Of a DNA stretch of 64,000 nt, positions 1 through 64,000 are shown one piece after another. The stretch lies in the IMG/VR virus record IMGVR_UViG_3300042914_003341. One strand, written 5' to 3'. The stretch is from an uncultured virus (IMG/VR IMGVR_UViG_3300042914_003341). Its lineage: Duplodnaviria; Heunggongvirae; Uroviricota; Caudoviricetes. The notes under the pieces are model-generated. The model searched no databases and was not told where the DNA came from. It was given only the letters and a program-made list of their open reading frames with translations. How positions within the stretch are numbered: the stretch's first letter is position 1; every line of letters begins with the position of its first letter. The position numbers and the translations under genes are program-made.

Positions 1-44
1 TGACGCGATGGCATTGCTTCGTATCTTTCCGTAATCAATCTTCT

Positions 45-344
45 TCATAGCAAGAAGGTATCTCCAAGCTCGGCAAGGAGAGAAAGACGACAATAACGCG
101 GGTTTCCGTTTATGAGAGAAAGATGACAATAACGCGGGTTTCCGTTTATAGGATCGCGCAGCACCGGCCAAAAACGCAAAACATCATCAACAGACTCAAC
201 CAGTTCATCAATCGATTCTGCAATGTCCCCGTTGTGATTGTGATGGTGCCCATTGAAGTTCGTGCTATCACCCCAGTATATACGCCATCTTGGCAACCGA
301 TTGCTAATATTGAAATCATCTAAGCGATCTAAGCGATTAGTCAT
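45..344 (-). CDS. small protein, C-terminal ELAD-type motif family
   Basis: Ends LLAELGDTFLL; ATGA-coupled to upstream ORF. Confidence 0.6.
   Translation of the reverse strand: MTNRLDRLDDFNISNRLPRWRIYWGDSTNFNGHHHNHNGDIAESIDELVESVDDVLRFWPVLRDPINGNPRYCHLSLINGNPRYCRLSLLAELGDTFLL
78..149. repeat. 2 x 36-bp tandem repeat (1 mismatch), in frame
   Basis: gagagaaagaYgacaataacgcgggtttccgtttat twice; encodes INGNPRYC(H/R)LSL x2. Confidence 0.9.
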
Positions 345-562
345 TGAGCACCTAACATGTCTGCCAGCTCAAAGAACAGATCAAACGCTGCATTGCCGCC
401 AAACCTTTTATAATCACAGACTGCGTATTGTATATGCCTCGTTACGAAACTGTTTTCTAAAGCATCTAAGACTCCGTGACGAGTAACATAAACAACCTGC
501 ACCATTATTCGATCGTAGTCTGGGAAGGCTTTATTTAACGCGAGGCTTGTAGTTCTAGTCAT
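341..562 (-). CDS. small protein, ELAD-motif family
   Basis: Ends LFFELADMLGAQ. Confidence 0.65.
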   Translation of the reverse strand: MTRTTSLALNKAFPDYDRIMVQVVYVTRHGVLDALENSFVTRHIQYAVCDYKRFGGNAAFDLFFELADMLGAQ

Positions 563-798
563 GACTCTGATGAATTGGTTTTTTGGTTGATGATAATGAA
601 CATGTCTCCCAGGTCTGCGAGCAAGGCGATATCCTCTGGCGCCTTGATCATCAGGCGCACATCAAAACAGCTTTTGAGCTTGTAGTACATGTAAGCATAG
701 TAGCAAACATCGTCTGCTGGATGGCCGATATGGTCTGGCCAGTCTTCCGGGACAAGGCCCATGTCTGTTGGTATGTTGTATAACTGTTGCCATTTCAT
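559..798 (-). CDS. small protein, ELAD-motif family
   Basis: LLADLGDMF near C-terminus. Confidence 0.6.
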   Translation of the reverse strand: MKWQQLYNIPTDMGLVPEDWPDHIGHPADDVCYYAYMYYKLKSCFDVRLMIKAPEDIALLADLGDMFIIINQKTNSSES

Positions 799-1697
799 TG
801 GCTTAGCAGCTTGGTCAATCTGTCATGAGTTGTTTGCGGCGAAAACCAGAACGTCGTTGTAGGTTCTTTGCAGTAATCCTCCAGAAGATCGACCACTGGC
901 TCATACTGCGAGCGTTGATAGGTATAAAACCTTGCGCCGGTCAGTGTGTCGACATGTTCTTCTAGACCTTTGCAACCAAACCTGGGATTGTTCTCTCGTT
1001 CTGCCGCCAGCTCCTGCTCGGACATGGTGACATCTGCCTTGATATGTTTGAACAACCTGCCACAACGCCTGTGTGTTGGCAGCGACAGCCATGGAGTTGC
1101 ACCTTCGTTTCTTCCATCTTCTGTGTGAGCAATGAGCTGTGCAGAGTTCATGCCACTTAGCTCCTTGTTTGATGAATATTGGCGTGCCCACTGAGCCACT
1201 GAGTTCCTCCTGGCATCACACATCCTCCAGCAGATGTTTGCCGCAACATCTTCGCAAGTTGGCAGCGAAAAAGCTCTGGCATCGAACGTCGCCATATCTC
1301 CGGATATCTTGCCAGAAGCTTGAGCAAACTTTGTCGTCATCATCGACGCCATCAGGGTCGAGAACTTCAAGATTCTTCCGCCGCTCAGTTGGTTCACCTT
1401 GCTGGGTTCGAACACCATGGTGAGTTCATCTGAGAATGTGTAAAGCAGCGCTGGAGCATAGACCTTCGCCATGGCCAAAGCTGTGTCAGTCATTGCTTTC
1501 TCAAAGGCTGGATGCCATGTGTCCTTGTTGCCTTGAGCAGTTGGATAGTTTTCCTTGACCCAAGTAGAGAACCCATGGCCATCCAAACGAACAACCGCCC
1601 ATTCAAGTGGAGTTAGTTGTTTTTTGCCGCGAAACCTCTCCTCGATGTCCTTGAAGTGGTTCCCAGAATCATTGATACCTCTGATGTTCATTTGCAT
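795..1697 (-). CDS. tRNA(His) guanylyltransferase-like protein (Thg1-like, 3'-5' polymerase)
   Basis: VVRLDGHGFS, YTFSDELT, FDARAF, ICWRMCDARRNS motifs typical of Thg1/TLP. Confidence 0.92.
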   Translation of the reverse strand: MQMNIRGINDSGNHFKDIEERFRGKKQLTPLEWAVVRLDGHGFSTWVKENYPTAQGNKDTWHPAFEKAMTDTALAMAKVYAPALLYTFSDELTMVFEPSKVNQLSGGRILKFSTLMASMMTTKFAQASGKISGDMATFDARAFSLPTCEDVAANICWRMCDARRNSVAQWARQYSSNKELSGMNSAQLIAHTEDGRNEGATPWLSLPTHRRCGRLFKHIKADVTMSEQELAAERENNPRFGCKGLEEHVDTLTGARFYTYQRSQYEPVVDLLEDYCKEPTTTFWFSPQTTHDRLTKLLSQ

Positions 1698-2179
1698 TTT
1701 GTCTCCGATGCGAAGATATCAGCCAACTCGCACATTGTAAAGAGAACAGCGCGATTGTAGCCCTCCACACACTCATATCCTTGGTCTTGATAATAGCAAT
1801 TGCTGTTTATTCGACTCGCTATTTTTAACACAATCATCGAAATCGACCCAACATGCTGTTTGGTATTCACGAATAATCCATAAGCCCGTGGGATAACCAC
1901 AAGTCTTGGTCGCTGTATCATTGCGACTGAACGAACCATAGCAGCAGCAGTCGTGGTTGTCAAGTGGGCTTGGAAATGATCTGCTAATTCAAACAAAACA
2001 TCTTTACTCTCGCAGTTAAAATAGCTTCGCCACTCAAGCCACAGGCCGGATCTATGCCAGCCAGCTAAAATGAATTGCCACAAGCCAACTTCTAATCTAA
2101 ACCCATCCAAACAACCAAACATGTTACGGTTTGTAAGTTCAGCAATTCTTGGAATGATGCTGCGCAAACGCGAATTCAT
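1688..2179 (-). CDS. ELAD-motif protein with two tandem units
   Basis: LFELADHF internally and MCELADIF at the end; start refined to ATGA overlap at 2179. Confidence 0.6.
   Translation of the reverse strand: MNSRLRSIIPRIAELTNRNMFGCLDGFRLEVGLWQFILAGWHRSGLWLEWRSYFNCESKDVLFELADHFQAHLTTTTAAAMVRSVAMIQRPRLVVIPRAYGLFVNTKQHVGSISMIVLKIASRINSNCYYQDQGYECVEGYNRAVLFTMCELADIFASETKCK
1935..1963 (-). promoter_or_regulatory. sigma70-type promoter inside ORF
   Basis: TTGACA-17-TATGGT with extended TG. Confidence 0.6.
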
Positions 2180-2409
2180 TCTATTGTCACCCCGTCCGAT
2201 GTGACCAACAGGCAATCAGCCAGATCAAAGAAAAAGTCGCATGCAGGGTCGTTGAAAATGCTTATATCCAGATAATTTATTTGTTTTCTATAGGCCGAAT
2301 CACATGTTCGCCAGAGCCATCCTTGCAAGTGAATGCATCTGAGAAAATCAAGAATCATTTGATCTGTCATGCGGTCAAAATCTGGAATCACATCACGCAA
2401 AGGTTTCAT
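2176..2409 (-). CDS. small protein, ELAD-motif family
   Basis: FFFDLADCLL; start refined by ATGA overlap. Confidence 0.65.
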   Translation of the reverse strand: MKPLRDVIPDFDRMTDQMILDFLRCIHLQGWLWRTCDSAYRKQINYLDISIFNDPACDFFFDLADCLLVTSDGVTIE

Positions 2410-2675
2410 AGACACTGCTCCACGCCAAAGACATCCGCCAGATCGAAAAAGATCCATCTATACATATCACGTTTCGAATCCCAGTCATAATCTTCGAAGG
2501 TATCACTGTTGTATGCTGCATGGCAAACCAGCCATATGAAATAACATGGCGACAATCCAACTGGGAACTGGAAATGGTCAATATTTGTATATTCATCAAG
2601 CCTTGATAAAACTGCATACAATTTTGAACTCATGTTCTCTCTCACTCTGTTGGCGCTCTGACTGCTAGAAAGCAA
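2406..2675 (-). CDS. small protein, ELAD-motif family
   Basis: IFFDLADVF; true start probably about 2645-2633. Confidence 0.6.
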   Translation of the reverse strand: MLSSSQSANRVRENMSSKLYAVLSRLDEYTNIDHFQFPVGLSPCYFIWLVCHAAYNSDTFEDYDWDSKRDMYRWIFFDLADVFGVEQCL

Positions 2676-2923
2676 TCGGCAAGATCAAAAAACATGTTTC
2701 TGCTCATTCGTTCGGATTTCTTGTTCCAAGAGCAATGCACTTTCGTTTCTATCATAAACGCCGTGCAACTGACGTCCCACAATATGCTTCCGAGACTGAT
2801 GTTTTCTAACGTGAAAAAGTCAAGAATGGCTCTGTCTGTAAACGAATCGAATTCTGGGATTGAATTCCTCAAAAACTGTTCCTGTAGACAGGCAAGATCG
2901 TAGTCCATGGATAGATCGCTCAT
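2642..2923 (-). CDS. small protein, ELAD-motif family
   Basis: MFFDLADCF; paralogue of 2176..2409 (LRxxIPxFDxxTDxxILDF). Confidence 0.65.
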   Translation of the reverse strand: MSDLSMDYDLACLQEQFLRNSIPEFDSFTDRAILDFFTLENISLGSILWDVSCTAFMIETKVHCSWNKKSERMSRNMFFDLADCFLAVRAPTE

Positions 2924-3195
2924 TGTGTCAGCTCCGTTGCTAGCGCCTCGAACAACTCAAACTCAAAGCCATTGACGACATATTGGAATTCATCGCAGTC
3001 AGCAATGCCGTGATCTTTTGCGAATGCTGCACAAACAAACCACCACAACCAAACCTTGAGACTATCATCTAGACCTATGATCTCACTAGAAACGCACTCC
3101 GATTCCTTGTCGATGCATTCTGTGAATCTAGGCAGTCTGGATTCGATCAGTACAGTTGTGGAAAAACCATATTGATGTTCTTCTTGGTCACTCAT
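2920..3195 (-). CDS. small hypothetical protein (degenerate motif)
   Basis: Coupled ORF; ends FELFEALATELTQ. Confidence 0.55.
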   Translation of the reverse strand: MSDQEEHQYGFSTTVLIESRLPRFTECIDKESECVSSEIIGLDDSLKVWLWWFVCAAFAKDHGIADCDEFQYVVNGFEFELFEALATELTQ

Positions 3196-3454
3196 ACGTG
3201 CTCTCCGGAAAACAAGGTGTTGAAACTATCATGTCAGCTAGCTCGAAGAAGACATCATGCTGTGTGCGATTTAAATGTCTTAAGAGGGTATCGCTAGGCA
3301 TTTCTCCTTCGTATGATTCGGCGCAGACTCGCCAGAGAATGTATGAATAATATTTTGTATGGTTGTTGCTTCGCCACTCCAGGTGCTGATCCGTGTATCT
3401 GTCAAGTTTTTTCAGAACATCGAAGATGTCTTTATCGAAGGGATTATTGCTCAT
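3188..3454 (-). CDS. small protein, ELAD-motif family
   Basis: VFFELADMI. Confidence 0.65.
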   Translation of the reverse strand: MSNNPFDKDIFDVLKKLDRYTDQHLEWRSNNHTKYYSYILWRVCAESYEGEMPSDTLLRHLNRTQHDVFFELADMIVSTPCFPESTYE

Positions 3455-3696
3455 TGTGATTCTGTCGCCGCGGTTATCGTATCAGCAATCATGAACAGTG
3501 TGTCTGATGGCAACTGGTCGGCTGTGTAATCGCTGTAGAAACCAACACCGTCAATGCCTCGGCGCACAGTCAGTCGAAGTAAAAATAGGCATTCCCTCAA
3601 TGACTCAGTGTGTGCAGGATCACCATTGACATTGAGGAAACTGAAGTTGTAGAACTTTGGAAGCAGATCTGACATCAAAGTTTTTTGTATTTTCAT
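3451..3696 (-). CDS. small protein, ELAD-motif family
   Basis: LFMIADTI. Confidence 0.55.
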   Translation of the reverse strand: MKIQKTLMSDLLPKFYNFSFLNVNGDPAHTESLRECLFLLRLTVRRGIDGVGFYSDYTADQLPSDTLFMIADTITAATESQ

Positions 3697-3702
3697 TGCT
3701 TT

Positions 3703-3942
3703 CTACTCCTCTTCAATGACTGTTGCCTCTTCCATTGCATCGATGAAGTCAATCATGTCTGTCAGTGCCGAGGTGAAACCTATTTCATTCTCAGCATACC
3801 CGGTTGACATGTCTCTTGGGTTCAGCGCATAGGAACAGAATAACCACAGCACGTCGCCAGCGTCAGTTCCAGCAACAATGCCAAACCACTGATCAAAAGC
3901 ATCGGTGATGAGTTTCAGAGTTTGTTTCAGATGGTCTGGCAT
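3703..3942 (-). CDS. small hypothetical protein (degenerate motif)
   Basis: ALTDMIDFI; fits gene packing. Confidence 0.55.
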   Translation of the reverse strand: MPDHLKQTLKLITDAFDQWFGIVAGTDAGDVLWLFCSYALNPRDMSTGYAENEIGFTSALTDMIDFIDAMEEATVIEEE

Positions 3943-3966
3943 TGGATGGTGGTTAGTGCTGACCGG

Positions 3967-4341
3967 TCAGTTGGGGAGGTCTTTGATGGTGTTTGTTGGT
4001 GGCTTGCGGCCAAACTGTGCTGAGTTCGCGGCAAGAACATTGAATCGCTCATCCTTGAGCCGCTTGAGTGCCTGAATTCCGGCTAGGAAATCAGTGCTTC
4101 CACACATCCCCACTGCCACGTCAAAGAATTCTCCATAGTCCCTCCAGATTGGAAGATCATTTCCTCCTCGCTGGATTGTCATGAACATGAAGTTGTAGCC
4201 GTTTTCTTGAACCATTGCCATCTCTACGATGTCTTCAGGATCAAATGACACCCAAACTTCCGGGTCATCATGTGTAGCATACACTCCCAGTTTCATTGAC
4301 ATGATCTTGTTTGGATCTGTCTGTGGCTTTACATGTTTCAT
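3967..4341 (-). CDS. hypothetical protein
   Basis: 124-aa ORF on coding strand. Confidence 0.6.
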   Translation of the reverse strand: MKHVKPQTDPNKIMSMKLGVYATHDDPEVWVSFDPEDIVEMAMVQENGYNFMFMTIQRGGNDLPIWRDYGEFFDVAVGMCGSTDFLAGIQALKRLKDERFNVLAANSAQFGRKPPTNTIKDLPN

Positions 4342-4474
4342 GTGTTAACTGTCCAATCCTTTCTTGCATTGCAATCCAGTAGAAACACAAAAGAGGCAAC
4401 AAACCACCACTTGTGCGATCTGTTGCCTCTCAGGTGCTCACCGGCTCAGCATCGAGTTGACGATGCGAGGGTGA

Positions 4475-4792
4475 TCAGCCGTTCTTGTTCTCTTCGGCCG
4501 CACGAGCGGACGCTGTGATGATCGCGAGCTTGTGCTTGTCAAGGAAGGCGCCAATGCACTTGATCAGGTGCTCCTCACGATCCTTGCAGACCTGAGAGTC
4601 TGGCTCCTGACGAGCCACCACACCGAGCTCTGCGGCGAGGTTGAAGAGATCACACATCTCATTCCAGGTGGGAGAGGTTGGCTTCATGTCACGGAGCTTC
4701 TGGAGCTCCGTTGCGAGGTCAGCAGGAACCTCAACAGAGGCGAAGGTGTGGGGGAGGATACAGGTGTTGGGGTTGACGAACGTGGTGCTCAT
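4475..4792 (-). CDS. hypothetical protein (probable early gene)
   Basis: Downstream of promoter 4884-4912; purine-rich leader. Confidence 0.65.
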   Translation of the reverse strand: MSTTFVNPNTCILPHTFASVEVPADLATELQKLRDMKPTSPTWNEMCDLFNLAAELGVVARQEPDSQVCKDREEHLIKCIGAFLDKHKLAIITASARAAEENKNG

Positions 4793-4883
4793 ATGATGTT
4801 TTCTCTCTCTTGTCTTTCTGGTTAACGTTGTGGGTTGTTAGTGCATCGTCGCTCGGTCTGAGCTGCGCTGCGGTGATGAGGTA

Positions 4884-4912
4884 GTTGTATCAGAGGCTGG
4901 GATGGTTGTCAA
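4884..4912 (-). promoter_or_regulatory. sigma70-type promoter (repeated cassette)
   Basis: TTGACAACCATCCCAGCCTCTGATACAAC; spacer identical to that at 15477-15505. Confidence 0.7.
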
Positions 4913-5214
4913 GTGTGACTTCTAGCGGCGTGAACGTGACGCATCCCGACCTGAATGGCATCACAAATCTCCACGAACAATTCCATGAACTCAATATCGA
5001 TGTACGTCTGCGCATTGATCCTGTTAGCAGAATAGATCAAATGATCACTGCAACAGACAACAAACGCATAACGTCCAACATCCTTTAAAAATATGTTTGA
5101 AGTGACTTCAAACTCATAATACACACGATTGGCGACTTGGCGCAGCTTTTCTTTTTTCTCAAAACGGTCAAGCAATTGCGTCACCAATCTCAGCAAATGC
5201 GGCGAAAATTTCAA
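4909..5214 (-). CDS. small protein, ELAD-motif family
   Basis: LFVEICDAI; true start probably downstream of ORF start. Confidence 0.55.
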   Translation of the reverse strand: MKFSPHLLRLVTQLLDRFEKKEKLRQVANRVYYEFEVTSNIFLKDVGRYAFVVCCSDHLIYSANRINAQTYIDIEFMELFVEICDAIQVGMRHVHAARSHT

Positions 5215-5416
5215 ACCGCGAAGTTTTGCACATCAACTCACGCCAGCCACACATGACCATAGATTGTCTGAAATAACATGCCGAAAACATGCCATTCAAT
5301 CTTGAATAAAAATAACCGACGTCCTGGTCTACTGGTTTGTAATAGCGCCAAGTGACACGTTGCAACGTCTCAACATATAGCCTAGTCCTGTCATTCATTG
5401 GCAGCGCCATCGTCAT
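5168..5416 (-). CDS. small protein, ELAD-motif family
   Basis: AFAEIGDAIA; start shortened to limit overlap. Confidence 0.55.
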   Translation of the reverse strand: MTMALPMNDRTRLYVETLQRVTWRYYKPVDQDVGYFYSRLNGMFSACYFRQSMVMCGWRELMCKTSRFEIFAAFAEIGDAIA

Positions 5417-5621
5417 TACTCCTTCCCGCAATGCAGTCTCCAACTTCACACATAAACTCCCAGTCGCGCATGCGTTGATAAACAAAGTGGTTCTGGAACG
5501 CACTTGCACACAAACACACAACAAGGTTCGAACCAATGTTCGAAGGATCTGTTGCCAAGTCCACGTGACCCAGGAACAACATGAATAATCCGTTTAGATG
5601 TTTAGTCGTTGTAGGGCTCAT
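5391..5621 (-). CDS. small protein, ELAD-motif family
   Basis: FMCEVGDCI. Confidence 0.55.
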   Translation of the reverse strand: MSPTTTKHLNGLFMLFLGHVDLATDPSNIGSNLVVCLCASAFQNHFVYQRMRDWEFMCEVGDCIAGRSNDDGAANE

Positions 5622-5656
5622 ACATCAGCCAGAGTTTTGGCAATCTGGTTGCTTCA

Positions 5657-7333
5657 TCATCTGTTGCGTTTGCCATACAGGGTTCCTGCGTTGTAATTGT
5701 CAGAGGAAGAACCTACGAACACATAGTCCAGTTCAGTTGTCTCTAGCACATTAAGGGCATCGCGCAGAGTTGTCAAGATAGGTTTGCCTTTGATGTTGAA
5801 AGATGTGTTGAGGAGCACTGGGGGAACACCTTGATGGTTTGTCTTGAGAGAACCAAGCATTGCTGCAAATATCTCAGTGCCTTTGTGTTCTGGATTGACC
5901 GTCTGGAGCCTGCTGGATTTGTCTTGGTGAGTGATTGCCGCCAGAGGCTCTCTATAATCCATTCTGACGGTCGGAGCATGTGACATGAACCGGAAGCTGT
6001 CCGACTTGTTTGGATCGACTACAAAATATCCTGGAGCGTCCTGAGTCAGACAGAACGGAGCGAATGGTCTGTACGGTTCACGGAACTTGACCTTCTGGTT
6101 CAGAGTGTCTTTCATTCCAGGTATTGAAGGGAGGCAGACGATTGAACGGTGACCAAGGGCTCTGGGGCCTACCTCGGAACCTCTTGGATCGATCACACCA
6201 ACAATGGCACCATCTTTGACGATCCTGTTGACTAGGTCATTGACGGAGCAGTTGTCGACCTTGTAGATTGTTTGCGGCAAACTATTGTCAGAATCCAGAT
6301 TGTCAATCCAAGGCATGCCATTGAATGTCAGATCTTCACTCAGTGGTGTGATCATGTCATCATAGAACAGTTGACCCATTGACAGACCACTGTCGTCCGG
6401 GTTTGGTGGAATGAAGACAGGGACATCAAGAGTAGAATCAATGAGCATCTGGTTCAAGAGAACATTGAGAGCTACTCCTCCGGAAAGGCAGAGTGGTATT
6501 GATCTGTACTTGCCTGGAAGTTTGCGGTAGATACCTTCAACAAACACAGACCAGAACATGTCTTCTAGAACACGCTGAGAGTTCGCCGCCAGATCAAACG
6601 ATGATTGACCTGAGAGTGTGTTGATACTGCTCTGTGCAGGCAGTCCCATTTCTTTGAGCATCTTCTGCACGTTCCACGTTTGATCGGTGTAGAACTCTCT
6701 GAGCACCTCTTGGTAATGCGCACTGAATCTGCCGTATGCAGCTAGACCCATCAACTTCCCAGCAATTGAAAGATCATGTGGCAAACCACCCTTCTTTCCT
6801 TTGATCTCTGAGATTGGATAGCCGGTGAGCATGTAGGAATGCCCTAGGTTGATTGAAGATTTGTCGAGCAGAGTGAGTTTGCCGCCAAAAGCTTTCGTGG
6901 CATGATACACATTGAACACACCATCGTTCCCGCCGCCATCCATTGAAACGACAATGGCCTCATCAAACCCGCTCTGACCAAAGGAACATGCTGCGTGGGC
7001 CTTGTGATGATCAACAGAGACAATCTTACAACCAAGCCTCTCAAGTAATGGTTGATGAGTGTTACCATTCACGCCATAGAGAACAACATTGCTGACATCA
7101 TCTGCTGACACACCCCAGTGTTCCTTGGCAATTGCCGTGACATCTTTGAGGTCGTGGAGGAAGGTGTCATTGTCTTTGTCAAAAAGCATGTAGTGGCGTT
7201 GCTGTCTGAGACGCTCTAGCTCAATGGTTTTGATGGTGCGAGTCTTGCCGCCATCAGATGAGATCTGATAGGAAACAGAAGCGTTGTGACCTCCGTAGAT
7301 GGAGACTCTGACTGGTTTGGTGTGTTTCATCAT
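5657..7333 (-). CDS. carbamoyltransferase (NodU/CmcH/TobZ family)
   Basis: HHKAHAA, DGGG, GKLMGLAAYG, SGGVALN, GPRALGHRS, KFREPYRPFAP, LLNTSFN. Confidence 0.95.
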   Translation of the reverse strand: MMKHTKPVRVSIYGGHNASVSYQISSDGGKTRTIKTIELERLRQQRHYMLFDKDNDTFLHDLKDVTAIAKEHWGVSADDVSNVVLYGVNGNTHQPLLERLGCKIVSVDHHKAHAACSFGQSGFDEAIVVSMDGGGNDGVFNVYHATKAFGGKLTLLDKSSINLGHSYMLTGYPISEIKGKKGGLPHDLSIAGKLMGLAAYGRFSAHYQEVLREFYTDQTWNVQKMLKEMGLPAQSSINTLSGQSSFDLAANSQRVLEDMFWSVFVEGIYRKLPGKYRSIPLCLSGGVALNVLLNQMLIDSTLDVPVFIPPNPDDSGLSMGQLFYDDMITPLSEDLTFNGMPWIDNLDSDNSLPQTIYKVDNCSVNDLVNRIVKDGAIVGVIDPRGSEVGPRALGHRSIVCLPSIPGMKDTLNQKVKFREPYRPFAPFCLTQDAPGYFVVDPNKSDSFRFMSHAPTVRMDYREPLAAITHQDKSSRLQTVNPEHKGTEIFAAMLGSLKTNHQGVPPVLLNTSFNIKGKPILTTLRDALNVLETTELDYVFVGSSSDNYNAGTLYGKRNR

Positions 7334-8097
7334 TGTGGTTTATACTCAGGGATTGCCGCAAGAACTCTCTCGATTGATTCCTGGTGCTCAGTATACGGCC
7401 TGATGCTGTGACAGTCAAGATACATTCTCCTGGCAATGTCTTCCTCTCTGAAGTTCCAGTTTGATCGATCAAGTCTCCTGGCTGACGGATGACGATCCAG
7501 CTTTGCAACGGGAACGTATGGAAGGTGAACGCTGGTTTTGTTCCTTTCATTCTCTGTGAGCTTGTGGCTTGCATAGGACTCATCGACTCCCCAGTCTTTG
7601 AAACCAAACTCCGGATGAGGAGTCAGTGCCCTTTTGTTTGAGAATGCCATGAGCTCAGCAAGAGAATCCTCAAACGATTCTGGAAGAGAGAACAGCTTCT
7701 GAAAGGTAGAACCAAGACCTACGTGATAGCATGAAGGCCATGGCAGGGAATAATTTGTGAGATGGCCGTGAAAGTTCTGCGGCCAATCCTTGATCATCTT
7801 GGTGAAGTAATCCCTGTTCAAAGGATACATGTCAATGTCGGACACGCAGAAACATGTGTCAGGTTCTGTTCTCGGATACCAATACCTCACCCAGAGCGTT
7901 TGAAGGTACAAAGGATACTTCTTGCTAGGCTCAATCCTCACAACCTTGCCATGACGCTCCGTTGGAGATTGGTTGCCAAAATACAACAAGACCGGCTCAA
8001 TGCCCATCTTGTCCTTCCAGGTGCGCGAGCAGCTCTCCCAGAAGTCTAGGTATAGAGGATTGTCATCAGAACTAACCAAGACTTTGTCTATCTTCAT
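7330..8097 (-). CDS. putative glycosyltransferase (GT-A-like)
   Basis: VSDIDM DxD motif, WGVDE; ATGA-coupled to carbamoyltransferase. Confidence 0.55.
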   Translation of the reverse strand: MKIDKVLVSSDDNPLYLDFWESCSRTWKDKMGIEPVLLYFGNQSPTERHGKVVRIEPSKKYPLYLQTLWVRYWYPRTEPDTCFCVSDIDMYPLNRDYFTKMIKDWPQNFHGHLTNYSLPWPSCYHVGLGSTFQKLFSLPESFEDSLAELMAFSNKRALTPHPEFGFKDWGVDESYASHKLTENERNKTSVHLPYVPVAKLDRHPSARRLDRSNWNFREEDIARRMYLDCHSIRPYTEHQESIERVLAAIPEYKPQ

Positions 8098-8107
8098 TGT
8101 GACAACA

Positions 8108-8137
8108 AGGTTAGCACATCAGAAAATCAAGTGTCAA
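8108..8137 (-). promoter_or_regulatory. sigma70-type promoter
   Basis: TTGACA-18-TAACCT with extended TG, about 10 nt from ATG. Confidence 0.55.
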
Positions 8138-8369
8138 ACGCAGTCACCAGTAACATGTCAGCAAGATCAGACCACTCACTGATCCGTTTAAACGATAAAG
8201 GTTCGAACCATATGGATCCATGGTGCGCCTGAATAAAAGGAGTGCCATAGAAAGCCAGCTTCAACTCAAGACCAATTGATATCGCATCCATGTCTGCAAA
8301 GCCAGCATCAAATGCCGCAAAACTTTGCAACTCTACCAATCTAGGCAGAACCCGGTCAGAAATTATCAC
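8127..8369 (-). CDS. small protein, ELAD-motif family
   Basis: WSDLADMLL. Confidence 0.6.
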   Translation of the reverse strand: MIISDRVLPRLVELQSFAAFDAGFADMDAISIGLELKLAFYGTPFIQAHHGSIWFEPLSFKRISEWSDLADMLLVTAFDT

Positions 8370-8605
8370 TTGTTTCGCTCTCCTAGCAGGAACATGTCAG
8401 CAAGCTCAATGAACAAAAATACTGCCGGTGGTGGTTTTCTCGTCAGTTTTGAACGCACCCTGTCCCATCTGTAATATGCCGCACGGGATATTTCGTAAAT
8501 CTTAACCGAATCAAACCCAGCAGAGTCAGAGAAATCCATCATGCATGGAAGCATGATTCGACAGTTTATAACATCACTGTAAGCTTTTTTGTAGGGATGG
8601 TGCAT
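8366..8605 (-). CDS. small protein, ELAD-motif family
   Basis: LFIELADMF. Confidence 0.65.
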   Translation of the reverse strand: MHHPYKKAYSDVINCRIMLPCMMDFSDSAGFDSVKIYEISRAAYYRWDRVRSKLTRKPPPAVFLFIELADMFLLGERNK

Positions 8606-8615
8606 TGAAGAACGA

Positions 8616-8900
8616 TCAGCGCTCCAGTTGTTGGTTCACATCGCGAGCAGCTATCACATCAGCAAGATCTACGAAGAACAATGGCCTAGAACTTGTAACT
8701 GCGTTTTCAGCAAAGATTCCGTTCGCAGGCCAGATGTAGTAAGACACACAAGCAACGTTGTACATTGCCCAGGCAACCACTCTGATCGCGTCGCAAAAAT
8801 CACTCATCTGATCTGCGCAGTCAATCACATCGCCTAGTGACTTGTCGATTTTCAAATCATTCATCGTACTTCGTGACTTGTTTAATTCCAAGCTATTCAT
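8616..8900 (-). CDS. small protein, ELAD-motif family
   Basis: FFVDLADVI. Confidence 0.6.
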   Translation of the reverse strand: MNSLELNKSRSTMNDLKIDKSLGDVIDCADQMSDFCDAIRVVAWAMYNVACVSYYIWPANGIFAENAVTSSRPLFFVDLADVIAARDVNQQLER

Positions 8901-9163
8901 TGCGGCAACAGCATGTCCGACAGATCGGCAAATGACACCATGACTTCAACAAGCAACTGAATAGTGGTGATGTACTTTTCATGCAAATAGTAGATCTTAG
9001 AATTGCCATGTTGAAACCATCGATATATCATGTACTGGATAGCAAGATCCGGCGAGAGCTGCTGCCAGCTATTTTTCAGCAGAGAGGCTTTTGTCCATGC
9101 CTCGTCGAACTTAGGATAGAGAAATTCTCCGACAGTGTAGCCATTCAGTGGCGGGTTGTTCAT
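8897..9163 (-). CDS. small protein, ELAD-motif family
   Basis: SFADLSDMLL. Confidence 0.6.
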   Translation of the reverse strand: MNNPPLNGYTVGEFLYPKFDEAWTKASLLKNSWQQLSPDLAIQYMIYRWFQHGNSKIYYLHEKYITTIQLLVEVMVSFADLSDMLLPQ

Positions 9164-9576
9164 AGAACTTTTACTTCAACTGCTTTATACCAACCCCAGC
9201 CACTTGGAAGAAGAATCTTTTGCCAATCAAGGTTAGCAACGACCGAGCGCAACTCATCTAGAGTTTCAATATCCGAAAGGTGACGCAATTCAGCCGGGAT
9301 TTCGTACTCCACGAATTCTTCGCGTGAACAATCGTTGAAATCATCCGGGTAGGTGAAATTGAACCTAGACACATGATTCCTGTATAGATCTGATTCTCTT
9401 TTTGGATAGATCAGCTCAGCATCTGACAGTGCTGCAATGTTGGCATCTACTGCTGCCAGTTCTGCATCAACCTTTGATCGGAAACATTCAGTTGGCAAGG
9501 TGTTTTCTTCGCCTTCGAAATACACGAACCAAACTGTTGGTGGAACGCTGGCCGCTGCTGCTGTTTGTGTTGTCAT
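9160..9576 (-). CDS. acidic hypothetical protein, likely paralogue of 10681..11073
   Basis: Shared WxV..F..K..A..A N-terminus and YxA(V/I)E C-terminus. Confidence 0.65.
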   Translation of the reverse strand: MTTQTAAAASVPPTVWFVYFEGEENTLPTECFRSKVDAELAAVDANIAALSDAELIYPKRESDLYRNHVSRFNFTYPDDFNDCSREEFVEYEIPAELRHLSDIETLDELRSVVANLDWQKILLPSGWGWYKAVEVKVL

Positions 9577-9848
9577 GATCGTTGGAGGTTATCATGGCCA
9601 TCAAGCGCAGTCAAGAGCATGTCTGAGAGATCAGACATTTCTTCCATGACCCAATAATCATGCCTGTCATATGAGAACCAATTAAACGTGGCCACAGGTA
9701 CACCAAACAACAAACCATACACAATCCATGGCATCATATCACCAAGTGGAATTAGTGTTTCTGGCCTGACAACACTCAACCATCTATAGTTTCCGAACCG
9801 TCGGCGCGCGGGATCTAGGAATGATTCTATCTTTATTAGAGGTCGCAT
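9573..9848 (-). CDS. small protein, ELAD-motif family
   Basis: EMSDLSDMLL. Confidence 0.55.
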   Translation of the reverse strand: MRPLIKIESFLDPARRRFGNYRWLSVVRPETLIPLGDMMPWIVYGLLFGVPVATFNWFSYDRHDYWVMEEMSDLSDMLLTALDGHDNLQRS

Positions 9849-10105
9849 TGAATGATCGCTGGCGCATCGTCCGGACCACGACCGTTCTTTGCGGCAAAAG
9901 CCTGAGATAGATCAAATCCCACAGACAAACCTTTCCTGCTGTCCTCATAGTCATCCGGCCGGTCATCATCAATTCTCATCCATTCCCAGTATTCCTGCTC
10001 TCCTTGCTCAGAGAGCCAATCAAGGAAAGCATCTCTGGTTTTCTGTGATGGAAACCTGAACAACAAATCTTTGTTGTCTAAGACATAGATTGAAGATGAT
10101 GTCAT
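9836..10105 (-). CDS. hypothetical phage protein
   Basis: AFLDWLSEQGEQEYWEW; start 6 nt after -10 box. Confidence 0.7.
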   Translation of the reverse strand: MTSSSIYVLDNKDLLFRFPSQKTRDAFLDWLSEQGEQEYWEWMRIDDDRPDDYEDSRKGLSVGFDLSQAFAAKNGRGPDDAPAIIQCDL

Positions 10106-10377
10106 GTGTCTAGCTTAGCATCTGAGCCAGAGTTTGTCAAGTCTGGGATCAGCAGAAGGTCACATATATATGCCAGTTCAGAGGCGGTGCGCATCATGTC
10201 TGGACAGTCTTTTGGTAGGGTTTTTGGTTGACTTGAGAACAGCATCACATGGATGATCCATTCCGTGACGCCTGTAGCAATTGCAACAGAATCATACGAC
10301 AATCCCTTGGATCTTCGAAACCTATGGATCGAGACGAGGTTCCAGGTGGGATGAAGGTATTTTTCTATCTTACGCAT
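10102..10377 (-). CDS. small protein, ELAD-motif family
   Basis: LAYICDLL. Confidence 0.55.
   Translation of the reverse strand: MRKIEKYLHPTWNLVSIHRFRRSKGLSYDSVAIATGVTEWIIHVMLFSSQPKTLPKDCPDMMRTASELAYICDLLLIPDLTNSGSDAKLDT
10112..10140 (-). promoter_or_regulatory. sigma70-type promoter, leaderless
   Basis: TTGACA-17-TAAGCT with extended TG. Confidence 0.65.
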
Positions 10378-10675
10378 TCACATGCCGCTCTGGGATGGTT
10401 AGAACATCTGCAACGTCAGTGAAACGCAGCAAGGCAGGAACAGAATCATTCCATACCTCGCCGCCAATCTTTAAACTGAAGCTACTTTCATCAAACTGAA
10501 GAAACGCTACCGCGATGTATGTTATGTGCGGCTCCAAGAAGTGCGTCGGCCATTCTTCAAAATGGCAATAGAACTCATCAAGGAGAAAACCAATGGCGCG
10601 CTGTCTAAGTTTGTCACAGGCCATGGTCCTTTGTTTCGGTATGAAGGGCTTAGGCTTAAGCAATGGCTGCGACAT
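10370..10675 (-). CDS. small protein, ELAD-motif family
   Basis: RFTDVADVL. Confidence 0.55.
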   Translation of the reverse strand: MSQPLLKPKPFIPKQRTMACDKLRQRAIGFLLDEFYCHFEEWPTHFLEPHITYIAVAFLQFDESSFSLKIGGEVWNDSVPALLRFTDVADVLTIPERHVNA

Positions 10676-10680
10676 TCACA

Positions 10681-11073
10681 TCAATCTCCGGGTTCTAGCT
10701 CAATTGCCTCATAGAAAACGACTGGGTCGTTGCTCTCAGACTCATGCATGAGCGCATCGAAGTTGGTTTCATTGGCCAAATACCGTTGCGCCTCTTCGAC
10801 ACTCATCTCTGCCACTGCCTTGGCAATAGTGCCATAGCAGTTGTTCTTCTCACCCCAGTCATCGAAGTCTAGACATTCATACTCGATCCCGAGTGCACTG
10901 TCAAGTCGAGGATTAATGACGCTATACTCCAGGAGAGATTGGATCGTACAATCTCCGGCGCAAAGAATCGCGTTCTCTTCTTTGTCGAAGAAATAAGTTG
11001 GGTGATCGGCTTTGACGTAATGATCATCTGGTCGATACCCAGCCCGATGGACAATCCAAATGTTTTTACTCAT
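10681..11073 (-). CDS. acidic hypothetical protein
   Basis: Likely paralogue of 9160..9576. Confidence 0.65.
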   Translation of the reverse strand: MSKNIWIVHRAGYRPDDHYVKADHPTYFFDKEENAILCAGDCTIQSLLEYSVINPRLDSALGIEYECLDFDDWGEKNNCYGTIAKAVAEMSVEEAQRYLANETNFDALMHESESNDPVVFYEAIELEPGD

Positions 11074-11079
11074 GTTCTT

Positions 11080-11898
11080 TCACTCAATCTCGCCATCAGA
11101 GTCGTTGTCAACATCCCAGGCAACACCAACCTCGCTGAGCTTATAGAAAGATTGAAGACCGGTCTGACCAAAACGATTCTTCTGTACCTCCATGTAAGTG
11201 CGGCCAAAGTCGTCATCAGTCTTCTTGGTAACCTTGTAGAGCCACACAAAGACGTCAATGGCATGCTTGAGCTCATTCTTGCCAGCAAAGTCACCGGTCT
11301 TGGTCACCTGAGAAACCAGGACCGAGACAGCCAGCGTCTTCTTGGACCATTCCACAATCTTCCAAACAGCATCCGTCTGCTGGTGGATCTCGGCCTTCTG
11401 GCGCGAACGACCCTCATCATTGTCAGTCAGCGTCTGGATGCTGTCCTGAATGAGAAAGAAGAAACGCGGCTGACCGTTGGGGAGCGTTGGCGACTTGGCG
11501 TGCACAGTCACACGGAGCTTCTCGGCCATGTCAAGAAGCTGATCCACGTCATCAAAGTTCGAAATGAACCCGCGGTTCAGGAGAGCATCGCACCGGGTGC
11601 GCTCCAGAGCCATCTTGACCTGACGGGGATCCTCCTCACCAGCATTGTAGAGAACAGTGTGGCCCTCGGCGCAGAGAAGGTTGGCGAGGCGCTGCGCATG
11701 GGTCGACTTACCAAGGCCAGAATTACCAACAAGAACAATGATGGAGCTGGGGACGATACCACCGCCGAACTGCTCATTGATGATGGCATCGGAGGTCTTG
11801 ATCCGGATCCGGAGATGCGGAGGAATCTCCACGTTGCGGATAGCCTGGATGGAGGGGACGTTGATGGTGGCGCGAATGTTCTCGGTCGTGGTAGTCAT
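11080..11898 (-). CDS. RadA/Sms-like RecA-fold ATPase (ATPase domain only)
   Basis: FGGGIVPSS, Walker A GNSGLGKST, GEE, DSIQT, QVTKTGDFAG, KNRFG; lacks Zn finger and Lon domain. Confidence 0.88.
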   Translation of the reverse strand: MTTTTENIRATINVPSIQAIRNVEIPPHLRIRIKTSDAIINEQFGGGIVPSSIIVLVGNSGLGKSTHAQRLANLLCAEGHTVLYNAGEEDPRQVKMALERTRCDALLNRGFISNFDDVDQLLDMAEKLRVTVHAKSPTLPNGQPRFFFLIQDSIQTLTDNDEGRSRQKAEIHQQTDAVWKIVEWSKKTLAVSVLVSQVTKTGDFAGKNELKHAIDVFVWLYKVTKKTDDDFGRTYMEVQKNRFGQTGLQSFYKLSEVGVAWDVDNDSDGEIE

Positions 11899-11996
11899 CT
11901 GCTTCGTTGCTCCTGTGTGTTGATGGATCGTTGCAGCCAGTGGAGTGCTGTTATGGCAGATCGCTGGGAAGGTGTCAAGTGAGGGAGGCGAGCGAG

Positions 11997-13115
11997 TCAG
12001 AGCTTGTTGTGCAGACCGATGATGGAGACTTTGATTTCTCGCGGCAAAATGTTTCCGTGTGTGTTTCTTAGTTCAATCTTGAACCTTGTCTTGTCTGTGG
12101 TCACCCAGGCGGATAGCTGCTTGGAGCTATCTTTCTCTGAGTAATACCTGGGATATGACAGAACAACACTCTTGATGGTTGACCCAACAAGGCTCTGCGT
12201 GGTTCTTCTGGAAATGAACTTGCAGGAGTTTTGTTGCTTGGAATTCTGGCTTGCGGAATAGTACCCAAAACCAACGGAGTTAACCAGGAATTGCCGCAAG
12301 AGTTTTCTGTGTGAGCTCATGATCTTGCTAGCCACCAGAACCATCTCAGGCCGCGCCACCTTTGTTCTGGTTTTGTTCTTGGCGTTTGTCAGTCCCTGTG
12401 TGAGCTTCGACACATCCACTGCCAGATACCGCAGGAGATTGTTTACGGTTTGATGTGTGTCTGTCTGAACGATCCGGTTGCCACTCTGTTTGAAGCAACC
12501 AACTGCACCAACAGAAGCTATTGTCAGAGCATTCCTGGCTTTGAGTGAGACATATGTCTTCTTACCGTTTGATAACTCAATGCACAGGTCTGCTATTGAT
12601 GATCCAATCCCAGCAGGTTTTGCGGCAAAATCCACAACTCTTGACGTGTTGTGATGCGCGACATGACTAACCGACCTGATCTCTGTGTTTGGTTTGGTTA
12701 TCTTGAGCTTGGAGCAGATAGCCTTGGCCATCTTCATTCCAGTAGGATACTTGCTCTCAGTCTTTCCATTGATCAAAGACTTGAATGACCTGAGAACTTC
12801 CTGCTCAAACTTGTGGCCACCATTGCCTCCAGATCCACAAACAATCTTCCAAGTAGTTTGGCATTGTGGATCCTTCACCAGATAGGTCTGATATTTCCCT
12901 GAACAGGCTCCAGGGGTTCCTGGCGGGATTGCCTTGACTATTTTCATTCCGAGCCCTCTAGCGATTAACAGGAGGTGTTCTGGGGGAGTTGGATCAGTTA
13001 GTCGCGTCGGTTGAACGCGATAACCTCCATTGCTCCTCCCAGCATCTCTCCAGGCGCCGTTGGCTCGTTTGATTAATCTTGTGACTGATTGTTTGGCGGT
13101 GAGTAACTGTTGCAT
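11997..13115 (-). CDS. putative PD-(D/E)xK endonuclease
   Basis: GHKFE...IADLCI...YVSLK; basic protein. Confidence 0.5.
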   Translation of the reverse strand: MQQLLTAKQSVTRLIKRANGAWRDAGRSNGGYRVQPTRLTDPTPPEHLLLIARGLGMKIVKAIPPGTPGACSGKYQTYLVKDPQCQTTWKIVCGSGGNGGHKFEQEVLRSFKSLINGKTESKYPTGMKMAKAICSKLKITKPNTEIRSVSHVAHHNTSRVVDFAAKPAGIGSSIADLCIELSNGKKTYVSLKARNALTIASVGAVGCFKQSGNRIVQTDTHQTVNNLLRYLAVDVSKLTQGLTNAKNKTRTKVARPEMVLVASKIMSSHRKLLRQFLVNSVGFGYYSASQNSKQQNSCKFISRRTTQSLVGSTIKSVVLSYPRYYSEKDSSKQLSAWVTTDKTRFKIELRNTHGNILPREIKVSIIGLHNKL

Positions 13116-13157
13116 TGATCCGAGTTATGGGCCATGCAACACACTTACTATGTTCTA

Positions 13158-13751
13158 CTAAATTCTGTCTCCGAACCGCTTGGGTTTCGGATTGTGAACA
13201 TAAAGAACCTTTGAGAGCTCTGTCATTCGTTGCAGTTGTTTGTGTTTCAAACCTGCACGTGGTGCCGTTGCTAGGTGATAGCGGCCAAGCGGCGTCATCT
13301 CTGTGATGTCATCCAAGACCAGGAGATGTTTTGGTTTCTCCTGTAGGCTGTCTAGACATTTCCAGATTGCTTCTGGCCGCGAACACTCACGTTTGCTGCA
13401 AGAACCTCCCCACACAGTTGGGGTTGAAAGAGTTTCCCAGTAAGGCGTTGCACCAACTAGTTTGCCTCGCAACCCCGACCTTGTCAAAACATCTACTGTC
13501 ACATCAAAACCCGGATTGTTCCTCCAACTTGAAGACAAGACAATGTTTGCCGCAAAACTAGGATTCTGGTCCAACCATTCATTCAGAAAACCCAGACAGG
13601 TTTGACTGATGAACTTGATTGGATCATTGACGTGGCCAGAGAATTCTTTGGTGAAAGGCGACAAAACCCCATCGACGTCAAGCATCAACAGGGTTTCGCT
13701 CCGGAAGGTGGGTGGAAGTTCGTGTGTGCTGGCTGTTAGGTGTTCAGTCAT
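13158..13751 (-). CDS. HAD-family phosphatase (Swiss Army Knife RNA-repair type)
   Basis: LDVDGVL, IVLSSSWR, LVLDD. Confidence 0.85.
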   Translation of the reverse strand: MTEHLTASTHELPPTFRSETLLMLDVDGVLSPFTKEFSGHVNDPIKFISQTCLGFLNEWLDQNPSFAANIVLSSSWRNNPGFDVTVDVLTRSGLRGKLVGATPYWETLSTPTVWGGSCSKRECSRPEAIWKCLDSLQEKPKHLLVLDDITEMTPLGRYHLATAPRAGLKHKQLQRMTELSKVLYVHNPKPKRFGDRI

Positions 13752-13760
13752 AACAACCAG

Positions 13761-13789
13761 ACACTAGCATCAGTCTTCGACGGTGTCAA
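13761..13789 (-). promoter_or_regulatory. sigma70-type promoter, near-leaderless
   Basis: TTGACA-17-TAGTGT with extended TG; ATG 9 nt downstream. Confidence 0.65.
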
Positions 13790-15401
13790 GGACGCGAGCA
13801 ACAAACAGGTTGATGTTTGTAGCAGGATTGTTCGCGACCGGTGTTGCCGCGACTGTTCCGCCATTGGCAAACTCTGACACAACATCGAAGTACGCATCAG
13901 AGAATCCACCAATGTTCAGAACCTTTCCAGCCTGATCCGGCGCTTGCGTGGTCGAACCAGCCGCAAGATCAATGCAAACAAGTCGTGCGTTGGGAACTTT
14001 CAGAGCCAGCTTGTACTGGTTCCAAACATTGATCAGAGTGCTGGCGCGATATGAACCATTGCACCATGATTCATTGTCACTGATCAATACCAGAGTATCA
14101 ACAGCGACCTTGTCAGCAATCATCTTCCGCACTGCCGCAGCACAGTCAGTTCCACCACCATTTGCACCAATCTTCTGTGCATTGGTCAGGACAGTGTCAC
14201 GAGGCTCCAGCTTCACGCTCTGCGCAGCAGTATCGAAACGATACACCTTGGTCGCCACATTGCCGCGAACAATGCATGCAGCGATCAGTGCCGCCACGTT
14301 GTTGCAAGTGATCTTCGATGAAATCCCCTTCGAGTTGGTGCCGGTGACCGGCAAATTCATTGAGCCAGAAAAGTCAACCGCAACCGCAACCCGACCATTG
14401 ATCGGAGTCATGTTCTTGGTTGCAACCTCCATTGCGTCATGAAGTGCATCACGCACAGCCGCAGGCACATCATCCGATGTGTTCATGTAAGCAGCATAGA
14501 TCTGATAAGGCATTGCACGTGCCTTGCGAACAGCCTCCGGGTCACGGAGCTTCGCTGCGATCTGCTTGGTTGCCTCTGCATCATTGAAAACACCATGACG
14601 AGCCATTGTGTTCAGGTTGATGCGCAGGGCTTGCCACCCCATCTTCCCGGAAAGCTCAACCCGCTCCTTTGTTGAAAGATCCAGAGACTGGAGCATCATG
14701 TAAGGAACGTTCTCCGGAACAACACGCTGATCAGGCTTTCCAGTACGAAACTGGACGAGCTCAAACAGCGGCTTGGGAAGCTGGAACAGATCCACACGGT
14801 CCTCTTGACCAAGGAAATACCGGTACAGTTGGTTCCGGTTCTCATCCTGCGCACGAGGGTGCACGAGCTTCACAACGTCCTTGAGAGACATTCCTCCATC
14901 ATTGTTCCCGCCAACGAAATCCTCCATGATCTGACGATCATTCCGAGCATTGAGCCAGCCCTGGACCAGCTTCTTCGGCGCAGTCCCGAAAGACTTGCGA
15001 CCAGTAACACCAGAGCGCACAACCGCACAGAAGTTCCGGAGCTGCTTCCCGTTGTCAATCACCTTGGGAAATGCACGACGAAACCGACGAGCATCCTTGT
15101 TCATCAGGAATGCTAGAAGAACAACGGGAGTGTCCTTCATGTTGTTCTCGCGGGCATAGACCGCCAGACCCTCAAGGAATCGAGGCGAAACCTCGTTGAC
15201 CAGACGCTGGACGCGCGCAATCTGGTCCTGGCCAGACGTATAGAAACCGTCGTTGAAAGTCCCAGTCAGTGCCAGGTTTGCTAGATCTACCTCTGATTCC
15301 TTGCGATACGCAAGGCCACCAGCACTGTTGCTCGCGTTTGGCACTACCAGAGCAGGCTTGCGAGCAGAATGAGAAGACGAAGAAAATACGGTGTTGTTCA
15401 T
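13770..15401 (-). CDS. rsr: Ro60/Rsr RNA-binding protein (TROVE + vWA)
   Basis: NSAGGLAY, TGTFNDGFY, RSGVTGRKSFG, vWA MIDAS DFSGSM, ISDNESW, IGGFSD. Confidence 0.93.
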   Translation of the reverse strand: MNNTVFSSSSHSARKPALVVPNASNSAGGLAYRKESEVDLANLALTGTFNDGFYTSGQDQIARVQRLVNEVSPRFLEGLAVYARENNMKDTPVVLLAFLMNKDARRFRRAFPKVIDNGKQLRNFCAVVRSGVTGRKSFGTAPKKLVQGWLNARNDRQIMEDFVGGNNDGGMSLKDVVKLVHPRAQDENRNQLYRYFLGQEDRVDLFQLPKPLFELVQFRTGKPDQRVVPENVPYMMLQSLDLSTKERVELSGKMGWQALRINLNTMARHGVFNDAEATKQIAAKLRDPEAVRKARAMPYQIYAAYMNTSDDVPAAVRDALHDAMEVATKNMTPINGRVAVAVDFSGSMNLPVTGTNSKGISSKITCNNVAALIAACIVRGNVATKVYRFDTAAQSVKLEPRDTVLTNAQKIGANGGGTDCAAAVRKMIADKVAVDTLVLISDNESWCNGSYRASTLINVWNQYKLALKVPNARLVCIDLAAGSTTQAPDQAGKVLNIGGFSDAYFDVVSEFANGGTVAATPVANNPATNINLFVARVLDTVED

Positions 15402-15476
15402 GGCAAAATATCCTTGATGATGGTTGTTGTGAGCGTTCGTTCGTTCAGTCGAAGCCGTGTTGCTTCAACGGGGAAC

Positions 15477-15505
15477 AGACTATCAGAGGCTGGGATGGTT
15501 GTCAA
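15477..15505 (-). promoter_or_regulatory. sigma70-type promoter for Ro60
   Basis: TTGACA-17-TAGTCT with extended TG. Confidence 0.75.
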
Positions 15506-15746
15506 GTGGTGAAAGCATGAGCTCATCTGCTATCTCGGCAAAATCTACCAACATCCAAAAGCAGTATGAATCTTGCTTGAGCTCCTGCCAAACGCCAAGT
15601 CTAAACATTGCAAAGTATAACCCGTGTGTTGGCGAGCAACGTTGTAAAACATACCATGAATGCGGGAGCATTGGTTGTGTGGCATCGGCTAGGATCGATG
15701 CCACTCTTTCAATTCTATCCACAGAAACAATCTCCCAATTCAGCAA
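15483..15746 (-). CDS. small protein, ELAD-motif family
   Basis: DFAEIADEL. Confidence 0.55.
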   Translation of the reverse strand: MLNWEIVSVDRIERVASILADATQPMLPHSWYVLQRCSPTHGLYFAMFRLGVWQELKQDSYCFWMLVDFAEIADELMLSPLDNHPSL

Positions 15747-15903
15747 TCACGTGCATTTTGGTGCCGTCGTCACTAAGAGTATTTTTCATACTACCAGATT
15801 CTCCATAGACAATCAAGCACCAGATCGCTAACTCAATCTCACTGATAATCCTTCCTGGTATTACGCGATTAGCTACTGTCGTAGCAGAATCTTTAGATAT
15901 CAT
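15715..15903 (-). CDS. small protein, ELAD-motif family (WxLIxYG subfamily)
   Basis: IWCLIVYG; IAELGDCF. Confidence 0.65.
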   Translation of the reverse strand: MISKDSATTVANRVIPGRIISEIELAIWCLIVYGESGSMKNTLSDDGTKMHVIAELGDCFCG

Positions 15904-16082
15904 GTCCGGAAACAGTCTCCCAACTCACTAACCAAGTGCATTGGATGAGTTCTAAAGCGCACTGCTTGTATGGTGTCATAATTTGTATAGCAGATCAAAG
16001 CCCAAACAGTTATTTCTATCGGAGCATAATCCGCGTCGGGGCGCGACACAATATTATCTATCTGAAGAGGAGAATAGCTCAT
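15900..16082 (-). CDS. small protein, ELAD-motif family (WxLIxYG subfamily)
   Basis: VWALICY; VSELGDCF. Confidence 0.65.
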   Translation of the reverse strand: MSYSPLQIDNIVSRPDADYAPIEITVWALICYTNYDTIQAVRFRTHPMHLVSELGDCFRT

Positions 16083-16276
16083 GATGCAGCCAACAAATCC
16101 CCCAATTCTGTCATGAGATAAACTAGCGCTGGTTCTTTGTAGTCAATCATACGTTCCATCGTGCTCGAATTGCCATAGACAATCAAAGACCAAACAACCA
16201 GACCCATTGGTAATGTGTCAAATTCAGAGCGGCTTTTTGTAACTGCATCTGCAATTTCCAATTCTGCTTGCCTCAT
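16079..16276 (-). CDS. small protein, ELAD-motif family (WxLIxYG subfamily)
   Basis: VWSLIVYG; MTELGDLL. Confidence 0.65.
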   Translation of the reverse strand: MRQAELEIADAVTKSRSEFDTLPMGLVVWSLIVYGNSSTMERMIDYKEPALVYLMTELGDLLAAS

Positions 16277-16470
16277 AGCAAGACCATCACATCTGCAATC
16301 GTCGTTAGCAAATCAAATCCTTCAATTTTTGATTCTTTTGGGTGCCATCGAAGCATTGTGTAGATGTAGTACACAGTTTCATCAATGTCTGGCCCGCCAT
16401 GATCGATTATGTATGCACCAAAAGCTCTATAACACAAGTCTCTTCCTGGCAACACCTTCAGACTCGTCAT
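16273..16470 (-). CDS. small protein, ELAD-motif family
   Basis: LTTIADVM; ATGA start. Confidence 0.55.
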   Translation of the reverse strand: MTSLKVLPGRDLCYRAFGAYIIDHGGPDIDETVYYIYTMLRWHPKESKIEGFDLLTTIADVMVLL

Positions 16471-16664
16471 CGTTCGAACACATCTCCCAACTCGCAAACA
16501 AATTCTGTTTCTTTGAAATGTTTGCTTTCGTTCATCATCGATGCATGTGTCAGCGGGTCGTCGCCAAAATATATCAAAGACCAGATTATGAATCTGAAGC
16601 CAGATGCTGCGCCAGGAATCACACGGTTTCCGATCGATAATTCTTTGGGTGTTTCATTGTGCAT
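16467..16664 (-). CDS. small protein, ELAD-motif family (WxLIxYG subfamily)
   Basis: IWSLIYFG; VCELGDVF. Confidence 0.65.
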   Translation of the reverse strand: MHNETPKELSIGNRVIPGAASGFRFIIWSLIYFGDDPLTHASMMNESKHFKETEFVCELGDVFER

Positions 16665-16878
16665 GGTTAAACCTCGCTACTGATGATTCATCATCACAGC
16701 TCTTGCCGCAGTCCTCATCAGAAACCAGTAAACTATCATACAACCCTATTGAACGATAAACAATCATGTCCAACGATGACAGAACAACGTAACGACTCCC
16801 GTCCATATATGGAGAATACCCAGCGAAACAATCGCTGGTCACTCTGCTGGCATATTCTTCATGATTGGATAATCGCAT
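16654..16878 (-). CDS. small hypothetical protein
   Basis: Fills the gene array; lacks the motif. Confidence 0.45.
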   Translation of the reverse strand: MRLSNHEEYASRVTSDCFAGYSPYMDGSRYVVLSSLDMIVYRSIGLYDSLLVSDEDCGKSCDDESSVARFNHAQ

Positions 16879-17053
16879 CTGCTATCTCCGCAAACATGTT
16901 TATTTCATCGTTAACAAGATGTATGTCAAACGTACGATCACATAGACAATAGTACGTGATTTGATCGATGGTATTGACCACTGTGTCTTGGTTGTCTTTA
17001 GCCCCAAACACAGAGTCACAGAATTTGTTGAAACGTTCTTCAAGAGGCGTCAT
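16859..17053 (-). CDS. small protein, ELAD-motif family
   Basis: MFAEIADAI. Confidence 0.6.
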   Translation of the reverse strand: MTPLEERFNKFCDSVFGAKDNQDTVVNTIDQITYYCLCDRTFDIHLVNDEINMFAEIADAIIQS

Positions 17054-17324
17054 AGAGCATGTCTCCGATAGAGCTCAGCAACTTTGCATCCTCAAGGTCA
17101 TCGATGAATTGATCTTCCATGATGGCCAAGGCGGTTGCCCCAAAATCCGCGTTCAAGATCAGATAGAAGATTGTTTCGCGTAGATGCCTGTGCATCAGGA
17201 CGCGTTCATCCCTGATCATATGAACGACATTCTCAGCCATGACCATGATCATGTGTGTTGCGGCAAAATGTCGCCGATCCTCATCAGAAAATGGTGTGCC
17301 TAACATGTCTGGATCATTGGTCAT
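17040..17324 (-). CDS. small protein, ELAD-motif family
   Basis: LSSIGDML. Confidence 0.6.
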   Translation of the reverse strand: MTNDPDMLGTPFSDEDRRHFAATHMIMVMAENVVHMIRDERVLMHRHLRETIFYLILNADFGATALAIMEDQFIDDLEDAKLLSSIGDMLYDAS

Positions 17325-17330
17325 TTCTCT

Positions 17331-17720
17331 TCAACTTTCTGTCAGCTTGTACAAGAAATACATTGCCCCTATAGGAGCACAGATCGCAAACAGGCTGATT
17401 AGAAACGTGTTTCCACTGGCCATCGCAGTTGCAAACGCAATCAACAACAACGGAGTCATGATCCCAATGCCGATGATACGGAGAGCAGCCTGAACGATTG
17501 TCAGATCTTTGATAGGTGGCGGTTGCTTGCCCGTGTTTTGCTTTCCAATGATCAACTTGTCTGCGGCGGCAACAACTTTGACTGCGGCTGTTTTGACCGC
17601 AGTTGCTTTCTGAAGCTCAAGCTTTAGCTTTGAGATCTCTTTGTCCTTGTCAACGCACCTAGTGCATGTTTCACGGTAATGCGCGTGACCGGATGCTGGC
17701 TTGTTGGTAGGTGTCATCAT
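17331..17720 (-). CDS. membrane protein
   Basis: Coiled-coil-like segment plus two C-terminal hydrophobic helices. Confidence 0.65.
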   Translation of the reverse strand: MMTPTNKPASGHAHYRETCTRCVDKDKEISKLKLELQKATAVKTAAVKVVAAADKLIIGKQNTGKQPPPIKDLTIVQAALRIIGIGIMTPLLLIAFATAMASGNTFLISLFAICAPIGAMYFLYKLTES

Positions 17721-17729
17721 GGCACCTGA

Positions 17730-17758
17730 ACCTTAGCTGAGTTCTGCTCTGGTGTCAA
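17730..17758 (-). promoter_or_regulatory. sigma70-type promoter, near-leaderless
   Basis: TTGACA-17-TAAGGT. Confidence 0.6.
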
Positions 17759-18032
17759 GTGGAATGTTGACGCTGAGCGCGTCAGCTATCTCGAAGAGCA
17801 TCAGAGGGTCCACATGCATATGCAACCTGGATCTTGTGATTCGAACGATACTGATATTTTCGCAATCGTAGTTGACATAGTCAACCGGATCAGGTATTCC
17901 TTCGCCTTTTGACAGAGGTTTGATGCACCACAACAATATCGTCCTCAGCGAATACGCCAAACCGATTCGCGACATGATCTTCCCATCGTTTATGAATCCA
18001 AACGCGCTTTCTGGGATTCCTACGTATTTCAT
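17733..18032 (-). CDS. small protein, ELAD-motif family
   Basis: MLFEIADAL. Confidence 0.6.
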   Translation of the reverse strand: MKYVGIPESAFGFINDGKIMSRIGLAYSLRTILLWCIKPLSKGEGIPDPVDYVNYDCENISIVRITRSRLHMHVDPLMLFEIADALSVNIPLDTRAELS

Positions 18033-18307
18033 GAAATTAGCATGTCTCCAACATCTGCTAGCAGTGGCAGTCTAATGCCTTTTTGAAGTGCCCTAAGATA
18101 TCCGGTAGCATGGCCGCGAAAAGATTGAGGATCCGGATAAACGTACAAACATCGTTGTAAACCATAGCTGAGCATAGCTTGAAGCAAGTATATGTCTTTG
18201 TCTGCCGTATCTGGCGCGCAGCAATTCAGAATATTCTCGCTGATGTTGTCCAGTTGCATTTCAGAGACAAAGTAATCATCTTCTTCTTCTTGATCATCAG
18301 CATTCAC
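18029..18307 (-). CDS. small protein, ELAD-motif family
   Basis: LLADVGDML; GTGA-coupled start. Confidence 0.55.
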   Translation of the reverse strand: MNADDQEEEDDYFVSEMQLDNISENILNCCAPDTADKDIYLLQAMLSYGLQRCLYVYPDPQSFRGHATGYLRALQKGIRLPLLADVGDMLIS

Positions 18308-18867
18308 AGCAGCATATCTCCAATCTCGGCCAACGCAAGACCATGGCTGATTTCTGGTGTGTTGTTTTCTTCTAAGAAGTTGGCCATGAAGAAGAGCTGA
18401 GCGGTGCCGGTGACGGCTTGCAACGAGCAACCTACTTCTTTCACCAAATCTGAGAAGGTGTAGTATAGTCGTAATCCAATCCTTCTCTCCTTCATCTCTT
18501 CTGAGACGGGCCAGTCTTTGTTGAACAGGATGTTCGTCCAGGTTTCGCGGCGAAATGTTGCATCCGTCCAGTTCAGTCGCAGCCATAGGAGTTTGAGTGA
18601 CCTATAGCAGACGCCATCATAGTCGTCATCTAAATACCACCAGAGCTTATCTGGCTTGGGGTGGCCTTCACGCAGAGCGTCAGAGATCCAAGCATGGAAC
18701 AATGACTCACTGTAATCCCATTTGCTGTTTGGTTGCTGCACCTCCCCAATATTTTCTAGAGAAACACCATCCTTCCATCCCTCGTCAAAGATCGAAAGAA
18801 CTAGCTTGTTCTTGCGCAGCTCGTTGCCCCAGTCCCATGGCTTGCTTGTTTTTAGTGTGAATTTCAT
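18304..18867 (-). CDS. Trp-rich protein with C-terminal ELAD motif
   Basis: ALAEIGDMLL. Confidence 0.65.
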   Translation of the reverse strand: MKFTLKTSKPWDWGNELRKNKLVLSIFDEGWKDGVSLENIGEVQQPNSKWDYSESLFHAWISDALREGHPKPDKLWWYLDDDYDGVCYRSLKLLWLRLNWTDATFRRETWTNILFNKDWPVSEEMKERRIGLRLYYTFSDLVKEVGCSLQAVTGTAQLFFMANFLEENNTPEISHGLALAEIGDMLL

Positions 18868-19070
18868 TGTGTTGTTTTTGCCAGTATGTCAGCCAAGTCA
18901 GAAAATTCTGCGAGATAGAGCGAATCGTTTTCATGTCTTAAGACACTCCACTCGCCTGGGTTTGGAAATTCATACAGCCGCCATGCTATGACTTTCAAGC
19001 TGCCACCAACTGAGCCCACAGGCATGTCATGGAGTTTCGGATAGATATCGTAGGACTTTGCAAGCATCAA
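18864..19070 (-). CDS. small protein, ELAD-motif family
   Basis: EFSDLADIL. Confidence 0.6.
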   Translation of the reverse strand: MMLAKSYDIYPKLHDMPVGSVGGSLKVIAWRLYEFPNPGEWSVLRHENDSLYLAEFSDLADILAKTTQ

Positions 19071-19273
19071 ATAAACATATCTCTCAGACCTGCAAGCTCA
19101 CTTAAATGTTGTATGCACATGTTGTGACGATAGAGATCCCACATGTCTGGGGTTTTAAACTGGTTGAATCTGAACAAAGTGGCTTTGATCATGTTAACTG
19201 AATCTCTAGAGTAATACAGCTTTGGTGGCAATTCAAAAAATGCTGTGAGTGTTTTCGGCATGCGATCAATCAT
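19067..19273 (-). CDS. small protein, ELAD-motif family
   Basis: ELAGLRDMF; resembles 18864..19070. Confidence 0.55.
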   Translation of the reverse strand: MIDRMPKTLTAFFELPPKLYYSRDSVNMIKATLFRFNQFKTPDMWDLYRHNMCIQHLSELAGLRDMFI

Positions 19274-19518
19274 GATTGGAACACATCAGCAACGTCAACG
19301 AACGTTTGCAGTTTTTCGCCGTCATAAATCAACTTTGAGCATCCATATTCACCAAGATCGTCTACTGGCTGGAGGTAGTAGTGTGGCATTGCCCAGTGTT
19401 CTTCCAGCATGTATACCATGTATCTCATAATGTAAAGCTCATGAAGATTACCGTTTTGTTTTATGAATAGCGATTCAAAAGCATCGCCTGCTTTTGTAGC
19501 AGCTTTTGCAGTTATCAA
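19270..19518 (-). CDS. small protein, ELAD-motif family
   Basis: TFVDVADVF. Confidence 0.55.
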   Translation of the reverse strand: MITAKAATKAGDAFESLFIKQNGNLHELYIMRYMVYMLEEHWAMPHYYLQPVDDLGEYGCSKLIYDGEKLQTFVDVADVFQS

Positions 19519-19733
19519 TATTCTGAATCCTTTGTGTCAATCAGATTCACTGCAACCACGATAGAGAAATAGTCGGACAGTTCAGCGATCAACTCAAGTC
19601 TTTGGTTGTCGAATTCGGCGCCAAACTTTGCTTGACCAATGATGTTATACATGCCATAGTCTATTGCGCCCATTGGATGGTCATAGTCCACCGTACCAAA
19701 AGACTTTGTACAGAACGCGTGTGCAAAACGCAT
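19515..19733 (-). CDS. small protein, ELAD-motif family
   Basis: LIAELSDYF; resembles next ORF (CxxSFGxVD). Confidence 0.6.
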   Translation of the reverse strand: MRFAHAFCTKSFGTVDYDHPMGAIDYGMYNIIGQAKFGAEFDNQRLELIAELSDYFSIVVAVNLIDTKDSEY

Positions 19734-19734
19734 A

Positions 19735-19956
19735 CTAGTTCACCTTTGATGGTAGATCAAGAAACATGTCACAGATTTCTAAGAATTTAAGATGTTCTAG
19801 GTATTGATCTCGCTGACCTGCGTGATTTGGCAAAACCTGTTGTTCGCAAATGAGATAATAAACAGCACCATCAAGGTGCTGTGTCGAAGGATTTAAGTCC
19901 ACTGGACCAAAACTCGTTTTGCAGAGGTCATATGCATAACGTTCAATTGATTTCAT
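19735..19956 (-). CDS. small protein, ELAD-motif family
   Basis: KFLEICDMF; start refined. Confidence 0.6.
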   Translation of the reverse strand: MKSIERYAYDLCKTSFGPVDLNPSTQHLDGAVYYLICEQQVLPNHAGQRDQYLEHLKFLEICDMFLDLPSKVN

Positions 19957-19957
19957 G

Positions 19958-20533
19958 TCACTCTGCACCAGGGAGCCTGTAAATTCGTACGGGGTTATCT
20001 GGGAGGGTTGCGGCAAAATCCTGAACAAGACCCAGATAAACATCCCAGTCGCCTCCAGCGAGCCCACAGCCAATTCTCCATGGGATTGCAACAGTGTCTC
20101 CCTTCCCAAATCCAAGAACCAAACCTTGCTTGATGTTCATGGAAAGGATTCGCAGGCATTCCTTGAAGTATTCAACGCGCCTGCCTTCCGTGTCATCCAG
20201 GCCACCCTTCTTGCTGAACTTCTGCGGCAATCCAGGAAAAACCTGAGAGAGAAGTCCGACAACAACTGGACCTGGATTCATTGGATCAACAGGGCGATGA
20301 TCATAGTCGATGTAGACATGTGCCGGATTGTCAAACCTTCGCACGACTCCACGGCGTGTGTACACGTTGGCATATGGATAGATCTCAAAGATTGCTTTTG
20401 CAATCCCGGCAGCAGGACCAAAAGATGCGCAGTTCAGTTGATGAACCAACATCTTGTTGCCGCCAAGAAAGATATCTCCCTCAACAACTGTTGCTGTGTT
20501 TGTCACGTTTTCGTCATTCTCCTGGTTAGTCAT
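19958..20533 (-). CDS. macrodomain (ADP-ribose hydrolase-like, Poa1p/TARG1 type)
   Basis: VEGDIF, HQLNC, AAGIAKAI, AIPWRIGCGLAGGDW. Confidence 0.88.
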   Translation of the reverse strand: MTNQENDENVTNTATVVEGDIFLGGNKMLVHQLNCASFGPAAGIAKAIFEIYPYANVYTRRGVVRRFDNPAHVYIDYDHRPVDPMNPGPVVVGLLSQVFPGLPQKFSKKGGLDDTEGRRVEYFKECLRILSMNIKQGLVLGFGKGDTVAIPWRIGCGLAGGDWDVYLGLVQDFAATLPDNPVRIYRLPGAE

Positions 20534-20541
20534 AGCTCACG

Positions 20542-20570
20542 AGTGTAGCACCATTTACGACTTGTGTCAA
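20542..20570 (-). promoter_or_regulatory. sigma70-type promoter, leaderless
   Basis: TTGACA-17-TACACT with extended TG; ATG 8 nt downstream. Confidence 0.65.
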
Positions 20571-20574
20571 ATCG

Positions 20575-21066
20575 TCACTGTTCGAACGACAACGCGCGGA
20601 CAACTTCACGACGTTCGAACTCATCCATGACTTCCATTAGTTCAACTGGAGAACATGAGCCATCGCCAGTCCAGTAAACATGTGGCCTCGATCTTTCATC
20701 CTCACGGCTGCTTGGAAAATAAATCAGGTTGTTGTTGCCGTCGAACTTCAGCTCAAAGTTGTCATCGTATGGCAGCTCCCAACGTACAACAAAATAGCTG
20801 TCATCCAGGAAAACATTCACAAGAAAACTATACAAACTGCTGTGAAAGTTAGCCTTGTCTGCAACATTGAATGCGGTGTTGAACATTGTGTACAGATGCA
20901 TCTCGGGCCACGTCAAGAGCCGAACTGCTAGCGCGCCTAGATCTGTCCCATCATGTTTCTCTAGAAAAGAAAGCATTGCATCGCGAGACTCCTTGAGCTC
21001 CTGTGCGGCTTCGTCATGGTGGCGGCACGTTGCGGCGATAGCATCAGAGAATGTGGGCGTTGTCAT
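20575..21066 (-). CDS. hypothetical protein
   Basis: 163-aa ORF directly after a promoter. Confidence 0.65.
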   Translation of the reverse strand: MTTPTFSDAIAATCRHHDEAAQELKESRDAMLSFLEKHDGTDLGALAVRLLTWPEMHLYTMFNTAFNVADKANFHSSLYSFLVNVFLDDSYFVVRWELPYDDNFELKFDGNNNLIYFPSSREDERSRPHVYWTGDGSCSPVELMEVMDEFERREVVRALSFEQ

Positions 21067-21072
21067 GCAGTC

Positions 21073-21101
21073 ATCTTATCACACGATGAATGCGGCGTCA
21101 A
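21073..21101 (-). promoter_or_regulatory. sigma70-type promoter, leaderless
   Basis: TTGACG-17-TAAGAT with extended TG; ATG 6 nt downstream. Confidence 0.65.
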
Positions 21102-21328
21102 GTAACAGCAGAGCAACAAGCAAACATGTCAGCCAATTCAAAGAAGCTGTTGTTTCTTTCGAAGAAACGGAGATCAAAATGCCTACACAATACATCTATC
21201 ACATGTGTTGTTGAATAAATGTTCGCACTCAAAACGCGCGGCGGGTGGTAGATGTCATAGTTGATTTTGTAGCTCAACCACGGCATTCTTTTGGTATTAT
21301 ATGGATTAATGATACCGGCATAGTTCAT
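21098..21328 (-). CDS. small protein, ELAD-motif family
   Basis: SFFELADMF. Confidence 0.65.
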   Translation of the reverse strand: MNYAGIINPYNTKRMPWLSYKINYDIYHPPRVLSANIYSTTHVIDVLCRHFDLRFFERNNSFFELADMFACCSAVT

Positions 21329-21570
21329 AGAAATACATCTGCCAGTTCCAAAAACTCAAAGATGGTACAACGAACATCGTTCCGTTGAAAATACTTTCCA
21401 ATACTCTCTGCCAGAATTGCCGGTTCACCATCTTTAATAGAACTAAAAGTTCTGTTAGGATGATATATGATAAAATAAATTTCTGTATCATGAGCTGCAA
21501 TCCAGGCTGCTCTTTCTCCGCTGCCGAATATATCTCTCCAAAGAATGTAGGTGTATTTACGCTGATTCAT
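21325..21570 (-). CDS. small protein, ELAD-motif family
   Basis: EFLELADVF. Confidence 0.65.
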   Translation of the reverse strand: MNQRKYTYILWRDIFGSGERAAWIAAHDTEIYFIIYHPNRTFSSIKDGEPAILAESIGKYFQRNDVRCTIFEFLELADVFL

Positions 21571-21814
21571 AGGAATGTGTTATCAGCTCATCAGCGATCA
21601 TACAGATCAAGTCAGTCTCTGTCCAGTAATTGTAGTTGGCATAGCCATTCCGATAACAGCCCGAGAGAACGTCTTCTCTAGCAGCATCGGAAAGAACCTG
21701 TGTGATGTTTAGTCTGAACTCGTCTAGAGATGAGCAGCCATCATTTTCGAAAATCACACTATCAATCTGATATATGGTACCGTCAACTCGACTCCTGCTG
21801 TTGTAATTCAACAT
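21557..21814 (-). CDS. small protein, ELAD-motif family
   Basis: ICMIADEL. Confidence 0.55.
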   Translation of the reverse strand: MLNYNSRSRVDGTIYQIDSVIFENDGCSSLDEFRLNITQVLSDAAREDVLSGCYRNGYANYNYWTETDLICMIADELITHSYESA

Positions 21815-22041
21815 AGGTCACTTCCAGGAGTTTGCGGCAAAACCATGTCTGCCAGTTCAATCATGAACTCATATCGTTCAATGAAACCATCGAACCGGTA
21901 ACTGGACGAAATGAGTACCGTTTTTGGCTCAAGATGGCCGGTTGCCCTGAATGAATCATCAATTCGATACCGCAAATAATCCAGAAAATATGTGTTGAGT
22001 TGCTTTGCTATGTTTTTACGGATTCTGAGTTCTACTGTCAT
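21808..22041 (-). CDS. small protein, ELAD-motif family
   Basis: FMIELADMV. Confidence 0.65.
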   Translation of the reverse strand: MTVELRIRKNIAKQLNTYFLDYLRYRIDDSFRATGHLEPKTVLISSSYRFDGFIERYEFMIELADMVLPQTPGSDLC

Positions 22042-22274
22042 GGCTGGGTTAGCGCATCCATGATACCAACAAGCATCTCTTCTTGCTCATCCATGCAATA
22101 GTCGCCATCGATGATGCCCTTGACTTCTAATATATGGTGCTGGAACATTTCTAATGTTACCCTATACAAAAACTCAGAACTGCCGATTGGGATTGCATCG
22201 TACAAGGAGGTTATGAAGTGCTTGCGCACCAGATTGTAAGGATCTTTTTTTGGTTCGTCATCATCACCGTTCAT
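22038..22274 (-). CDS. small protein, ELAD-motif family (degenerate)
   Basis: LVGIMDAL; start refined. Confidence 0.55.
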   Translation of the reverse strand: MNGDDDEPKKDPYNLVRKHFITSLYDAIPIGSSEFLYRVTLEMFQHHILEVKGIIDGDYCMDEQEEMLVGIMDALTQP

Positions 22275-22494
22275 CGAACATATCTCCCAGCTCAACAAAC
22301 AATCCAAAGTGCGCATTGAAGTGCCGCACGGCATTTTTATTACTCAACACCGTGTGAGTCCATCCAGTGTAATAATCTGTTATGTGACGAAGCATAGAAT
22401 CAAGGCAACGGTGGTGATGGTAGTCCGTCTCTTCGAACAGCACCACAATTCCGCGGCGAATTCTGTAGCCGACACCGTAATAATCGAGTTTCAT
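22264..22494 (-). CDS. small protein, ELAD-motif family
   Basis: LFVELGDMF; ATGA start. Confidence 0.6.
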   Translation of the reverse strand: MKLDYYGVGYRIRRGIVVLFEETDYHHHRCLDSMLRHITDYYTGWTHTVLSNKNAVRHFNAHFGLFVELGDMFDER

Positions 22495-22718
22495 TTTTGC
22501 AACATGTCCATCAGATCGATGATCCACCAACTATCACCCAGTTGACTATGTTTACCCGCAATCCACTCTGCGTTTGGTTTGCTGAGTGACAAACACAGCC
22601 CACTATACATTCCATTCTCAAATTCAGAAATACCAAGTGCATAGTTGAATTGACTGTCAATCTCACCAATTCTTTGCTGTGAGCTAACAACCACAGCTAG
22701 GGCGAGATAATCATCCAT
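22491..22718 (-). CDS. small protein, ELAD-motif family
   Basis: IIDLMDML; start uncertain. Confidence 0.5.
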   Translation of the reverse strand: MDDYLALAVVVSSQQRIGEIDSQFNYALGISEFENGMYSGLCLSLSKPNAEWIAGKHSQLGDSWWIIDLMDMLQK

Positions 22719-23266
22719 ACTGACTTTGACTCTGGGGCAATCGTCACAGGGTGTTTGAGTTTGTTGTTGCACTTGATCTGCTCAAGCATCCTTTGCAGGA
22801 GGTCAGCACCGCGCTGCATCCCAAGATACACCTCGCGACCTTTGAACTTGCAAACAACCTTGACCTCATGGCCTTCCTCTACGAACTCCTTGACCTTTGA
22901 TGCCTTGACGTTGAGGTCGTTGTCGTCAATGTTCGGCCTGACAATGATCTCTTTTTGTTCCAGAGGCTTCGAACGGCCCTTCTGTGCCTTCTTCTGGTCG
23001 AACAGGAACTTGCCATAGTCAATGATCTTGCAAAGGCTGCGAGGACGTGTCTGACTCGCTGAGTTGATCTCAACCAGATCCAAACCTGCTTCATTCGCCA
23101 TTCCCAGCGCAACTTGCTTCGAGATGTTCTGGTGGTGGTTTCCATCTTGGTCGACAACATCAAGGTATTGCTCCTGGATGTAACCATTGGTTCGATGACT
23201 GCGACCACCAGTGGAAGCCGATGGACGAACTGGAAGGCGAGAACCGTTTGCTGTTTTGTTTCCCAT
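22697..23266 (-). CDS. infC: translation initiation factor IF-3
   Basis: AGLDLVEI, CKIIDYGKFLFDQKK, KEIIVRPNIDDNDL, KVVCKFKGRE. Confidence 0.93.
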   Translation of the reverse strand: MGNKTANGSRLPVRPSASTGGRSHRTNGYIQEQYLDVVDQDGNHHQNISKQVALGMANEAGLDLVEINSASQTRPRSLCKIIDYGKFLFDQKKAQKGRSKPLEQKEIIVRPNIDDNDLNVKASKVKEFVEEGHEVKVVCKFKGREVYLGMQRGADLLQRMLEQIKCNNKLKHPVTIAPESKSVWMIISP

Positions 23267-23318
23267 ATGTGGTGTTTTTTACTTACTCGTTCCTAAAGGT
23301 TTGTGTGCGTGACGATTG

Positions 23319-23347
23319 ATAGTATCAGGTGCTTGAATGGCTGTCAA
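23319..23347 (-). promoter_or_regulatory. sigma70-type promoter for IF-3
   Basis: TTGACA-17-TACTAT with extended TG. Confidence 0.7.
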
Positions 23348-23353
23348 GGGTTG

Positions 23354-24436
23354 CTAGCAGGACACGAGAGTTTTTGCCGCGGAAATGGTGCTCAGAGGTA
23401 CTTTGAACGTTGGGCGTTTGAAAGATTCAGATTTGTCAGAGAAATATACCGGTTCTGAGGCAGAACCCAGCTCATCCTTCTCCCAGGTGACTTCAATCAC
23501 TGGTCCTTTGACCTCAGTTGCTATCCGACGTTGCTCATCGACGTTTGCTGACCATTGCACCGGTTTTGGCATGAAGACATCGCCATTCCTGTTTGGTGTG
23601 AGTTTGTTGAAGACCAGGGCAAGATGATCCTTGACCATGGTCGTCTGGAGTTCATTCAGCGCTGTTGGGTTTGCCATCTCAAAGAAACCTTGGAGCCAGT
23701 ACACGAACTGATCTGGTGTGATTGGCTGAGGTCTATTCTCTGGATGTTTTGCCGCCATTCTGTATGGATGATCAGCTCCCTTTGTCTTGCTGACCGCATT
23801 GGATTGATCAAACAAGTTCACGAACTTATGATCTGGGAACTTGTGCAGGATCTTGTCGACGTACTTGCCACGCTTGTAGTCGAATCCTGTCTTTGTCACA
23901 GTTTTATCAGCCATGTCCTTCAAGGCTCCAGGCTCCCCGGTGATCTTCTTTGTCACATGATTCCATGTGAACTTGGAGATCTCAACTGGAAATGACCCCA
24001 GGAGCTTTGACAGATCTGAGAACTCTGTCACAATCACTTGATATTTGATCCGATGAGCACCACTCAAGACAGATGATCGCCAGTCGATATGGCCGTCATA
24101 AACCCATTTGATCCCCGGGTTGCGATAGCCATAATCATCCGAATCGTCTGAGTATCGATCGCCCCGAGTTGCCTCTTTGACGTCAAAACCGGCTTCTCTG
24201 AGGGTGAACTCTAGTTGTGTCTTTGTGATCGTCGTGCCAATCAAGAAGATGTCAATGTCTGACGCTGGCTGCTGACGATACCATTCACGTGGAGCACCTC
24301 CAGCAACAACAGCTTCACGTGTCCATGGCAAATGACTGAGTGTTGACATCAGGTGATCTGTCGCAGCTTTCTGCGCCTTGATCAACTCTGCTGAGTCTTT
24401 TTGTTTGTGATAGTTTTTTAGTTCTGCTTTGTTCAC
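23354..24436 (-). CDS. Pol-beta-superfamily nucleotidyltransferase (CCA/poly(A)-like head) with extra C-terminal domain
   Basis: VAGGAPR...SDIDIF; GTG start overlapping upstream TGA; C-terminal TPDQFVYWLQGFFE segment. Confidence 0.75.
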   Translation of the reverse strand: MNKAELKNYHKQKDSAELIKAQKAATDHLMSTLSHLPWTREAVVAGGAPREWYRQQPASDIDIFLIGTTITKTQLEFTLREAGFDVKEATRGDRYSDDSDDYGYRNPGIKWVYDGHIDWRSSVLSGAHRIKYQVIVTEFSDLSKLLGSFPVEISKFTWNHVTKKITGEPGALKDMADKTVTKTGFDYKRGKYVDKILHKFPDHKFVNLFDQSNAVSKTKGADHPYRMAAKHPENRPQPITPDQFVYWLQGFFEMANPTALNELQTTMVKDHLALVFNKLTPNRNGDVFMPKPVQWSANVDEQRRIATEVKGPVIEVTWEKDELGSASEPVYFSDKSESFKRPTFKVPLSTISAAKTLVSC

Positions 24437-24867
24437 GTGCTTGTTGTTCCTTTTTCTTCTTCCTTCATCCTCTTCGCATCGAACTTGTCTTGATCTGCTT
24501 TGATAATAGCTTTGAACTCTTGCATCTGCTCCAGCAGGTTCCTGCCGCGAGCAACCAACATCCCTGCAAGATTTTTGTCGAGGAGCCATGGCTGGTGATA
24601 TTTCCAGGCAAAAGCGCTGTCAAACCCACAATCATGGCACCATAGCCTCTGGTGCCGACTGTACAATCCAGTGGTTTCTACCGGCTCAAAGTAATCATCA
24701 CCTCTGCGCATGTCCTTGTGACCACAGCGAGCCATGGCAAGCAACGCAGCGGCAATGGCCTCATACTGTGAATATGAAGAGTATCCATGACGTGCTAAAT
24801 CTACAGCATATCGATAAGCTTCTGTTTCCTTGTCAGCCTTCTTGCCGTCAGTGTTGTAGTCGCTCAT
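24433..24867 (-). CDS. hypothetical protein, possible Zn ribbon
   Basis: CGH...CHDCG. Confidence 0.6.
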   Translation of the reverse strand: MSDYNTDGKKADKETEAYRYAVDLARHGYSSYSQYEAIAAALLAMARCGHKDMRRGDDYFEPVETTGLYSRHQRLWCHDCGFDSAFAWKYHQPWLLDKNLAGMLVARGRNLLEQMQEFKAIIKADQDKFDAKRMKEEEKGTTST

Positions 24868-24872
24868 TGTCT

Positions 24873-25148
24873 TTATTCCGCCTTTGTTGTTGATTCAGGC
24901 TCAACCCAGCTACCGGTCTGGGACCATCCACACTTGATGCAATACCAGTAGGTCGTATAATCTGTTCTGTGCCCGTCATAGTCTTCCTCAGTGATTGTGT
25001 CAAGATCATCATGAGTGCACTCTAATGCCTTCCTGTGAATTTCTAGAGTGGTATTTAATTCACTGATCTGATCTTCGTAGTATTGGATCTGATCAAGTAA
25101 TTTCTCAGTGACGTCAGAAGATTTTGGCTTTGGCTCTATGTGATGCAT
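24873..25148 (-). CDS. hypothetical protein, coiled coil plus Zn ribbon
   Basis: CTH...CIKCG. Confidence 0.65.
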   Translation of the reverse strand: MHHIEPKPKSSDVTEKLLDQIQYYEDQISELNTTLEIHRKALECTHDDLDTITEEDYDGHRTDYTTYWYCIKCGWSQTGSWVEPESTTKAE

Positions 25149-25432
25149 GTGTAGGACTTTATCACATCGACTGGGTTGGTGTCAAGGCCACAGACTGTGT
25201 CGGCCAGACAAACAAACAATTCATATTTATTGAGTGCAACTACCTCGAACAAATAACCGAAATTGCTATCAAGGTCGGACATAGAATCGCTACCCGCAAC
25301 CATTAATATCAATCGCATGAACCGATGAGCAGGGGAATGTTCTGGGGAACGTTTTGGATAGTCGTCGGACGAGTACAGTCCACACTCTTCCTTGATTCGA
25401 TTGAAAATCTCTCTGATCCGGTAGTCATTCAT
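25136..25432 (-). CDS. small protein, ELAD-motif family
   Basis: LFVCLADTV. Confidence 0.6.
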   Translation of the reverse strand: MNDYRIREIFNRIKEECGLYSSDDYPKRSPEHSPAHRFMRLILMVAGSDSMSDLDSNFGYLFEVVALNKYELFVCLADTVCGLDTNPVDVIKSYTCIT

Positions 25433-25703
25433 TGGATGTTGTTTCTTTTGCGAACAGATCGGCTAGATCAAAGGTCATGCCAATGCGTGGGTTGGCTTTT
25501 GTTAGACCACTCAGAGTCTGCGCGCGATATGTTCTATCAATCTGAGAAAGCCAGTGACCAATGCCCCACGGCACTAAGATTTCTTCTTGCCCACATGTCG
25601 CGCGCAGAGCATGGATTTCTTCCGTTTTTTCTCCAACGCTATCGAATCTTGCGTGTATACTGTCCAAATGCAATCTTTTTGCTACTAAAGACATTTCATT
25701 CAT
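25425..25703 (-). CDS. small protein, ELAD-motif family
   Basis: MTFDLADLF. Confidence 0.65.
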   Translation of the reverse strand: MNEMSLVAKRLHLDSIHARFDSVGEKTEEIHALRATCGQEEILVPWGIGHWLSQIDRTYRAQTLSGLTKANPRIGMTFDLADLFAKETTSNE

Positions 25704-25939
25704 TGGATACTGCCCGTCACAAACATGTCTGCCAGATCAAATGTAAGTCCTACGACGCCACTCGTCAAACCAAGCAGTCTTTGTTTTTGAACCGCATCAT
25801 CGATATGATACATCCAAAAAGCAAATCCCCAGGCATCGTCAATGCCGCGACCATCTGGGCCGCGAAGACGCGCATCGGAGATCAATCTTAGTTTTTCTGT
25901 AACTGATATGCAACACTTCTGATGGCGTTTGTCATTCAT
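25700..25939 (-). CDS. small protein, ELAD-motif family
   Basis: LTFDLADMF. Confidence 0.65.
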   Translation of the reverse strand: MNDKRHQKCCISVTEKLRLISDARLRGPDGRGIDDAWGFAFWMYHIDDAVQKQRLLGLTSGVVGLTFDLADMFVTGSIQ

Positions 25940-26226
25940 TGGACACTTCCCGCTGCAAACAGATCGCAGAGCTCAATGAAAAACCGGTTCATATGCAGTA
26001 GATTCATGTCTTCCGCCGTGATCACTTTCCAAAAATTATGATCAACGAACTGATTGATTGGTAGATTAAACTTTCTATCTGTTTGCTGGTAGATATAGTC
26101 AGCCACCATGAACATTCTTGACTCGACACGGACGCCATCCTTGCTGGAATAATACTTCCATGGGAGCCTGACTGTCTTTGACGTCAGGAGTTGTCGTTTC
26201 ATCAGGTCTGCTTTGGTTATTGGCAT
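25936..26226 (-). CDS. small protein, ELAD-motif family
   Basis: FFIELCDLF. Confidence 0.65.
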   Translation of the reverse strand: MPITKADLMKRQLLTSKTVRLPWKYYSSKDGVRVESRMFMVADYIYQQTDRKFNLPINQFVDHNFWKVITAEDMNLLHMNRFFIELCDLFAAGSVQ

Positions 26227-26462
26227 TCTAATCTTTCATGCGCGTTGACTATGAAGAAGTCGCAGAGGTCAACAAACTTGAACTCTCTTTCCTCCAGGCG
26301 TTCTTTTGTGAAGGATGAGCCGCCATGGCCACTAAGAGCTCTGGCAAACCAACAGCCAAAGATGTTTGGCGCAAACAATCCCAGTTCCGAGGCTTTCATG
26401 AAGCCAGGAACACCTTGGATGGCACGTATCTTTTCTGTTCTGATCATAGAGTTCACTGACAT
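26217..26462 (-). CDS. small protein, ELAD-motif family
   Basis: KFVDLCDFF. Confidence 0.6.
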   Translation of the reverse strand: MSVNSMIRTEKIRAIQGVPGFMKASELGLFAPNIFGCWFARALSGHGGSSFTKERLEEREFKFVDLCDFFIVNAHERLECQ

Positions 26463-26686
26463 ACTGGTTGAAGCATGTCCCCGATGTCGGCAAGCTCACC
26501 GAGTGTATCATGGCCGCGATAATTCATGAATTCGTTGCCGTTCCGATGCGCGTAGGATGGATTGAAAAATGCAGCACACCTGATCGTGGTAAACATCGCG
26601 AACAGAAAGCGGCACGATAGATTGCGTGCTACGCGCTCAGCAGTGAGTTTGGTGTCTATTTGGCGACAGAAGCCGATTGTCAACAT
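26453..26686 (-). CDS. small protein, ELAD-motif family
   Basis: ELADIGDML; AGGAG upstream. Confidence 0.6.
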   Translation of the reverse strand: MLTIGFCRQIDTKLTAERVARNLSCRFLFAMFTTIRCAAFFNPSYAHRNGNEFMNYRGHDTLGELADIGDMLQPVCQ

Positions 26687-26714
26687 GCTGCTCCTTGTTG
26701 TGTGAATAAACTAT

Positions 26715-26788
26715 TGGATCACAGTGAGGGAGTTGAACCCCCATTCAACGAGTCAAAGTCGTTTGTCCTACCATTGGACGAACTGTGA
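26715..26788 (-). tRNA. tRNA-Gln(TTG)
   Basis: Cloverleaf, loop CTTTGAC, CCA encoded. Confidence 0.9.
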
Positions 26789-26798
26789 ATGGTAACGG

Positions 26799-26875
26799 TG
26801 GTGGGTCTGCTGAGATTTGAACTCAGATTTCACAGATTAAGAGTCTGGTGTAATAAACCGTTATACTACAAACCC
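26799..26875 (-). tRNA. tRNA-Lys(CTT)
   Basis: Loop CTCTTAA, CCA encoded. Confidence 0.9.
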
Positions 26876-26901
26876 AAATATGAACGAAACGAACGAAACA
26901 G

Positions 26902-26973
26902 TAGCCCCAGAAGGAATCGGACCTCCGACCTCCAAGGCGTAAGCTTGGGGTTCTGCCATTGAACTATAGGGCC
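26902..26973 (-). tRNA. tRNA-Val(TAC)
   Basis: Loop CTTACGC; T-loop TCCGATT; no CCA. Confidence 0.8.
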
Positions 26974-26992
26974 AGATGAAGAAAAAAAGGAG

Positions 26993-27189
26993 AGCGGGTC
27001 CAAGGAATTGAACCTTGATAGTCCATCGATGGAGGCAAGAGATTTTGGCCGCGAAACATGATCAGTGCTCGGAACAAAAACTCTTGTAATCAACCATCTA
27101 GCTGAATGCAGATCATTGATCAGATGACCTACACCGGCAGACCCTGCCAGATTGGACTCTGGCGGCATTAGCCAAAATGCGTGACCCGC
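26993..27189 (-). ncRNA. giant tRNA-like RNA (Gly-type acceptor, about 125-nt variable region)
   Basis: GCGGGTC/GACCCGC-T, D arm, GCCAG-AGTCCAAT-CTGGC arm, T arm CAAGG-TTCAATT-CCTTG. Confidence 0.75.
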
Positions 27190-27211
27190 GTGAAAAGAAA
27201 AACAAAGGTAG

Positions 27212-27327
27212 CTGGGACGATCGGAGTCGAACCGATAGAGGGGCCTCGCGGATACCCTGTCAGGTTTCGCCGCAAAACTATTCTTGCAGCTACCGACTGA
27301 CTTCTCTGTCCATTTGAATACATCCCA
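27212..27327 (-). ncRNA. tRNA-like RNA with about 33-nt anticodon loop and long variable arm
   Basis: TGGGATG/CGTCCCA, GTCAG/CTGAC stem, T arm ATCGG-TTCGACT-CCGAT. Confidence 0.7.
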
Positions 27328-27332
27328 GATAG

Positions 27333-27403
27333 AGCGTGTGACGAGACTCGAACTCGTAATCCGAGCTTGGAAGGCAGGGCTTTTACCATTAAATTACACA
27401 CGC
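27333..27403 (-). tRNA. tRNA-Gly(TCC)
   Basis: Loop CTTCCAA, U73; two anticodon-stem mismatches. Confidence 0.8.
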
Positions 27404-27458
27404 AAAGAAACCAAGGCAGTTAAGTCAAAGCTAAGGAAGAAGAAGAAAGAGATTGCTG

Positions 27459-27722
27459 TCAGAAAGTTCTCGTGACACATCCTCGCATGAACCCACAGCA
27501 GGCGTTCATCCGCACCTGACGACCGGCAGGGTTTGTTGCAGCGATGGTAAACTCCGTGTCATACCCCTTCCCGCAGAGATGAACGTAAGAAGTATCAACA
27601 ACCCTGACGTTGGAGAACCCCATGTCCTGGAAATGCTGAACTGCTGTGTCCTGGCTTGAGCAGGCAGTGGTAGCAGTTGAAGACAGAACCAGGAGCGCAA
27701 GAAGGCGTAGAGAGTTTCGCAT
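27459..27722 (-). CDS. small lipoprotein
   Basis: MRNSLRLLALLVLSSTATTA-C signal peptide and lipobox; Cys-rich C-terminus. Confidence 0.75.
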   Translation of the reverse strand: MRNSLRLLALLVLSSTATTACSSQDTAVQHFQDMGFSNVRVVDTSYVHLCGKGYDTEFTIAATNPAGRQVRMNACCGFMRGCVTRTF

Positions 27723-27760
27723 CGCTTTATATACCTTTCGTGAATGTTGTTGACCGACAG

Positions 27761-27846
27761 TAGGGCTGGAGGGATTTGCACCCCCAGTTGCGGTTTTGCC
27801 GCGTCCGATTTTGAGCCGGAAGTGTCTGCTGTTCCACCACAACCCC
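27761..27846 (-). tRNA. tRNA-Leu(CAA)
   Basis: Loop CTCAAAA, long variable arm. Confidence 0.88.
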
Positions 27847-27861
27847 AAACTTAACCAAACA

Positions 27862-28024
27862 TGGAGCGTGCCGCAGGAGTTGAACCCGCACAGGGAGGCC
27901 ACCCCTGTCTCTTGCCAGTGTTTCGATGGGCGAAACACCTCTGACCATCTTTGACTGAGAGAGTCATAGCTCTTTGGAGGGCGACTCCAGCTATTGGTAC
28001 TTCTCAGTCAGCAAGATAGCACGC
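27862..28024 (-). ncRNA. giant tRNA-like RNA (Gly-type acceptor, about 70-nt D arm)
   Basis: GCGTGCT/GGCACGC-T-CCA, T arm GCGGG-TTCAACT-CCTGC, long hairpin TGACTGAGA/TCTCAGTCA. Confidence 0.75.
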
Positions 28025-28060
28025 ATATTTTCTATCTCACGTTGCCTTGGAGACACTCAG

Positions 28061-28089
28061 ACTCTAGCACGAGGCTTCAAGGCTGTCAA
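28061..28089 (-). promoter_or_regulatory. sigma70-type promoter (RNA island)
   Basis: TTGACA-17-TAGAGT with extended TG. Confidence 0.7.
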
Positions 28090-28097
28090 GTGCAACG

Positions 28098-28352
28098 TCA
28101 AAGCTCTGAGTTCGCTGGCGCAATAATATCGCACAACTCGGTCAGGAACATGAGACGCTGCGGCCAATCATGGCTTGGCTCAGAAAACGAAGGATAAACT
28201 CTTTTAAGGAGGTGTGCATTGTGGCGGTCGGCGCTGCCAAAGCAATAATCAATCATGTCGGAAAGAAATGTCTCATTCAAAGGTATGGACGCCGCACCAA
28301 TTCGCTGGCCCAATTTCATGATCGAATCTTGACGTGCAGTGATGCAATCCAT
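28098..28352 (-). CDS. small protein, ELAD-motif family
   Basis: FLTELCDII; AGGAG upstream. Confidence 0.65.
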   Translation of the reverse strand: MDCITARQDSIMKLGQRIGAASIPLNETFLSDMIDYCFGSADRHNAHLLKRVYPSFSEPSHDWPQRLMFLTELCDIIAPANSEL

Positions 28353-28390
28353 TTGATTCTCCTTCTATATGATTGTTAGGTCATCAACAG

Positions 28391-28490
28391 TGGGTCGCCT
28401 AGGAATTGAACCTAGTTGCCTTCGACGGGCGGTGCGTTTCCAAGAAACTTCGTTTTGCAGCGCACTGTTCAGCCATTGAACCTCCGACCC
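28391..28490 (-). ncRNA. tRNA-like RNA with 24-nt anticodon loop (begins CT-GCA-A) and long variable arm
   Basis: GTGCG/CGCAC stem, D arm GTTCA/TGAAC, T arm CTAGG-TTCAATT-CCTAG. Confidence 0.7.
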
Positions 28491-28509
28491 CAAACAAGAA
28501 GAAACATAG

Positions 28510-28581
28510 TGGAGAATAGCGGTTATGCTCCGCTCATCCCTGTGTGCAAGACAGGAGTTTTCCTGAATAAACTAATTCCCC
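28510..28581 (-). tRNA. tRNA-Ala(TGC)
   Basis: G3:U70, loop CTTGCAC, atypical T-loop AGCATAA. Confidence 0.8.
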
Positions 28582-28625
28582 AAACACAAACTACAAGGCA
28601 TGAAGGTTCTGCGGCAAAAACAAGT

Positions 28626-28736
28626 TGGCTGCACCGCTGAGATTTATCTTCTATTCCCCCAGATCTGCCGGTTGACCCCCGGTTATCTTACTACGTCATC
28701 GAGATGGTCGCGAGTTGATGTTTAGACGACAGTGCT
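28626..28736 (-). ncRNA. degenerate Asp-like tRNA-like RNA with enlarged D and T loops
   Basis: GCACTG/CGGTGC, G73-CCA, CCGG-GGGTCAA-CCGG. Confidence 0.5.
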
Positions 28737-28738
28737 AG

Positions 28739-28810
28739 CGCCTCCAGGGAGAATTGAACTCCCGTCTGGTGATCGACAATCACCGGTCCTATCCACTGAA
28801 CGATAGAGGC
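28739..28810 (-). tRNA. tRNA-Asp(GTC)
   Basis: Loop TTGTCGA, G73. Confidence 0.88.
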
Positions 28811-28831
28811 TAAGAAACAATAAGGCAAAGT

Positions 28832-28919
28832 TGGGAGTTTGCGAGGAATCGAACCTCTTGAGGTAGCTAACCACACCCGGTGTGCCCGAGCCGCAGATAT
28901 CCTTTCTGCCAACAAACTC
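28832..28919 (-). ncRNA. atypical tRNA-like RNA (8-bp acceptor, 4-bp T stem)
   Basis: GAGTTTGT/GCAAACTC-CCA, GAGG-TTCGATT-CCTC, 5-bp D stem; anticodon ambiguous. Confidence 0.65.
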
Positions 28920-28932
28920 ATGATATCATCAG

Positions 28933-29005
28933 CACCGCTACTAGGAATCGAACCTAGATGCAACTGTTTAGAAGACAGAGCCCTTATCCATTAGGGGATA
29001 GCGGC
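28933..29005 (-). tRNA. tRNA-Arg(TCT)
   Basis: Loop CTTCTAA. Confidence 0.88.
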
Positions 29006-29018
29006 AAAACAACAAGGG

Positions 29019-29085
29019 GCAGCGACAACATTGGTACGTCCAGGGGTTTACAGTTAAAGATGTATCCTAGACATTCATTCGCTGC
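29019..29085 (-). ncRNA. Y RNA-like stem-loop 1
   Basis: GCAGCGAATG...TACATC...TTGTCGCTGC. Confidence 0.7.
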
Positions 29086-29106
29086 ATGAAAAAGGAGAGG
29101 CTTGTT

Positions 29107-29182
29107 TGGTTGGCACACCTGGAATTGAACCAGGGACAACCAGCTTATCAAGCTGGGATTCTAACCGCTGAACTATGTGCCA
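29107..29182 (-). tRNA. tRNA-Ile(GAT)
   Basis: Loop TTGATAA, CCA encoded. Confidence 0.92.
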
Positions 29183-29192
29183 GTAAGAAGGC

Positions 29193-29268
29193 TATGACGA
29201 CAACGCAAGGCATTTCCTGTAGAGCGTGCATATTTTCAAGATGTATTCTACAAGGATCATTCGTCATA
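29193..29268 (-). ncRNA. Y RNA-like stem-loop 2
   Basis: TATGACGAATG...TACATC...TTGTCGTCATA. Confidence 0.75.
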
Positions 29269-29275
29269 CAGAAAC

Positions 29276-29366
29276 TATAGAGACAAAAGTTAGGTCTGGT
29301 GGGTTGGGATCGGGTTTATTAGACCCGATTTTTAGTCAATGTAACCAGATTCCTGCATTCTCTATG
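29276..29366 (-). ncRNA. Y RNA-like stem-loop 3
   Basis: ATAGAGAATG...TACATT...TTGTCTCTAT. Confidence 0.6.
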
Positions 29367-29369
29367 TGA

Positions 29370-29444
29370 GGCTCCACCCGTAGGATTCGAACCTACATTC
29401 CAAATGTTAACAGCATTTTTTTCTACCGGTTGAAATAGAGTGGA
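29370..29444 (-). tRNA. tRNA-Asn(GTT)
   Basis: Loop CTGTTAA, G73. Confidence 0.88.
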
Positions 29445-29449
29445 AAACT

Positions 29450-29514
29450 GTGACGACAAACAAGTTCTATAGAAGCTTACAATTTCGAATGTATTCTACA
29501 GATTCATTCGTCAC
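29450..29514 (-). ncRNA. Y RNA-like stem-loop 4
   Basis: GTGACGAATG...TACATT...TTGTCGTCAC. Confidence 0.75.
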
Positions 29515-29568
29515 GTGATACTTGATGAGATGCTCTTCTTCTTTTCTTCTTCGCTCCTGACACCTTAG

Positions 29569-29597
29569 AGACTATCAGAGGCTGGGAAGGTTGTCAA
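29569..29597 (-). promoter_or_regulatory. sigma70-type promoter (RNA island)
   Basis: TTGACA-17-TAGTCT, one mismatch from the Ro60 promoter. Confidence 0.75.
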
Positions 29598-29615
29598 GTG
29601 CAGCGTCAAGGCAGT

Positions 29616-29708
29616 TGGCAGAAGGTGCAGGATTTGAACCTGCGGGGGCATGATTAGTGCCCCGGAAGTTTAGCAAACTTCTGTGTTAGACCACTCCACC
29701 AACCTTCT
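29616..29708 (-). tRNA. tRNA-Ser(GCT)
   Basis: Loop TTGCTAA, long variable arm, G73-CCA. Confidence 0.92.
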
Positions 29709-29720
29709 ATGAAGGAAACT

Positions 29721-29798
29721 TGCGGCGACAACTAGAAGGCAACCATGGTGTTGTTTATTCTGTATGATGGATGTAAACACCTTGGTACATTCGCCGCG
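29721..29798 (-). ncRNA. Y RNA-like stem-loop 5
   Basis: GCGGCGAATG...TACATC...TTGTCGCCGC. Confidence 0.75.
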
Positions 29799-29831
29799 AA
29801 AACCTAAATCACATTCAAACTATTATCTTAG

Positions 29832-29929
29832 CCCCAGAGCCTAGGTTCGAACTAGGATTGTCTGGCTTCATGCCAGTCGTAATACCTCACAGCTTTCGCC
29901 TTGTGTTGCACTGTTTATACTACCCCAGG
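29832..29929 (-). ncRNA. tRNA-like RNA with hairpin inserted in D loop
   Basis: T arm CCTAG-TTCGAAC-CTAGG; anticodon arm CTGGC-ATGAA-GCCAG. Confidence 0.65.
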
Positions 29930-29938
29930 AAATTAGTT

Positions 29939-30017
29939 CCAGCAACCCAATCGGAATGCCACCGATGTCTCGCATGATTTTGCGCGTCCTTAAGCTCCCT
30001 AGACGATGGTTTGCTGG
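29939..30017 (-). ncRNA. tRNA-like RNA with extended acceptor stem and short anticodon arm
   Basis: CCAGCAA/TTGCTGG; CGCA-AAATCA-TGCG; ATCGG-TGGCATT-CCGAT. Confidence 0.55.
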
Positions 30018-30090
30018 TGGTGTTGCCTCATGGATTTGCACCATGATTCTTACGGATGCCTCCGCGCTTCACTAATCAAAGCTTGACAAC
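30018..30090 (-). ncRNA. tRNA-like RNA with 4-nt anticodon loop
   Basis: GTTGTC/GGCAAC-A-CCA; GCGGA-GGCA-TCCGT; CATGG-TGCAAAT-CCATG. Confidence 0.65.
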
Positions 30091-30107
30091 CTGGCTTGCG
30101 GCCATTG

Positions 30108-30211
30108 TGTACAGTACCAGACTCGAACTGATCTCTCAGGCTTTCATGCCTGTGTTTTTACCATTCAGCTTCGTGCTAGCCCTAGTCACTGAACTTGAAA
30201 ACTAACTGCAC
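30108..30211 (-). ncRNA. tRNA-like RNA with hairpin inserted in D loop (paralogue of 29832..29929)
   Basis: GTGCAGT/ACTGTAC; CAGGC-ATGAAA-GCCTG; ATCAG-TTCGAGT-CTGGT. Confidence 0.7.
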
Positions 30212-30257
30212 AAGTGATGATGATTGGTGCACTGACAAAGGATAGCAACTGATGTTT

Positions 30258-30473
30258 TTATCTCCAAATGATGTAATCAGGTGCTGCATTCAGTGCGTTA
30301 GACTTTGGCAATGTCTGAACCGGTTTGCCATCCGGAGATATGAAACACACTGTGATCAGACTCAGTGATCCCCGACACCACAAACACCCATTGTTTTGGA
30401 TTGGGAAGGCAAGAAGAGAGACAACTAGTTCCGGAACTGATGTTGGTATCTGAAATGATGTAATCAGTTCCAT
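30258..30473 (-). CDS. hypothetical protein
   Basis: 71-aa ORF between RNA genes. Confidence 0.4.
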   Translation of the reverse strand: MELITSFQIPTSVPELVVSLLAFPIQNNGCLWCRGSLSLITVCFISPDGKPVQTLPKSNALNAAPDYIIWR

Positions 30474-30487
30474 TCATTCTCTCTATA

Positions 30488-30564
30488 TGGTGCGTGGAGT
30501 TGGGTTCGAACCAACGACCTTATCCTTAAAAGGGATTTGCTGCTACCAACTGAGCTATCCACGC
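30488..30564 (-). tRNA. tRNA-Lys(TTT)
   Basis: Loop CTTTTAA, CCA encoded. Confidence 0.92.
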
Positions 30565-30624
30565 GGCCCCGGTTTCCTATAACATCATCCCAGCCAGTAT
30601 ACCAGAAACAGCGCTGGGTGACGA

Positions 30625-30701
30625 CACTTTTATCTCATCCTCCCGATTCGAACGGGCTTTATCCGGCTTGCGGCCGAACCTGTGACCAACACAGTAAGTG
30701 C
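30625..30701 (-). ncRNA. tRNA-like or pseudo-tRNA (GCA loop), acceptor stem disrupted
   Basis: CTGTG-TTGGT-CACAG; TTCGG-CCGCAAG-CCGGA; CCCG-TTCGAAT-CGGG. Confidence 0.5.
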
Positions 30702-30728
30702 TAAAGGACTTGAAACTTCGTGCAAGTT

Positions 30729-30823
30729 TGGAGCCGCCTTCTGCTTTCGAAGCAGCATTTCACCCTTGGTCCCCAGTATAGCTAAACTTGGGGGAGTGCG
30801 TTCTACCTTTGAACTACGACGGC
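30729..30823 (-). ncRNA. tRNA-like RNA with elongated anticodon arm
   Basis: GCCGTC/GGCGGC-T-CCA, canonical D arm, CACTC/GGGTG extended by CCCCA/TGGGG. Confidence 0.7.
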
Positions 30824-30877
30824 AATACAGCACACATTCCAGAGGTTGCTTAAACGCAACTTGTATGGTGCTGTTAG

Positions 30878-30948
30878 TCAGGGAACCTAGGCTCGAACTA
30901 GGGACTCACCGATCCAAACGGTGAACGTTACCACTACGCCATTCCCTG
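30878..30948 (-). tRNA. tRNA-Pro(TGG)
   Basis: Loop TTTGGAT, C1-G72, A73. Confidence 0.88.
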
Positions 30949-30997
30949 AAAACTAAGGTAAGATAAGATATTATCGAGGCTTGCGAGGCATGATCAG

Positions 30998-31026
30998 AAT
31001 CTAGCATGAGGCAGAAGGCTTGTCAA
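30998..31026 (-). promoter_or_regulatory. sigma70-type promoter (RNA island)
   Basis: TTGACA-17-TAGATT with extended TG. Confidence 0.7.
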
Positions 31027-31052
31027 GTGGAGCGTCAAGAGGCGGGGTAAGT

Positions 31053-31155
31053 GATGATTGTTTCGGTGAGATTTGCACTCACAACACAGGCTTTCGCTCT
31101 AGGGATGGTGGCACCAACTTGCCTTCTCTGTTTGGACTTGCGAAACACAATCATC
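31053..31155 (-). ncRNA. structured RNA with T arm and long terminal stem
   Basis: GATGAT..TGTTTCG/CGAAACA-ATCATC; GTGAG-TGCAAAT-CTCAC. Confidence 0.55.
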
Positions 31156-31157
31156 GG

Positions 31158-31298
31158 TGGGATCAGAAGGAGTTGCACCTTCATCTGTGATTTGCGTTTT
31201 ACCGTTAAACTATCCTAAAACCACCATGACAGTAGGTACTAGGAGGCGTTTCGAAACGCCAACTCGGTTGCACACTCTACTAGTTGAGTTATGATCCC
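31158..31298 (-). ncRNA. double-bodied tRNA-like RNA (permuted T-acceptor-D module in place of the anticodon loop)
   Basis: Outer GGGATCA/TGATCCC with D and T arms; inner GGCGT-TTCGAA-ACGCC, TCCTA/TAGGA, GTTT-AACGGTA-AAAC. Confidence 0.7.
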
Positions 31299-31488
31299 TA
31301 ATGCCTTCTGCCTAATAAGCAGAAGGGCTTTTCTCCAGGCAACTACCATAGAATGGTCCATGGGCTGTCCGGAATTGTTTTTTTGATCAGTTCTGATATG
31401 CCAGCCAATTCATCGGATCAAGCATACCACCCAACCGATCACGGGGAACACACGCAAAGGATTTTGTTAAACCATGCATTGTGTGTTC

Positions 31489-31564
31489 GGTAGCCCTGGT
31501 GAGAATTGAACTCGACATCGACGGAGTGAAGGTCCATCATCCTAAGCCATTAGAAGACAGGGCC
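31489..31564 (-). tRNA. tRNA-Glu(TTC)
   Basis: Loop CCTTCAC (C33), bulged T stem. Confidence 0.8.
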
Positions 31565-31622
31565 GAACAAGAAACAACATGTTGTCAGAGAACAGTCAGA
31601 AGAACTAAGTCTTCTTTGTGCT

Positions 31623-31697
31623 TGGTCGCGGCATCGGGAATCGCACCCGAAACTAGAGGGTATGAACCTCTCGTGATAACTGTTTCACTATACCGCA
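31623..31697 (-). tRNA. tRNA-Met(CAT), possibly initiator-like
   Basis: Loop TTCATAC, U1:G72, CCA encoded. Confidence 0.85.
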
Positions 31698-31837
31698 ATC
31701 TAGAAGGCTGTAACAAAATAAGTATGTGAGTCCTATGATAATTCCGTCACACTTCGATGTCTAACGTTACTGTTTGTTTCCAAGGCTATTACAAGATAGG
31801 CTTGATAGCTCTTGTGTTGCTCTGCGGCGATGAGGTA

Positions 31838-31866
31838 GTTGTATCAGGTGCTGGGGAGGTTGTCAA
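31838..31866 (-). promoter_or_regulatory. sigma70-type promoter heading the RNA island
   Basis: TTGACA-17-TACAAC; downstream sequence shared with 4869-4893. Confidence 0.7.
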
Positions 31867-32299
31867 GTGGTGGTGTTGGTAGCTTGTTCTCAAGGGTTTC
31901 GCGGCGATCCTTTTCAACCTTGGTTGTGTTAATGGGAATGAAGACAATCACTCCATCAAACTGAACGTTCTTGAACTTTGCTCCAATGAAACCGTTTGAG
32001 ATCACCAGGGAGAACAGTTTGTCCATGTCAATGAAGGTGCCGCGATCTGCTTGGACCTTAAGCTTGAGAGGATCTGAAACGAGGTCATAGATCTTAGAAT
32101 CATCCACTGTTGCAGAGAACAGATCCTTGGAGTTGTCGAACCAAACCTCACGTTGCTGGGGATTGAGATAGAAGAAGGTGCGTGGAGTCCCTGCCGCATT
32201 CTTCTCTCGCTTGGAGAATGGGTTTGCGCCAAAATACTTGACGCAGTCGAGCAGGAGCTCGGTTGCATCTGTCTTGTTGGTGTAGTGGAACAGCTCCAT
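31844..32299 (-). CDS. hypothetical protein, possible ART-like fold
   Basis: N-terminal LFHYT and PRTFFY strands. Confidence 0.5.
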   Translation of the reverse strand: MELFHYTNKTDATELLLDCVKYFGANPFSKREKNAAGTPRTFFYLNPQQREVWFDNSKDLFSATVDDSKIYDLVSDPLKLKVQADRGTFIDMDKLFSLVISNGFIGAKFKNVQFDGVIVFIPINTTKVEKDRRETLENKLPTPPLDNLPST

Positions 32300-32308
32300 A
32301 GTGAGGAG

Positions 32309-32337
32309 ATGATAACAGCTTTGTGGTTAGCTGTCAA
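32309..32337 (-). promoter_or_regulatory. sigma70-type promoter, near-leaderless
   Basis: TTGACA-17-TATCAT with extended TG. Confidence 0.7.
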
Positions 32338-32680
32338 GGGAGTGTGCGGCTGGGATCAGCATGTTTGTTGGTGCTGTTCTAGGCATACGCACTAGTTTGT
32401 AATATCTTTTCTTAGAGACGTGCTTGGTGCCATCTTTGTCTTCTGTCGTTGTTTTGATTCGTTTAAGTAAACTTAGCTGGAACACGTCTGGGGTTGTTGA
32501 GTTCTTTTCACTATCAATCCGGATTGCATCGACAACCCAGCCGAGAATATGATGGCCATTAATCTTCCTAGGTGTTGACTTGATGAACCAAACAATGCTT
32601 TGGCGCCCCAGATTGATGATCATATCTCCAGGCAGAATGTTTAGACTCTCCGGAAATACTTCTTTGTTGGATCTGTTCAT
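32327..32680 (-). CDS. hypothetical protein
   Basis: ATGA-coupled ORF. Confidence 0.6.
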   Translation of the reverse strand: MNRSNKEVFPESLNILPGDMIINLGRQSIVWFIKSTPRKINGHHILGWVVDAIRIDSEKNSTTPDVFQLSLLKRIKTTTEDKDGTKHVSKKRYYKLVRMPRTAPTNMLIPAAHSLDS

Positions 32681-33351
32681 TGTTCTTCTGCTTTCGTTTC
32701 CACTTGGATGATCATGAGTTTTCTTGCAACGTTGATTGTCTTGAGCCCTGTGCCTGGATGTTGGATGGTTTTGCCGCCGTCGTCGTGCACATGACCATGG
32801 ATATGATATCTGATGTTCAGGTGCTTGTGGATTTCATCCTCCAGGCCCATAACACCCCACTCAGGTTTGTTGTCACAAAGAACTGTTGAGCTTGGAGAGT
32901 GCGTGACGAGAATGTCTGGTTCAAGGTTGCAAGCACGCACAGAATATTCTCTCAATTCCTTTGGAGAGGCATCGAGGTTTGTGGCACCGAAACCTGCAAA
33001 GGACAATCCAAGAATATTGCAGAGGCTGTTGTGAGTGATCTTATGGCTGTTTGGAATGTGATACTTGAGTTGATCATGTAGAGATATTGCGTCATGGTTT
33101 CCATCGACGGACAGGATGGGTTTGCCGCCTAGAAGGGAGATGAACTGGTTGCGGTTCTTGTTCCACCATTCCAGTTGACCTTTCTTCTCGTAGGGTGATC
33201 CATACCATGCAATGTCTGGGAAGAAATCACCGCAAGAAACCCAGAATTCCACGTGATCATACCAACTGTTCTTGCCGTTGTTACCAATCCCAAGAATGTT
33301 GGCATAGCCGCCGTGTAAATCTGAGAATATTCCTATGTTTCTTGTGGCCAT
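32677..33351 (-). CDS. calcineurin-like metallophosphoesterase
   Basis: SDLHG, GDF, GNHD, THSP, HGHVH. Confidence 0.92.
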   Translation of the reverse strand: MATRNIGIFSDLHGGYANILGIGNNGKNSWYDHVEFWVSCGDFFPDIAWYGSPYEKKGQLEWWNKNRNQFISLLGGKPILSVDGNHDAISLHDQLKYHIPNSHKITHNSLCNILGLSFAGFGATNLDASPKELREYSVRACNLEPDILVTHSPSSTVLCDNKPEWGVMGLEDEIHKHLNIRYHIHGHVHDDGGKTIQHPGTGLKTINVARKLMIIQVETKAEEQ

Positions 33352-33368
33352 GGTCGTCTTGTGTGTTT

Positions 33369-33854
33369 TTAGTTAAATTGTTTGGTGTTTGACTCGAACT
33401 CTGCGGGATGTTCGCGTTTGTATTGATCAACGATAGAATTGTGTACTGTTGCAGCAACCAACCTGCCATCGCAAGTGAAAAGTCGTAGAATAACCGAGCC
33501 ATCCTCGATTGGATGCTTTTGTTTTCCAAGCACGACACCACCATCAATTTTGTCGCCATCGGATTTCTTGAGGATCTGCAAGATTTCTTTTATGTTTGTG
33601 TCAGACGAGATCTTGCGCAGACGAAATTCATCAGACTTGATGAAATCCATGTACATGTCATGGTTCTTGTAACATTTGCACTTCTCCATCAGCCCAGCAG
33701 GCAGGAAATCTCCCACCTCAATCCCATACTTCATCTGTTTGAGGACAGATACATTTTCTTGTTTCTTTGCAGACCGTGTGCTAGCTGATTTTTTTATTGG
33801 CAATGGTGTTGTGTTTGATGATTCTTGCATAGTTTCCCGTCGAGTCAGCACCAA
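33369..33854 (-). CDS. hypothetical protein
   Basis: 161-aa ORF; start probably ATG at 33830. Confidence 0.6.
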   Translation of the reverse strand: MVLTRRETMQESSNTTPLPIKKSASTRSAKKQENVSVLKQMKYGIEVGDFLPAGLMEKCKCYKNHDMYMDFIKSDEFRLRKISSDTNIKEILQILKKSDGDKIDGGVVLGKQKHPIEDGSVILRLFTCDGRLVAATVHNSIVDQYKREHPAEFESNTKQFN

Positions 33855-34203
33855 GCAACTTGCAACAACGCGTCTTGAGAATCACAATTCAAAAACCTTG
33901 GCTTGTTGTTTAGTAGTAGGGTGCCAGAGTTTGTTTACTGTGAATCTTGTGTGCCGTGCTAGGCTTGTATCTGAGTCTCTACTAACCTTGGCTCGGTGTC
34001 AAGGATCTGTACAAGAACATATCAAATCATACTGTGTAGCAAGCATATCATTGATATGAACTTTTTAACCTCCTGTCGTTCTTCCTGTCTCGGTGGTCCC
34101 CTACCCTATCCGAGCAAGAGAGGATAAGAAGAGTATGGGGTATACTAGTTCTTAGGTACCTAGTAAGAGGTTATATGATAGAAGGAAATAGTTTGTGATG
34201 GAT

Positions 34204-34608
34204 TCAGACAATGATTTTGTAATCTACTAGCTGACGCAGAGCTAGGCTTCCAATCATCGATCTGATTTGAGAAATGCCATGTTCACTGAACAGATCCGGT
34301 ACCGGTCTTTCTGCTGAGATGAAATGCTCGATGTTTATTCGTTCTTTTGTCGTTATGCTTTTGATTCTATCAGTCACAAGACACAGGGTGACAGTAAGAG
34401 ATGGGTAAATAAAAGCGTATTCATCAAACACCTCAAGCACCAGAAAGAATAGGTCTTTTCTTTTCATTGGATTGTTTGGGGAACCACCAATGATCACCCC
34501 AGCATCCCCAACTTCAGGCTTTCTCCAAGTGAACTGGACAACCTCTTGATTGGTTGCTATACTAACCTCAGTAGTAGGGTTTTGCAAGACTTGTTGTTTC
34601 TGTGTCAA
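34204..34608 (-). CDS. hypothetical protein
   Basis: 134-aa ORF. Confidence 0.55.
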   Translation of the reverse strand: MTQKQQVLQNPTTEVSIATNQEVVQFTWRKPEVGDAGVIIGGSPNNPMKRKDLFFLVLEVFDEYAFIYPSLTVTLCLVTDRIKSITTKERINIEHFISAERPVPDLFSEHGISQIRSMIGSLALRQLVDYKIIV

Positions 34609-34681
34609 TGAACACGAACTTCATCGGAGGCAGTTTGGTTGGATTCATCGTTTTCTTCTTCTTATTTCTTTTGTGTTTTAA

Positions 34682-34822
34682 TCAGTGGATGAGATGCTGA
34701 GTGTTTTGCTGTGAAGAATGACGTAAGTTCTGGCTGCGATTGATTGCAGCCATGGACATAGTAATTCCTATCAGACAAACGATCAGTGTGCCTAGTAGAT
34801 AAGCTTTGGTTGTTAATGACAT
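34682..34822 (-). CDS. small membrane protein
   Basis: Single hydrophobic helix; downstream of promoter-like 34839-34867. Confidence 0.45.
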   Translation of the reverse strand: MSLTTKAYLLGTLIVCLIGITMSMAAINRSQNLRHSSQQNTQHLIH

Positions 34823-34885
34823 ATGCTGTGTGTGATCAGGTGTATCACAACAGGCCAGCGATGTCAAGCAGGAAGGGGAGAAAGG

Positions 34886-35158
34886 TCAGTCGACTTCTGG
34901 GTCAGCGTTCAGGGTTAGTTCATAAACTTGCGCAGGCTCTACAACATCTCTTGCAGCCTCAGCTTTGGACGAATCACTATAAACACCTACCGGTGCACCT
35001 AGTCCATCCGGACTCATCTGCACTACAACGAACACGGTTGTCGATGGCATGGTCGGTGCAGGATCTGCCGTCATTCCTGGAAGTGATCCTGAGTCTTGTT
35101 CTTTCAACCATTTTGCTTTGATTTTTTTGCCGAAGATAGCTTGCTGTAGTTTGCCCAT
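34886..35158 (-). CDS. hypothetical protein (possible head-packaged)
   Basis: WLKE possible cleavage site; TAGTTA upstream. Confidence 0.65.
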   Translation of the reverse strand: MGKLQQAIFGKKIKAKWLKEQDSGSLPGMTADPAPTMPSTTVFVVVQMSPDGLGAPVGVYSDSSKAEAARDVVEPAQVYELTLNADPEVD

Positions 35159-35178
35159 GGTAGTATTATACCAGCTAA

Positions 35179-35592
35179 CTACTCAACAGACAGATGGATC
35201 GAACCAGCTATCCATTCTGCTAGGAATGAATGTTCTGGGGATGTAGATGAAGAATATATGCCAGATGTTCCATCGCTGGCTTCAATCAGAGAATCTATCA
35301 AGTCTTCTAGCTCGGGTGATGTGTCGAACCATTCACCGTGATGGTTTGTGGCGGCGAATATCTTGTGGAGTTGTTTCTCCTGTTCTGGAGTGCCAGGAGT
35401 TTCTGTGAGAATTCTGAGAGAGGTTGCCGCGAAAGTCTGTGATTCTCTGAGCCTTGCTTCCGGAGTTCTCGTGGTGAAACCTATCTTGATCAACCCTGAC
35501 GTCTCACACTTGATGAAGTAGATCGTGTCACGTCTAACGACGTTTGGTTTTGTTTTTATTCTTCTTCTTGCTCTTGGCAGGTTTGCTTCCAT
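35179..35592 (-). CDS. GIY-YIG/T5orf172-family protein
   Basis: IYFIK, IKIGFT, EARL, EKQLH, GEWF. Confidence 0.85.
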   Translation of the reverse strand: MEANLPRARRRIKTKPNVVRRDTIYFIKCETSGLIKIGFTTRTPEARLRESQTFAATSLRILTETPGTPEQEKQLHKIFAATNHHGEWFDTSPELEDLIDSLIEASDGTSGIYSSSTSPEHSFLAEWIAGSIHLSVE

Positions 35593-35977
35593 CTTCATCT
35601 TTTTGCACAGGTGAAGATGATACTTGAACAATCTCCGGTTCATTGGCCAATGGCTGAGGAACAACATCCTCTTCTGTAAACGGCATTGAGCCGTTGCGCA
35701 TGTCATGCAACGCCTGAACTCTCTGCATAGAGTATGGAGTCAGACGCAAGAACACAGGATTCGCAGGAGATTGGACAACATATGGCCGCAAACCATTCAC
35801 AGATCCAACACCAACCATCACGAAATGATCCAGGTTTGGGCTCACTACGTCCAGATGGAACAGAGGAGTTCCAACAGTCGATGTCTGTTCAACATTCGGA
35901 TGAGGCACCACCACGTCAATGTTTCCATGTTCCGCTAGAACACTCTGAAGCCTTTGAACTAGTTGCTTGAGCTGCAT
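35534..35977 (-). CDS. hypothetical protein with Lys-rich tail
   Basis: Follows promoter 35987-36015. Confidence 0.65.
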   Translation of the reverse strand: MQLKQLVQRLQSVLAEHGNIDVVVPHPNVEQTSTVGTPLFHLDVVSPNLDHFVMVGVGSVNGLRPYVVQSPANPVFLRLTPYSMQRVQALHDMRNGSMPFTEEDVVPQPLANEPEIVQVSSSPVQKDEDGSKPAKSKKKNKNKTKRR

Positions 35978-35986
35978 ATGAGCAGG

Positions 35987-36015
35987 ACTCTAGGAGGTGT
36001 TTGCGTCGATGTCAA
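35987..36015 (-). promoter_or_regulatory. sigma70-type promoter, near-leaderless
   Basis: TTGACA-17-TAGAGT. Confidence 0.6.
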
Positions 36016-36128
36016 GTGCTATGCTCGCCATGGCATCCTATAATCGATCCTGTGCCCGCAAACGGTTTTCTGGCAGAATCGGACAACTCACCAAGCTAGG
36101 CCGCAGAAACAATTTTTAAACGCTAGCG

Positions 36129-36866
36129 CTAGCCATACACAGGATCAAACACGCACACTGAGCCATCGGATGGTCTGATTCCGATATTATCTCTTGATAT
36201 ATCCAGAGCAGCACGTAGGTCGACGGGGTGGCGTGCTTGTGTTACCTCTGTGAGAACTTCAACAAAACGATCAAAGTCTTGTTCAGTCCAATGCAATAGT
36301 TCCAGATCTTGTTGTTTGATCATCTCACCATACACGCGTCGCATGACCCCGCCATTTATCGCGCCAATTGAATCTACCCCACGTCGGACATTGTCTAGAT
36401 TAGATAAACCAACCTTTGTGATCGTGTCCACATACTCCAGCACACACATCGTCACTGTTTCATTGACCAGTTTTATGTCTGTGTTCAAGTAATAAACATC
36501 AGGCAGTGCCGCACTATAGCTCCTGCCGCCAAGCTTCTTGCACAGCTTCAGATATTTCCAAGACATATCAGAGTCTTGGTATTTCTTGCTGAGTTTGATG
36601 ACACACTCAACTTGGCTAGCACCATCAAAGTTGATGTAAGCTTTCGCAAAGGATCCGCTGTATTCTTTGGTGTTAGCTTCAACCATCTGAAGCGCTTCCT
36701 CAAGCGCAGTACGATCGACATCGGACAATTTAACTGTTGTTGATCGATCAGGAGTTGGCAGAAAACCAGCATCTATCATATTCAAGATATTCATTGCCAT
36801 GTCCTTTTTTTCTGCGAAAAGGAGTTTTTGCAACGAAACAGCATTTATGTTGCTAGCTGTTTTCAT
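36129..36866 (-). CDS. protein kinase-like, paralogue 1
   Basis: SGSFAKA, CVIK, LPDVY, DISRDNIG, VFDP. Confidence 0.75.
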   Translation of the reverse strand: MKTASNINAVSLQKLLFAEKKDMAMNILNMIDAGFLPTPDRSTTVKLSDVDRTALEEALQMVEANTKEYSGSFAKAYINFDGASQVECVIKLSKKYQDSDMSWKYLKLCKKLGGRSYSAALPDVYYLNTDIKLVNETVTMCVLEYVDTITKVGLSNLDNVRRGVDSIGAINGGVMRRVYGEMIKQQDLELLHWTEQDFDRFVEVLTEVTQARHPVDLRAALDISRDNIGIRPSDGSVCVFDPVYG

Positions 36867-37594
36867 CAGAAGTTATAGCTCAGTGGATCGAACACGCACA
36901 GAGAACCATCCTCTCGAAAACCAAAGTTTCCCGCGTGGACGTCAATGGAACCTCCGACATCTCTCAAAGATTGAATGAATTTTGCGAGATCAGTAGAATC
37001 CCACTTGTACACAGCCAGTTTTTGTTCGATAGAATCTCTTTGAGGTTTCTTCAAACCATAAACTTCTCCGCGCATGTTCAAATCAATGATCTGTTTGTAG
37101 CTAGATTCTGCAAAACTATCGAGTAAGCTGTCTAGAAACGTTTCATGCCGTGAACTAGTCTCCACATTCACAAACTCAATCACGGCGATTTCCACCTTTT
37201 CATTATCTTTCAGGTGAGCCGTGCCCATCCAGTAAACATCTGGGAATGCGGCGCAGTAGTTCCTGCCGCCATGATCCATGCAATACTTCAAGTATTTCAT
37301 TCCTTGATCGATGTTTGGATCTGCAATCTGGACCTTGATCACGCACTCTACTGGGCCACTCCCAAAGTCAATCAGTGCAGCACTAAAGGCGCCACGTTTC
37401 TCCTTGAGGCGCAGGCTGTTTGCTGCGAAGCTTAGATTCTCAATGAAATCGTCAACTTCCATTTTTGAGATCTGTTGAAGACCATCTTCTCGTGGCGTAG
37501 GCAGCGCACCAAGTTCAATCATCCGGATCAAGTCCATGGCTTGCTTCTTCTTCTCGTTCAGGTATAATACGTCTTTGAGTTTCATCATCGTCAT
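36866..37594 (-). CDS. protein kinase-like, paralogue 2
   Basis: RGAFSAA, CVIK, FPDVY, DVHAGNFG, VFDP. Confidence 0.8.
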   Translation of the reverse strand: MTMMKLKDVLYLNEKKKQAMDLIRMIELGALPTPREDGLQQISKMEVDDFIENLSFAANSLRLKEKRGAFSAALIDFGSGPVECVIKVQIADPNIDQGMKYLKYCMDHGGRNYCAAFPDVYWMGTAHLKDNEKVEIAVIEFVNVETSSRHETFLDSLLDSFAESSYKQIIDLNMRGEVYGLKKPQRDSIEQKLAVYKWDSTDLAKFIQSLRDVGGSIDVHAGNFGFREDGSLCVFDPLSYNF

Positions 37595-37599
37595 GACAT

Positions 37600-38349
37600 T
37601 CAGAAATCTTTCATTCCAAGCGGATCAAACACACAGAGCGAGCCATCAGATCTCCAGCCGGAGTTTGTTCCTTCGCTCAAGTCAAACAGCTCAACACCAT
37701 CAGTCAGTTCTAGAATAACTGTTGAAAACTTCACTAAGTCTTCGTAAGACCAATGCCATGTTTGCAACGCCTCCTGCACCACAGGGTCAGAACTAATGTT
37801 GGTTTTTGTTTTGATCGCTGCGAAAGCCTTCTCCAGAACACGCTCCAACCCTCTGCCGGTGTGTCTGTCTCTGGTCACAGCAACAAACTCCATCACACAA
37901 ACTGGGAGTTGAGTATTGTTTGCGAGCTCAAGCGTGTTGAGATAGTAGATGTCCGGGAATGGAGTGCAAGAGCTCCTGCCGCCGAGCTCTTGCACCATTG
38001 CAGCGTAATTCCAGAAGTAGTCGTTCTTCCACGTTCTGTGTTTTGGAAATTCCACTCCCATATCGTTGAATGGATATCCAAACTTGATCACTGTCTCCAA
38101 ACTCCCAGCCCCAAGATCAACCATGGCTGTCGAGAAATAACCGCCAAAACCTTTGATCGTGTCTAAACCTGTCAGAGTGGTGAACAGCCTGTGGAAATCT
38201 TCTAGTGAGAGATACTTCAACTCAACTCTCTGGCCGTTCTTTGTCGTGAGATAACCGGCTTCTAACTGAGCCAGGATGCTCATTGCTTGTTCTTTTCTCT
38301 CACGGAACAGGATCGATGACAGCGTTGCATGCATGGTCTTTGAACTCAC
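37600..38349 (-). CDS. protein kinase-like, paralogue 3
   Basis: GGYFSTA, TVIK, FPDIY, DLSEGTNSG, VFDP. Confidence 0.75.
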   Translation of the reverse strand: MSSKTMHATLSSILFRERKEQAMSILAQLEAGYLTTKNGQRVELKYLSLEDFHRLFTTLTGLDTIKGFGGYFSTAMVDLGAGSLETVIKFGYPFNDMGVEFPKHRTWKNDYFWNYAAMVQELGGRSSCTPFPDIYYLNTLELANNTQLPVCVMEFVAVTRDRHTGRGLERVLEKAFAAIKTKTNISSDPVVQEALQTWHWSYEDLVKFSTVILELTDGVELFDLSEGTNSGWRSDGSLCVFDPLGMKDF

Positions 38350-39074
38350 TGACTTAGCGGATCAAACACACAGACAGTGTTGTCGCTTCTCAAGCCCAGA
38401 TTGTCTCGTTTGATATCGGTAGAACCACCAACCACACCCAACGACATTACAAACCTAGCTAGATCTTGAACAGTCCAGCCAAGTATTGCTAGTAAGTGTT
38501 GCCTTTCATTCGCAGTCGACTCAATTGCCTTGAGTTCTGCTGCGACCTGATGCGCATCGTTCCAGTCCAAACCCCATCGATCGTACGTGGCAGCTAACAA
38601 AGTGTTGATCTTCGAAGACAGAACACTGCCTTGAGAATTCTTGAGGACATTGACAAACTCAATCACTGCAATATCAACATCTCTGTCTCGCGTCTTCACA
38701 TTGCCAAGGTAATAAACGTCTGGGAAAGCAGCACAATAGCTCCTGCCACCTTTCTCTTTGCAGTAGGTGAGATAGTCAAAGGCTTTGTCGCCTTCATACT
38801 CGCCAATCCCAACTTTGATCACACATTCCACAGGACCATTCCCAAAGTCAATCATGGCAGTAGAGAAGGCGCCTGAGTATTTTTCCAGGCTAGTTGTTTT
38901 TGCGGCTCTACCAAGAAGATACAGAAACTCTTCCGAGTGAATATCCTCGATTCGCCTCATCTCGTTTGGATTTGCAACGCTTGGCAAAACTCCAAGCTCG
39001 ATCATCTTCATCAGGTTCATTGCGCGGTCTTTGCGCTCAGAGAGGAACAAGAGATCGGAAAGTTTTAGTCTCAT
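38346..39074 (-). CDS. protein kinase-like, paralogue 4
   Basis: SGAFSTA, CVIK, FPDVY, DIKRDNLG, VFDP. Confidence 0.78.
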   Translation of the reverse strand: MRLKLSDLLFLSERKDRAMNLMKMIELGVLPSVANPNEMRRIEDIHSEEFLYLLGRAAKTTSLEKYSGAFSTAMIDFGNGPVECVIKVGIGEYEGDKAFDYLTYCKEKGGRSYCAAFPDVYYLGNVKTRDRDVDIAVIEFVNVLKNSQGSVLSSKINTLLAATYDRWGLDWNDAHQVAAELKAIESTANERQHLLAILGWTVQDLARFVMSLGVVGGSTDIKRDNLGLRSDNTVCVFDPLSQ

Positions 39075-39100
39075 GTTGTTAGTGAAGGTAACTACGACTC

Positions 39101-39868
39101 TTAGACCGCTGACAAATATTTGTTCGGGATCGAACCATACACAATCACAGTGTCATAGTCAATCCCGGAATCCGAGATCTCATGGTCCAAATCAACACCA
39201 AGCATGCTGGATATCGCGCCAATTAATTGGTGCTCTAGGATTTCTGGTTCTTCCGACACAAATGGCATGTAGTTGTCACGTTTCATTGCTAGTGTATCAA
39301 TCTTCACTATGTCTCCATAACTCTGCGCAATTTCATCGTTGGATGTAGTGAACACAGCGTCACCAACATGTTTGTTGTTCAAACCGCGTGTTTCACTCCG
39401 CGGCTCAATGCCCGTTGCAAGGACAGAATCAATATCACTGCTGCCATGATAAAGAATCGGCGGGGAAGACCAGAACTCTTGGTTGAATTTGAGCTCATGG
39501 TCTTCTTCGAAGAACGAGTGCAAGTCATCGTGCATCGTGATGTTGCTAATGAATTCTTCAGGTCTTTCACCATCTTGAACCATGCCATTTGCAATGTCAT
39601 GCACAAGAGTCTTGCGCGCACTTGCTGTTACATAAACTTTCTTGCTGGGAGTGAAAACAACTTTGCGAAAAGAAAACACACCCGGGTTTAGACGTGCTTG
39701 TTCTCTGGCTAGCCGCAAAAACTCGACCTCTTGCAGCTCTAGCTCATCGCTCAAAGCGTAGTACAATGGCCATTTTGTGCTGGTTTCGGCAGAACTGCCA
39801 GCAATTCCATCCATCGGCAAATTCAACTGCTGAGAGTTTTCAAACAATAAAGTTGCAAGATCGATCAT
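39101..39868 (-). CDS. ADP-ribosyltransferase/KptA(Tpt1)-fold protein
   Basis: LYHGS..I...GIEPR, AVFTT, AQSYG, SIPNKYL. Confidence 0.6.
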   Translation of the reverse strand: MIDLATLLFENSQQLNLPMDGIAGSSAETSTKWPLYYALSDELELQEVEFLRLAREQARLNPGVFSFRKVVFTPSKKVYVTASARKTLVHDIANGMVQDGERPEEFISNITMHDDLHSFFEEDHELKFNQEFWSSPPILYHGSSDIDSVLATGIEPRSETRGLNNKHVGDAVFTTSNDEIAQSYGDIVKIDTLAMKRDNYMPFVSEEPEILEHQLIGAISSMLGVDLDHEISDSGIDYDTVIVYGSIPNKYLSAV

Positions 39869-39938
39869 GGCAATGATACGACTAACTATCCAGCCAGCAA
39901 CTCATCAGGCGGGGCTGGCATACAAGCCAACTGTTTGG

Positions 39939-40823
39939 TCACAGTGAGGCTCTCAAGGTTTTGTAGAAACTATCAGCGTCAACATTGGCTGGCAACCCAG
40001 CAGTACAACCATCATTCAACTCAACAACAATCCACTCGCCATTGGTTGTCATTGCAACGTCGATCACATAAAATCTCAGATCATCGACCAACGATTTGTG
40101 AGGGTCCAGTTTGGCGATTGTTTTAGGAATGATGTCGTCGAGAAAAGACATGTCTGCTGATTGATCAATGTTCTCAGGCCAGTAGTGCCCTGCGGCGATC
40201 ACTTTGCCGTCGAGGACAAACACTCGATATTCTTCTGACACTGGGCAACACTCTGGAAATTGGTCGTTGATCAGTCTATTCAAGAGAACATGAGGACGAA
40301 CCACAACATCTTCTGGGGAGTGACCGGCGGCAAAGAGATTTGCGGCAATCGCCTTTGTTTCTTCAAAGTTCTTGGCAAACATGTGACTCGACCAACGCTC
40401 CTTCATCGACTTCTCTCTGGTTTTCAGAACGAAACCACCAGAGATTGGCCATGGGCATGCTTTGAGCGCTAGGTTTGTGTTAGAACCCATCTGCATCATC
40501 AGAAACTGATTCCATGGATAACTCCACGGTGTCAGATCAGGTCCAAGATCCTCTTGATATGACAAGATATCGCGGAGATAGTTTGTGGCGTGTTTGCCGT
40601 TGATTGGCACGCATCCTGATTCAACAATGTCGTCGATGACTTCGTTGTGATGCGGCCACAGAAAGAACCTGGGAATCACCAGAGTTTCTTCTGGGTATTG
40701 AACTAGTTTGGTTCTGAGGTCTAGGACGTCAAACCCATTTGATTGGATGGCGGTCAGTTCTTCGGTCTGCTCGACCTTAGAAATAACACCTTTACGAAAC
40801 AATACGATTGGTGTGTTGCTCAT
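39939..40823 (-). CDS. ATP-grasp protein (R2K/DUF4343-like)
   Basis: FVLKTREKSMK, EYRVFVLDG, YVIDVA, WIVVELNDG. Confidence 0.85.
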   Translation of the reverse strand: MSNTPIVLFRKGVISKVEQTEELTAIQSNGFDVLDLRTKLVQYPEETLVIPRFFLWPHHNEVIDDIVESGCVPINGKHATNYLRDILSYQEDLGPDLTPWSYPWNQFLMMQMGSNTNLALKACPWPISGGFVLKTREKSMKERWSSHMFAKNFEETKAIAANLFAAGHSPEDVVVRPHVLLNRLINDQFPECCPVSEEYRVFVLDGKVIAAGHYWPENIDQSADMSFLDDIIPKTIAKLDPHKSLVDDLRFYVIDVAMTTNGEWIVVELNDGCTAGLPANVDADSFYKTLRASL

Positions 40824-41257
40824 TCTTTCATGAGCTTATCACTTCCATCATCGTCTGTCAAAGCAGCGGCCAGACTATAGAATGTTGCGCTCACGATATT
40901 CACCGCAAGAACGCTTTTGAAAGCGAATGTTGTCAACCAGATCGGCCCCGACAGACCAATCAGTTTGAAAAGGATCACCCATCCAAGCGCGGCAAATGCC
41001 ATCATCAAGATTTCGAAGAAAACAGCGAGACGCCAAAAGATCATGGTTGGTTTACCAGCAGCCCAGGTGTGTCCGGAACGTTCCAAGATTTTTTCTGATT
41101 CCCCTTCACCAAGCAACTCATCAATAAATGCAACAAGGTTTTTGTCAAACTTCGCACGTGTGTTTGGGTAGAAGAAAAGAATCCATACAGTCAGTGCGAA
41201 CGTTGCGATCAGCAGGCGCATGAAAACGTTTGCAAGAAAAACTTTGATCAGTTTCAT
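40820..41257 (-). CDS. membrane protein
   Basis: Three hydrophobic helices. Confidence 0.7.
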   Translation of the reverse strand: MKLIKVFLANVFMRLLIATFALTVWILFFYPNTRAKFDKNLVAFIDELLGEGESEKILERSGHTWAAGKPTMIFWRLAVFFEILMMAFAALGWVILFKLIGLSGPIWLTTFAFKSVLAVNIVSATFYSLAAALTDDDGSDKLMKE

Positions 41258-41285
41258 TCAATACTTTCTTTATGGCGTGGAAATG

Positions 41286-41314
41286 AAAGACAAACGGGGC
41301 TTGAAAGCCCCGTT
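41286..41314 (-). terminator. intrinsic terminator
   Basis: AACGGGGC-TTTCAA-GCCCCGTT followed by TGTCTTT. Confidence 0.7.
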
Positions 41315-41345
41315 GTGTTCTAGTTGGTTTTATTCCTGGAGATTA

Positions 41346-42098
41346 TCAACCAACCGACTGGATCGAAGGAGGTACAACGGGGCCAAGCACACCCGTAGCG
41401 CGGAGGAATGTTTGCAGAGTGTTATTGGTTTGTAGGTTGGATGGAGTGGTCGTGCGTGCTAGTGCTTGAAGTGAAGCAACCAGATCAGCCGACTCGCGAG
41501 TGTTCGCCTCGACAGAAACAGCGTTGAGCTTCCGACGTGCTGCACGAACCAGACCTCCTGGAAGGTCGAGATTCTGGAAGTATTCGATGACATCGTCGGC
41601 CAGATCAAGAACTGGCCCTTGCTCTCCCTCGGCCAGATAACCATCAAACCGATCATCCAGATCAGAGTCGAACTCGATCACGCTTTGGAGAATCGCCTTG
41701 AGTACATCAAAAGCATTTGGACGCTCTTGATCGACAGTGCAATCGTTCAGGAGCTCCAGGTTGACCCGCAGCGCATGCTGTGCACGCGTGAGGAACTGCA
41801 CTCCATCACTGGTCTGGTCGACTGACTTCGACGAGAAAACCTGCATGATCTTGTCCTGCTCCTCGGCACGACGGTTCGCACGGCCCTCTGCGATGGTGCG
41901 GCCCTGTGACTTCCGAAAAGTATCACCGTTGCGGCCAGAGCAGAAGCTGGTGCCAATGAAAAGGTCAGAACCCTTACGGACAGTGGCAATGCAGCCAACC
42001 AGCCGGTTCTTTGAGTCTGCGAGGTAGAGGTAATGGACCCCGCGAGTGCTGGGGTGCTGGTGAGTAGTAGAAGGCGCCTGTGTTTGTGTGTTGCTCAT
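41346..42098 (-). CDS. hypothetical phage protein
   Basis: SFCS..DTFRKSQGRTIAEGRA motif of a kind seen in small phage domains. Confidence 0.7.
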   Translation of the reverse strand: MSNTQTQAPSTTHQHPSTRGVHYLYLADSKNRLVGCIATVRKGSDLFIGTSFCSGRNGDTFRKSQGRTIAEGRANRRAEEQDKIMQVFSSKSVDQTSDGVQFLTRAQHALRVNLELLNDCTVDQERPNAFDVLKAILQSVIEFDSDLDDRFDGYLAEGEQGPVLDLADDVIEYFQNLDLPGGLVRAARRKLNAVSVEANTRESADLVASLQALARTTTPSNLQTNNTLQTFLRATGVLGPVVPPSIQSVG

Positions 42099-42131
42099 GA
42101 TGTGTCTGTATCAGATCCTTTCTTGAGATCC

Positions 42132-42160
42132 ACACTAGCAGACGACCAGAGCCTTGTCAA
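42132..42160 (-). promoter_or_regulatory. sigma70-type promoter
   Basis: TTGACA-17-TAGTGT with extended TG. Confidence 0.7.
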
Positions 42161-42168
42161 GTGGAGCG

Positions 42169-42807
42169 TCAAGTGAGCTTGGACGAAGGACTAGTAGGTT
42201 TTTGCCGCAAAACCGTGTTGGTGCTGCAACCTGCACGTTTATGACCTTTTGAGGCAATACCCACAAGACCACCGGCCGATGTGGTGACGTGGTCTTCGAG
42301 GAAGAATGATCTAAGAAACAAAGCTATGCCCTTGTAGCTCCAGAAAGGTTTCGCGTTGGTTGGCTTGGAAGACAAAGTCTGGTCAAACGCAGTCAGCATT
42401 GCTGGGAGTCTGTCAAAGATCTCATGTTTTGCGGAAGGAAACTCTTTGATCTTGTCTATCACGTTTGAAACGGCAACAACGCAGTAATCATCTGGGTTTG
42501 CTAGCGGATACTGTTTATAATCTTCATCGCTAGAAAGCATGGCCACAGCCACGGAAGCCAGCGGAGTTGATGTGGTGTTCATGTAGCTACCAGCTTTCAG
42601 CAGCAACAGACATTGTTGTCTTGTGATTCCAAGACGTCTAGAAACTTCAATGATCCTGTGCTGGGATGGACGCAGATCGTTGTTGAATGCAAGGTGCACC
42701 TGTGCTGCGAAATACGTCAAGAACACGTCACCGTTCTCAGTAGCGCTGTTTGTAATCGTTATCTCTGGGAGGGATTGATCATGATCTTTGTCTGCGCTAC
42801 GTACCAT
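42169..42807 (-). CDS. hypothetical protein
   Basis: 212-aa ORF with AAGGA upstream. Confidence 0.65.
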   Translation of the reverse strand: MVRSADKDHDQSLPEITITNSATENGDVFLTYFAAQVHLAFNNDLRPSQHRIIEVSRRLGITRQQCLLLLKAGSYMNTTSTPLASVAVAMLSSDEDYKQYPLANPDDYCVVAVSNVIDKIKEFPSAKHEIFDRLPAMLTAFDQTLSSKPTNAKPFWSYKGIALFLRSFFLEDHVTTSAGGLVGIASKGHKRAGCSTNTVLRQKPTSPSSKLT

Positions 42808-42832
42808 GGGTCTGTGTCCTTTAACAACGATG

Positions 42833-43678
42833 CTAGTTGGTTGTTGGTTCTAATGATTTTTCTTCTGGCGATTCTGTGTCTGCCAACTTGATCAAGAAAT
42901 CGATTGGGTCATTGTTTTGTGTGCCAATAGACGCAGTAAGAACCTGTGGTGTACATTCTTCATCGGCAACGCCCTGTGCCAGTAGAAAGCTGATTTTCCT
43001 AACAGCATACTCCGGCATTCGTTCGTCAACAACAACATCCGTAACAGACAATGTTGTCAGGCAGTTTCCGGCCTTTATAACAATCCAGTGATATTCCGTA
43101 TTGTCAGGCGCTTGCAGCCAGCCTGTACACTCGTTCTTTTTGACAAGAAAAGAGGCGCCCTGGATGAAGTCGGTCGACACAGGAGGCTGACCGAACAACA
43201 CCAAGTCGCCCCTGACATTCTTGGCTTTGGATTTGGCGTCCGGAATGATCTCAAATGCTTCCGGATCTAATTTCGTGATATCAGCAAAGAAAGATTTCTG
43301 CAAATGACCTGATAATGCTTTTGCCGCTCCCTTCTCTTGTCTGTTCGCAAGATCCAAACCGAGAATCTTTGAGACAACTAGTTCTGGATTGCGAATTCTC
43401 AGCTTTGCCTTGGTTGGATCTCCGCTGTCATGAAACTTGATCTCCGTTCCATTTGGCATCGGCACCTCCAATTTGCTCCGATTGAAGCAGTGAAAATAAT
43501 CACCATCCCAGTAAGAATGTGAAGGATTATTCCTATAACTGGCAGTGTCTCTTAGCCTTAGTTTGACCATCTGTATTAGCTCATAGTCGCGGGAACTGGT
43601 TTCTATGTTCAGACTGGTGTCCTTGGTGAGCTTGATGAGGTCAAATTTTCTTATGATTTTATTGATTGATGATGCCAT
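42833..43678 (-). CDS. hypothetical protein, paralogue of 43682..44548
   Basis: KFDxxxLTKDT, RNP...K(I/L)LGLDLA, DERxPxYAV, LLAQG shared. Confidence 0.8.
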   Translation of the reverse strand: MASSINKIIRKFDLIKLTKDTSLNIETSSRDYELIQMVKLRLRDTASYRNNPSHSYWDGDYFHCFNRSKLEVPMPNGTEIKFHDSGDPTKAKLRIRNPELVVSKILGLDLANRQEKGAAKALSGHLQKSFFADITKLDPEAFEIIPDAKSKAKNVRGDLVLFGQPPVSTDFIQGASFLVKKNECTGWLQAPDNTEYHWIVIKAGNCLTTLSVTDVVVDERMPEYAVRKISFLLAQGVADEECTPQVLTASIGTQNNDPIDFLIKLADTESPEEKSLEPTTN

Positions 43679-43681
43679 ATA

Positions 43682-44548
43682 TCACTCGGTTTCTTCAGTC
43701 GTTTCTGATCCTTGTTGTTCGTCCTCTGCAACCACTAAGCTAAGCATCTGGATGGAGTCAGTGTTTTTTGCACCAAACATTGCAGTGAACACTCTTGGCG
43801 GTGTCTCTTGGTCGCTCAGCCCTTGAGCCAAGAGCAACTTAGCCTTGACAACCGCGTAACTTGGAAAGCGCTCATCAGCAGCCTCCTCTTCGCGTGAAAG
43901 AACAGTAAGGCATTGTCCTTTGAAGGCCGCAGCGTTTGTCGATTCACAATCAATGAGATGCAAGAGATATGTCAGATGGCACGTGTCTCTGATCACGAAC
44001 GACTGTCCTGGAACAATGTCCTGATAAGATGCTGTTCTGCCAAACATGATGCTCTTTCGGCGCTTGTCAGCCTTTGATCTTGGATCGTCAATGACAGCAA
44101 ACGTGTCAGCGTCTAGCTCGGTGAAATCAATATGCAAACCCTTGATGCTATCTGCTAGAGTTTTAGCTAGCTTCTTCTCTGCCTTAACCGCCAGATCCAA
44201 ACCAAGAAGTTTTGCAACAAGGACTACTGGATTGCGCAGCGTGGCGTAAATAGAGTATGGATTGTCCACGCCGTGTATTTTCAGTTCTAGACCTGCTGGA
44301 GCCTCGAAACGAATCTCGGCGCCCATGAATGCTGTGCGCATTTTATGCCATTCGGCATTGACGTGATCTCGGTAGTCATTGTATTTGTATTCCGGAAACG
44401 TTTTGTAGTCCTCCGGATTCTTGGAACGCAGCTCCACCATCTGAAACAGTTTGAAATCAGAATCGCCAGTGAACCTGACAAGCATTTCTGTGTCCTTTGT
44501 CAGTCGTACGAAGTCAAACTTTTCGATGAATTGGTTTTTGATTGCCAT
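43682..44548 (-). CDS. hypothetical protein, paralogue of 42833..43678
   Basis: Same shared blocks along the whole length. Confidence 0.8.
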   Translation of the reverse strand: MAIKNQFIEKFDFVRLTKDTEMLVRFTGDSDFKLFQMVELRSKNPEDYKTFPEYKYNDYRDHVNAEWHKMRTAFMGAEIRFEAPAGLELKIHGVDNPYSIYATLRNPVVLVAKLLGLDLAVKAEKKLAKTLADSIKGLHIDFTELDADTFAVIDDPRSKADKRRKSIMFGRTASYQDIVPGQSFVIRDTCHLTYLLHLIDCESTNAAAFKGQCLTVLSREEEAADERFPSYAVVKAKLLLAQGLSDQETPPRVFTAMFGAKNTDSIQMLSLVVAEDEQQGSETTEETE

Positions 44549-44561
44549 TGTGAGTTTCCGT

Positions 44562-44921
44562 TCAGTGAATGGTTGTCGAAGACTGTTGAGCGGCCAAGGC
44601 TGCTGCGCGATCTACCATGACCTTGACCCATGCTGGGAGCTCATAGCTCACACGCATTGTCTGCACCTTCCCAGCACAGACCTTGGCATGTGCTGCCGCA
44701 TCCTCTCTCCAACAATACAGAGCTTGAAGACCTTCATGATTGACCACCGCAAACACCTCACGTGGATCCGGTTTGTTTCCTCCAGAAGAAGGTGCTACGC
44801 CAGGGACGTTTGTGTGTGCAAAGTCTGGGTCTGGGGATCTCCAGATAGTCGGAGGCGCTGTGCGTGGAGTTTTGTTGTTTTTGCCGCGATTGCCGCGAGC
44901 CTTGTTGTAGTCTGTACTCAT
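44562..44921 (-). CDS. hypothetical protein
   Basis: Follows promoter 44937-44965. Confidence 0.6.
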   Translation of the reverse strand: MSTDYNKARGNRGKNNKTPRTAPPTIWRSPDPDFAHTNVPGVAPSSGGNKPDPREVFAVVNHEGLQALYCWREDAAAHAKVCAGKVQTMRVSYELPAWVKVMVDRAAALAAQQSSTTIH

Positions 44922-44936
44922 AGTCTATGTCTTGCC

Positions 44937-45014
44937 AGACTAGCATGATAGTTGCTGGTTGTCAAGAAGCTGGTGCTGTTGGCACTTGACAAGGACCCTG
45001 GACGGTGCTAAGGT
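44937..45014. promoter_or_regulatory. divergent sigma70-type promoter pair
   Basis: Minus TTGACA-17-TAGTCT (44937-44965); plus TTGACA-17-TAAGGT (44986-45014); both with extended TG. Confidence 0.75.
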
Positions 45015-45024
45015 TCAAACCATC

Positions 45025-45714
45025 ATGACAGACACCACGAATGATACCAAGTTGTTCAAGTCACACACCGATGATGAGTTCGGTGTACACATCCTTGAGG
45101 ATATTGCTGAACACAGCAATCAGGCATGGAAAACAGATCTATTGAACATGTTTGCAGATCTTGGTGAGACTCTTGTTGAGATCGACACACTCCTGGCGCA
45201 CGACATGAAGCAAGCCGCAACCATGAAGAAGTCGCGTGGTGTGATTGTTGCAGTCAACACCGAGAATGCTCGGAAGATTGAATGGACGGCCAGGGCTTTC
45301 CGCGATCCTATCCGGCTTGCACAACTGACGCATGACGGCGACTATTCACTGAGCGAGGCGTATCTGAACAAGATCCTCAATTTCTTTGCGGTGATTCGTA
45401 ATGATCTGCGAATCGCGCATCAGAACGGTGGCGAGGCTGATCTCGCTTGCAACAAGGGTTTGCGGCGGTTTTACATCAATTCTCTGCGCACGATCTCACA
45501 CGACATGGACTTTGAGCTGGTCTACAATGTGTTTGCCAACTCAAACCTGAGTGGCGATCCTTCGAAGCCAGACTGGCATGCATTGATCGACAATGGTACC
45601 AAAAAGCCACCTTCTGGTCCTCGCGGTGGTGGACCAAACAACGGCGGAACACCGAAGGGCGCTCTGGTTCCGTTTCCCGGCCTGAGTACCAATGCCGTAG
45701 CCAAAGCTGCTTAG
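45025..45714 (+). CDS. hypothetical protein, only plus-strand gene
   Basis: ATG 10 nt after plus-strand -10 box; no competing minus-strand ORF. Confidence 0.75.
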   Translation: MTDTTNDTKLFKSHTDDEFGVHILEDIAEHSNQAWKTDLLNMFADLGETLVEIDTLLAHDMKQAATMKKSRGVIVAVNTENARKIEWTARAFRDPIRLAQLTHDGDYSLSEAYLNKILNFFAVIRNDLRIAHQNGGEADLACNKGLRRFYINSLRTISHDMDFELVYNVFANSNLSGDPSKPDWHALIDNGTKKPPSGPRGGGPNNGGTPKGALVPFPGLSTNAVAKAA

Positions 45715-46211
45715 TGGTTGCTGTTTCGTTGCTGGAGAAGGTAGATGAACGTTTCGTGCTTGTCGAGGATCCCAGCAACGAGATTCTCAGTGCCAAGAGT
45801 GAGCACCTGAGATTGTCTGAGCATCTCTAGACAGTCCGTTCCAATCCCAATCAGATCATTCTCTGCGGCCAAAGAAACAACGCCATATGAAGCTCCTGGA
45901 ATGGTCCATTTGTCCATGGACTCTTTCATCAGAGCCATTCGCATGAAATAGTTGGTGTTTGAAGGATCGCCACTTATTCCAACCAACTTCTCTGCAATTG
46001 GATCAATGTCTGCACTAGTGCCTTCGTAGAGTTTCTGGAACAATAGATGATCGCCGTAGAAATTCGATCCGGAGGTTTGCCAGTGGTGAGACTGATGAAC
46101 CATGGAAGCAGCTTCGAGTGCCGCCAATAAGCGCACAAGGCCCATAGCAGGGTTGTTTGAAGTCTCGCCGTGTTTATGTTTGGAGAACTGATAGTTGATC
46201 GCTGGTGGCAT
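45711..46211 (-). CDS. Dps/ferritin-like protein
   Basis: HHWQTSGSNFYGDHLLFQKLYE...DPIAEK. Confidence 0.85.
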   Translation of the reverse strand: MPPAINYQFSKHKHGETSNNPAMGLVRLLAALEAASMVHQSHHWQTSGSNFYGDHLLFQKLYEGTSADIDPIAEKLVGISGDPSNTNYFMRMALMKESMDKWTIPGASYGVVSLAAENDLIGIGTDCLEMLRQSQVLTLGTENLVAGILDKHETFIYLLQQRNSNH

Positions 46212-46219
46212 TATGAAGA

Positions 46220-46852
46220 TTAAGTATAGATCTTCATTCCGCCGCGAACAATCACGTAGGAGTCACAGGCATCGTACATGTCATTGTCATAGACCTCTTC
46301 ACCCTTGTGGTGGCCGGTCTTGGCAATGTGTTTGCGCCATGGGAACTCAGGATGTTTTGCCGTGACATAATCAAATACCTTCTCTTTTTGAGATTTTGAT
46401 TTGTCTTTGCGGTCTGGATCTTTGTATCCAATCTTGCTTCTAGCACTGGTCACATTCACATCAAGGAGTGTGACTGGCTGAACATATGCATCAGTTGTCA
46501 TTGCAATGTAAGACACAATCCCATTGAACTTGGCCAGTGTTAATACCACATCTGCACTGCTAGCACCCTTTTTGAACTGTTTAGCGTTTGCTTCAACAAA
46601 GATCTTTTTGGGCTGTAGATGATTGTTGATCATCATCAGGTCAAACTCTTTTTTGAAGTATGCTGCTTTGGTGAAGAGCGTTGCGTCCTCGCCAAGCTGA
46701 TTCTCCTTGTTTGGCTTCAAGATGATTGAATCGAAGAGAAGAGGCATGCCGTCTGGGTTCTTGGGATCAAGTGCCGTGACCCCGACGACTGAGGTTGATA
46801 TGTCAAGGCCGATATAGCATGAAACTGGGCTTGGTTGGCTAGTGTTTGTCAT
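46220..46852 (-). CDS. RuvC-like Holliday junction resolvase
   Basis: YIGLDISTSVVG, IFVE, DACDSYVI. Confidence 0.82.
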   Translation of the reverse strand: MTNTSQPSPVSCYIGLDISTSVVGVTALDPKNPDGMPLLFDSIILKPNKENQLGEDATLFTKAAYFKKEFDLMMINNHLQPKKIFVEANAKQFKKGASSADVVLTLAKFNGIVSYIAMTTDAYVQPVTLLDVNVTSARSKIGYKDPDRKDKSKSQKEKVFDYVTAKHPEFPWRKHIAKTGHHKGEEVYDNDMYDACDSYVIVRGGMKIYT

Positions 46853-46909
46853 GTTGTTTTGCAGACCATATTCTGCCGCAAAAACGTTGAGATGTCAAGG
46901 ACCGGGCAT

Positions 46910-47380
46910 TCACCAAGAAATATCGATCACGTACTCACCGGGCTCAAGCAGCCCTTTGGCAATCAAGTCAGTCACCACGTCATCGAATTCAGGATAAAAA
47001 TTCCGTTGCCAAAAGAATTTGAGCTCATTATCATATTCTTGACCTGGGAGCGGTTCCTTGGGATCTCTTGCTAGCCAAGCGTCAATACCGACACCTCTGG
47101 CTTTTCGCCCGGAATCCGAAAGCTCGCGGAGTGATTTGAGCTCAAAGCAGTAGTCTCTCGGGTTAACCCAGTAATCTGGGTTGGCTTCGACACCTACTTC
47201 TTTGGGATCTACTGTAAAGCTTTTGCTCGTGCCGTTTGGATAACATCCACCCTGTTGTTGTAAACAGTAAGGTTTTCCATAGACCTCTGTCACGAACTCG
47301 TCCCAGGCGTTGTCATCGAGGTAGGTCACTTTCCTGGTTTGCAGACGTGGTTTTTTAACCTTTTTCTTCTTCTCTGTCAT
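46910..47380 (-). CDS. hypothetical phage protein
   Basis: Start refined to ATG 7 nt after -10 box. Confidence 0.7.
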   Translation of the reverse strand: MTEKKKKVKKPRLQTRKVTYLDDNAWDEFVTEVYGKPYCLQQQGGCYPNGTSKSFTVDPKEVGVEANPDYWVNPRDYCFELKSLRELSDSGRKARGVGIDAWLARDPKEPLPGQEYDNELKFFWQRNFYPEFDDVVTDLIAKGLLEPGEYVIDISW

Positions 47381-47387
47381 GAACCCG

Positions 47388-47416
47388 ATTGTACGACAAC
47401 AGATATTTGACGTCAA
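47388..47416 (-). promoter_or_regulatory. sigma70-type promoter, leaderless
   Basis: TTGACG-17-TACAAT. Confidence 0.65.
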
Positions 47417-47417
47417 G

Positions 47418-49490
47418 TTATCGAAACAGCATCTCAGCCAGTGACATGGGCTGGCTGTTTGTTAGATCTGGTGGAGGCCATGGCATGAATGGGTTGTTCG
47501 GGTCTTCTGGTCTGTAGTTGGCTTTGAAAGACACATATTCCGGTGGCAGGTAAGGAGAAGTCCACCAGTGACTGGCGTATGAGGACGTGCCTTTACTATT
47601 GTCATATTCAGTATCATGATGTCTTGCTATCTCGGCAAGTTTTCTCATGATCTCGTGAACCAAGGAAACGTCGCCACCATTGAAATCAGTGTTCACATAG
47701 TCAACAACATCCGAAACTGTACTCATCGCTTCACGCCGACGAATGTTGCTAGAAAGATTTGCATTTAGGATTCTTTGAACTATTTCAAATCTTGAAGAAT
47801 CCAGGCTCATGATCCCGCGGACAAGGAGTCTGTCTGCTAGTTCTCTGAATTGGCCGGTAACTGGATACTGTTCAAACCCAAGTGCAAAAAGCAACTGTGC
47901 AACCGCGTAATATGTTTGATCGATCATATCAGCGTCCCAACCCAGAAGGCCGTTGATGCGTTGCGCTATTTCTGGTTTGGATAAAATGCTTCGACCAGAA
48001 CTGATCAGTGTTTCAAGGTTTGGGAGTATGAACTGAGTGATAACTTTGTTCAGTGTTTGTGGAGAGATGTTTGTGTGCATGTAGCGAACTTGAAAAAACC
48101 ATGCACTCAACTTGCTGTCTGGGGTTCCTTTGGTGTCAGGAGAAAACAGTATGACCTCTGTGTGCGTATCAAAGTTTTCTGCCGCGAAAAGCTCTATGAT
48201 CTGCTGATATTTGTTCCTGGCTTCTGGATCCAGAGACATGTCGAGTGCGTTTTCTCTGATCGCCTGATGGAACTGTTTTTGGTTCAGAAACTTGGCATTG
48301 TAGATCAGCCTGAGTTCGCGGCCTTCAAGGTTCCCAGTCTCGATCATATGCAGTGCCACCGGAATTGAATTCACAAACTTGACAACTGGGGTTTTCAGGT
48401 AAGACTCCAGTTTAGAGAAACCAAGATCTAATAGCCATGAAGCGTTCTGTATATATTTTGCAAGTTCCCCTTGGTTGATATCAACCGGAAATGTCCAACC
48501 TGGATCTGTGTAATGGTTGGACATGGTCGCAAGTTCACCAAAAGCGCTGTTTGTGACACCGTACTTTTTCAGCAACTCGTTTAGATACACACACATGTCG
48601 AAATGGAACAGCGGGTAAAATTCTTCGCTTGGTGTTTCATTTAGAACTAGCAGTGCAACATAAGGCTCTGGCGATGCGCCGTTATAAGCGTCCTCAAAGA
48701 ACTTTCTGTGCGCCACTGGATCGCGCGCGGCTTTGTCATAGAAACCTTTCAGGGGATGATCACCAGAAGATGATGCATGAGCTGTGATTGTGTCAATGAT
48801 TTTATTTCTTGTGCGTACATCAGCCTTTGTTTTAAGCTGCTCAATCACATCAGTCCAAGTGATGCCACGATTGTTTGCGTTAACGGACAATCCGCCGTCT
48901 TGACCACCAGAAAATTTGCCGTTAGGACCAAAACCAATGCTCATCTTGGCGTTTGGCTCTTCTTGTGGATTGACGCCTTTGGTGATCAGGTAATAGAGTT
49001 TGTTCCCAGCACCGGCATAATAGGGGAAATAGTTTGTCGACTGAGTCCTTGCAGTGCACCATGTAGTTCCTTTGCCCCAGACACAACTAGCCTCTTTGCT
49101 ATGAGGATAGATGACAACAAAATTATCATCCTCGTACACCTTTTCGACTTGACCTTTGATATCGTTTCTGATCGATGTCTGGGAAGGTGCAAGTGATTCA
49201 ATTGCGGCTTGAACCTCGGCAAGACTGTCATAGAGCGACAGATCTTTCTTTGACAGTTTAGCTCTTGCTTTGTTGAATGCTGCAACCAAGCTTAGAACCT
49301 CTTGAACCGGTTCATTTGCTTTATCGAGCAGCTTCATGATTGTTGGCCATGTTGCTGGCGGGTTGCCAGAGTTTGATACGGCTTCAACGTCCGAAAGACG
49401 TTTGGGATATTTTCTCTGTAAACTGGCTAGGATTTCTTTTGCAGAGGCTTCCTGAAGAATTTGAAGCAAACTAAGACATTGATTCTTCAT
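47418..49490 (-). CDS. large protein with TTWCTA (PcfJ-like) domain, paralogue A
   Basis: KEASCVWGKGTTWCTA, AKMSIGF, GGLSVNA. Confidence 0.75.
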   Translation of the reverse strand: MKNQCLSLLQILQEASAKEILASLQRKYPKRLSDVEAVSNSGNPPATWPTIMKLLDKANEPVQEVLSLVAAFNKARAKLSKKDLSLYDSLAEVQAAIESLAPSQTSIRNDIKGQVEKVYEDDNFVVIYPHSKEASCVWGKGTTWCTARTQSTNYFPYYAGAGNKLYYLITKGVNPQEEPNAKMSIGFGPNGKFSGGQDGGLSVNANNRGITWTDVIEQLKTKADVRTRNKIIDTITAHASSSGDHPLKGFYDKAARDPVAHRKFFEDAYNGASPEPYVALLVLNETPSEEFYPLFHFDMCVYLNELLKKYGVTNSAFGELATMSNHYTDPGWTFPVDINQGELAKYIQNASWLLDLGFSKLESYLKTPVVKFVNSIPVALHMIETGNLEGRELRLIYNAKFLNQKQFHQAIRENALDMSLDPEARNKYQQIIELFAAENFDTHTEVILFSPDTKGTPDSKLSAWFFQVRYMHTNISPQTLNKVITQFILPNLETLISSGRSILSKPEIAQRINGLLGWDADMIDQTYYAVAQLLFALGFEQYPVTGQFRELADRLLVRGIMSLDSSRFEIVQRILNANLSSNIRRREAMSTVSDVVDYVNTDFNGGDVSLVHEIMRKLAEIARHHDTEYDNSKGTSSYASHWWTSPYLPPEYVSFKANYRPEDPNNPFMPWPPPDLTNSQPMSLAEMLFR

Positions 49491-51367
49491 TGATTGTTGC
49501 TCCAGAGCATCTCGTACAGCCTAGGTTCTGGTTTATCTGGTTGGTAATAATCGATCAGTGCTTGGCGACTCTCCGGAGTGAGAGCTTTATAGTTCCCAAG
49601 CATCAGTCTGGTAAAATCTCTCCTGTTTATATTTCCCAACTTGCCAATAGCTGGCTGCATGATATACTGCGCAACCAAGTTTTGAATTTCTGGCGGCAGA
49701 TTGTTTTTGGTCGCCAAGTTCCAAAACACACTCCGGAGCCTGAAACCACCCTCTTCGAAAAGCCAATATTTCCATGCATCGTTTGTTAGCAGTTGAACCA
49801 GCTTTTCTGGAGAAGCTGCATTGAGAATCGCCGCGGAACGTTGGTTGACTTCTTCTGGGAGGTTTCCGTTCGAGGCTAGGATGAAGTCGACGCACATGTT
49901 TGCAATCACATTGGCGCCCGGGTTGTTGTAATCATGGCCATAGTTCTCATCCGAGGCATCCATTACTACTGCGGTGAGAAGTGCGTTGCAAAACAACAAC
50001 TTATTGGATGGGTTCAGTTGTTTATGGTTCGCGACAGCTTCTGCAAACCTGATGATCTCGCGCGAATCCCTGTATTTGACAAATTCAATAGCAAAATCCT
50101 CAAAACGCGTACTGAACATGTTCGGATTATCATCAACGACTTTTGCACTCATGAATGGGTTGTAGCTTGTAGCACCCACTCCAACAGAAAATTTGTTGTC
50201 AACCGTCATCAAAGCCAACATGGCATCTGGCGGCAGTGTCTCACAAAAGGACTGTATCAAAGAATAAGGTAGATCTTTAGTTCGATAGTTTGGATTACTG
50301 AGCATACCCAAGACATGGTCCCAGATTCTCTCATCGGTCTTCGCACCAGGATTTTTCTTGAAGAAATCGACAAAAAGTTTATATTGGTTGTGGTGGCGAT
50401 AATGATATCCTTCCGACGCGTCTTCGATGGTTCCCCACGCCTGCAAGGTATCAAAGAACAGGTTAACCGAGTCTGGGTTGTATTCTCGTAAAGATCCCAA
50501 GCCTTTAAGATAATCGATCATGACGTCGTCATCTTTTGCGGCGAGGATTTTATCCAACTCTGGCTTCAGTGCTGCTGGATCATTGATCAGACGTCTGTAG
50601 TTTTCAAGTGCCGGGTGAGCTTCTGATGCATCCTTCTCATACTCATTGCCGCGATTTGTTTTGTAGTGGTTCTTGATCGCCGCCATGATTGGTTCGAACT
50701 CGTCCCCAAGATAATCCTGCACGGTGGCTGGCTTTAGACCATCATTCTTTGCATTGACGCTCAGACCACCATTGCGTCCCCAAGAGATTGAACCAGCAGT
50801 GTCGAAGCCAATGCTCATCTTGGCATATGGATCTTCTCTTGGATCTGAAAGTTTGTTGATGATGTAGTAAAGCCACACACCATTCCTGGCATATGGATAG
50901 AACAGATTTCCCTTCTCTGTAGCAGCAGTGCACCATGTAGTTCCTGCACCATATGCGCAACTTGCTTCTCTGCTCTTTGCAAACACAACCAGATACTGTT
51001 TGTCCTCATAGACACGATCAGCATTGCCCTTGGCAGTGTTCATCTGTTTTCTAGCAGATGATTTACTGGTGAGATTGTTAAGAGCACCTCTGAGATCGTC
51101 TGTCGATTTGTATTGAGACAGATCTCCCAGCTTCTCCTTGTTCTTCATCCAGGAGGCGACCGCGGCGATTGTTTCACCAACTGGCTCATCCTTGTTCGCA
51201 CTCCACAGCTCCATCACTGGGAACCATGTTGCAGGTCCAAGCATGTTTGCAGCAAGAACTTTGTTTGCAGCATCTAGATCGTTTGGATATTTAGCAAGCA
51301 ACGCAGCTTTGATTTTATCTGCTTTTGCTTCGTCGATAAAAAGAAGTGCTGAGAGTGGTGTAGACAT
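49487..51367 (-). CDS. large protein with TTWCTA (PcfJ-like) domain, paralogue B
   Basis: REASCAYGAGTTWCTA, AKMSIGF, GGLSVNA. Confidence 0.75.
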   Translation of the reverse strand: MSTPLSALLFIDEAKADKIKAALLAKYPNDLDAANKVLAANMLGPATWFPVMELWSANKDEPVGETIAAVASWMKNKEKLGDLSQYKSTDDLRGALNNLTSKSSARKQMNTAKGNADRVYEDKQYLVVFAKSREASCAYGAGTTWCTAATEKGNLFYPYARNGVWLYYIINKLSDPREDPYAKMSIGFDTAGSISWGRNGGLSVNAKNDGLKPATVQDYLGDEFEPIMAAIKNHYKTNRGNEYEKDASEAHPALENYRRLINDPAALKPELDKILAAKDDDVMIDYLKGLGSLREYNPDSVNLFFDTLQAWGTIEDASEGYHYRHHNQYKLFVDFFKKNPGAKTDERIWDHVLGMLSNPNYRTKDLPYSLIQSFCETLPPDAMLALMTVDNKFSVGVGATSYNPFMSAKVVDDNPNMFSTRFEDFAIEFVKYRDSREIIRFAEAVANHKQLNPSNKLLFCNALLTAVVMDASDENYGHDYNNPGANVIANMCVDFILASNGNLPEEVNQRSAAILNAASPEKLVQLLTNDAWKYWLFEEGGFRLRSVFWNLATKNNLPPEIQNLVAQYIMQPAIGKLGNINRRDFTRLMLGNYKALTPESRQALIDYYQPDKPEPRLYEMLWSNNQ

Positions 51368-51400
51368 TTCTTAAGTGCTCTTATGGCACTTAACTAGGAT

Positions 51401-51652
51401 TCAATACCACGAGACGTGATAGAGGCGTTTCAGCTTCTCAAAGAACGCTGTTACGGCAAAATGTTCGGGTATTTTTACGATATATCTAGAACCGGTGCTC
51501 GACTTGTCGCTTTCGACGCTGACGCCGTATTTTCTAGCGATGGCATCTGCGGCCCAGTCGTAGTAGCCCCAAGCAATCATCTTTTTTGTCGAAGCGCCAG
51601 GACGACCATGAGGTGCTGGGAATGTGATTTTGTAGGTTTTTGTTTCTGTCAT
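51401..51652 (-). CDS. hypothetical protein
   Basis: ATGA-coupled ORF. Confidence 0.6.
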   Translation of the reverse strand: MTETKTYKITFPAPHGRPGASTKKMIAWGYYDWAADAIARKYGVSVESDKSSTGSRYIVKIPEHFAVTAFFEKLKRLYHVSWY

Positions 51653-52110
51653 CTGGTTTTTTTTCTTGTAGGTTTGCTCTTGACTGTACCAGTCATGCCA
51701 AGCGCTGTCAAGGATTTTCTGATTGCTTCTATCATCAGGTTGGTCCAGAAAACGTATTCATACCCATTCGATTCACACCAGAGCTTGACGGCTTTCTGTT
51801 TCGCTATCACTTTGAGATCTAGGAGTTTGTCTTTCCTCTTGACCTCGATCACCTTGTTCTTGGAGTTGATATATTGAACAATGAAGTCTGGGTAGTAAGT
51901 GTGAGTTTTGCCGCGAAACAAATACGGTATCTGCAATGCTTCGTACTGATACGAAACAACAGTTGCATCGTGGTCCAGATACTGTGCCACAGAGAGCTCC
52001 CATGAACTTCGATAGTTGACAGGACCGGATGTGCATTTGGTAGAGTTGTATGTACCGGTGATATAGTGTTTGCGACGCCTGCGTCTCTTCTTAGTCGGAG
52101 TCATGATCAC
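51649..52110 (-). CDS. head-completion nuclease (T4 gp4/TnsA N-terminal-like)
   Basis: YRSSWE, YQYE..IPY, YYPDF, IEVK. Confidence 0.85.
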   Translation of the reverse strand: MIMTPTKKRRRRRKHYITGTYNSTKCTSGPVNYRSSWELSVAQYLDHDATVVSYQYEALQIPYLFRGKTHTYYPDFIVQYINSKNKVIEVKRKDKLLDLKVIAKQKAVKLWCESNGYEYVFWTNLMIEAIRKSLTALGMTGTVKSKPTRKKTR

Positions 52111-54536
52111 CAGTCAATCCCGACTCTGAACTTAAGTTTGTCACTAGCTCTCTTTAAAGTAGGTTGTGATAGCCTACTCTTTCCTATGACATTGAGATTC
52201 TCGTCATGGACGTAGAGGTCAGTAATGTAGACGTATCGTTCATCCAGGTTCATGTTTGGGTTGTTGTCGACTTGCAGATCTGGAGCCCATGAGCTATTTG
52301 ATGAAGAGATGAGCTGGAGCGGGTTTGCGTACATGTTGTACTTGACGGTGTACACGTTTCTTTCGCCGCGAAATCGTACGTCAAACCCATTCTTGCCAAA
52401 GTGGTATAGCGAAGGATGCTTGATCATCACAATACCATGTTCATAGAACACATTTCCAACTGAGCACCTTTTGGCTAGACTCCCAGACCAATCAGAACGA
52501 TACAGACTACCAAACCCATCATCTTTCAGTGTCATGGACAATTGTCCGCTAGAACACGAAACATTGTTGTCTGTGATTGAGAAATGACCCGGCAAGATCC
52601 TGTCGCCATAGAACAAGTTGCTGATATCAAACAAAACAACCTGCAAGGATCCATTGTCCATAGTTCGCTGCAAGATTGTTGGTGTCTGCTGATAATTCAA
52701 CGTGCCAAACGAGCTAGTGTTGTTCAGTCCGGACAGTGATTCAATGATTGACTGAGTCACAGGAACGTTCAATGTGATAGATCCGGAACTTGGTCCAACA
52801 TCATCATAGATCGCATCCAGAGAGTACATGTCTCTGAGAGTCACAATGTTGTAAGACAGATCTCCATTGTCATTCACGTACATCGACTGATCAATATCAC
52901 TCCCAGAGAGAAGACCAGCAAAATCTGGAACAAACAAACCATTGTCACATGGCAGAACAGTGAGACTGGCTTTTCTGACTGAACCAGTGGCATAAAGGAA
53001 TTGGTTGGCTGTTGCTAGTTCTGTGTTGCCTTGGATCACGGATCCTGTCAGTTGAACAAGTCTCGGATAGTTGCCAAGAACAAACTCACGTGTCCAGTTC
53101 TCCAGGTTGATGTAATGACCTCCAGTGTCAAATGACATGTCAACGTTGAAAGGGTGTCTGGTTGAACCGTCGATGTTTGTGAAAGGGTGAGCTAGAACAC
53201 CACCCCAGCCACCATTTGAATCGACTGATCTGGTGGGTGAATTTGGAGTGAATGCTGGGGGGATCTGAAACAGCATTCCAGGGATTGAACCAGAACAAGA
53301 TCCAGAAGACCCTAGTAGAGCAATCTCGTCTCGCCGCAAAACTCTGTCGAACAGTTTCAGGTCCAAAACTTCTGCTTGTAATGGATTCCTAAAAGCATAA
53401 AACCCTGTTGGAGTGTCGTCTGTGCTGGTAATGAACTCTAATCCGCTCACAGGGACACCATAGCGCAACTGAGCCGTGGACGAAAACCACTTGTCTCTGT
53501 CTGTGGTGCTAGCACCGTCATAGAAGTTTCCAACTGCTAGGATCTTTGGCAGAACCTTGCCCGACTGTTCCCTAGGTGCTATCGTGCTCCCAGTGAACAC
53601 AAAGTTGCCTGCACTGACATCGTTCACAACAAAAGAACCGGTCGAACTGTTGAACACACTCCCACCCCAGAAAACACTGACATGGTTCCATGTGTTGTGT
53701 TGCAGGATGCTGCTGCTGTCATCAGAAACATAAACCATTGCCGGTGGATTGTTCGGATCAATTGTATCTGGTCTTGTGTCTGCTGCCGAACTGAGTTGCA
53801 ACATCAACCTGAAGTTGTTCTTGGATCCATTTGGTTGAATAGATGAACCAGTGATCAAACTCAGAGCATAGCAACCAGAGTAGTGCAAGATAGTTCCTGG
53901 AACAAATTCTACTGCCCGTCCTGGGGTGTAACGCGGATTGATCCATAGGTCGAACGTGAAGGCGCCAGACGGAATATAGGAGGCCGTTACGAATGCGTTC
54001 GCAGCTCCTACGCTAGCAGTACATGGATAGAGGAGGACAGAGCTGGTTGGTACATCGGATCCGGAGAAGAAGTTCAGTGAGTTATAGTTTGTGAAAGAGA
54101 AGTCGTAGTTGGTACTCCTGGTGGAATATTCTGGGATCAGTCTGTTGGCAGTTACCAACTTCATTGTCATTGGCAGAGACAGGTCAGAGCCGGGGGTGAA
54201 ACGTTCAACATCTTGTCTGGCATTGAGACGACTGCTTGATGGCTGTGTCTTGACCATGGACAGATACTGTCTCACTAGCGGCGTCATCGACGAAGGAGAT
54301 GCTTGGTTTGCTTGCTGCAAAACATCTGTGATATCTGCCGCAGCCACGAACGCATTGGTTGGAGCAGTATCGGTCGCATGCCAGTTGACATAAAAGTCTT
54401 TCAGTCTATCAGAAGCATGTGGATAGACATAGGCACTCCCAGTTATTCCGGAAGCGCCTGATGTGAAGTGAGACTCTGGATTTGTTTGAACTGTGAATAG
54501 TTCTATGTCTTCTGGACGGAAAGGTTGCAACGACAT
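52107..54536 (-). CDS. virion structural protein with LamG-like domain
   Basis: FTFDLWINP, WNHVSV; TGS/SGS-rich; C-terminal YITDLYVHDENLNVIGKSRLSQP. Confidence 0.7.
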   Translation of the reverse strand: MSLQPFRPEDIELFTVQTNPESHFTSGASGITGSAYVYPHASDRLKDFYVNWHATDTAPTNAFVAAADITDVLQQANQASPSSMTPLVRQYLSMVKTQPSSSRLNARQDVERFTPGSDLSLPMTMKLVTANRLIPEYSTRSTNYDFSFTNYNSLNFFSGSDVPTSSVLLYPCTASVGAANAFVTASYIPSGAFTFDLWINPRYTPGRAVEFVPGTILHYSGCYALSLITGSSIQPNGSKNNFRLMLQLSSAADTRPDTIDPNNPPAMVYVSDDSSSILQHNTWNHVSVFWGGSVFNSSTGSFVVNDVSAGNFVFTGSTIAPREQSGKVLPKILAVGNFYDGASTTDRDKWFSSTAQLRYGVPVSGLEFITSTDDTPTGFYAFRNPLQAEVLDLKLFDRVLRRDEIALLGSSGSCSGSIPGMLFQIPPAFTPNSPTRSVDSNGGWGGVLAHPFTNIDGSTRHPFNVDMSFDTGGHYINLENWTREFVLGNYPRLVQLTGSVIQGNTELATANQFLYATGSVRKASLTVLPCDNGLFVPDFAGLLSGSDIDQSMYVNDNGDLSYNIVTLRDMYSLDAIYDDVGPSSGSITLNVPVTQSIIESLSGLNNTSSFGTLNYQQTPTILQRTMDNGSLQVVLFDISNLFYGDRILPGHFSITDNNVSCSSGQLSMTLKDDGFGSLYRSDWSGSLAKRCSVGNVFYEHGIVMIKHPSLYHFGKNGFDVRFRGERNVYTVKYNMYANPLQLISSSNSSWAPDLQVDNNPNMNLDERYVYITDLYVHDENLNVIGKSRLSQPTLKRASDKLKFRVGIDW

Positions 54537-54564
54537 GACACCATTAATGATGGTGCTGAATGAA

Positions 54565-55737
54565 TCAGTAGTTTAGTTGAACTTTTACTGGGAAGCTGCG
54601 CTGGTTGTCTTTCATGACAGGGCGTGAAAGTTTTGCAACGGCGAGACAGTTGTTGTCGCCGTCATAAAGTCCAATTCCAGTCACGAATGAGAAGCTTCGT
54701 TGAATATCTTCTTGACCAGAATCGATAACAACAATACGCCCAGTGTCGTCAGTGTATGTTGGATTTGAGCTGTAATTGAATCGATCTACTCCAAAGTTGC
54801 AAACATATACTGAGCTATTGATCACGGTTTGGTTTTTGAAAGCCATCGCAACATCGTTTGATCCAGTGAATCTTGTCTGGCAGACGGTGTCCAGAATGTC
54901 ATCCATCGACCCGCTATAGAACAATGCAGAGTTGCCCCAGACAGAGCTAGAAAGGATCGATCCAGTGAACGGTTGAGTGAGAGTTGTGACGCTCTCGATT
55001 GTTCCGGAAATGCTCTGTGTAACGTTCATGATCCTCGACACGTCCAAAACTGCGATGCCTTGGTCGTGCCACAACAGCCCAACAGATCCGGTGTTTGAAG
55101 TGTTGACAATTGTACCAACAGAACCGCCGGGGAAACTATAGTTGACATTCCTAGAGCTTCCAAGATCAGTGAAGAACTGCTCATCATTCCCAATTGCAAT
55201 CATGCTGTCAGCAGACGCACTAGCAAACATGCGCATTGCAAATGTTTCGCGCTTGATCTGGTCGCGAACAAACAGTCGCTTGAAGTCAATGAACATTGCT
55301 TCTTTGATCGCTGTTCCATTCAATGAGCCAGTGATAAAGGTGAATGCAGCATTGCTATCACCAAGAAGTTGTTGCGCAAACGTTCTGTACATGTCAATCT
55401 TCTCACGCATCTGCATCGAAGAAGAAGGGAAATAATACTGATCGTTCACACTGTCGTATGTAGTATATGTCTGGGACACTAGGTTCGAGCTTGTGTGAAG
55501 ACCAACTGTTAGGTCTAGAACCGGGTTGGCCGTTTGAAGTGTGAAATCCTGATCGTACACTGTCTGAAACAATGACGAGGTAACTCCGGTGCTGGTACCT
55601 GATCCGGTGACCCAGACTTGATATTTCCTGCGTGTTGCCGATGAAGAGATATCGGACCCAACAAGGTCAAAGAGCATCTCCATCACGCCCGATTCCGTGC
55701 GTCTGTCCTGTGGGCTGAAAAATTCGAATGTTGCCAT
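54565..55737 (-). CDS. virion structural protein
   Basis: C-terminal FVTGIGLYD...LAVAKLSRP related to 52107..54536. Confidence 0.7.
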   Translation of the reverse strand: MATFEFFSPQDRRTESGVMEMLFDLVGSDISSSATRRKYQVWVTGSGTSTGVTSSLFQTVYDQDFTLQTANPVLDLTVGLHTSSNLVSQTYTTYDSVNDQYYFPSSSMQMREKIDMYRTFAQQLLGDSNAAFTFITGSLNGTAIKEAMFIDFKRLFVRDQIKRETFAMRMFASASADSMIAIGNDEQFFTDLGSSRNVNYSFPGGSVGTIVNTSNTGSVGLLWHDQGIAVLDVSRIMNVTQSISGTIESVTTLTQPFTGSILSSSVWGNSALFYSGSMDDILDTVCQTRFTGSNDVAMAFKNQTVINSSVYVCNFGVDRFNYSSNPTYTDDTGRIVVIDSGQEDIQRSFSFVTGIGLYDGDNNCLAVAKLSRPVMKDNQRSFPVKVQLNY

Positions 55738-55757
55738 GTTTTATTGTCTCTTATCTA

Positions 55758-56459
55758 TCAGGCGTTCTTTGTGATTTGTGCGTAGAATTCCAAAACAGTC
55801 CCAGAAGTCATCCCAGTCACTCGCACAACCGATCTGATCACCGTTTTATTTGTTGGTTGACCGTAGATTGTGAAGGATGCATCCGGAATTGACTTGACGC
55901 CAATGTTCAGAGTCACAACAGAACCACCCTGGCTAGAGAGTGAACCGTCTCTGGTCACAACATATGTCGCCATCCTGGATCGATCCACAGTCCCAGTCGC
56001 TCCAATGACTCTCAAGAATCGATCGTCACACACAACAATGAATTGGTTGTCTACTAACTCTTGTGGCACTGATTCCCCTGCTGCAAGTGTCTGTGAAACA
56101 AGAACAGTTTGTCTTGTGCTAGCACCAGTTCCAAGTGATAGTGTCGTTCCGGACAGACCTTGCGTTGCACCAAGAGATAGCTGAGTGAGCGTATAACGGT
56201 TTGGATCTGGGAGTGACAAGAGAGGATGGACCAGGGCCAGTTTGTTATTGGTAAGCGCTTCATAGACAGGAGTGTTCTTCTCGATCTTCTCCTGCCCAAC
56301 TCGACGGCCATATCGTACGATCATACCATAGTCAACCTCATCATCAAATGCTGCCCATTTGATCACGTTGAAATTGCCTTGTGCTAGTTTTTGTCGACCA
56401 ATATCAGTGAGAACTGAGTCGATTGAAATGTTGGAGGTGTCGTTTGGTAGGAATCCCAT
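55758..56459 (-). CDS. probable virion structural protein
   Basis: IDSVLTDIGRQKLA...FDDEVDY N-terminus; structural-gene context. Confidence 0.7.
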   Translation of the reverse strand: MGFLPNDTSNISIDSVLTDIGRQKLAQGNFNVIKWAAFDDEVDYGMIVRYGRRVGQEKIEKNTPVYEALTNNKLALVHPLLSLPDPNRYTLTQLSLGATQGLSGTTLSLGTGASTRQTVLVSQTLAAGESVPQELVDNQFIVVCDDRFLRVIGATGTVDRSRMATYVVTRDGSLSSQGGSVVTLNIGVKSIPDASFTIYGQPTNKTVIRSVVRVTGMTSGTVLEFYAQITKNA

Positions 56460-56483
56460 ACTATTCTTTCTCTGGATTATTAG

Positions 56484-58508
56484 TTATCTGTTGGTTCTTG
56501 TGTCTAAGACTTGAAACTTGACCGTCTGATCTTTTTGCAGGTCGAGGTTGATCAGCTTGATGACATATTCGCCACCAGATTCTTGCGTTTTGATCAATCC
56601 AAGGTCATCGCCGCGAATATTCTTCAGATTCAAGAAATCCGGGTTCAAAACAACCGTCATCTGGCTATAGCCCTCGTTCTTGATCGTGTCGACAAAAACC
56701 TGCTTGTTGATCAGAAGGTTTGGATATGTCTTCGGAGCTCCGGGTGGCGATATATCCACACGCTCTATTGTGTTTCTCTGACGGTTGAAACTAACGCCGA
56801 TCTGGTTGCTGTAACAGCTTGACTGACCGTGTGCATCAATCGCGACAACTGCATAGATGTAGTAATCGAGCGGATTGAACTCATGATCGATCCAAGAAGT
56901 GACAGTTTGAGATGAACTGCTCTGACGATTGTTTGATCCAAACATATCAATCACACTGTTCTTGGCCATGGCGTTCTCTGTGCCTGGAAGAAGGAACTTG
57001 AAGTAAACTGGATCGAAGAGTTTGTCATAAACAACACCTTGCCCATTCTCCAAATCGTTGAAATCATACATCGCAGCTAGTTCAAACGGTAGCTGGACCG
57101 GCCTGAACTGTCCGCGATTCTTGCGGCGAAACACTTGGAAATATTTAACAGAACGCCTTGTGTCAACCGGAAAATTCCAGGTGAGCATTGGCTTGAGTGT
57201 TGATGGATCAAGGGAGACAAAGAAGTCAGTTGGTGCCGGTGGAGGCTCTATGTCAACGCACTGCACGAATGTGCGTACCGGCTCACTTGCAATCATAAAA
57301 ACCACTGCAAAATTCTGTCCTGTGGTTTTATCAGTCACAACAGCTCTAAACGCAGTCACTGATTTTACTGAGTAATAGTACGTCTGGTTGTATGCAACGC
57401 CACTGTCATAGAATTGCGTGATGGCCGGTGTTTCAACAAAGAACATCTCTGGCTCACTCAAACTCAACGTTGGATTCGGCTGATCAGTGGTGCCTTGCGT
57501 TGCTCGGCGTTTTTCAATCACATAGCCTGCGGATCTAAAACTGATAGGCGGCATGCCAGATTCAGACGGCACTTCCCCGTCGTCTAGCTGCTTGTATGAA
57601 ATGATGTTGTCGGTTATTGCTTGCCCAATGCCATACTGAGATAGGTTGAACCTAGGTCTGACTGTTGATATTACTGATTGAAGATCAAGCGATTTAACAA
57701 TCTGTGCGGCGGCATTTGCAGATTTGTCTGAAAGCGGATCAGCACAATAAAGCGAGGACAACACAGATCCTGCGACAGTGCTTGATAATGTAACACCAAT
57801 CCCAATGTCTTCGTTCTCATAAACGGTATCGAGTGACTGGTTCAATGTCGGTGAGTTGATCCGCGCCGATCCAACCATCACCTCGGATGATCCATAGCTC
57901 AAATATTTACTAAGGAAATCTTGATCCACGCCCTCTGGGGTTGCGTTATACAGGCTGGAAATGGCGGCTTGAAGTGTTGGCTTTATCTCCCCAGCAGATC
58001 TTTGTTGGTTTCCGTTCAGTGTTGCAAGCTCAGTGCTAAGTCGACTTAGAATTGAACGCGTGTTTGAAACAAAGTCAAGTTCATGCTGGGAATAATCCAC
58101 AAAAAGTTTTGATACAGCAATATCATTCTCAGCGAGAAGTTTGTGTCTGTTTTCTGCAATCGAAGATACATTTAGTTCAACAGCGCTAGCTGGACTGAGG
58201 TTACTGTGATCAACTGCCGACCAGTTCAAAACAACATAACGTGGCAACGTTCTTAGTTTTGTTGTGTCAATGTTCTGGTCGCTCGGACTGGACTGTAAAC
58301 CAACAGCGCCAAGTGCAAACTCTTTCGGCTCAAAGAAATTGTAAACAAACTCTGCGCGCAACGAGAGTGGGTTTGGTGTATCGACCATGATCGCCGGAGC
58401 GCTGGGGAGTGATTTGCCAGCAGGCGCTGAAAGCGCCAACGAAAACTCTGTTTGTATCTGCGCGCTCAAGGCGATTTGGTCGGATATTGATCTGAGCTGA
58501 TTTGTCAT
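56484..58508 (-). CDS. probable structural protein with FN3-like segments
   Basis: YNQTYYYSV, PPPAP..LTW, YYIYAVVAIDAHG. Confidence 0.65.
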   Translation of the reverse strand: MTNQLRSISDQIALSAQIQTEFSLALSAPAGKSLPSAPAIMVDTPNPLSLRAEFVYNFFEPKEFALGAVGLQSSPSDQNIDTTKLRTLPRYVVLNWSAVDHSNLSPASAVELNVSSIAENRHKLLAENDIAVSKLFVDYSQHELDFVSNTRSILSRLSTELATLNGNQQRSAGEIKPTLQAAISSLYNATPEGVDQDFLSKYLSYGSSEVMVGSARINSPTLNQSLDTVYENEDIGIGVTLSSTVAGSVLSSLYCADPLSDKSANAAAQIVKSLDLQSVISTVRPRFNLSQYGIGQAITDNIISYKQLDDGEVPSESGMPPISFRSAGYVIEKRRATQGTTDQPNPTLSLSEPEMFFVETPAITQFYDSGVAYNQTYYYSVKSVTAFRAVVTDKTTGQNFAVVFMIASEPVRTFVQCVDIEPPPAPTDFFVSLDPSTLKPMLTWNFPVDTRRSVKYFQVFRRKNRGQFRPVQLPFELAAMYDFNDLENGQGVVYDKLFDPVYFKFLLPGTENAMAKNSVIDMFGSNNRQSSSSQTVTSWIDHEFNPLDYYIYAVVAIDAHGQSSCYSNQIGVSFNRQRNTIERVDISPPGAPKTYPNLLINKQVFVDTIKNEGYSQMTVVLNPDFLNLKNIRGDDLGLIKTQESGGEYVIKLINLDLQKDQTVKFQVLDTRTNR

Positions 58509-58513
58509 CTAGT

Positions 58514-61500
58514 TCACCGAGTAACAACTTCAACGAAATATTGATCGATCAGAACACCGGCCGAATTACTTTGCAATGACAAACTGGATATGTTTGCTGA
58601 TTGCCCATGGGCAACAACAAAGTCGCTTGGCGCAACGGCTATGTTGAATATCCGATCATAGAGCCTAGACCCAAACACGAAGTCAAGAACGTTCCTTGTC
58701 AGTGGAAGCAGAAGATTCTGCGCAGCCACGTCCCCGTAAAACGACTGAAACACATCTAAAAATCCTTCATATGTTCGCGGCTGAATCCCTTTGAGTACAG
58801 TCTGCGTTAACGCCAAGCCGTCGTTCGAAAGCGTTTCAAATCCTGCCTTGATTGTGTTCAGCGATGCGTTGACGTCCCTAACCCCAGAATCATCCACATT
58901 GATTCCAGTCATCATGTTGATATATGACCTTAGCAAATAACTGTTTGTCACGTTGCGCAGCACCTCATTGGCAATTTGTTGTTTGTTCGCATAGTAAGGG
59001 TCAATACGCACTAGGTCGGACGACGTCCGGATAGTGTTCAATGCATTCTCTGAGATATCAGCGCAAGAGACAAACTCATCATTACTCGATTGAAAACCAA
59101 CAGGGAAGAGGCTCATGTCAAACACAAACTCTCTAGGCTGATAGATGATGTCTTCTTGCCGCGAATTAAGCCGATGCACCCTGATCATTACCAGATCTTT
59201 CCTGGTGTCGCTTGCAGTGCCAAGCAGGCCACGTGGAACACCAACAGACAATATTGTTCGAACCAGATCACCGCTAGTAGTCGTCAACAGCCTACTTCCT
59301 GCAAAACCACGCAGCTTGGCATAATCGACTGGAGACATGTCTGGGTTGTCCGCATCAATGTAAAAGTTCAAAAGACGTTGGTTGTTTGGATTGTTCTTTG
59401 TCAACTTTGCACTCACAATCCTATGGTTGTTGATGGCGGATCTAATGCTGGCGAACGTAACCTTGGCATTCGCAGAGCCAAGACCATTCACAAAAGAAAG
59501 AGCTGCGAGTTCCTGCGCCGATGGATCTGCAACGGTTTCAAGTCCGGATGCAATTTGTTGAAGAAACGCAACCACGTTGGCGACAAAATATTCCTCGTTC
59601 AGCACTGCGTTCTCTATGTCTGTGAGTTTCCCAGCAACTCCACCACCAACAAGTTGCTGCAACATTGCCGGATTAACACCGACAGTGTATGACATTCCAT
59701 CCAGTCCGCGACTCACTTGTATCAAATCATCTTCAGACGTGTTGACAGTTCCGGCTCCTAGGAGCTCTGTGAGGAGTGCGCTGTAAGTTTCAAACAGAAC
59801 AAGGAACATGCCAGAGGCCGAAAGACCAGTAAATCGAGTCAGCGAACTGTTTGGCACTAGCTGGTACTGCAAGCCGTCAGTCGATGAGCAGGCCGCAAAC
59901 AGCTCTTTTGCCACTGAGACAATAGAAGCAAAAACGTTCGGATCTGCGCTGGGCTGTGCTGCGTACAGTATGTTCTGAACCGATGCATCAGTGAAATTTG
60001 TTTGAGCCAGAGTTGTAGAACTTACATCATACTGCAAAGAAAACCCGGGCCGTTGTAGATTCAATGGCTGTTGCAATGTTGCTTGATATAGCCGCAAAAC
60101 ACGCCCGAACTGTTCTGCTGTTAGCGCAGCCAGATTGTCAACTGTCAACAAGTCACCACCAGAAAGTGGCGCAGAGCTTAACTCCTGAAACAATATCGAC
60201 CGCAAACGTGTGTTGTCGCCTTCTGACGTACCATACAAATAGCACAGACATAAAAGCTTGTAGAGCTCGAACCGCAGCACAGCATCCTTCTGTGACGTCA
60301 ACAACATGTGTTGCAAAACAGCGTTGACCGGAGACATGGATCGAAGATCTGTTAAACCGCGGATCAGCTCTGTGAAATTTACGCGTAATATTCCTAGGAA
60401 GCCACTGGCTGTCAGCAGATCAGAAGTTGGGTCCGATGCCTGTTGTGCTAGGAGTAGCCTGTCTATAATCGTCCTAGCGGCCTGGACGCGAGTCGTGTAC
60501 AGTGTGCGATAGTTTCGAAGCAACACTGGAGCTCCTGACATGTGTTGATCGACGAAAACGGATTCACCGGAGATGACATTGTTGATTCCATTGCTGGTTC
60601 TGGCGTATGAAATCAAATCGATGTTTGAGTTCTCGAATGGAAGAATCCTCTGGCTCCTGTCCGTGCTAGATCCAGGGCCGTTGTTGGTTGCAACGTTGAA
60701 CAAACCAGCCAGTGTTGATGTGCCTGCCGGAGTTGAATATATGTCACTTGGTGCAGCACCGAATATGTTATCAAACGGGTTCCCGACGTTTGCTATGCCG
60801 CCAAATACTTGTGCCGCATCAGCAGGAAGGTATTTCCCAAGTCCTTTGGACACACGCATCTCTTTGCTCATGAGCCAACAAAGAAACTTGGCACGAGAGG
60901 CTGTGTCAGCAGGCAATGATTCGACAAATGCCGTGTGAGCTAGATTTCCAGTTGTGTTTGGCTGGTCATCAGGAGAAGTGTTGACAAAATACTTTGCTGT
61001 GATCAAAGCCGGGGCATAGGAGAATGCATTGTTTCCGTATGTTTCAGTGTCGACGGCAAAAGCGTTTGATGTTGCTGTTGAAACGCGATCATAGTCGGAA
61101 AAACCTTCGACTAGGTTGAAACTGCATTTTTTCAGAACATTTGAAGCATCTGAAGTTAGCTGATAAAGCAGTTTGGTGTCCGACGTCTGTCTGTATGACT
61201 CTGGGGAATACAGCATCCTGGTGATTGCAAAATCTCGGAGATCAGTCAGCGGCGCACGAAACACCAAGTTAGGATTCCTAGGATCAGAGCCTAGAAGCTG
61301 CTTGATGTTGCACACATCACGAATTCGTATGGTTTTTGCAACCAAGGATTGTAGGTTGCTTATTGTTGTTTGTGTGTTTGCCAAATCGGCAGCGACACTG
61401 TCACCGACACTCTCAAGTGCGGTTTGTAATGTATTCAAACCCTGAGAAGATTCAGAAGCTAGTTTGTTTGCTATGATTGTTCGCCGCAGAGTATCTTGTG

Positions 61501-62104
61501 CCAAGGAGAGTTTGTACACATCATCCATATAAGACAAGAGCGAAGCTGTTTTGTCGGCAGCTCTGGCACCACCGAGCGCATAAGACGTATTGACTTTCGT
61601 GCAAGCAACTATGTCTGGACGCATCGAGGATGGTAAAGCAGCTACCGGTTCAGAACCAGCATTCACAACATCCTGCGGCAGTCCATACGTGTCTTCCCCA
61701 AGGTCATTTGCTGTTAGAATTCGAATAGGATTCGGAGTCAACCCAACAGATGAGTTCGGTGCCCGCGGCGGTTGTCTGGACACGCCTTCCATTGCTTCCA
61801 TTACATTGGTTCGGCCGGTCACGTTGGCTGGAATACTAAGTGGTGTGATTGGTGCTGATGATCCTGGTTGAACTTCCGTGTAGATATTAACTGACTGCTG
61901 CCTGACGGCATCAGACTGAAACTGAGGCAATCCATTTGGCCCACCACCAGATTCTTGCACCGGAGATGTGAGCGTGAGTGGCGTTTCCGTTACCTGTGAA
62001 AAAGTCAACTGTGCCGGTGGTGTGATTGTCAAACCATTGTTCACCGGCCTGATGTTGAATGGAGGCTGGGTGTTGTTGTTTCTTGTGTTGGTTGGTCCGG
62101 CCAT
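58514..62104 (-). CDS. large hypothetical, probable virion protein
   Basis: 1196-aa ORF in structural cluster. Confidence 0.7.
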   Translation of the reverse strand: MAGPTNTRNNNTQPPFNIRPVNNGLTITPPAQLTFSQVTETPLTLTSPVQESGGGPNGLPQFQSDAVRQQSVNIYTEVQPGSSAPITPLSIPANVTGRTNVMEAMEGVSRQPPRAPNSSVGLTPNPIRILTANDLGEDTYGLPQDVVNAGSEPVAALPSSMRPDIVACTKVNTSYALGGARAADKTASLLSYMDDVYKLSLAQDTLRRTIIANKLASESSQGLNTLQTALESVGDSVAADLANTQTTISNLQSLVAKTIRIRDVCNIKQLLGSDPRNPNLVFRAPLTDLRDFAITRMLYSPESYRQTSDTKLLYQLTSDASNVLKKCSFNLVEGFSDYDRVSTATSNAFAVDTETYGNNAFSYAPALITAKYFVNTSPDDQPNTTGNLAHTAFVESLPADTASRAKFLCWLMSKEMRVSKGLGKYLPADAAQVFGGIANVGNPFDNIFGAAPSDIYSTPAGTSTLAGLFNVATNNGPGSSTDRSQRILPFENSNIDLISYARTSNGINNVISGESVFVDQHMSGAPVLLRNYRTLYTTRVQAARTIIDRLLLAQQASDPTSDLLTASGFLGILRVNFTELIRGLTDLRSMSPVNAVLQHMLLTSQKDAVLRFELYKLLCLCYLYGTSEGDNTRLRSILFQELSSAPLSGGDLLTVDNLAALTAEQFGRVLRLYQATLQQPLNLQRPGFSLQYDVSSTTLAQTNFTDASVQNILYAAQPSADPNVFASIVSVAKELFAACSSTDGLQYQLVPNSSLTRFTGLSASGMFLVLFETYSALLTELLGAGTVNTSEDDLIQVSRGLDGMSYTVGVNPAMLQQLVGGGVAGKLTDIENAVLNEEYFVANVVAFLQQIASGLETVADPSAQELAALSFVNGLGSANAKVTFASIRSAINNHRIVSAKLTKNNPNNQRLLNFYIDADNPDMSPVDYAKLRGFAGSRLLTTTSGDLVRTILSVGVPRGLLGTASDTRKDLVMIRVHRLNSRQEDIIYQPREFVFDMSLFPVGFQSSNDEFVSCADISENALNTIRTSSDLVRIDPYYANKQQIANEVLRNVTNSYLLRSYINMMTGINVDDSGVRDVNASLNTIKAGFETLSNDGLALTQTVLKGIQPRTYEGFLDVFQSFYGDVAAQNLLLPLTRNVLDFVFGSRLYDRIFNIAVAPSDFVVAHGQSANISSLSLQSNSAGVLIDQYFVEVVTR

Positions 62105-62137
62105 GGCTCACTGTGCTTTGATAATAACGCAAGCTAC

Positions 62138-63991
62138 TCATGTTGTTGTTGTGATGGTATCACTCCCAGCTAGCACGGTGCCATCGAGCAACCAGCCAAC
62201 GACACCATAAACTCCATTTATCTTCGCGGTGGCTGGGGTGTCATAGAAGCTATAAACACCATTCGATGCTGAACTCCCAGCTATGACTGCACGTAGTTTT
62301 CCATCTCGCCAGACGACGAAATGCGAGATGCTGTTGGCAACGTTTGGTTTGTCGATCTGCCACGTGATCTTTTCCAACGTTGGAGTGACGAAAACACCGG
62401 TCGATTGTTTCTGTGAAATCACCGGCTTTGAAGCCGTCATCAGATCGATCGGAACATATGTAGCATCGACAAAGAACCCAACTAGTGCACTATTCCCAGT
62501 ATATCTTTCATAAGTTTTTGTTGGAACAACGTTTGAGCCAGAGGATGGTGCTAACGTTCCAGTCAGGAGTGCTGTTGGATTTAGAGTTGTTGCTGGGGTG
62601 TATTGAAATGGTATTGTAAAGCTGCTCCCGGGACGCGGAGTGGAATAACCGGTCGCCACGTATGCATCGATGGATGTTTGTGGGTTGCGAACTGTCGTGA
62701 TCATTTCAAGCTTGTAGTAACTTGGCTGCAAACCAGAATATGTGACTGTCGAGCCTTGGCCGTAGACGCCTAGGAATATCTCTTCGCCAGTGACCATGTT
62801 GCGAAGCGTTGTTTTTGCCGTTACCAACTGAGCAAGTTGTTTTGGATCAATGTCACTAGAATAATACTGAATCAGCCCTTGAGCAGTCAAGATCTTGACC
62901 AACTCTGAAGTGACTGTCTCTTGTGCGATATCAAAACCCAATTCAAAACTCAGATTGAACGTATTATTTTGTTGCACGTACTGTGTGGCAAGACCATCGA
63001 CCACTGGTTTTGCAAAACCTATTGCAACCGACGAAGGATCAATCAGAATGGTGGAATTCCTCGTTCGCGTCTGGTTGCCTCTAGTATCTGTGCAAACGGC
63101 ATAGTATGTGTAGTACATCGATCTCGCGACAGTGCTGATAGACTGATCTAGCCTATCAGTCATTGAAACATCGATTGGTGTTCCAGTTGTTTGTTGTGAC
63201 AACAGCAAAGTGCTAGTCTGTTCCCCAAACTCTTGATCAATCGTGTTACTGTATCTATAGATATTAACGCAAGACACATTAGCTGGAACATTCAATAGCT
63301 CAATAAGCACTCCATCGTCGGTTCTCGAAAGCGAAAGAGATGCTTGCACACATGTCGTGCTCATCATGCCGCCAACAACGGCACCGGCAAATCTTCCGAG
63401 CGAGTCAACAGCACGATAAATTGCAACATTCTCTGATGATTGTGCCAAATGATTTGACGCTATGACCGTTGCCGTGTTACTGTTTGCATACGACTGTCCA
63501 GCATAAACAGCGCTGTTGCCTCCGGTGTCTTGGAGGAGCGATCCAGGATTTAAATCAATGTTGAATATCTTGGTCGACGCTTCTGATCTCACAGCCAATG
63601 ATACAACACCAGGATTCTCTTGCCGGTGCGCGCTCAGCGATGGTGGCAGTTGAGCTCTCTTCTTCGTTATTTCATGTTCTAGCAACAACGTCTTCTTACT
63701 GACCCTGACAACGTCTTTCCCGACAAAGATGCCGTTGCCATTATAAGAATTGATCGTGACCAGATACCATTCAGATCCCGTGGAGGATGCTATCTCAGCT
63801 ATTCCAGCTTGATTTAAAACAATCATGGCCGTGTCATCGACCGGTGCGCCGATACGAGCACTGCCCACAGTCCCAGGATCATTCCTGCGCAAAAAAATGT
63901 CTTCGAAGAAAGTCGACTTGGTTTTCAATAACGTCAAAGCTGCATCCGGTACGACGTATTCACTGTACATTGTGCCCAAGTTGGCTCTCAA
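62138..63991 (-). CDS. large Ser/Thr-rich probable virion protein (5' end probably outside the window)
   Basis: Frame stays open to the window edge; beta-rich composition. Confidence 0.7.
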   Translation of the reverse strand: MRANLGTMYSEYVVPDAALTLLKTKSTFFEDIFLRRNDPGTVGSARIGAPVDDTAMIVLNQAGIAEIASSTGSEWYLVTINSYNGNGIFVGKDVVRVSKKTLLLEHEITKKRAQLPPSLSAHRQENPGVVSLAVRSEASTKIFNIDLNPGSLLQDTGGNSAVYAGQSYANSNTATVIASNHLAQSSENVAIYRAVDSLGRFAGAVVGGMMSTTCVQASLSLSRTDDGVLIELLNVPANVSCVNIYRYSNTIDQEFGEQTSTLLLSQQTTGTPIDVSMTDRLDQSISTVARSMYYTYYAVCTDTRGNQTRTRNSTILIDPSSVAIGFAKPVVDGLATQYVQQNNTFNLSFELGFDIAQETVTSELVKILTAQGLIQYYSSDIDPKQLAQLVTAKTTLRNMVTGEEIFLGVYGQGSTVTYSGLQPSYYKLEMITTVRNPQTSIDAYVATGYSTPRPGSSFTIPFQYTPATTLNPTALLTGTLAPSSGSNVVPTKTYERYTGNSALVGFFVDATYVPIDLMTASKPVISQKQSTGVFVTPTLEKITWQIDKPNVANSISHFVVWRDGKLRAVIAGSSASNGVYSFYDTPATAKINGVYGVVGWLLDGTVLAGSDTITTTT

Positions 63992-64000
63992 CGTTTCAAT

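Follow-up and report, generated by a model that had tools for sequence, protein, structure and literature searches.

Phage tRNA clusters are usually seen as codon-supply or anti-defence kits. Among tRNAs in general, the variable region measures 4–5 nt in class I, and in class II it forms a single arm of roughly 10–25 nt. In the laboratory, engineered 'tRNA scaffolds' carry a foreign structured RNA in the tRNA body for processing and stability, in place of the anticodon arm. The known phage RNAs closest to the element described below are RNAC and RNAD of phage T4, small non-tRNA RNAs from the T4 tRNA region that are reported as validated by Northern blotting (PMC9697503), and whose biological roles were still called unknown in 2010 and 2022 (PMC3014915, PMC9697503).

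Other described RNAs share single elements of such a design. Long variable loops are given as '10 or more' nucleotides (PMC7609411), and archaeal tRNA introns are reported at non-canonical positions, both within the anticodon loop and elsewhere in the gene (PMC4090602). Among the Y RNAs, which are partners of the Ro60 protein, a 6-nt loop closed by a 5-bp 'anticodon' stem is described for Yrn1 of D. radiodurans, and a GGUCCGA heptamer is given as a Ro60 contact in the vertebrate Y RNAs (PMC4201824). No phage tRNA-like gene with a variable region longer than 100 nt was found in the literature, as represented by titles and the opening parts of abstracts, in a search that left most subscription journals outside its range.

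Here we describe E197, a 197-nt tRNA-shaped element in a 64,000-nt stretch of DNA from an uncultured virus assigned to the Caudoviricetes (IMG/VR record IMGVR_UViG_3300042914_003341; hereafter the window), a stretch that is present in lake-water metagenome runs. The window is phage-like, with proteins that match phage entries in PHROG and Pfam, small ORFs that are closely packed and a cluster of tRNA genes; nearly all of its genes lie on the minus strand. The host appears to be bacterial, because sigma-70-type promoters with TG-extended -10 boxes are repeated in the cluster and the phage encodes IF3. The tRNA cluster (26715–31697, minus strand) contains 14 tRNAs by ARAGORN and 16 by Rfam, and the genes near it are RNA-centred (Table 1). 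E197 lies between a 116-nt tRNA-like element and tRNA-Val, set off by U-rich spacers like those of the neighbouring tRNAs. The nearest upstream promoter-like sequence is sigma-70-like and would start a transcript that includes E197; no promoter-like or terminator-like sites were found in E197, beside it or between it and this promoter. A 100-codon ORF at 26866–27168 is no gene, because it runs through tRNA-Val into tRNA-Lys and, in the relative described below, has out-of-frame deletions (5 nt and 9 nt) inside it.

Table 1. Features of E197 and of its surroundings in the window; p denotes the position in the RNA (p = 27190 minus the window coordinate, minus strand).
Feature	Position	Strand	Basis or remark
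E197, whole 197-nt tRNA-shaped element	26993..27189	-	cloverleaf MFE -79.5 kcal/mol, z -5.29
Acceptor 5' strand GCGGGUC (p1-7)	27183..27189	-	perfect 7-bp pairing with 26994-27000; pair probability 0.99-1.0
D arm GCAU / UUUGGCUA / AUGC (p10-25)	27165..27180	-	sequence; GG in D loop
Anticodon-type hairpin GCCAGA-GUCCAA-UCUGGC (p27-44)	27146..27163	-	pair probability 0.97-1.0
124-nt insert (p47-170), closed three-way junction at the variable-arm position	27020..27143	-	folding
Insert basal stem, 5' strand (p47-62: GGUCUG-C-CGGUG-U-AGG)	27128..27143	-	pairs with 27020-27035
Insert arm A hairpin (p68-103)	27087..27122	-	present in MFE
Insert arm B hairpin (p104-154), base CAAGAG/CUCUUG	27036..27086	-	pair probability 0.88-1.0
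Insert basal stem, 3' strand (p155-170), includes palindrome UCCAUCGAUGGA	27020..27035	-	MFE and pair probabilities
T arm CAAGG-UUCAAUU-CCUUG (p173-189)	27001..27017	-	pair probability 0.99-1.0
Acceptor 3' strand GACCCGC (p190-196)	26994..27000	-	7-bp acceptor stem
Sigma-70-like promoter TTGACA-17-TAGAGT with TG, nearest upstream of E197	28061..28089	-	sequence motif
Relaxed intron call, Phe	27327-27211	-	ARAGORN, called even at default thresholds
Relaxed intron call, Cys	28490-28390	-	ARAGORN
Relaxed intron call, His	29929-29831	-	ARAGORN
Long acceptor-plus-T-arm element (E197)	26994-27189	-	scan
Long acceptor-plus-T-arm element	27213-27327	-	scan
Long acceptor-plus-T-arm element	27866-28024	-	scan
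Long acceptor-plus-T-arm element	30109-30211	-	scan
Long acceptor-plus-T-arm element	31159-31298	-	scan
Thg1-like gene	795-1697		Pfam/PHROG
HAD_SAK_2 gene	13158-13751		Pfam/PHROG
Ro60 gene (TROVE + vWA)	13770-15401	-	Pfam/PHROG; 11.6 kb from E197, same strand
IF3 gene	22697-23266		Pfam/PHROG
Nucleotidyltransferase gene	23354-24589		Pfam/PHROG
Metallophosphatase gene	32677-33351		Pfam/PHROG
R2K ATP-grasp gene	39939-40823		Pfam/PHROG

E197 is a real, structured and unusual element. None of 200 shuffled sequences was as stable as its cloverleaf, and across the acceptor, T, anticodon and basal stems and arm B, 42 of 43 pairs have probabilities of 0.88–1.0 (the remaining pair, 0.60). The acceptor stem provides G1-C72, C2-G71 and G3-C70, followed by the discriminator U73 at 26993; no CCA is encoded, and the sequence continues with UCUCC. 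A8 and C9 precede the D arm and C26 links it to the anticodon-type hairpin; A8 and U14 occupy positions where tRNAs usually have U8 and A14. The D arm is drawn by ARAGORN in the insert-deleted core, and in the ensemble folded without constraints its pairs reach a probability of only 0.3. The anticodon loop is abnormal in size, read either as 6 nt (GUCCAA) on a 6-bp stem or as 8 nt (AGUCCAAU) on a 5-bp stem. It contains UCC/CCA and does not form a normal 7-nt loop with U33 and a purine at position 37.

Between the anticodon stem and the T stem lie 128 nt, of which 124 (p47–170) form one closed domain flanked by the dinucleotides AG on its 5' side and AU on its 3' side. The basal stem of this domain has 14 bp, arranged as 6+5+3 around two 1x1 mismatches. 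Four of the 14 are G.U pairs, and the pair probability is 0.91–0.98 for all but G52.U165 (0.60). The minus-strand insert, folded alone, reaches -42.8 kcal/mol (z -2.99); its plus-strand counterpart adopts a different fold, at -31.5 kcal/mol (z -1.62). The domain is therefore modelled as stable and strand-specific, with basal G.U pairs that a DNA palindrome would not need. A repeat or a MITE was considered and rejected: the pairing is strand-specific, and the insert is single-copy within the window and so not an obvious repeat element.

Much of this architecture had been read in an earlier note on the same DNA, and most of that reading stands. The three acceptor pairs and U73 are confirmed by the minus-strand sequence, as are the abnormal size of the UCC-containing loop and, at 128 nt, the gap of about 125 nt proposed to precede the T arm. 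Its broader claim, a tRNA-type RNA with an extra structured domain, agrees with the intact tRNA frame and the predicted fold of the insert. The arrangement of four hairpins within the gap survives in part. The pairings UGAUCAAU/GUUGAUUA and CAAGAG/CUCUUG are present in the MFE structure, whereas GGUCUGC/GUAGGUC and the palindrome UCCAUCGAUGGA have a pair probability of 0.0 as separate hairpins. These two stretches pair mutually instead, giving the basal stem that closes the insert, and the four-hairpin layout folds at -68.2 kcal/mol compared with -78.9 kcal/mol for the closed domain.

Set against an elongator tRNA, E197 has the 7-bp acceptor stem, the T arm with a UUCRANY loop and G53-C61, and the GG of the D loop, and departs from it in the size of the anticodon loop, in its branched variable region and in detection by tRNA models. 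Default ARAGORN makes no call, and an Rfam RF00005 search of 26980–28500 (~1.5 kb) leaves E197 unmatched at E<=10. Once p47–170 is deleted, default ARAGORN reports tRNA-?(Gly|Trp)(cc) of 74–76 nt with a 6-nt loop in 5/5 excision variants. A core that is called as a tRNA with a 6-nt loop has a tRNA frame, but its anticodon hairpin would not be a decoding one.

The bacterial Gly identity set consists of G1:C72, C2:G71, G3:C70, U73, C35 and C36. The acceptor pairs and the discriminator of E197 match it, and the CC sits in the off-size loop, where it can be read as UCC or as CCA. When the insert-deleted core was compared with class I tRNAs of phages (423, from 56 sources), a tRNA-Gly(ccc) scored best; four of the top six were Gly (two of these being the same sequence from duplicate contigs), and the first Trp ranked 13th. 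A Gly-type identity is thus plausible. The earlier assignment to Gly holds for the acceptor and discriminator set and for the closest phage tRNAs, but the loop reads equally well as U-CCA-A (Trp), and ARAGORN leaves Gly and Trp side by side. Recent duplication of the tRNA-Gly(UCC) that lies two genes upstream was rejected as the origin of the core (alignment score 10, rank 8 of 16).

Known RNA classes were also compared with E197. For tmRNA there was neither an ARAGORN nor an Rfam call, only meaningless permuted calls at an 80% threshold. No intron or ribozyme family matched at E<=5–10, which, with an insert of 124 nt placed after the anticodon stem, speaks against a group I intron. Small ribozymes and riboswitch aptamers, including that for glycine, likewise gave no Rfam match at E<=5–10. 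The exclusion of tmRNA and group I introns in the earlier note is therefore upheld, as is its remark that G3:U70 is absent.

To our search criteria, the variable region sets E197 apart from other phage RNAs. A strict scan for tRNA frames with a variable region longer than 25 nt, covering both strands of 1.28 Mb from 78 sources, returned four rows: E197, one 105-nt element found twice (loci L002 and L012, the same contig), and a row in locus L050 that proved to be an artefact of two tandem tRNA-Met genes. Elsewhere in the Ro60-phage loci (53 loci, ~1.1 Mb) the strict scan found no giant variable arm. On these sequences the giant-arm design appears lineage-specific, as a recent accident would be.

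A wider kind of long tRNA-like RNA is more common. A scan for sequences, other than the ARAGORN tRNAs, in which a perfect acceptor stem is combined with a T arm gave five long elements in the window, all on the tRNA strand (Table 1); two additional tRNA-likes there have 6-nt loops. Applied to 55 other phage loci, the scan listed 29 rows for the gene strand and 4 for the opposite strand; some of these rows are nested or come from duplicate contigs, and at least one is a known tmRNA. Two such elements, each just 3' of a Ro60 gene, are recognised by Rfam as full-length tRNAs with ~50-nt insertions (L047 11804–11926, 50.7 bits; L071 11846–11974, 43.8 bits). RNAs of the long acceptor-plus-T-arm kind thus seem to recur in other phages, and none of these other long elements combines an intact anticodon hairpin and a giant variable arm as E197 does.

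E197, with an extra arm that branches and an anticodon loop of the wrong size, is probably no ordinary decoder but a stable structured RNA. Our preferred reading, held tentatively and with a probability of roughly 0.45, is that E197 is a non-decoding, tRNA-scaffolded stable RNA of the T4 RNAC/RNAD kind with a new architecture. As in that kind, it lies inside a phage tRNA cluster, on the tRNA strand, and is not a decodable tRNA; strand and U-rich spacers are common to it and the 16 Rfam tRNAs. Transcription from the promoter upstream would yield a polycistronic precursor comprising, in order, a 160-nt tRNA-like RNA, tRNA-Leu, a small ORF, tRNA-Gly, the 116-nt tRNA-like RNA, E197, tRNA-Val, tRNA-Lys and tRNA-Gln. 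Host tRNA end-processing enzymes would then excise E197 at the ends of its acceptor stem. Both this excision and a tRNA-like stability would depend on the intact acceptor stem, the T arm and the GG-containing D loop.

The three-way junction would emerge at position 45/46, the site of class II variable arms, and could thus protrude without disturbing the L-shape. A loop of 6 or 8 nt would be unable to present a normal anticodon. Because the anticodon hairpin could then not decode, the extra domain would be the working part, most likely as a protein-binding platform. The body of E197 would derive from a Gly-type tRNA and may still be chargeable.

Whether this structure is maintained can be judged from relatives of the locus, which are scarce. 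The homologue search that the earlier note had suggested produced a single relative, a 1,346-nt contig of wastewater run X16 that spans 26718–27812 at ~96% identity and keeps the whole of E197; none was found in INPHARED, IMG/VR, the JGI metagenomes or the GTDB genomes, so that E197 has no covariation support from these collections. A blastn search of 26600–27500 against 50,697 phage records matched the tRNA-Gly part only, and searches of IMG/VR and the GTDB genomes with DNA patterns taken from E197 and from the tRNA-Val next to it gave no match. Single-query protein searches with the nucleotidyltransferase, IF3 and Ro60 in IMG/VR and the JGI metagenomes returned no full-length relative; the 17 loci from the JGI metagenomes all matched just a domain of 33–72 residues. 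The best Ro60 match was that of myxophage Mx1 (40% identity), in which no element comparable to E197 was found, the 267-nt and 188-nt rows there enclosing ordinary tRNAs. Contigs of four runs were compared: those of X4 and X5 overlap E197 in part and match it there without a difference, that of X6 covers none of it, and the X16 contig is of low depth, from a run labelled RNA-Seq that is probably DNA. Among the runs listed as containing the element, none was an RNA run.

In the X16 relative the anticodon-type hairpin is identical to that of E197. Three changes fall on paired sites: C54>U in the basal stem turns a G-C into a G.U pair and keeps it, whereas U152>C at the base of arm B breaks A106-U152 and G189>U in the T stem breaks the closing pair C173-G189. 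The other changes (A87>G in a loop of the insert, A181>G in the T loop, U15>G and a 1-base deletion in the D loop) leave the pairing unaffected. Relative to the window, the insert has 3 events in 124 nt with 0 indels, the tRNA core of E197 4 in 73 nt (1 indel), four spacers 8 in 76 nt (5 indels), and tRNA-Gln, tRNA-Lys and tRNA-Val together 3 in 224 nt (2 indels). The difference between insert and spacers has an uncorrected Fisher p of 0.023, from one low-depth contig and a spacer set of our choosing. The X16 variant folds into the same architecture at -70.3 kcal/mol, 9 kcal/mol weaker. This constitutes modest evidence that the insert is under constraint, a case weakened by the two pair-breaking changes.

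The same data bear on the rival that survives best, namely that E197 is a functionless pseudogene: a Gly-type tRNA gene into whose variable loop 124 nt were inserted and whose anticodon loop became one base longer or shorter, with transcription passive or absent. Such a history would account for the off-size loop, the unusual A8 and U14, the lack of an encoded CCA, a core without a close match among the tRNAs of the cluster and the orphan status of the sequence in the collection searches. It also agrees with the broken pairs and the weaker fold in X16, and with a cluster that looks unstable there: in the neighbouring tRNA-Gly, 115 different letters stand in place of 30 nt, and the correspondence between contig and window ends inside tRNA-Leu. 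An accidental insertion would not, however, be expected to close on itself exactly at the one arm-tolerant site of a tRNA, nor to show strand-specific stability with G.U pairs. Nor does it sit easily with an insert that is single-copy, and hence not an obvious repeat element, that diverges less than the spacers and without an indel, or with perfect acceptor and T arms in the window. We consider a pseudogene unlikely, if by no means far-fetched.

A less probable rival, in our view doubtful, is that the insert is an intervening sequence whose excision joins the halves into a working tRNA, either of Gly/Trp type after removal of p47–170 or a tRNA-Trp(cca) after removal of a 110-nt anticodon-loop intron (p39–148). 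Splicing is retained as a rival because other genes of the cluster carry anticodon-loop insertions and because relaxed calls supply missing tRNAs. The canonical set lacks Trp, Phe, Cys and His, and relaxed intron calls in the cluster provide them, that for Trp being E197 itself: when introns of up to 200 nt are allowed and the threshold is set to 85%, ARAGORN reads it as tRNA-Trp(cca) i(39,110), whose loop, GUCCAAC, has the proper 7 nt. Rfam, moreover, aligns 28391–28490 as a tRNA with a 19-nt anticodon-loop insertion, and the phage encodes RNA-end enzymes (Thg1-like, HAD_SAK_2 and nucleotidyltransferase).

The energetics of E197 itself are against it. The 110-nt intron model was rejected at -63.7 kcal/mol compared with -78.9 kcal/mol, about 15 kcal/mol worse; its 5-bp anticodon stem has a pair probability of 0.0, a C.U mismatch and a 2-nt linker, and U152>C of the X16 relative would cut that stem to three pairs. 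A bulge-helix-bulge has two 3-nt bulges with a 4-bp helix between them at the exon–intron junctions. By inspection, neither junction of E197 has one: single-stranded AG and AU stand beside a stem with 1x1 mismatches 5 bp apart. Neither a group I intron nor a ribozyme matched in Rfam, domains of a splicing endonuclease or an RNA ligase were absent from the Pfam matches of 52 ORFs of the window, which is part of a genome, and the host is apparently bacterial. Finally, G1-C72 and U73 are at odds with the bacterial Trp identity rules.

The phage Ro60 gene raises a further possibility. The tRNA cluster contains seven paralogous, Ro60-linked mini-Y-like hairpins of 64–89 nt, in which GAAUG, UACAU and UUGUC are invariant and the outer stem covaries. 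The 5' motif GNCGAAN0-1G that PMC4201824 gives for YrlA/YrlB is matched by three of them, and a real phage YrlA begins with GGGUCGAAUG. When 55 other phage loci (53 anchored on Ro60) were searched with a model built solely from these seven hairpins (R1; members score 53–69 bits), it returned 55 additional matches at E<=10. Every one of these lies on the strand of the Ro60 gene, and many are immediately next to that gene. E197 was rejected as a member of this family, scoring at most 2.8 bits with filters off (best on the wrong strand), with CAAUG, UUACAA and CUUGCC as near misses to the motifs. It was likewise rejected as a Y_RNA or YrlA, with no Rfam match at E<=5–10 and with the GNCGAAN0-1G motif of PMC4201824 absent from its 197 nt.

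Two Y-like features are leads only: the arm base GGUCUGC is identical to GGUCCGA at 5/7 positions, and a CUAU directly before the T stem fits YUAY, as described for YrlA (PMC4201824); by our own estimate, the chance expectation is about one in ten. On this basis E197 might be a chargeable Gly-type body whose variable arm is a protein-docking junction that works with the phage Ro60 and mini-Y RNA set, tethering to a phage protein a tRNA-binding factor of the host, be it a synthetase, an elongation factor or a defence enzyme that cuts tRNAs. We regard this as quite improbable.

The weakest alternative, a tRNA-Gly that still decodes, with the giant arm in place and an 8-nt loop serving four-base or shifted reading, draws on the Gly acceptor set, the CC in the loop and the existence of frameshift-suppressor tRNAs with 8-nt loops, many of them Gly, but is very improbable given a G before UCC where U33 is near-universal, a predicted 6-bp/6-nt form whose sixth pair has a probability of 0.97, and window ORFs that read through under the standard code; we know of no precedent for a 124-nt arm on a ribosome-bound tRNA.

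E197 is the extreme case in a cluster that mixes ordinary tRNAs, seven Ro60-type small RNAs and several tRNA-shaped RNAs with inner parts replaced or enlarged: its tRNA frame is complete, and the 124-nt domain occupies the fold's one tolerant site. If made and kept, it would give a handle on the role of such RNAs during infection. If it is merely a damaged gene, E197 would show how insertions enter phage tRNA genes, as does the 115-letter replacement of tRNA-Gly in the X16 contig.

Among described RNAs, class II tRNAs (Leu, Ser, Tyr) and tRNA-Sec share with E197 an extra helix between the anticodon and T stems, but E197 differs from class II in its 128-nt branched region, its 6- or 8-nt loop and its Gly-like acceptor set, which belongs to a class I family. 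In tmRNA the ends also form a tRNA-like acceptor and T arm around a large internal domain, and tmRNA occurs in the tRNA clusters of the related large phages Mx1 and Blueeyedbeauty; E197, in contrast, has G3-C70 in place of G3:U70 and possesses a D stem and an anticodon hairpin. Archaeal tRNA introns at non-canonical positions resemble the E197 insert as insertions of tens to about a hundred nucleotides, whereas E197 is assigned to a bacterial host, has no bulge-helix-bulge at the junctions of its insert, and lies in a window in which no splicing endonuclease was found. YrlA and the Y RNAs, as described in PMC4201824, combine a tRNA-like module with a second structured module as E197 does, but YrlA is without the free acceptor ends that E197 has.

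The nearest described relatives in kind are RNAC and RNAD, which, like E197, lie inside the tRNA region of a virulent phage and, in T4, are reported to be co-transcribed with the tRNAs. E197 has no sequence similarity to them in the blastn search of the phage records, and is distinguished by its full D arm, its anticodon-type hairpin and an extra domain at the variable-arm site. The use of this site also separates it from the engineered tRNA scaffold, of which E197, if made and kept, would be the natural counterpart.

Interleaved with the tRNAs of the window are seven paralogous hairpin RNAs of 64–89 nt, all on the minus strand. GAAUG, G..UACAU and UUGUC are invariant across the seven, and their outer stem of 7 bp covaries, with double changes at five of the seven pairs. 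Three of the seven fit GNCGAAN0-1G, the motif given for YrlA and YrlB, Y RNA-type partners of Ro60, in PMC4201824. A model built from the seven hairpins was searched against 55 other phage loci, 53 of them Ro60-anchored, and returned 55 further matches (E ≤ 10). The strand was that of Ro60 in every case (55/55), and many matches adjoin the Ro60 gene. The window's hairpins and the model matches look like a Ro60-linked family of mini-Y RNAs.

RNA features of the window's tRNA cluster and of Ro60-bearing phage contigs
Feature	Location	Strand
Mini-Y-like hairpin	30415-30484	minus
Mini-Y-like hairpin	30229-30296	minus
Mini-Y-like hairpin	29721-29797	minus
Mini-Y-like hairpin	29451-29514	minus
Mini-Y-like hairpin	29277-29365	minus
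Mini-Y-like hairpin	29195-29267	minus
Mini-Y-like hairpin	29019-29085	minus
Irregular tRNA-shaped gene (116-nt element)	27213-27327	minus
Irregular tRNA-shaped gene	27866-28024	minus
Irregular tRNA-shaped gene	28391-28490	minus
Irregular tRNA-shaped gene	30109-30211	minus
Irregular tRNA-shaped gene	30729-30823	minus
Irregular tRNA-shaped gene	31058-31147	minus
Irregular tRNA-shaped gene	31159-31298	minus
Irregular tRNA-shaped gene	30018-30090	minus
Irregular tRNA-shaped gene	29941-30014	minus
Promoter cassette	31026-30998	minus
Promoter cassette	28089-28061	minus
Similar promoter site	near 31830	minus
Similar promoter site	near 29590	minus
Long tRNA-shaped RNA, 3' of Ro60	L047 11804-11926	
Long tRNA-shaped RNA, 3' of Ro60	L071 11846-11974	
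Long tRNA-shaped RNA, 3' of Ro60	L071 12144-12310	
Long tRNA-shaped RNA, 3' of Ro60	L061 12540-12673	
Long tRNA-shaped RNA, 3' of Ro60	L061 12678-12805	
Long tRNA-shaped RNA, 3' of Ro60	L025 11823-11937	

The same cluster holds further irregular tRNA-shaped genes besides E197, the 197-nt element. Some carry anticodon-loop insertions of 17–33 nt (Phe, Cys and Gly(ccc) by relaxed ARAGORN), others have whole inner domains exchanged (160 and 141 nt), and two have a 6-nt anticodon loop, one of these ending in an encoded ACCA. A predicted promoter cassette, CACTTGACA - 17 nt - TGnTAnnnT, is repeated within the cluster and splits it into several transcription units.

In the X16 contig, a wastewater relative of about 96% identity, RNA positions 9–38 of a tRNA-Gly (27332-27403), that is 30 nt at 27366-27395, are swapped for 115 other letters. 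The contig departs from the window at 27812, in the anticodon of a tRNA-Leu, and runs on into sequence that includes the -10 box of the promoter. Between close relatives the cluster is mosaic. Mapped by hand, the 116-nt element of this contig has an acceptor-stem U.G replaced by U-A, which improves pairing, and a 3-nt insertion within its anticodon-loop insert. Elsewhere in the window, small paralogous ORFs (~60–98 codons), not assigned to any family, form two minus-strand runs, 24873-26686 and 15402-17330. They have C-terminal motifs in common, among them ELGD(C/L)F and LCDLFAAGS.

In Myxococcus phage Mx1, Rfam detected a full-length tmRNA (117.7 bits; L006 9726-10103, record 46646-47023) that is absent from the record's annotation, as are several tRNA-shaped genes of 66–76 nt from that cluster; the tmRNA's 3' end overlaps a 126-nt CDS annotated 'Hef-like endonuclease'. 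Streptomyces phage Blueeyedbeauty has its Ro60 gene within the tRNA cluster, with a partial YrlA match (34 bits) after tRNA-Ile, ~2 kb upstream of that gene. A manA-RNA-like match (L024 1413-1570; E 5e-9) spans exactly the phage's tRNA-Gln/tRNA-Trp gap; at 45.2 bits it falls short of the gathering score, 55.2.

Phage contigs from IMG/VR contain long tRNA-shaped RNAs of 115–167 nt immediately 3' of their Ro60 genes; Rfam scores two of these RNAs as full tRNAs. The long RNAs retain acceptor, D and T arms and carry, in place of the anticodon arm, a 50–60-nt domain containing CUUG-hairpin-GAAUR and UACAU. These RNAs look like circularly permuted YrlA, with their ends at the acceptor stem and the Ro-type stem capped by a loop.

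Follow-up and report, generated by a model that had tools for sequence, protein, structure and literature searches.

The window analysed here, a 64,000-nt stretch of DNA from an uncultured member of the Caudoviricetes, carries genes of the large-phage type with many small open reading frames on the same strand, and the public sequencing runs that contain DNA of this phage are lake-water and freshwater metagenomes. On its minus strand lies an array of 14 tRNA genes according to ARAGORN or 16 according to Rfam, several of which encode their own CCA. At a distance of 12.5 kb from the RNA described below the window encodes an orthologue of Ro60 with TROVE and vWA_Ro60 domains, whose gene is adjoined by that of a protein with a HAD_SAK_2 RNA-repair domain; a Thg1-like protein, a carbamoyltransferase, an IF3 homologue and a nucleotidyltransferase are encoded as well. 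Judged by Ro60, the nearest named relative is Myxococcus phage Mx1 (40% identity over 95% of the protein), which displays the same layout of a large tRNA array, an embedded phosphoesterase gene and Ro60 downstream.

The subject of this report is a gene within this array that specifies a 163-nt tRNA-like RNA, in which RNA position p equals 28025 minus the window coordinate. The gene and its immediate surroundings are as follows, X7 being the sequencing run that holds a diverged relative.

27862..28024, minus strand: gene of the 163-nt tRNA-like RNA (sequence reading; fold z = -3.5; scan for T arm, acceptor and CCA; full length in the X7 relative)
28061..28089, minus strand: promoter TTGACA-17-TAGAGT (promoter scan and repeat family)
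28057-28101, 29565-29609 and 30994-31038 (D2) and 31842-31869 (D13): repeat copies in the tRNA array
28025..28054, minus strand: predicted 5' leader of ~30 nt, from the distance between the -10 box and RNA position 1, with predicted removal by RNase P
27760..27846, minus strand: tRNA-Leu(CAA), 15 nt downstream (ARAGORN and Rfam)

The promoter at 28089-28061 is sigma-70-like, with 10 of 12 matches and a TG before the -10 box. The scan that located it is weak when taken alone, because one site was found where shuffled sequences would yield 0.9; its membership in a four-copy family of 28-45-nt repeats within the tRNA array is the stronger support. Scan and repeat family together uphold the claim of the first-pass annotation that this is the first RNA after a promoter at 28061-28089, and the 163-nt RNA heads an operon. 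A terminator scan detected no terminator-like site between it and tRNA-Leu(CAA), and the two are presumably co-transcribed.

The gene itself can be divided into the following elements.

28018..28024, minus strand: 5' strand of the acceptor, GCGUGCU (RNA 1-7), pairing with 27866-27872; C6>U in the X7 relative keeps a U.G pair
28011..28015, minus strand: D-stem-like 5' strand CUUGC (RNA 10-14), part of the MFE fold
27953..28010, minus strand: hairpin H1 of 58 nt (RNA 15-72), built from UGACUGAGA/UCUCAGUCA, AUAGCU/AGCUAU and GGAG/CUCC (sequence and fold)
27939..27952, minus strand: linker AAAGAUGGUCAGAG (RNA 73-86) with the D-loop-like core A-G-A-U-G-G-U-C-A, unpaired in the MFE fold
27917..27938, minus strand: hairpin H2 of 22 nt (RNA 87-108), GGUGUUUCG-CCCAU-CGAAACACU (sequence and fold)
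27911..27915, minus strand: D-stem-like 3' strand GCAAG (RNA 110-114) (fold)
27890..27908, minus strand: hairpin H3 (RNA 117-135), ACAGGGG-UGGCC-UCCCUGU, at the position of an anticodon arm or a long variable arm (sequence and fold)
27873..27889, minus strand: T arm GCGGG-UUCAACU-CCUGC (RNA 136-152) (sequence and T-arm scan)
27862..27872, minus strand: 3' strand of the acceptor GGCACGC, discriminator U73 and encoded CCA (RNA 153-163) (sequence and scan)

Read directly, GCGUGCU/GGCACGC forms an acceptor stem of 7 bp, six of them Watson-Crick pairs and the last a U7.G, followed by U73 and CCA, and thus is the Gly-type acceptor with U73-CCA that had been described at the outset. The T arm, with its 5-bp stem and 7-nt UUCRANN loop, is canonical and abuts the 3' strand of the acceptor; directly 5' of it stands the 7-bp hairpin H3, which aligns with the variable arm of tRNA-Ser. 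The nested hairpin and the arm with a CCCAU loop that had also been noticed are present as H1 and H2, the stem of the latter (GUGUUUCG-CCCAU-CGAAACAC) comprising 9 bp including one G.U instead of the 8 bp counted previously.

The RNA folds with an MFE of -68.4 kcal/mol (z = -3.5), a value that none of 200 shuffles equalled. Two closures are nearly isoenergetic: CUUGC(10-14)/GCAAG(110-114), which gives the -68.4 kcal/mol fold, encloses both H1 and H2 and leaves the D-loop-like AGAUGGUCA single-stranded, whereas AUCUU/AAGAU gives -67.6 kcal/mol and is 0.8 kcal/mol worse. The idea of a giant D arm was right in spirit, the AUCUU/AAGAU pairing by which it had been delimited being just one of these two closures. 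A D arm of canonical size (stem of 3-4 bp, loop of 7-11 nt) is absent, since the 10-14/110-114 helix encloses 95 nt, and the D-loop-like core is all that remains of it. In the better-supported register of the model, the D-arm-like element would consist of a D-stem-like helix whose loop has H1 and H2 inserted on either side of this core. The linker at RNA 73-86 is similar to D-loops found among the tRNAs of this phage, such as that of tRNA-Ser (AGUGGUCUA), and a tRNA-like elbow between it and the canonical T loop is therefore conceivable. By our own estimate, the likelihood that chance alone provides a T arm with a 7-bp closure (one G.U at most) less than 400 nt away is ~10%; the case rests on the combined features and on their conservation in the relative. 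An alternative 77-nt reading (27938-27862) was rejected, as its acceptor is weak (6/7 pairs, three G.U) and no tRNA finder supports it.

Measured against a canonical tRNA, the 163-nt RNA possesses the 7-bp acceptor, discriminator, CCA and T arm and lacks the D arm and the anticodon arm, and neither ARAGORN nor Rfam, even at E<=10, calls it a tRNA. A 5-bp stem with a 7-nt loop whose second base is U occurs only in H3, in the form CAGGG-GUGGCCU-CCCUG (118-134); read as an anticodon arm with the loop GUGGCCU, it places a C at position 37, where a purine is expected. To remove possible insertions computationally, every single stretch whose excision leaves 70-95 nt was deleted (1,443 variants), together with 15,400 two-stretch combinations around H1 and H2, and at its default threshold ARAGORN called a tRNA in 0/1,443 and 0/15,400 of these variants, respectively. 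The calls that appear at a relaxed threshold are inconsistent in the identity they assign (Phe, Ala, Thr, His, Pro, Leu), and the cloverleaf is drawn with mismatched stems. Judged by its sequence, then, the 163-nt RNA is not a decoding tRNA: the missing tRNA calls, the failure of all these excisions to restore a tRNA at the default threshold and the C37 of the sole loop module all speak for the earlier contention that it is unable to decode.

The acceptor end tells us more about identity. The glycine determinants of bacterial tRNAs are listed as U73, G1-C72, C2-G71, G3-C70, C35 and C36 (Table 1, PMC9976931). All four that reside in the acceptor (U73, G1-C72, C2-G71, G3-C70) are present in the 163-nt RNA, and its first 5 bp and U73 are identical to those of the phage's own tRNA-Gly(UCC). 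CC dinucleotides do occur in the loops CCCAU and UGGCC; they cannot be numbered as C35 and C36, because the RNA is devoid of a canonical anticodon loop. Charging with glycine is possible on this pattern of determinants, and the roles suggested by the first-pass annotation, a glycyl donor or a sponge for EF-Tu or GlyRS, are speculation. U73 and G71 are reported to specify the recognition of glycyl-tRNA-Gly by the TacT toxin (PMC9976931), and by analogy an acetyltransferase toxin of the TacT type would make a concrete, if speculative, decoy target. Finally, the self-complementary GGCC loop might pair with a second copy of the RNA.

A 6.8-kb contig from run X7 represents a diverged relative and spans the whole compared stretch. 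Over the 737 nt from 27853 to 28589 it shows 46 substitutions (6.2%) and 32 gap letters, and between 27396 and 27851 another 20 substitutions; the spacer ahead of its tRNA-Leu is longer by 92 letters, and 15 nt are duplicated at its -35 region. The relative keeps the 163-nt RNA at full length, devoid of indels and with all the extra hairpins. The five substitutions listed within the RNA all fall in positions 6-45:

C6>U: acceptor, C-G becomes U.G
U9>G: junction, or terminal pair of the MFE model
C28>A and A30>G: weakly paired internal loop region of H1
C45>U: terminal loop of H1

On the modelled structure all five are at unpaired or wobble-tolerant sites, the changes at 9 and 28 hitting pairs of the MFE model of which one is terminal and one isolated. 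The 5' 45 nt thus change as fast as the flanks (5/45, 11%), while positions 46-163 (118 nt) contain none of the substitutions listed, against ~6-7 expected at the flank rate. The substitutions listed, 10 of the 46, are sorted by position and end at 28098; from this order and the totals for each piece we infer that the 35 entries not listed lie beyond 28098 and that positions 46-163 are unchanged. By our own estimate the Poisson P for this is ~0.002, a figure based on one close relative that is too near to show covariation. Runs X4-X6 yielded identical short fragments only.

Searches farther afield brought up no further homologue of the gene. An exact 28-mer had 0 matches in viral contigs, where the neighbouring proteins gave partial-domain matches at most; blastn of the array against phage records returned tRNA-sized matches only, and tblastn of the phosphoesterase returned none. 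A profile of the nucleotidyltransferase matched 38 metagenome-contig and 2 genome-contig loci with no close relative among them, those matches that cover most of the domain being 25-30% identical and higher figures stemming from short segments. Relatives in the protein search were P0002-P0004 at 85-89% identity and P0005-P0012 at 45-65%. A model of the RNA, R1, was run over 30 loci and the whole Mx1 record and scored nothing above tRNA level; loci shorter than ~2.2 kb were left out (L008, L012, L014, L017-L020, L025, L031, L032, L034, L038, L039, L041, L044, L046). Among public runs there was no RNA run with a meaningful share, three runs guessed to be RNA containing 0.08-0.15 of the words, and a literature search of limited coverage turned up no description of the 163-nt RNA. 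An architecture pattern requiring the same acceptor letters and the T loop with 118-148 nt in between had two matches in viral contigs, L047 and L048. The former consists of two adjacent tRNA-like units. The latter, which belongs to an unrelated viral contig, is a 160-nt RNA whose 8-bp acceptor is of the Gly type and is followed by U73 and CCA; lacking sequence similarity beyond the ends, it is to be seen as an analogue, not a relative.

The reading that we favour, and which could just as well turn out to be wrong, is that the 163-nt RNA is a stable RNA derived from a tRNA, which does not decode but mimics the tRNA top half, has been kept by selection, follows the design of T4 rnaC and carries a Gly-type acceptor end. 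The processing steps it invokes, RNase P cleavage and trimming, are those of the established bacterial tRNA maturation pathway. Transcription would begin at the phage promoter at 28089-28061 and, after the 163-nt RNA as the first RNA of the operon, would run on through tRNA-Leu, a small lipoprotein gene, tRNA-Gly and more tRNA-shaped genes. RNase P would cut at RNA position 1, and its cut at the 5' end of tRNA-Leu would free a 15-nt trailer that would be trimmed back to the encoded CCA. The mature RNA would retain the acceptor/T minihelix of 12 bp and the canonical T loop, probably with a D-loop-like partner for the latter; two hairpins (58 and 22 nt) would be inserted in the D-loop, and a 7-bp hairpin with the loop UGGCC would stand in for the anticodon arm. 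By virtue of the minihelix, the T loop and the probable D-loop partner such a molecule would suit enzymes that read the top half of tRNA, and not the decoding site of the ribosome. Its most likely mode of action would be via proteins that bind acceptor ends, for which the RNA might serve as a substrate, decoy or sponge; candidate partners include GlyRS, the CCA-adding enzyme, EF-Tu and host toxins aimed at the acceptor ends of tRNA-Gly. A more specific proposal states that the RNA is a genuine GlyRS substrate and, once glycylated, acts either as a decoy for host factors that target the tRNA-Gly acceptor end (for example of the TacT type) or as a non-translational glycyl donor; in that full form, derived from the determinants in the acceptor, it is a long shot.

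The main rival to a selected mimic is decay, in which the RNA would come from a tRNA gene, probably a copy of tRNA-Gly, that is dead or on its way out, has been swollen by insertions, is transcribed only by way of the operon and is functionless; we consider this unlikely, though substantial enough to be weighed with care. Its strength derives from the neighbourhood. A scan for T arms with a 7-bp closing stem revealed further oversized elements of 200, 144, 119, 107, 103, 101 and 89 nt in the array, at least five of which are insertion-bearing tRNA-shaped genes (101, 103, 107, 119, 144, 200 nt). Run with introns allowed, ARAGORN finds a tRNA-Phe(GAA) interrupted by a 26-nt intron in the 119-nt element; in the 103-nt Cys-like gene the anticodon loop CUGCAAA is extended by 17 bases, which sit at a site compatible with 37/38, and the X7 relative, from which exactly 17 bases are missing there, has a normal Cys-type loop CUGCAAA; and the 200-nt element has an acceptor-breaking change at 26996 in the same relative. 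By their sequences these neighbouring oversized genes look like insertion-disrupted tRNAs, which favours decay, and the rate of change in the 5' 45 nt of the 163-nt RNA (11%) points in the same direction. However, a decaying gene would not be expected to keep a perfect acceptor, T arm and CCA, to show no listed change in its 3' 118 nt against ~6% in the flanks, to confine its five listed changes to structurally tolerable ones or to fold well beyond its shuffles (z = -3.5), and excising the extra hairpins recovers no tRNA. The same neighbours lend themselves to another explanation, in which the 163-nt RNA is an intron-bearing tRNA that an unknown activity of phage or host splices into a decoder. 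The tRNA-Phe(GAA) intron and the 17-nt insertion at a 37/38-compatible site, whose loss in the relative restores CUGCAAA, would fit with it; there is a published precedent in the Lak megaphages, whose tRNAs are described as carrying 'enigmatic introns' (Devoto et al. 2019, PMC6784885), and the phage encodes RNA-repair genes. Splicing into a decoder is nevertheless very improbable here, given that at the default threshold 0/1,443 single and 0/15,400 double excisions produce a tRNA, that the calls at relaxed thresholds contradict one another in identity and show poor stems, that the window contains no splicing endonuclease or RtcB that we could find and that the relative keeps every extra hairpin. 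An RNA that is a processing signal only, a tRNA-like handle that positions the 5' RNase P cut of the operon transcript and has no later role, would account for an intact acceptor/T minihelix placed first after the promoter. We regard it as improbable as well: the normal tRNA-Leu 15 nt downstream would already provide a processing site, the minihelix would suffice and yet ~110 nt of extra structure are unchanged in the relative, and neither the encoded CCA nor the full Gly identity set is needed for cutting.

The presence of Ro60 raises one further explanation, that the 163-nt RNA is a Y RNA of the YrlA kind which partners the phage Ro60 in an un-permuted form with its termini at the acceptor stem. 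The YrlA type of bacterial Y RNA is a tRNA mimic, and in M. smegmatis it undergoes cleavage by RNase P and acquires a CCA, as reported by Chen et al. (2014, PMC4201824). In Mx1 a YrlA-like RNA (32 bits, full model length) sits exactly between two tRNA-Pro genes, and for these reasons the 163-nt RNA was tested as a Y RNA. The motif GNCGAAN0-1G does not occur within its 163 nt, and Rfam YrlA (RF02553) gives no match at E<=10. The sole alternative pairing that resembles a Ro-binding helix, CUUG[G]CUGAC with GUCAGAGG, was rejected because it lacks the motif and costs 13 kcal/mol (-55.5 vs -68.4 kcal/mol). Instead, three Y-RNA-like hairpins with the motif in a 7-bp terminal helix are encoded in the same array:

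29722-29797: Y-RNA-like hairpin
29450-29514: Y-RNA-like hairpin
29194-29267: Y-RNA-like hairpin

In all three the other strand of the 7-bp helix follows UUGU, as in the YrlA consensus, and the window contains 3 occurrences of the compound Y-RNA signature where shuffles would lead one to expect 0.01. On the strength of these signatures the 163-nt RNA is probably not the Ro60 partner; as it carries no Y motif and the array harbours three hairpins that do, Ro60 probably has other partners, and a Y RNA is the explanation to which we attach the least weight.

Stable RNAs that contain part of a tRNA have been known from phage tRNA clusters since the species 1 RNA of T4, and their roles are unexplained. 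The 163-nt RNA is unusually clean in its anatomy, with a perfect acceptor/T minihelix, an encoded CCA, the full Gly acceptor set and a probable elbow, so that the question of whether it is charged, and by what, is directly testable with standard enzymes. Moreover, the locus brings together in compact form Ro60 and three Y-RNA-like hairpins, tRNA genes with strain-variable insertions and genes for a Thg1-like protein, a nucleotidyltransferase and IF3, and it could serve as a model of how a phage runs and safeguards a tRNA pool of its own.

Several known systems invite comparison. Bacterial tRNA-Gly shares U73, G1-C72, C2-G71 and G3-C70 with the 163-nt RNA, which in contrast has no canonical D arm, no canonical anticodon loop and no placeable C35 and C36. 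Non-proteinogenic tRNA-Gly species serve the synthesis of the staphylococcal cell wall, and the 163-nt RNA may resemble them. In the Lak megaphages, tRNA genes are described as oversized, with insertions that are present or absent between close relatives (PMC6784885), and the neighbours of the 163-nt RNA behave alike; removal of the insertion gives a recognisable tRNA in the Lak case and does not for the 163-nt RNA (0/1,443; 0/15,400). Like the 163-nt RNA, YrlA Y RNAs (RF02553, PMC4201824) imitate tRNA by means of a T arm and an acceptor-like stem, and they are encoded by genomes that bear Ro60, including those of phages, as this one is. Their termini lie in the Ro-binding stem and their acceptor hairpin is closed, whereas the 163-nt RNA has the opposite topology with its termini at the acceptor.

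The tRNA-like domain of tmRNA is aminoacylated without any decoding by an anticodon. It has an acceptor with CCA, a T arm and extra domains in common with the 163-nt RNA, and the Mx1 array carries a tmRNA. The alanine identity element of tmRNA is G3.U70, in contrast to the G3-C70 pair found here, and the 163-nt RNA is half the size of tmRNA with no tag reading frame evident by eye. An identity as tmRNA was rejected on account of G3-C70 and because neither ARAGORN nor Rfam makes a tmRNA call.

The closest parallel is rnaC of phage T4, which is matured by RNase P and is listed here with its coordinates.

70908-71046 of NC_000866: T4 rnaC (species 1 RNA), 139 nt, in the phage tRNA cluster

When folded, rnaC exhibits the T arm CCGGG-UUCGAAU-CCCGG and hairpins of ~60 nt and ~26 nt (z = -4.6). 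Like the 163-nt RNA it resides in a phage tRNA cluster, on the same strand; it too has a canonical T arm, directly after which the 3' strand pairs back with the 5' end, its terminal closure encloses one long and one shorter hairpin in a strongly structured whole, and it is likewise described as non-decoding (PMC3014915). The roles of RNAC and RNAD of T4 are given as unknown in the same source (PMC3014915), and the analogy therefore supplies no mechanism for the 163-nt RNA. Model R1 scores 10 bits on T4 rnaC, no more than on T4 tRNAs, for which reason the likeness is one of design, not of descent. The 163-nt RNA differs from rnaC, whose closure is imperfect (5/7 pairs in our own reading) and which encodes no CCA, in having the full 7-bp stem, the Gly set and an encoded CCA, and in its position at the head of an operon.

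The tRNA array surrounding the candidate, the 163-nt non-decoding tRNA-like RNA, is split into operons by a promoter repeat that occurs in four copies, with the minus-strand pattern TTGACG.TGCAC-TTGACA-N17-TAGAGT... The copies are as follows:

28057-28101, minus strand, promoter repeat
29565-29609, minus strand, promoter repeat
30994-31038, minus strand, promoter repeat
31842-31869, minus strand, promoter repeat

In the X7 relative, a 6.8-kb contig from sequencing run X7, the promoter copy that precedes the candidate shows a duplication of 15 nt at its -35 region. The same contig has 92 other letters in the spacer of 15 nt that separates the candidate from tRNA-Leu (window 27851-27853), and 30 letters inside tRNA-Gly(UCC) are replaced by 115 (window 27365-27396). 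A further difference falls within one tRNA-shaped gene:

28388-28490, minus strand, tRNA-shaped gene of 103 nt (Rfam tRNA, 30.5 bits)

This gene carries 17 additional bases and an anticodon loop reading CUGCAAA; in the diverged X7 relative exactly 17 bases are absent at the insertion site, and a normal loop for Cys(GCA) is thereby restored. The insertion is intron-like, at a site compatible with 37/38, and variable between close relatives.

Three hairpins bearing a Y-RNA/YrlA signature are sited between the tRNAs of the array, and the phage has a gene for Ro60, the protein partner of Y RNAs:

29722-29797, minus strand, Y-RNA-like hairpin
29450-29514, minus strand, Y-RNA-like hairpin
29194-29267, minus strand, Y-RNA-like hairpin
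13770-15401, Ro60 gene

All three contain GNCGAAUG within a 7-bp terminal helix (GCGGCGA/UCGCCGC, GUGACGA/UCGUCAC and AUGACGA/UCGUCAU), the partner strand being preceded by UUGU. The compound signature occurs three times in the window, against 0.01 expected from shuffles; the hairpins are without a tRNA-like domain and have no match in Rfam. They are likely to be partners of the phage Ro60. Further genes are the following:

795-1697, 13158-15401 and 22697-24589, minus strand, RNA-repair and translation gene set
36129-44548, minus strand, about 10 consecutive ORFs of 210-294 aa

Encoded in the former are a Thg1-like protein, a protein next to Ro60 with a HAD_SAK_2 domain, an IF3 homologue and a nucleotidyltransferase. 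Relatives of the last have in common a GGAPRD...DID motif, which may resemble that of class II CCA-adding enzymes. Only one of the consecutive ORFs has a Pfam match (ATP-grasp R2K, 39939-40823).

Several other tRNA-shaped elements are oversized:

26990-27189, minus strand, 200 nt
27209-27327, minus strand, 119 nt
31155-31298, minus strand, 144 nt
30105-30211, minus strand, 107 nt
29829-29929, minus strand, 101 nt
28831-28919, minus strand, 89 nt

In the longest, the D arm is normal, the anticodon loop contains CCA and measures 6 nt (or 8 nt), and a structured insert of about 125 nt occupies the variable-arm position (z = -5.1). ARAGORN identifies the 119-nt element as a tRNA-Phe(GAA) interrupted by an intron of 26 nt. 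Jointly, these six would supply amino acids absent from the 14 standard tRNAs.

Myxococcus phage Mx1, the nearest named relative by Ro60, has a YrlA-like RNA (8249-8377) exactly between two tRNA-Pro genes, which at 32 bits falls under the Rfam cut-off of 69 for YrlA. Its tmRNA (9726-10103; 117.7 bits; ARAGORN tag VNTNVFGSQMMAAA) is not annotated as an RNA in the record, which also lists fewer tRNAs than the 38 genes found by ARAGORN. An analogue of the candidate itself lies in a viral tRNA region of an unrelated IMG/VR contig:

L048 1501-1660, plus strand, 160-nt RNA

An 8-bp Gly-type acceptor (GCGUGUGU/ACACACGC), U73, CCA and a T arm are present, together with two large arms; the fold has z = -2.7. 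The design is that of the candidate, and the two share no sequence similarity beyond the ends.

Follow-up and report, generated by a model that had tools for sequence, protein, structure and literature searches.

The element and its genomic setting

The 64,000-nt stretch of DNA analysed here (the window) comes from a large phage that is distantly related to Myxococcus phage Mx1, which is also the top phage match of the window's Ro60 protein (40% identity). All of its long open reading frames lie on the minus strand, and the following genes bear on the present work:

795–1697: Thg1-like protein (PHROGs/Pfam)
13158–13751: HAD domain of 'Swiss Army Knife' RNA-repair proteins (HAD_SAK_2), adjoining the Ro60 gene
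13770–15401, minus strand, as element A: Ro60/Rsr homologue (PHROGs/Pfam: vWA_Ro60 1.2e-19, TROVE 8.4e-08)
22697–23266: IF3 (PHROGs/Pfam)

Against the NCBIfam Rsr model the Ro60 homologue scores 99 bits, far under the cut-off of 900. The window further encodes a carbamoyltransferase and an R2K ATP-grasp protein (PHROGs/Pfam), and most of the remaining proteins gave no match in PHROGs, Pfam or NCBIfam. A protein of 1196 aa led to a single IMG/VR contig at 66% identity. This contig, in which neither tRNA genes nor a match to element A were found, is 47 kb long and 13% complete by CheckV, which by arithmetic puts the genome of this relative at about 360 kb. The public runs containing the stretch are labelled as lake water metagenomes, and its shares in them are small.

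The window carries a cluster of 15 tRNA genes, 14 of them called by ARAGORN (26715–31697, minus strand) and one, a tRNA-Glu at 31491–31564, by Rfam. The cluster also holds an odd 100-nt Rfam tRNA match at 28391–28490. With a loose descriptor (acceptor, D arm and T arm) and counting strong matches only, we found at least seven more long or odd genes of 69–159 nt in the cluster, two of which have the same ends in L005, the related contig described below. The tRNA cluster of this phage thus includes at least seven odd tRNA-framed genes that standard tRNA finders overlook. Promoter-like sites lie at 31763–31735 and, next, at 31026–30998, and between them are found tRNA-Met, tRNA-Glu, a conserved 190-nt leader, element A and a second RNA, B.

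Element A is the subject of this study. The initial annotation had described it as a tRNA in which a circularly permuted tRNA takes the place of the anticodon loop, and all the sequence strings that it listed are present on the minus strand at 31158–31298. The parts of the element are as follows, in 5' to 3' order:

31158–31298, minus strand: element A, 141 nt, its first base being outer-acceptor G1 and its last the discriminator A
31292–31298, minus strand: outer acceptor 5' strand GGGAUCA, forming 7/7 pairs in the window with UGAUCCC at 31159–31165
31274–31289, minus strand: D1 arm ACUC-AACUAGUA-GAGU, separated from the acceptor strand by UA
31261–31273, minus strand: linker c5, GUGCAACCGAGUU, 13 nt, between D1 and T1; pairing not conserved
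31245–31260, minus strand: inner T-like arm T1, GGCGU-UUCGAA-ACGCC
31213–31244, minus strand: closed acceptor-like hairpin AS, UCCUAG/UUAGGA, abutting T1 with zero gap
31211–31212, minus strand: UA before D2
31196–31210, minus strand: D2 arm GUUU-AACGGUA-AAAC, aligned as a D arm by the Rfam tRNA model
31183–31195, minus strand: linker c3, GCAAAUCACAGAU, 13 nt, between D2 and T2
31166–31182, minus strand: outer T arm T2, GAAGG-UGCAACU-CCUUC, directly abutting the outer acceptor 3' strand
31159–31165, minus strand: outer acceptor 3' strand UGAUCCC, followed by the discriminator A (31158)
31156–31157, minus strand: CC after the discriminator A

The acceptor-like helix of the inner module was originally drawn as TCCTA/TAGGA. 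That helix is present, but it is one pair longer than the five drawn, and it encloses a 20-nt segment with 3+3 additional pairs and the apical loop GUCAU; the apical sequence CUGUCAUGG is the same in the window and in L005. T1 is a perfect 16-nt palindrome, for which 6 bp with a 4-nt loop is an alternative. The UGC-type T loop of T2 also occurs in the tRNA-Met and tRNA-Leu of the same phage, and the tRNA-Glu of the cluster likewise ends A-CC-G. No open reading frame of 60 aa or more overlaps the element.

The outer parts make up a tRNA frame, with a 7-bp acceptor stem, a D arm two bases on, an abutting T arm and a discriminator base. In the frame descriptor element A has an acceptor of 7/7, a T stem of 5/5 and a D stem of 4 bp, and the L005 version 6/7, 5/5 and 4 bp. 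The proposed fold of element A has a predicted energy of –39.8 kcal/mol against –42.7 for the minimum free energy (MFE) structure, which retains five of the six helices and has a z-score of –2.62 relative to shuffles. A strict descriptor of the full architecture matched once in the real window, at element A, and twice in 105 dinucleotide shuffles (both strands), or about 0.02 per window. Since this chance figure is modest and the descriptor was composed post hoc, with element A already known, we put the weight on comparison with a relative.

Conservation of the fold in a divergent relative

Relatives of the element are rare in current sequence collections. Neither megablast nor blastn gave a match in 50,697 phage records, and scans of IMG/VR with five DNA patterns and the protein sequence of a neighbouring phosphoesterase gave no relatives. 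Scans of genome contigs were at first empty and then returned five chance 18-mer matches, none of which was found by R2, the covariance model built from both of the sequences compared here. The sole full relative from all scans is L005, a metagenome contig of 10,872 bp that was found when metagenome contigs were scanned with the neighbouring phosphoesterase as query. L005 is collinear with the window at 82–91% identity. Within the region between tRNA-Glu and tRNA-Pro, the identities by segment are:

Leader (upstream): 182/195 columns, 93%
Element A: 99/161 columns, 61%
RNA B: 94/101 columns, 93%
Promoter region: 95/109 columns, 87%

The ordinary tRNA genes range from 100% (Met) to 66% (Asn) and 59% (Lys-UUU) identity between the window and L005, with spacers at about 90%. 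Because ordinary tRNA genes of the cluster are equally divergent, high divergence does not single out element A. On this sequence comparison, the tRNA genes of the phage group are exchanged or fast-evolving, and element A behaves likewise.

The counterpart in L005 is made up as follows:

7210–7354: whole element, all parts present and their order unchanged
Outer acceptor, GGGACAA/UAGUCCC: a double change at one pair, and an A.A mismatch at another; CU precedes D1
D1, AAGA-GGUACA-UCUU: three of four pairs changed on both sides, all pairing
Linker c5 (D1–T1): 7 nt, against 13 nt in the window
T1, GGUG(U)G-UGCAAAU-CCACC: one pair changed on both sides in the model alignment, two if the extra U is a bulge
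AS, CUGGCG...UUGCU-GUCAU-GGCAA...CGUUGG: 7 of 12 pairs changed on both sides and two on one side; 95.8% of cells pair
D2, GUUU-AAUAGUA-AAAC: stem invariant, loop AAUAGUA; UA before D2
Linker c3 (D2–T2): 22 nt, against 13 nt in the window
T2, GAAGG-CGCGACU-CCUUC: stem invariant, loop CGCGACU; followed by UAGUCCC, A and CC

All six helices are kept in L005 at 61% sequence identity, with standard pairs in 71 of 74 cells and changes on both sides at 12 of the 37 modelled pairs (one in the outer acceptor, three in D1, one in T1 and seven in the closed stem); these counts come from two full distinct sequences and from an alignment that was fitted to the model and so leans towards it. None of 500 shuffles reached the observed values for pairing and double changes, and when the 3' partners were slid by 1–3 columns only 44–54% of cells paired, with 0–3 double changes. 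From the same alignment RNAalifold drew the identical six helices, with 33 pairs, 11 of them compensatory. The stems of D2 and T2 are invariant and therefore uninformative on covariation, and both match the tRNA consensus. R1, a covariance model made from the window sequence alone with the proposed structure, was run over 147,685 bases and recovered the L005 version end to end (39.2 bits, E 2.8e-07); the runner-up was a tRNA at 20.9 bits. For L005 alone, energy calculation favours a different fold, with an MFE of –45.3 kcal/mol; the shared fold is predicted at –26.8, improving to –36.5 when additional pairs are admitted. That a related phage has kept the fold despite a very different sequence suggests that the element is probably a working tRNA look-alike, and the two tRNA-like bodies without an anticodon that the initial annotation had proposed agree with the L005 comparison: an anticodon stem-loop is absent from element A in both sequences. 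The c3 linker of L005 has the length of N26, an anticodon arm and a variable loop together, yet it is stemless.

The spacing of the parts also follows tRNA. In both sequences, every T stem abuts its acceptor strand without a gap and two bases separate each acceptor 5' strand from its D stem. A Levitt-type pair is possible between position 15 of the D loop and the base that precedes each T arm, A-U in three bodies and G-C in the outer body of L005. T loops starting UGC accompany, in this phage, D loops with AG replacing GG, a rule that tRNA-Met, tRNA-Leu, the outer body of the window and the inner body of L005 follow and that the outer body of L005 breaks. Other deviations are found in T1, which has a 6-nt loop and U53-A61 in the window and needs a bulge in L005, and in the outer D loop of L005, which is without an equivalent of G18 G19.

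A helix connecting the two bodies had been called short and uncertain, rightly so, as neither inspection nor RNAalifold found a connector common to the window and L005. The pairings UGUG/CACA, or GUG/CGC with ACCG/CGGU, can be drawn in the window only, L005 offering CAGAU/AUCUG instead, and we rejected them.

Mis-assembly of two tRNAs was a further concern of the initial annotation. Two contigs from other public runs cover 31121–31271 and 31217–31367 with zero differences, and this identity, together with the same architecture in an independent metagenome contig, makes a mis-join of tRNAs unlikely. In run X9 an L005-like variant is readable over the first 30 nt of the element only. A contig from an RNA library (run X21) spans 30969–31173, which takes in B and only the last ~16 nt of A, and it may reflect DNA carry-over.

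Relation to YrlA and Ro60

Element A, whose fold has this comparative sequence support, resembles tRNA mimics of the YrlA type. Chen et al. (PMC4201824) characterise YrlA by a tRNA-like domain that runs T arm, closed stem, D arm, by a GNCGAAN0-1G motif that lies near the 5' end within the closing stem and is linked to Ro60 binding, and by a gene at most about 4 kb from Ro60 and on the same strand; they caution that tandem tRNAs may imitate the YrlA pattern. The inner module of element A (T1, AS, D2) has the rotated arm order, in agreement with the original description. The order is kept in L005, a strict search for a T arm/closed stem/D arm module picks out 31260–31196, and R1 aligns the three parts to an RNA of Mx1 discussed below. 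The likeness to YrlA includes the UA between the hairpin-closed stem and the D arm, A15/U48-type positions, a UUCGA T loop, and a Ro60 gene on the same strand of the phage.

Element A differs from YrlA in several respects. It has neither the GNCGAA motif nor a Ro60-binding stem, its closed stem has about 12 pairs, and its module sits on a second tRNA body made of D1, T2 and an open 7-bp acceptor stem, as the initial annotation had it. The only CGAA in the 141-nt element lies in the T1 loop. A search with covariance models including YrlA had been proposed at the outset; in it RF02553 (gathering cut-off 69 bits) gave no match at E<=10 in 30950–31620 and 26500–31800, none at E<=5 over the whole window, and none in L005. 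The Ro60 gene is on the same strand at a distance of about 15.8 kb (31158 to 15401), far beyond 4 kb. With motif, Rfam score and distance all failing, element A is not a YrlA RNA by the tests of Chen et al. and Rfam. As a candidate Ro60 site elsewhere, GCCGAAUG after the tRNA-Glu of L005 was rejected: the window has ACCGAACA, and the differences are wobble-compatible and lie in a hairpin.

Other phages with Ro60 carry RNAs that share part of the design. In Mx1 the tRNA cluster contains a YrlA match below threshold (32 bits over the full model, with GCCGAAUGC), about 240 nt downstream of a tRNA-Glu that matches the tRNA-Glu of the window. When T1, the closed stem and D2 are aligned to this RNA with R1, the score is 18.4 bits (E 0.022 over all loci, 5.7e-05 in a local search); plain tRNAs score about equally, so we take the match as module likeness and not as homology. 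Streptomyces phage Limpid has a YrlA match of 37.8 bits in a tRNA cluster upstream of its Ro gene, and its cluster holds a second T arm/closed stem/D arm element. Across five Ro60 phage genomes (1,257,825 bases) R2 reached at best 25.8 bits and found no second two-bodied RNA; the six alignments inspected were tandem tRNAs or T arm/closed stem/D arm elements. The sequence UCAUG is found in the closed-stem loops of element A and of the two Limpid elements. As it is missing in Myrna and Cashline, we treat it as likely chance.

Element A could, on these grounds, be a true Y RNA, a partner of the phage Ro60 in which a tRNA-like frame replaces the Ro60 stem and which tethers Ro60 to tRNA-binding or to RNA-degrading or repair enzymes. 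Several of the observations above would fit such a role: the Ro60 homologue at 13770–15401 is encoded on the same strand, a search of the window shows no other YrlA candidate, Mx1 and Limpid keep YrlA-like RNAs in tRNA clusters near their Ro genes, and R1 and R2 cross-match T arm/closed stem/D arm elements in both phages. However, the GNCGAAN0-1G motif as given in PMC4201824 is missing, the stem formed by the 5' and 3' ends is an ordinary 7-bp acceptor stem, RF02553 is unmatched at E<=10, and the Ro60 gene lies well outside the 4 kb criterion. We consider a Y RNA unlikely.

Origin, proposed function and known systems

The element of the window can be read as two 62-nt units. In each, an acceptor 5' strand of 7 nt is joined by 2 nt to the D arm, a linker of 13 nt leads on to the T arm, and the T arm is followed by the acceptor 3' strand, again of 7 nt, and by A. 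Both units run on with CC, the first inside the element (UCCUAGU-A-CC) and the second at its end (UGAUCCC-A-CC). By manual count, acceptor pairing within the units amounts to 3/7 and 2/7 in the window and 4/7 and 4/7 in L005, whereas crosswise pairing amounts to 7/7 and 6/7 in the window and 6/7 and 7/7 in L005. From this arrangement we infer that the gene goes back to two tRNA-like units in tandem, both since deprived of their anticodon arms, whose places the linkers now occupy. A tandem duplicate of a single tRNA could initially pair crosswise; the acceptor helices of the two units would then have diverged from each other, so that only the crosswise nested fold was left. An origin from tandem tRNAs, put forward as an inference in the initial annotation, fits these features, down to the 'ACC' that closes each unit. 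For none of the four arms was a convincing donor tRNA found.

A tandem origin also raises the question of whether the element is a decaying, functionless remnant of two tandem tRNA genes, serving at most as a processing signal that separates neighbouring RNAs. Both anticodon arms are lost and the linkers are not conserved, as expected of a remnant; the Rfam tRNA model sees a partial tRNA in the 3' half of the element, scoring 16.9 bits in L005 and 24.5 bits in the window (cut-off 29), there over the 3' 58 nt only and minus an anticodon arm, and tRNA genes of the cluster swap or diverge freely. Decay would hardly leave 12 pairs changed on both sides with pairing kept, nor acceptor strands that co-evolved crosswise, which neither unit could attain alone, nor the apical CUGUCAUGG identical where the remainder is 61% identical; and for a processing signal one tRNA-like unit would suffice. 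We judge a remnant to be quite improbable.

The good frame of acceptor stem, D arm, T arm and A-CC end might instead suggest a tRNA that contains a large intron and decodes, or a precursor, permuted or split, that matures to a normal tRNA. With introns allowed, ARAGORN reads one of the other long or odd genes in the cluster as tRNA-Phe interrupted by a 26-nt intron. On element A itself ARAGORN makes no call, whether introns are disallowed or allowed (0–120 nt). The element does not form the cloverleaf of tRNA (RF00005) with its 5-bp anticodon stem and 7-nt loop, and neither sequence allows such a stem with a U33 loop, whether read in the outer or in the permuted register. The insert is also far too short for a group I intron, and such a tRNA is very unlikely. 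Chance resemblance or an assembly artefact can be practically dismissed, for although many windows were scanned and the descriptor by itself would match some 0.02 times per window, the identical architecture recurs in an independent contig, contigs of other runs are identical over the junctions, the element lies in a tRNA cluster and its helices show compensatory changes.

We therefore favour, with fair confidence, the reading of element A as a real gene for a non-decoding, tRNA-derived RNA of about 141–144 nt with two tRNA-like bodies. The outer body (open 7-bp acceptor stem, D1, T2) would give the ends and shape for tRNA-processing enzymes, and the inner body (T1, hairpin-closed acceptor stem, D2) would be placed at the position of the anticodon arm, in the rotated order of a YrlA head. 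Element A may be transcribed together with tRNA-Met and tRNA-Glu from the promoter-like site at 31763–31735, and RNase P would generate the 5' end of its RNA. The base after A-CC is the first of the closing stem of B, so freeing B would leave A ending in ACC; the 3' end would thus be A-CC once B is cut off or trimmed, and would then be completed to CCA. Since the outer body offers the features required by RNase P and by the CCA-adding enzyme, it can be read as a natural 'tRNA scaffold' that may serve processing and stability, with the inner body as its cargo.

Lacking an anticodon, the RNA of element A cannot decode. Its two elbows and two acceptor-like helices could engage two proteins, or protein domains, that recognise tRNA; as a bivalent mimic it might occupy or bridge partners that bind at the elbow or at the acceptor end of tRNA. 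Its partners might, as a guess, be the phage Ro60 and RNA-repair set, or host factors that target or bind tRNA. The former guess is favoured by the synteny with Mx1 and by the genes for Ro60 and RNA repair that the window encodes. More tentatively, element A may belong to a class of phage RNAs not yet described, in which a single chain forms a 'domain-swapped' double tRNA mimic with one acceptor open to processing, perhaps including CCA addition, and the other sealed, a possibility that we hold with some reserve. If the class is real, such RNAs would show two tRNA elbows at once and could link or trap a pair of tRNA-binding proteins; a host defence enzyme that targets tRNA, or the phage Ro60 and repair enzymes, would be examples. 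Element A would then also be a living intermediate for the origin of YrlA-type Y RNA heads from tandem tRNAs. If the RNA is made and stable, phages would be using the tRNA frame, as engineers do, to carry other RNA modules, possibly as a bivalent decoy or bridge in the contest between phage and host over tRNAs.

Look-alikes of tRNA occur in Y RNAs, in tmRNA and at the ends of viral RNAs. The red alga Cyanidioschyzon merolae has circularly permuted tRNA genes, in which the 3' half comes first, followed by a linker and the 5' half, and these genes give decoding tRNAs after circularisation. The inner module of element A shares their order but forms no anticodon stem-loop. Among phage RNAs, rnaC (139 nt) and rnaD (119 nt) of T4 lie in tandem in a tRNA cluster (NC_000866, 70908–71171), with a canonical T arm close to the 3' end of rnaC. 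To our knowledge the function of these RNAs, also called species 1 and 2, is still unknown. The tandem setting is alike, with A (141 nt) and B (103 nt) in the present phage, but the predicted folds of rnaC and rnaD contain no second D or T arm and no nested permuted module, unlike element A, and R1 gave no match in their locus. In a full-text literature search, no description was found of a natural RNA that nests one complete tRNA 'upper half' inside another.

Yrn1 of Deinococcus radiodurans is a Y RNA with the normal arm order and a 5'/3' stem replacing the acceptor stem, as described in Chen et al. (PMC4201824). The outer body of element A is arranged alike. Unlike element A, Yrn1 as described there combines a single tRNA-like part with an anticodon-like arm and a site for Ro60. 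Engineered tRNA scaffolds for RNA expression in E. coli, as outlined in PMC3753655, replace the anticodon arm with a cargo RNA and are processed and stabilised as tRNA. Those scaffolds, in that outline, are laboratory designs, whereas element A is natural and the cargo it carries is itself tRNA-like.

Leader and downstream neighbour of the predicted two-bodied RNA

The predicted two-bodied tRNA-like RNA, A, lies between two further non-coding segments in the phage tRNA cluster:

31299-31490, minus strand: non-coding leader of 190 nt, between tRNA-Glu and A
31053-31155, minus strand: RNA B, starting immediately 3' of the A-CC end of A

The leader contains several hairpins, one of which (31304-31326) has a terminator score on the plus strand, and is 93% identical between the window and L005, a collinear metagenome contig carrying its own version of A. 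Its first bases are GCCGAAUG, the YrlA motif, in L005 versus ACCGAACA in the window.

RNA B is enclosed by a closing stem of 7+5 bp, whose 3' strand is abutted by the T-like hairpin GUGAG-UGCAAAU-CUCAC; the RNA also contains the hairpin GGCA-AGUUGG-UGCC and an internal AGCGAAAG. The L005 version is 93% identical and includes one compensatory pair, U-A to C-G. RNA B could be a separate Y-RNA-like or tRNA-like RNA.

Relatives in two public sequencing runs (X9 and the RNA library X21) carry a 24-nt insertion at window position 31028, which duplicates a TTGAC-containing promoter-like sequence downstream of B.

Odd tRNA-framed genes and the elbow type

Seven more window genes have the acceptor stem and the D and T arms of a tRNA, combined with an enlarged or odd middle, and the majority of them are undetected by standard finders:

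30733-30823, minus strand: 91 nt
28392-28490, minus strand: 99 nt
27213-27327, minus strand: 115 nt
27866-28024, minus strand: 159 nt
30109-30211, minus strand: 103 nt
29833-29929, minus strand: 97 nt
30022-30090, minus strand: 69 nt, with a 4-nt 'anticodon' loop and encoded CCA

With introns allowed, ARAGORN identifies 27211-27327 as tRNA-Phe with a 26-nt intron.

The 69-nt element shares with two tRNAs a T loop that begins UGC (G at position 55) and a D loop in which AG or CAG replaces GG:

31626-31697, minus strand: tRNA-Met
27761-27846, minus strand: tRNA-Leu

In the window phage this combination of T and D loops, an unusual form of elbow, occurs repeatedly.

Elsewhere in the window, five consecutive ORFs of 242-255 aa occupy 36129-39868 on the minus strand, and none has a family match; the first two, the pair compared, are paralogues (34% identity, E 6e-35).

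Divergence of tRNA genes between relatives

Comparison of window 26715-31697 with L005 6813-10336 revealed spacers far more alike than the tRNA genes. Identity is 100% for tRNA-Met, 99% for Glu and Ala, 83% for Ile, 80% for Pro, 78% for Ser, 66% for Asn and 59% for Lys-UUU, and compensating sequences have been substituted for entire stems.

RNAs among the tRNA genes of phages with a Ro gene

The tRNA cluster of the Myxococcus phage Mx1 (OR576727.2), a distant relative, contains two RNAs without annotation, at 8249-8377 and 9726-10103. Mx1 has a YrlA-like RNA scoring 32 bits, under the Rfam cut-off, and a tmRNA (117.7 bits) overlapping a CDS annotated 'Hef-like endonuclease'. Upstream of its Ro gene, the Streptomyces phage Limpid has two RNAs with the order T arm, closed stem, D arm (417-523 and 1501-1621), interspersed with tRNA genes; each carries UUUCAUG in its closed-stem loop, and the first scores 37.8 bits with the Rfam YrlA model.
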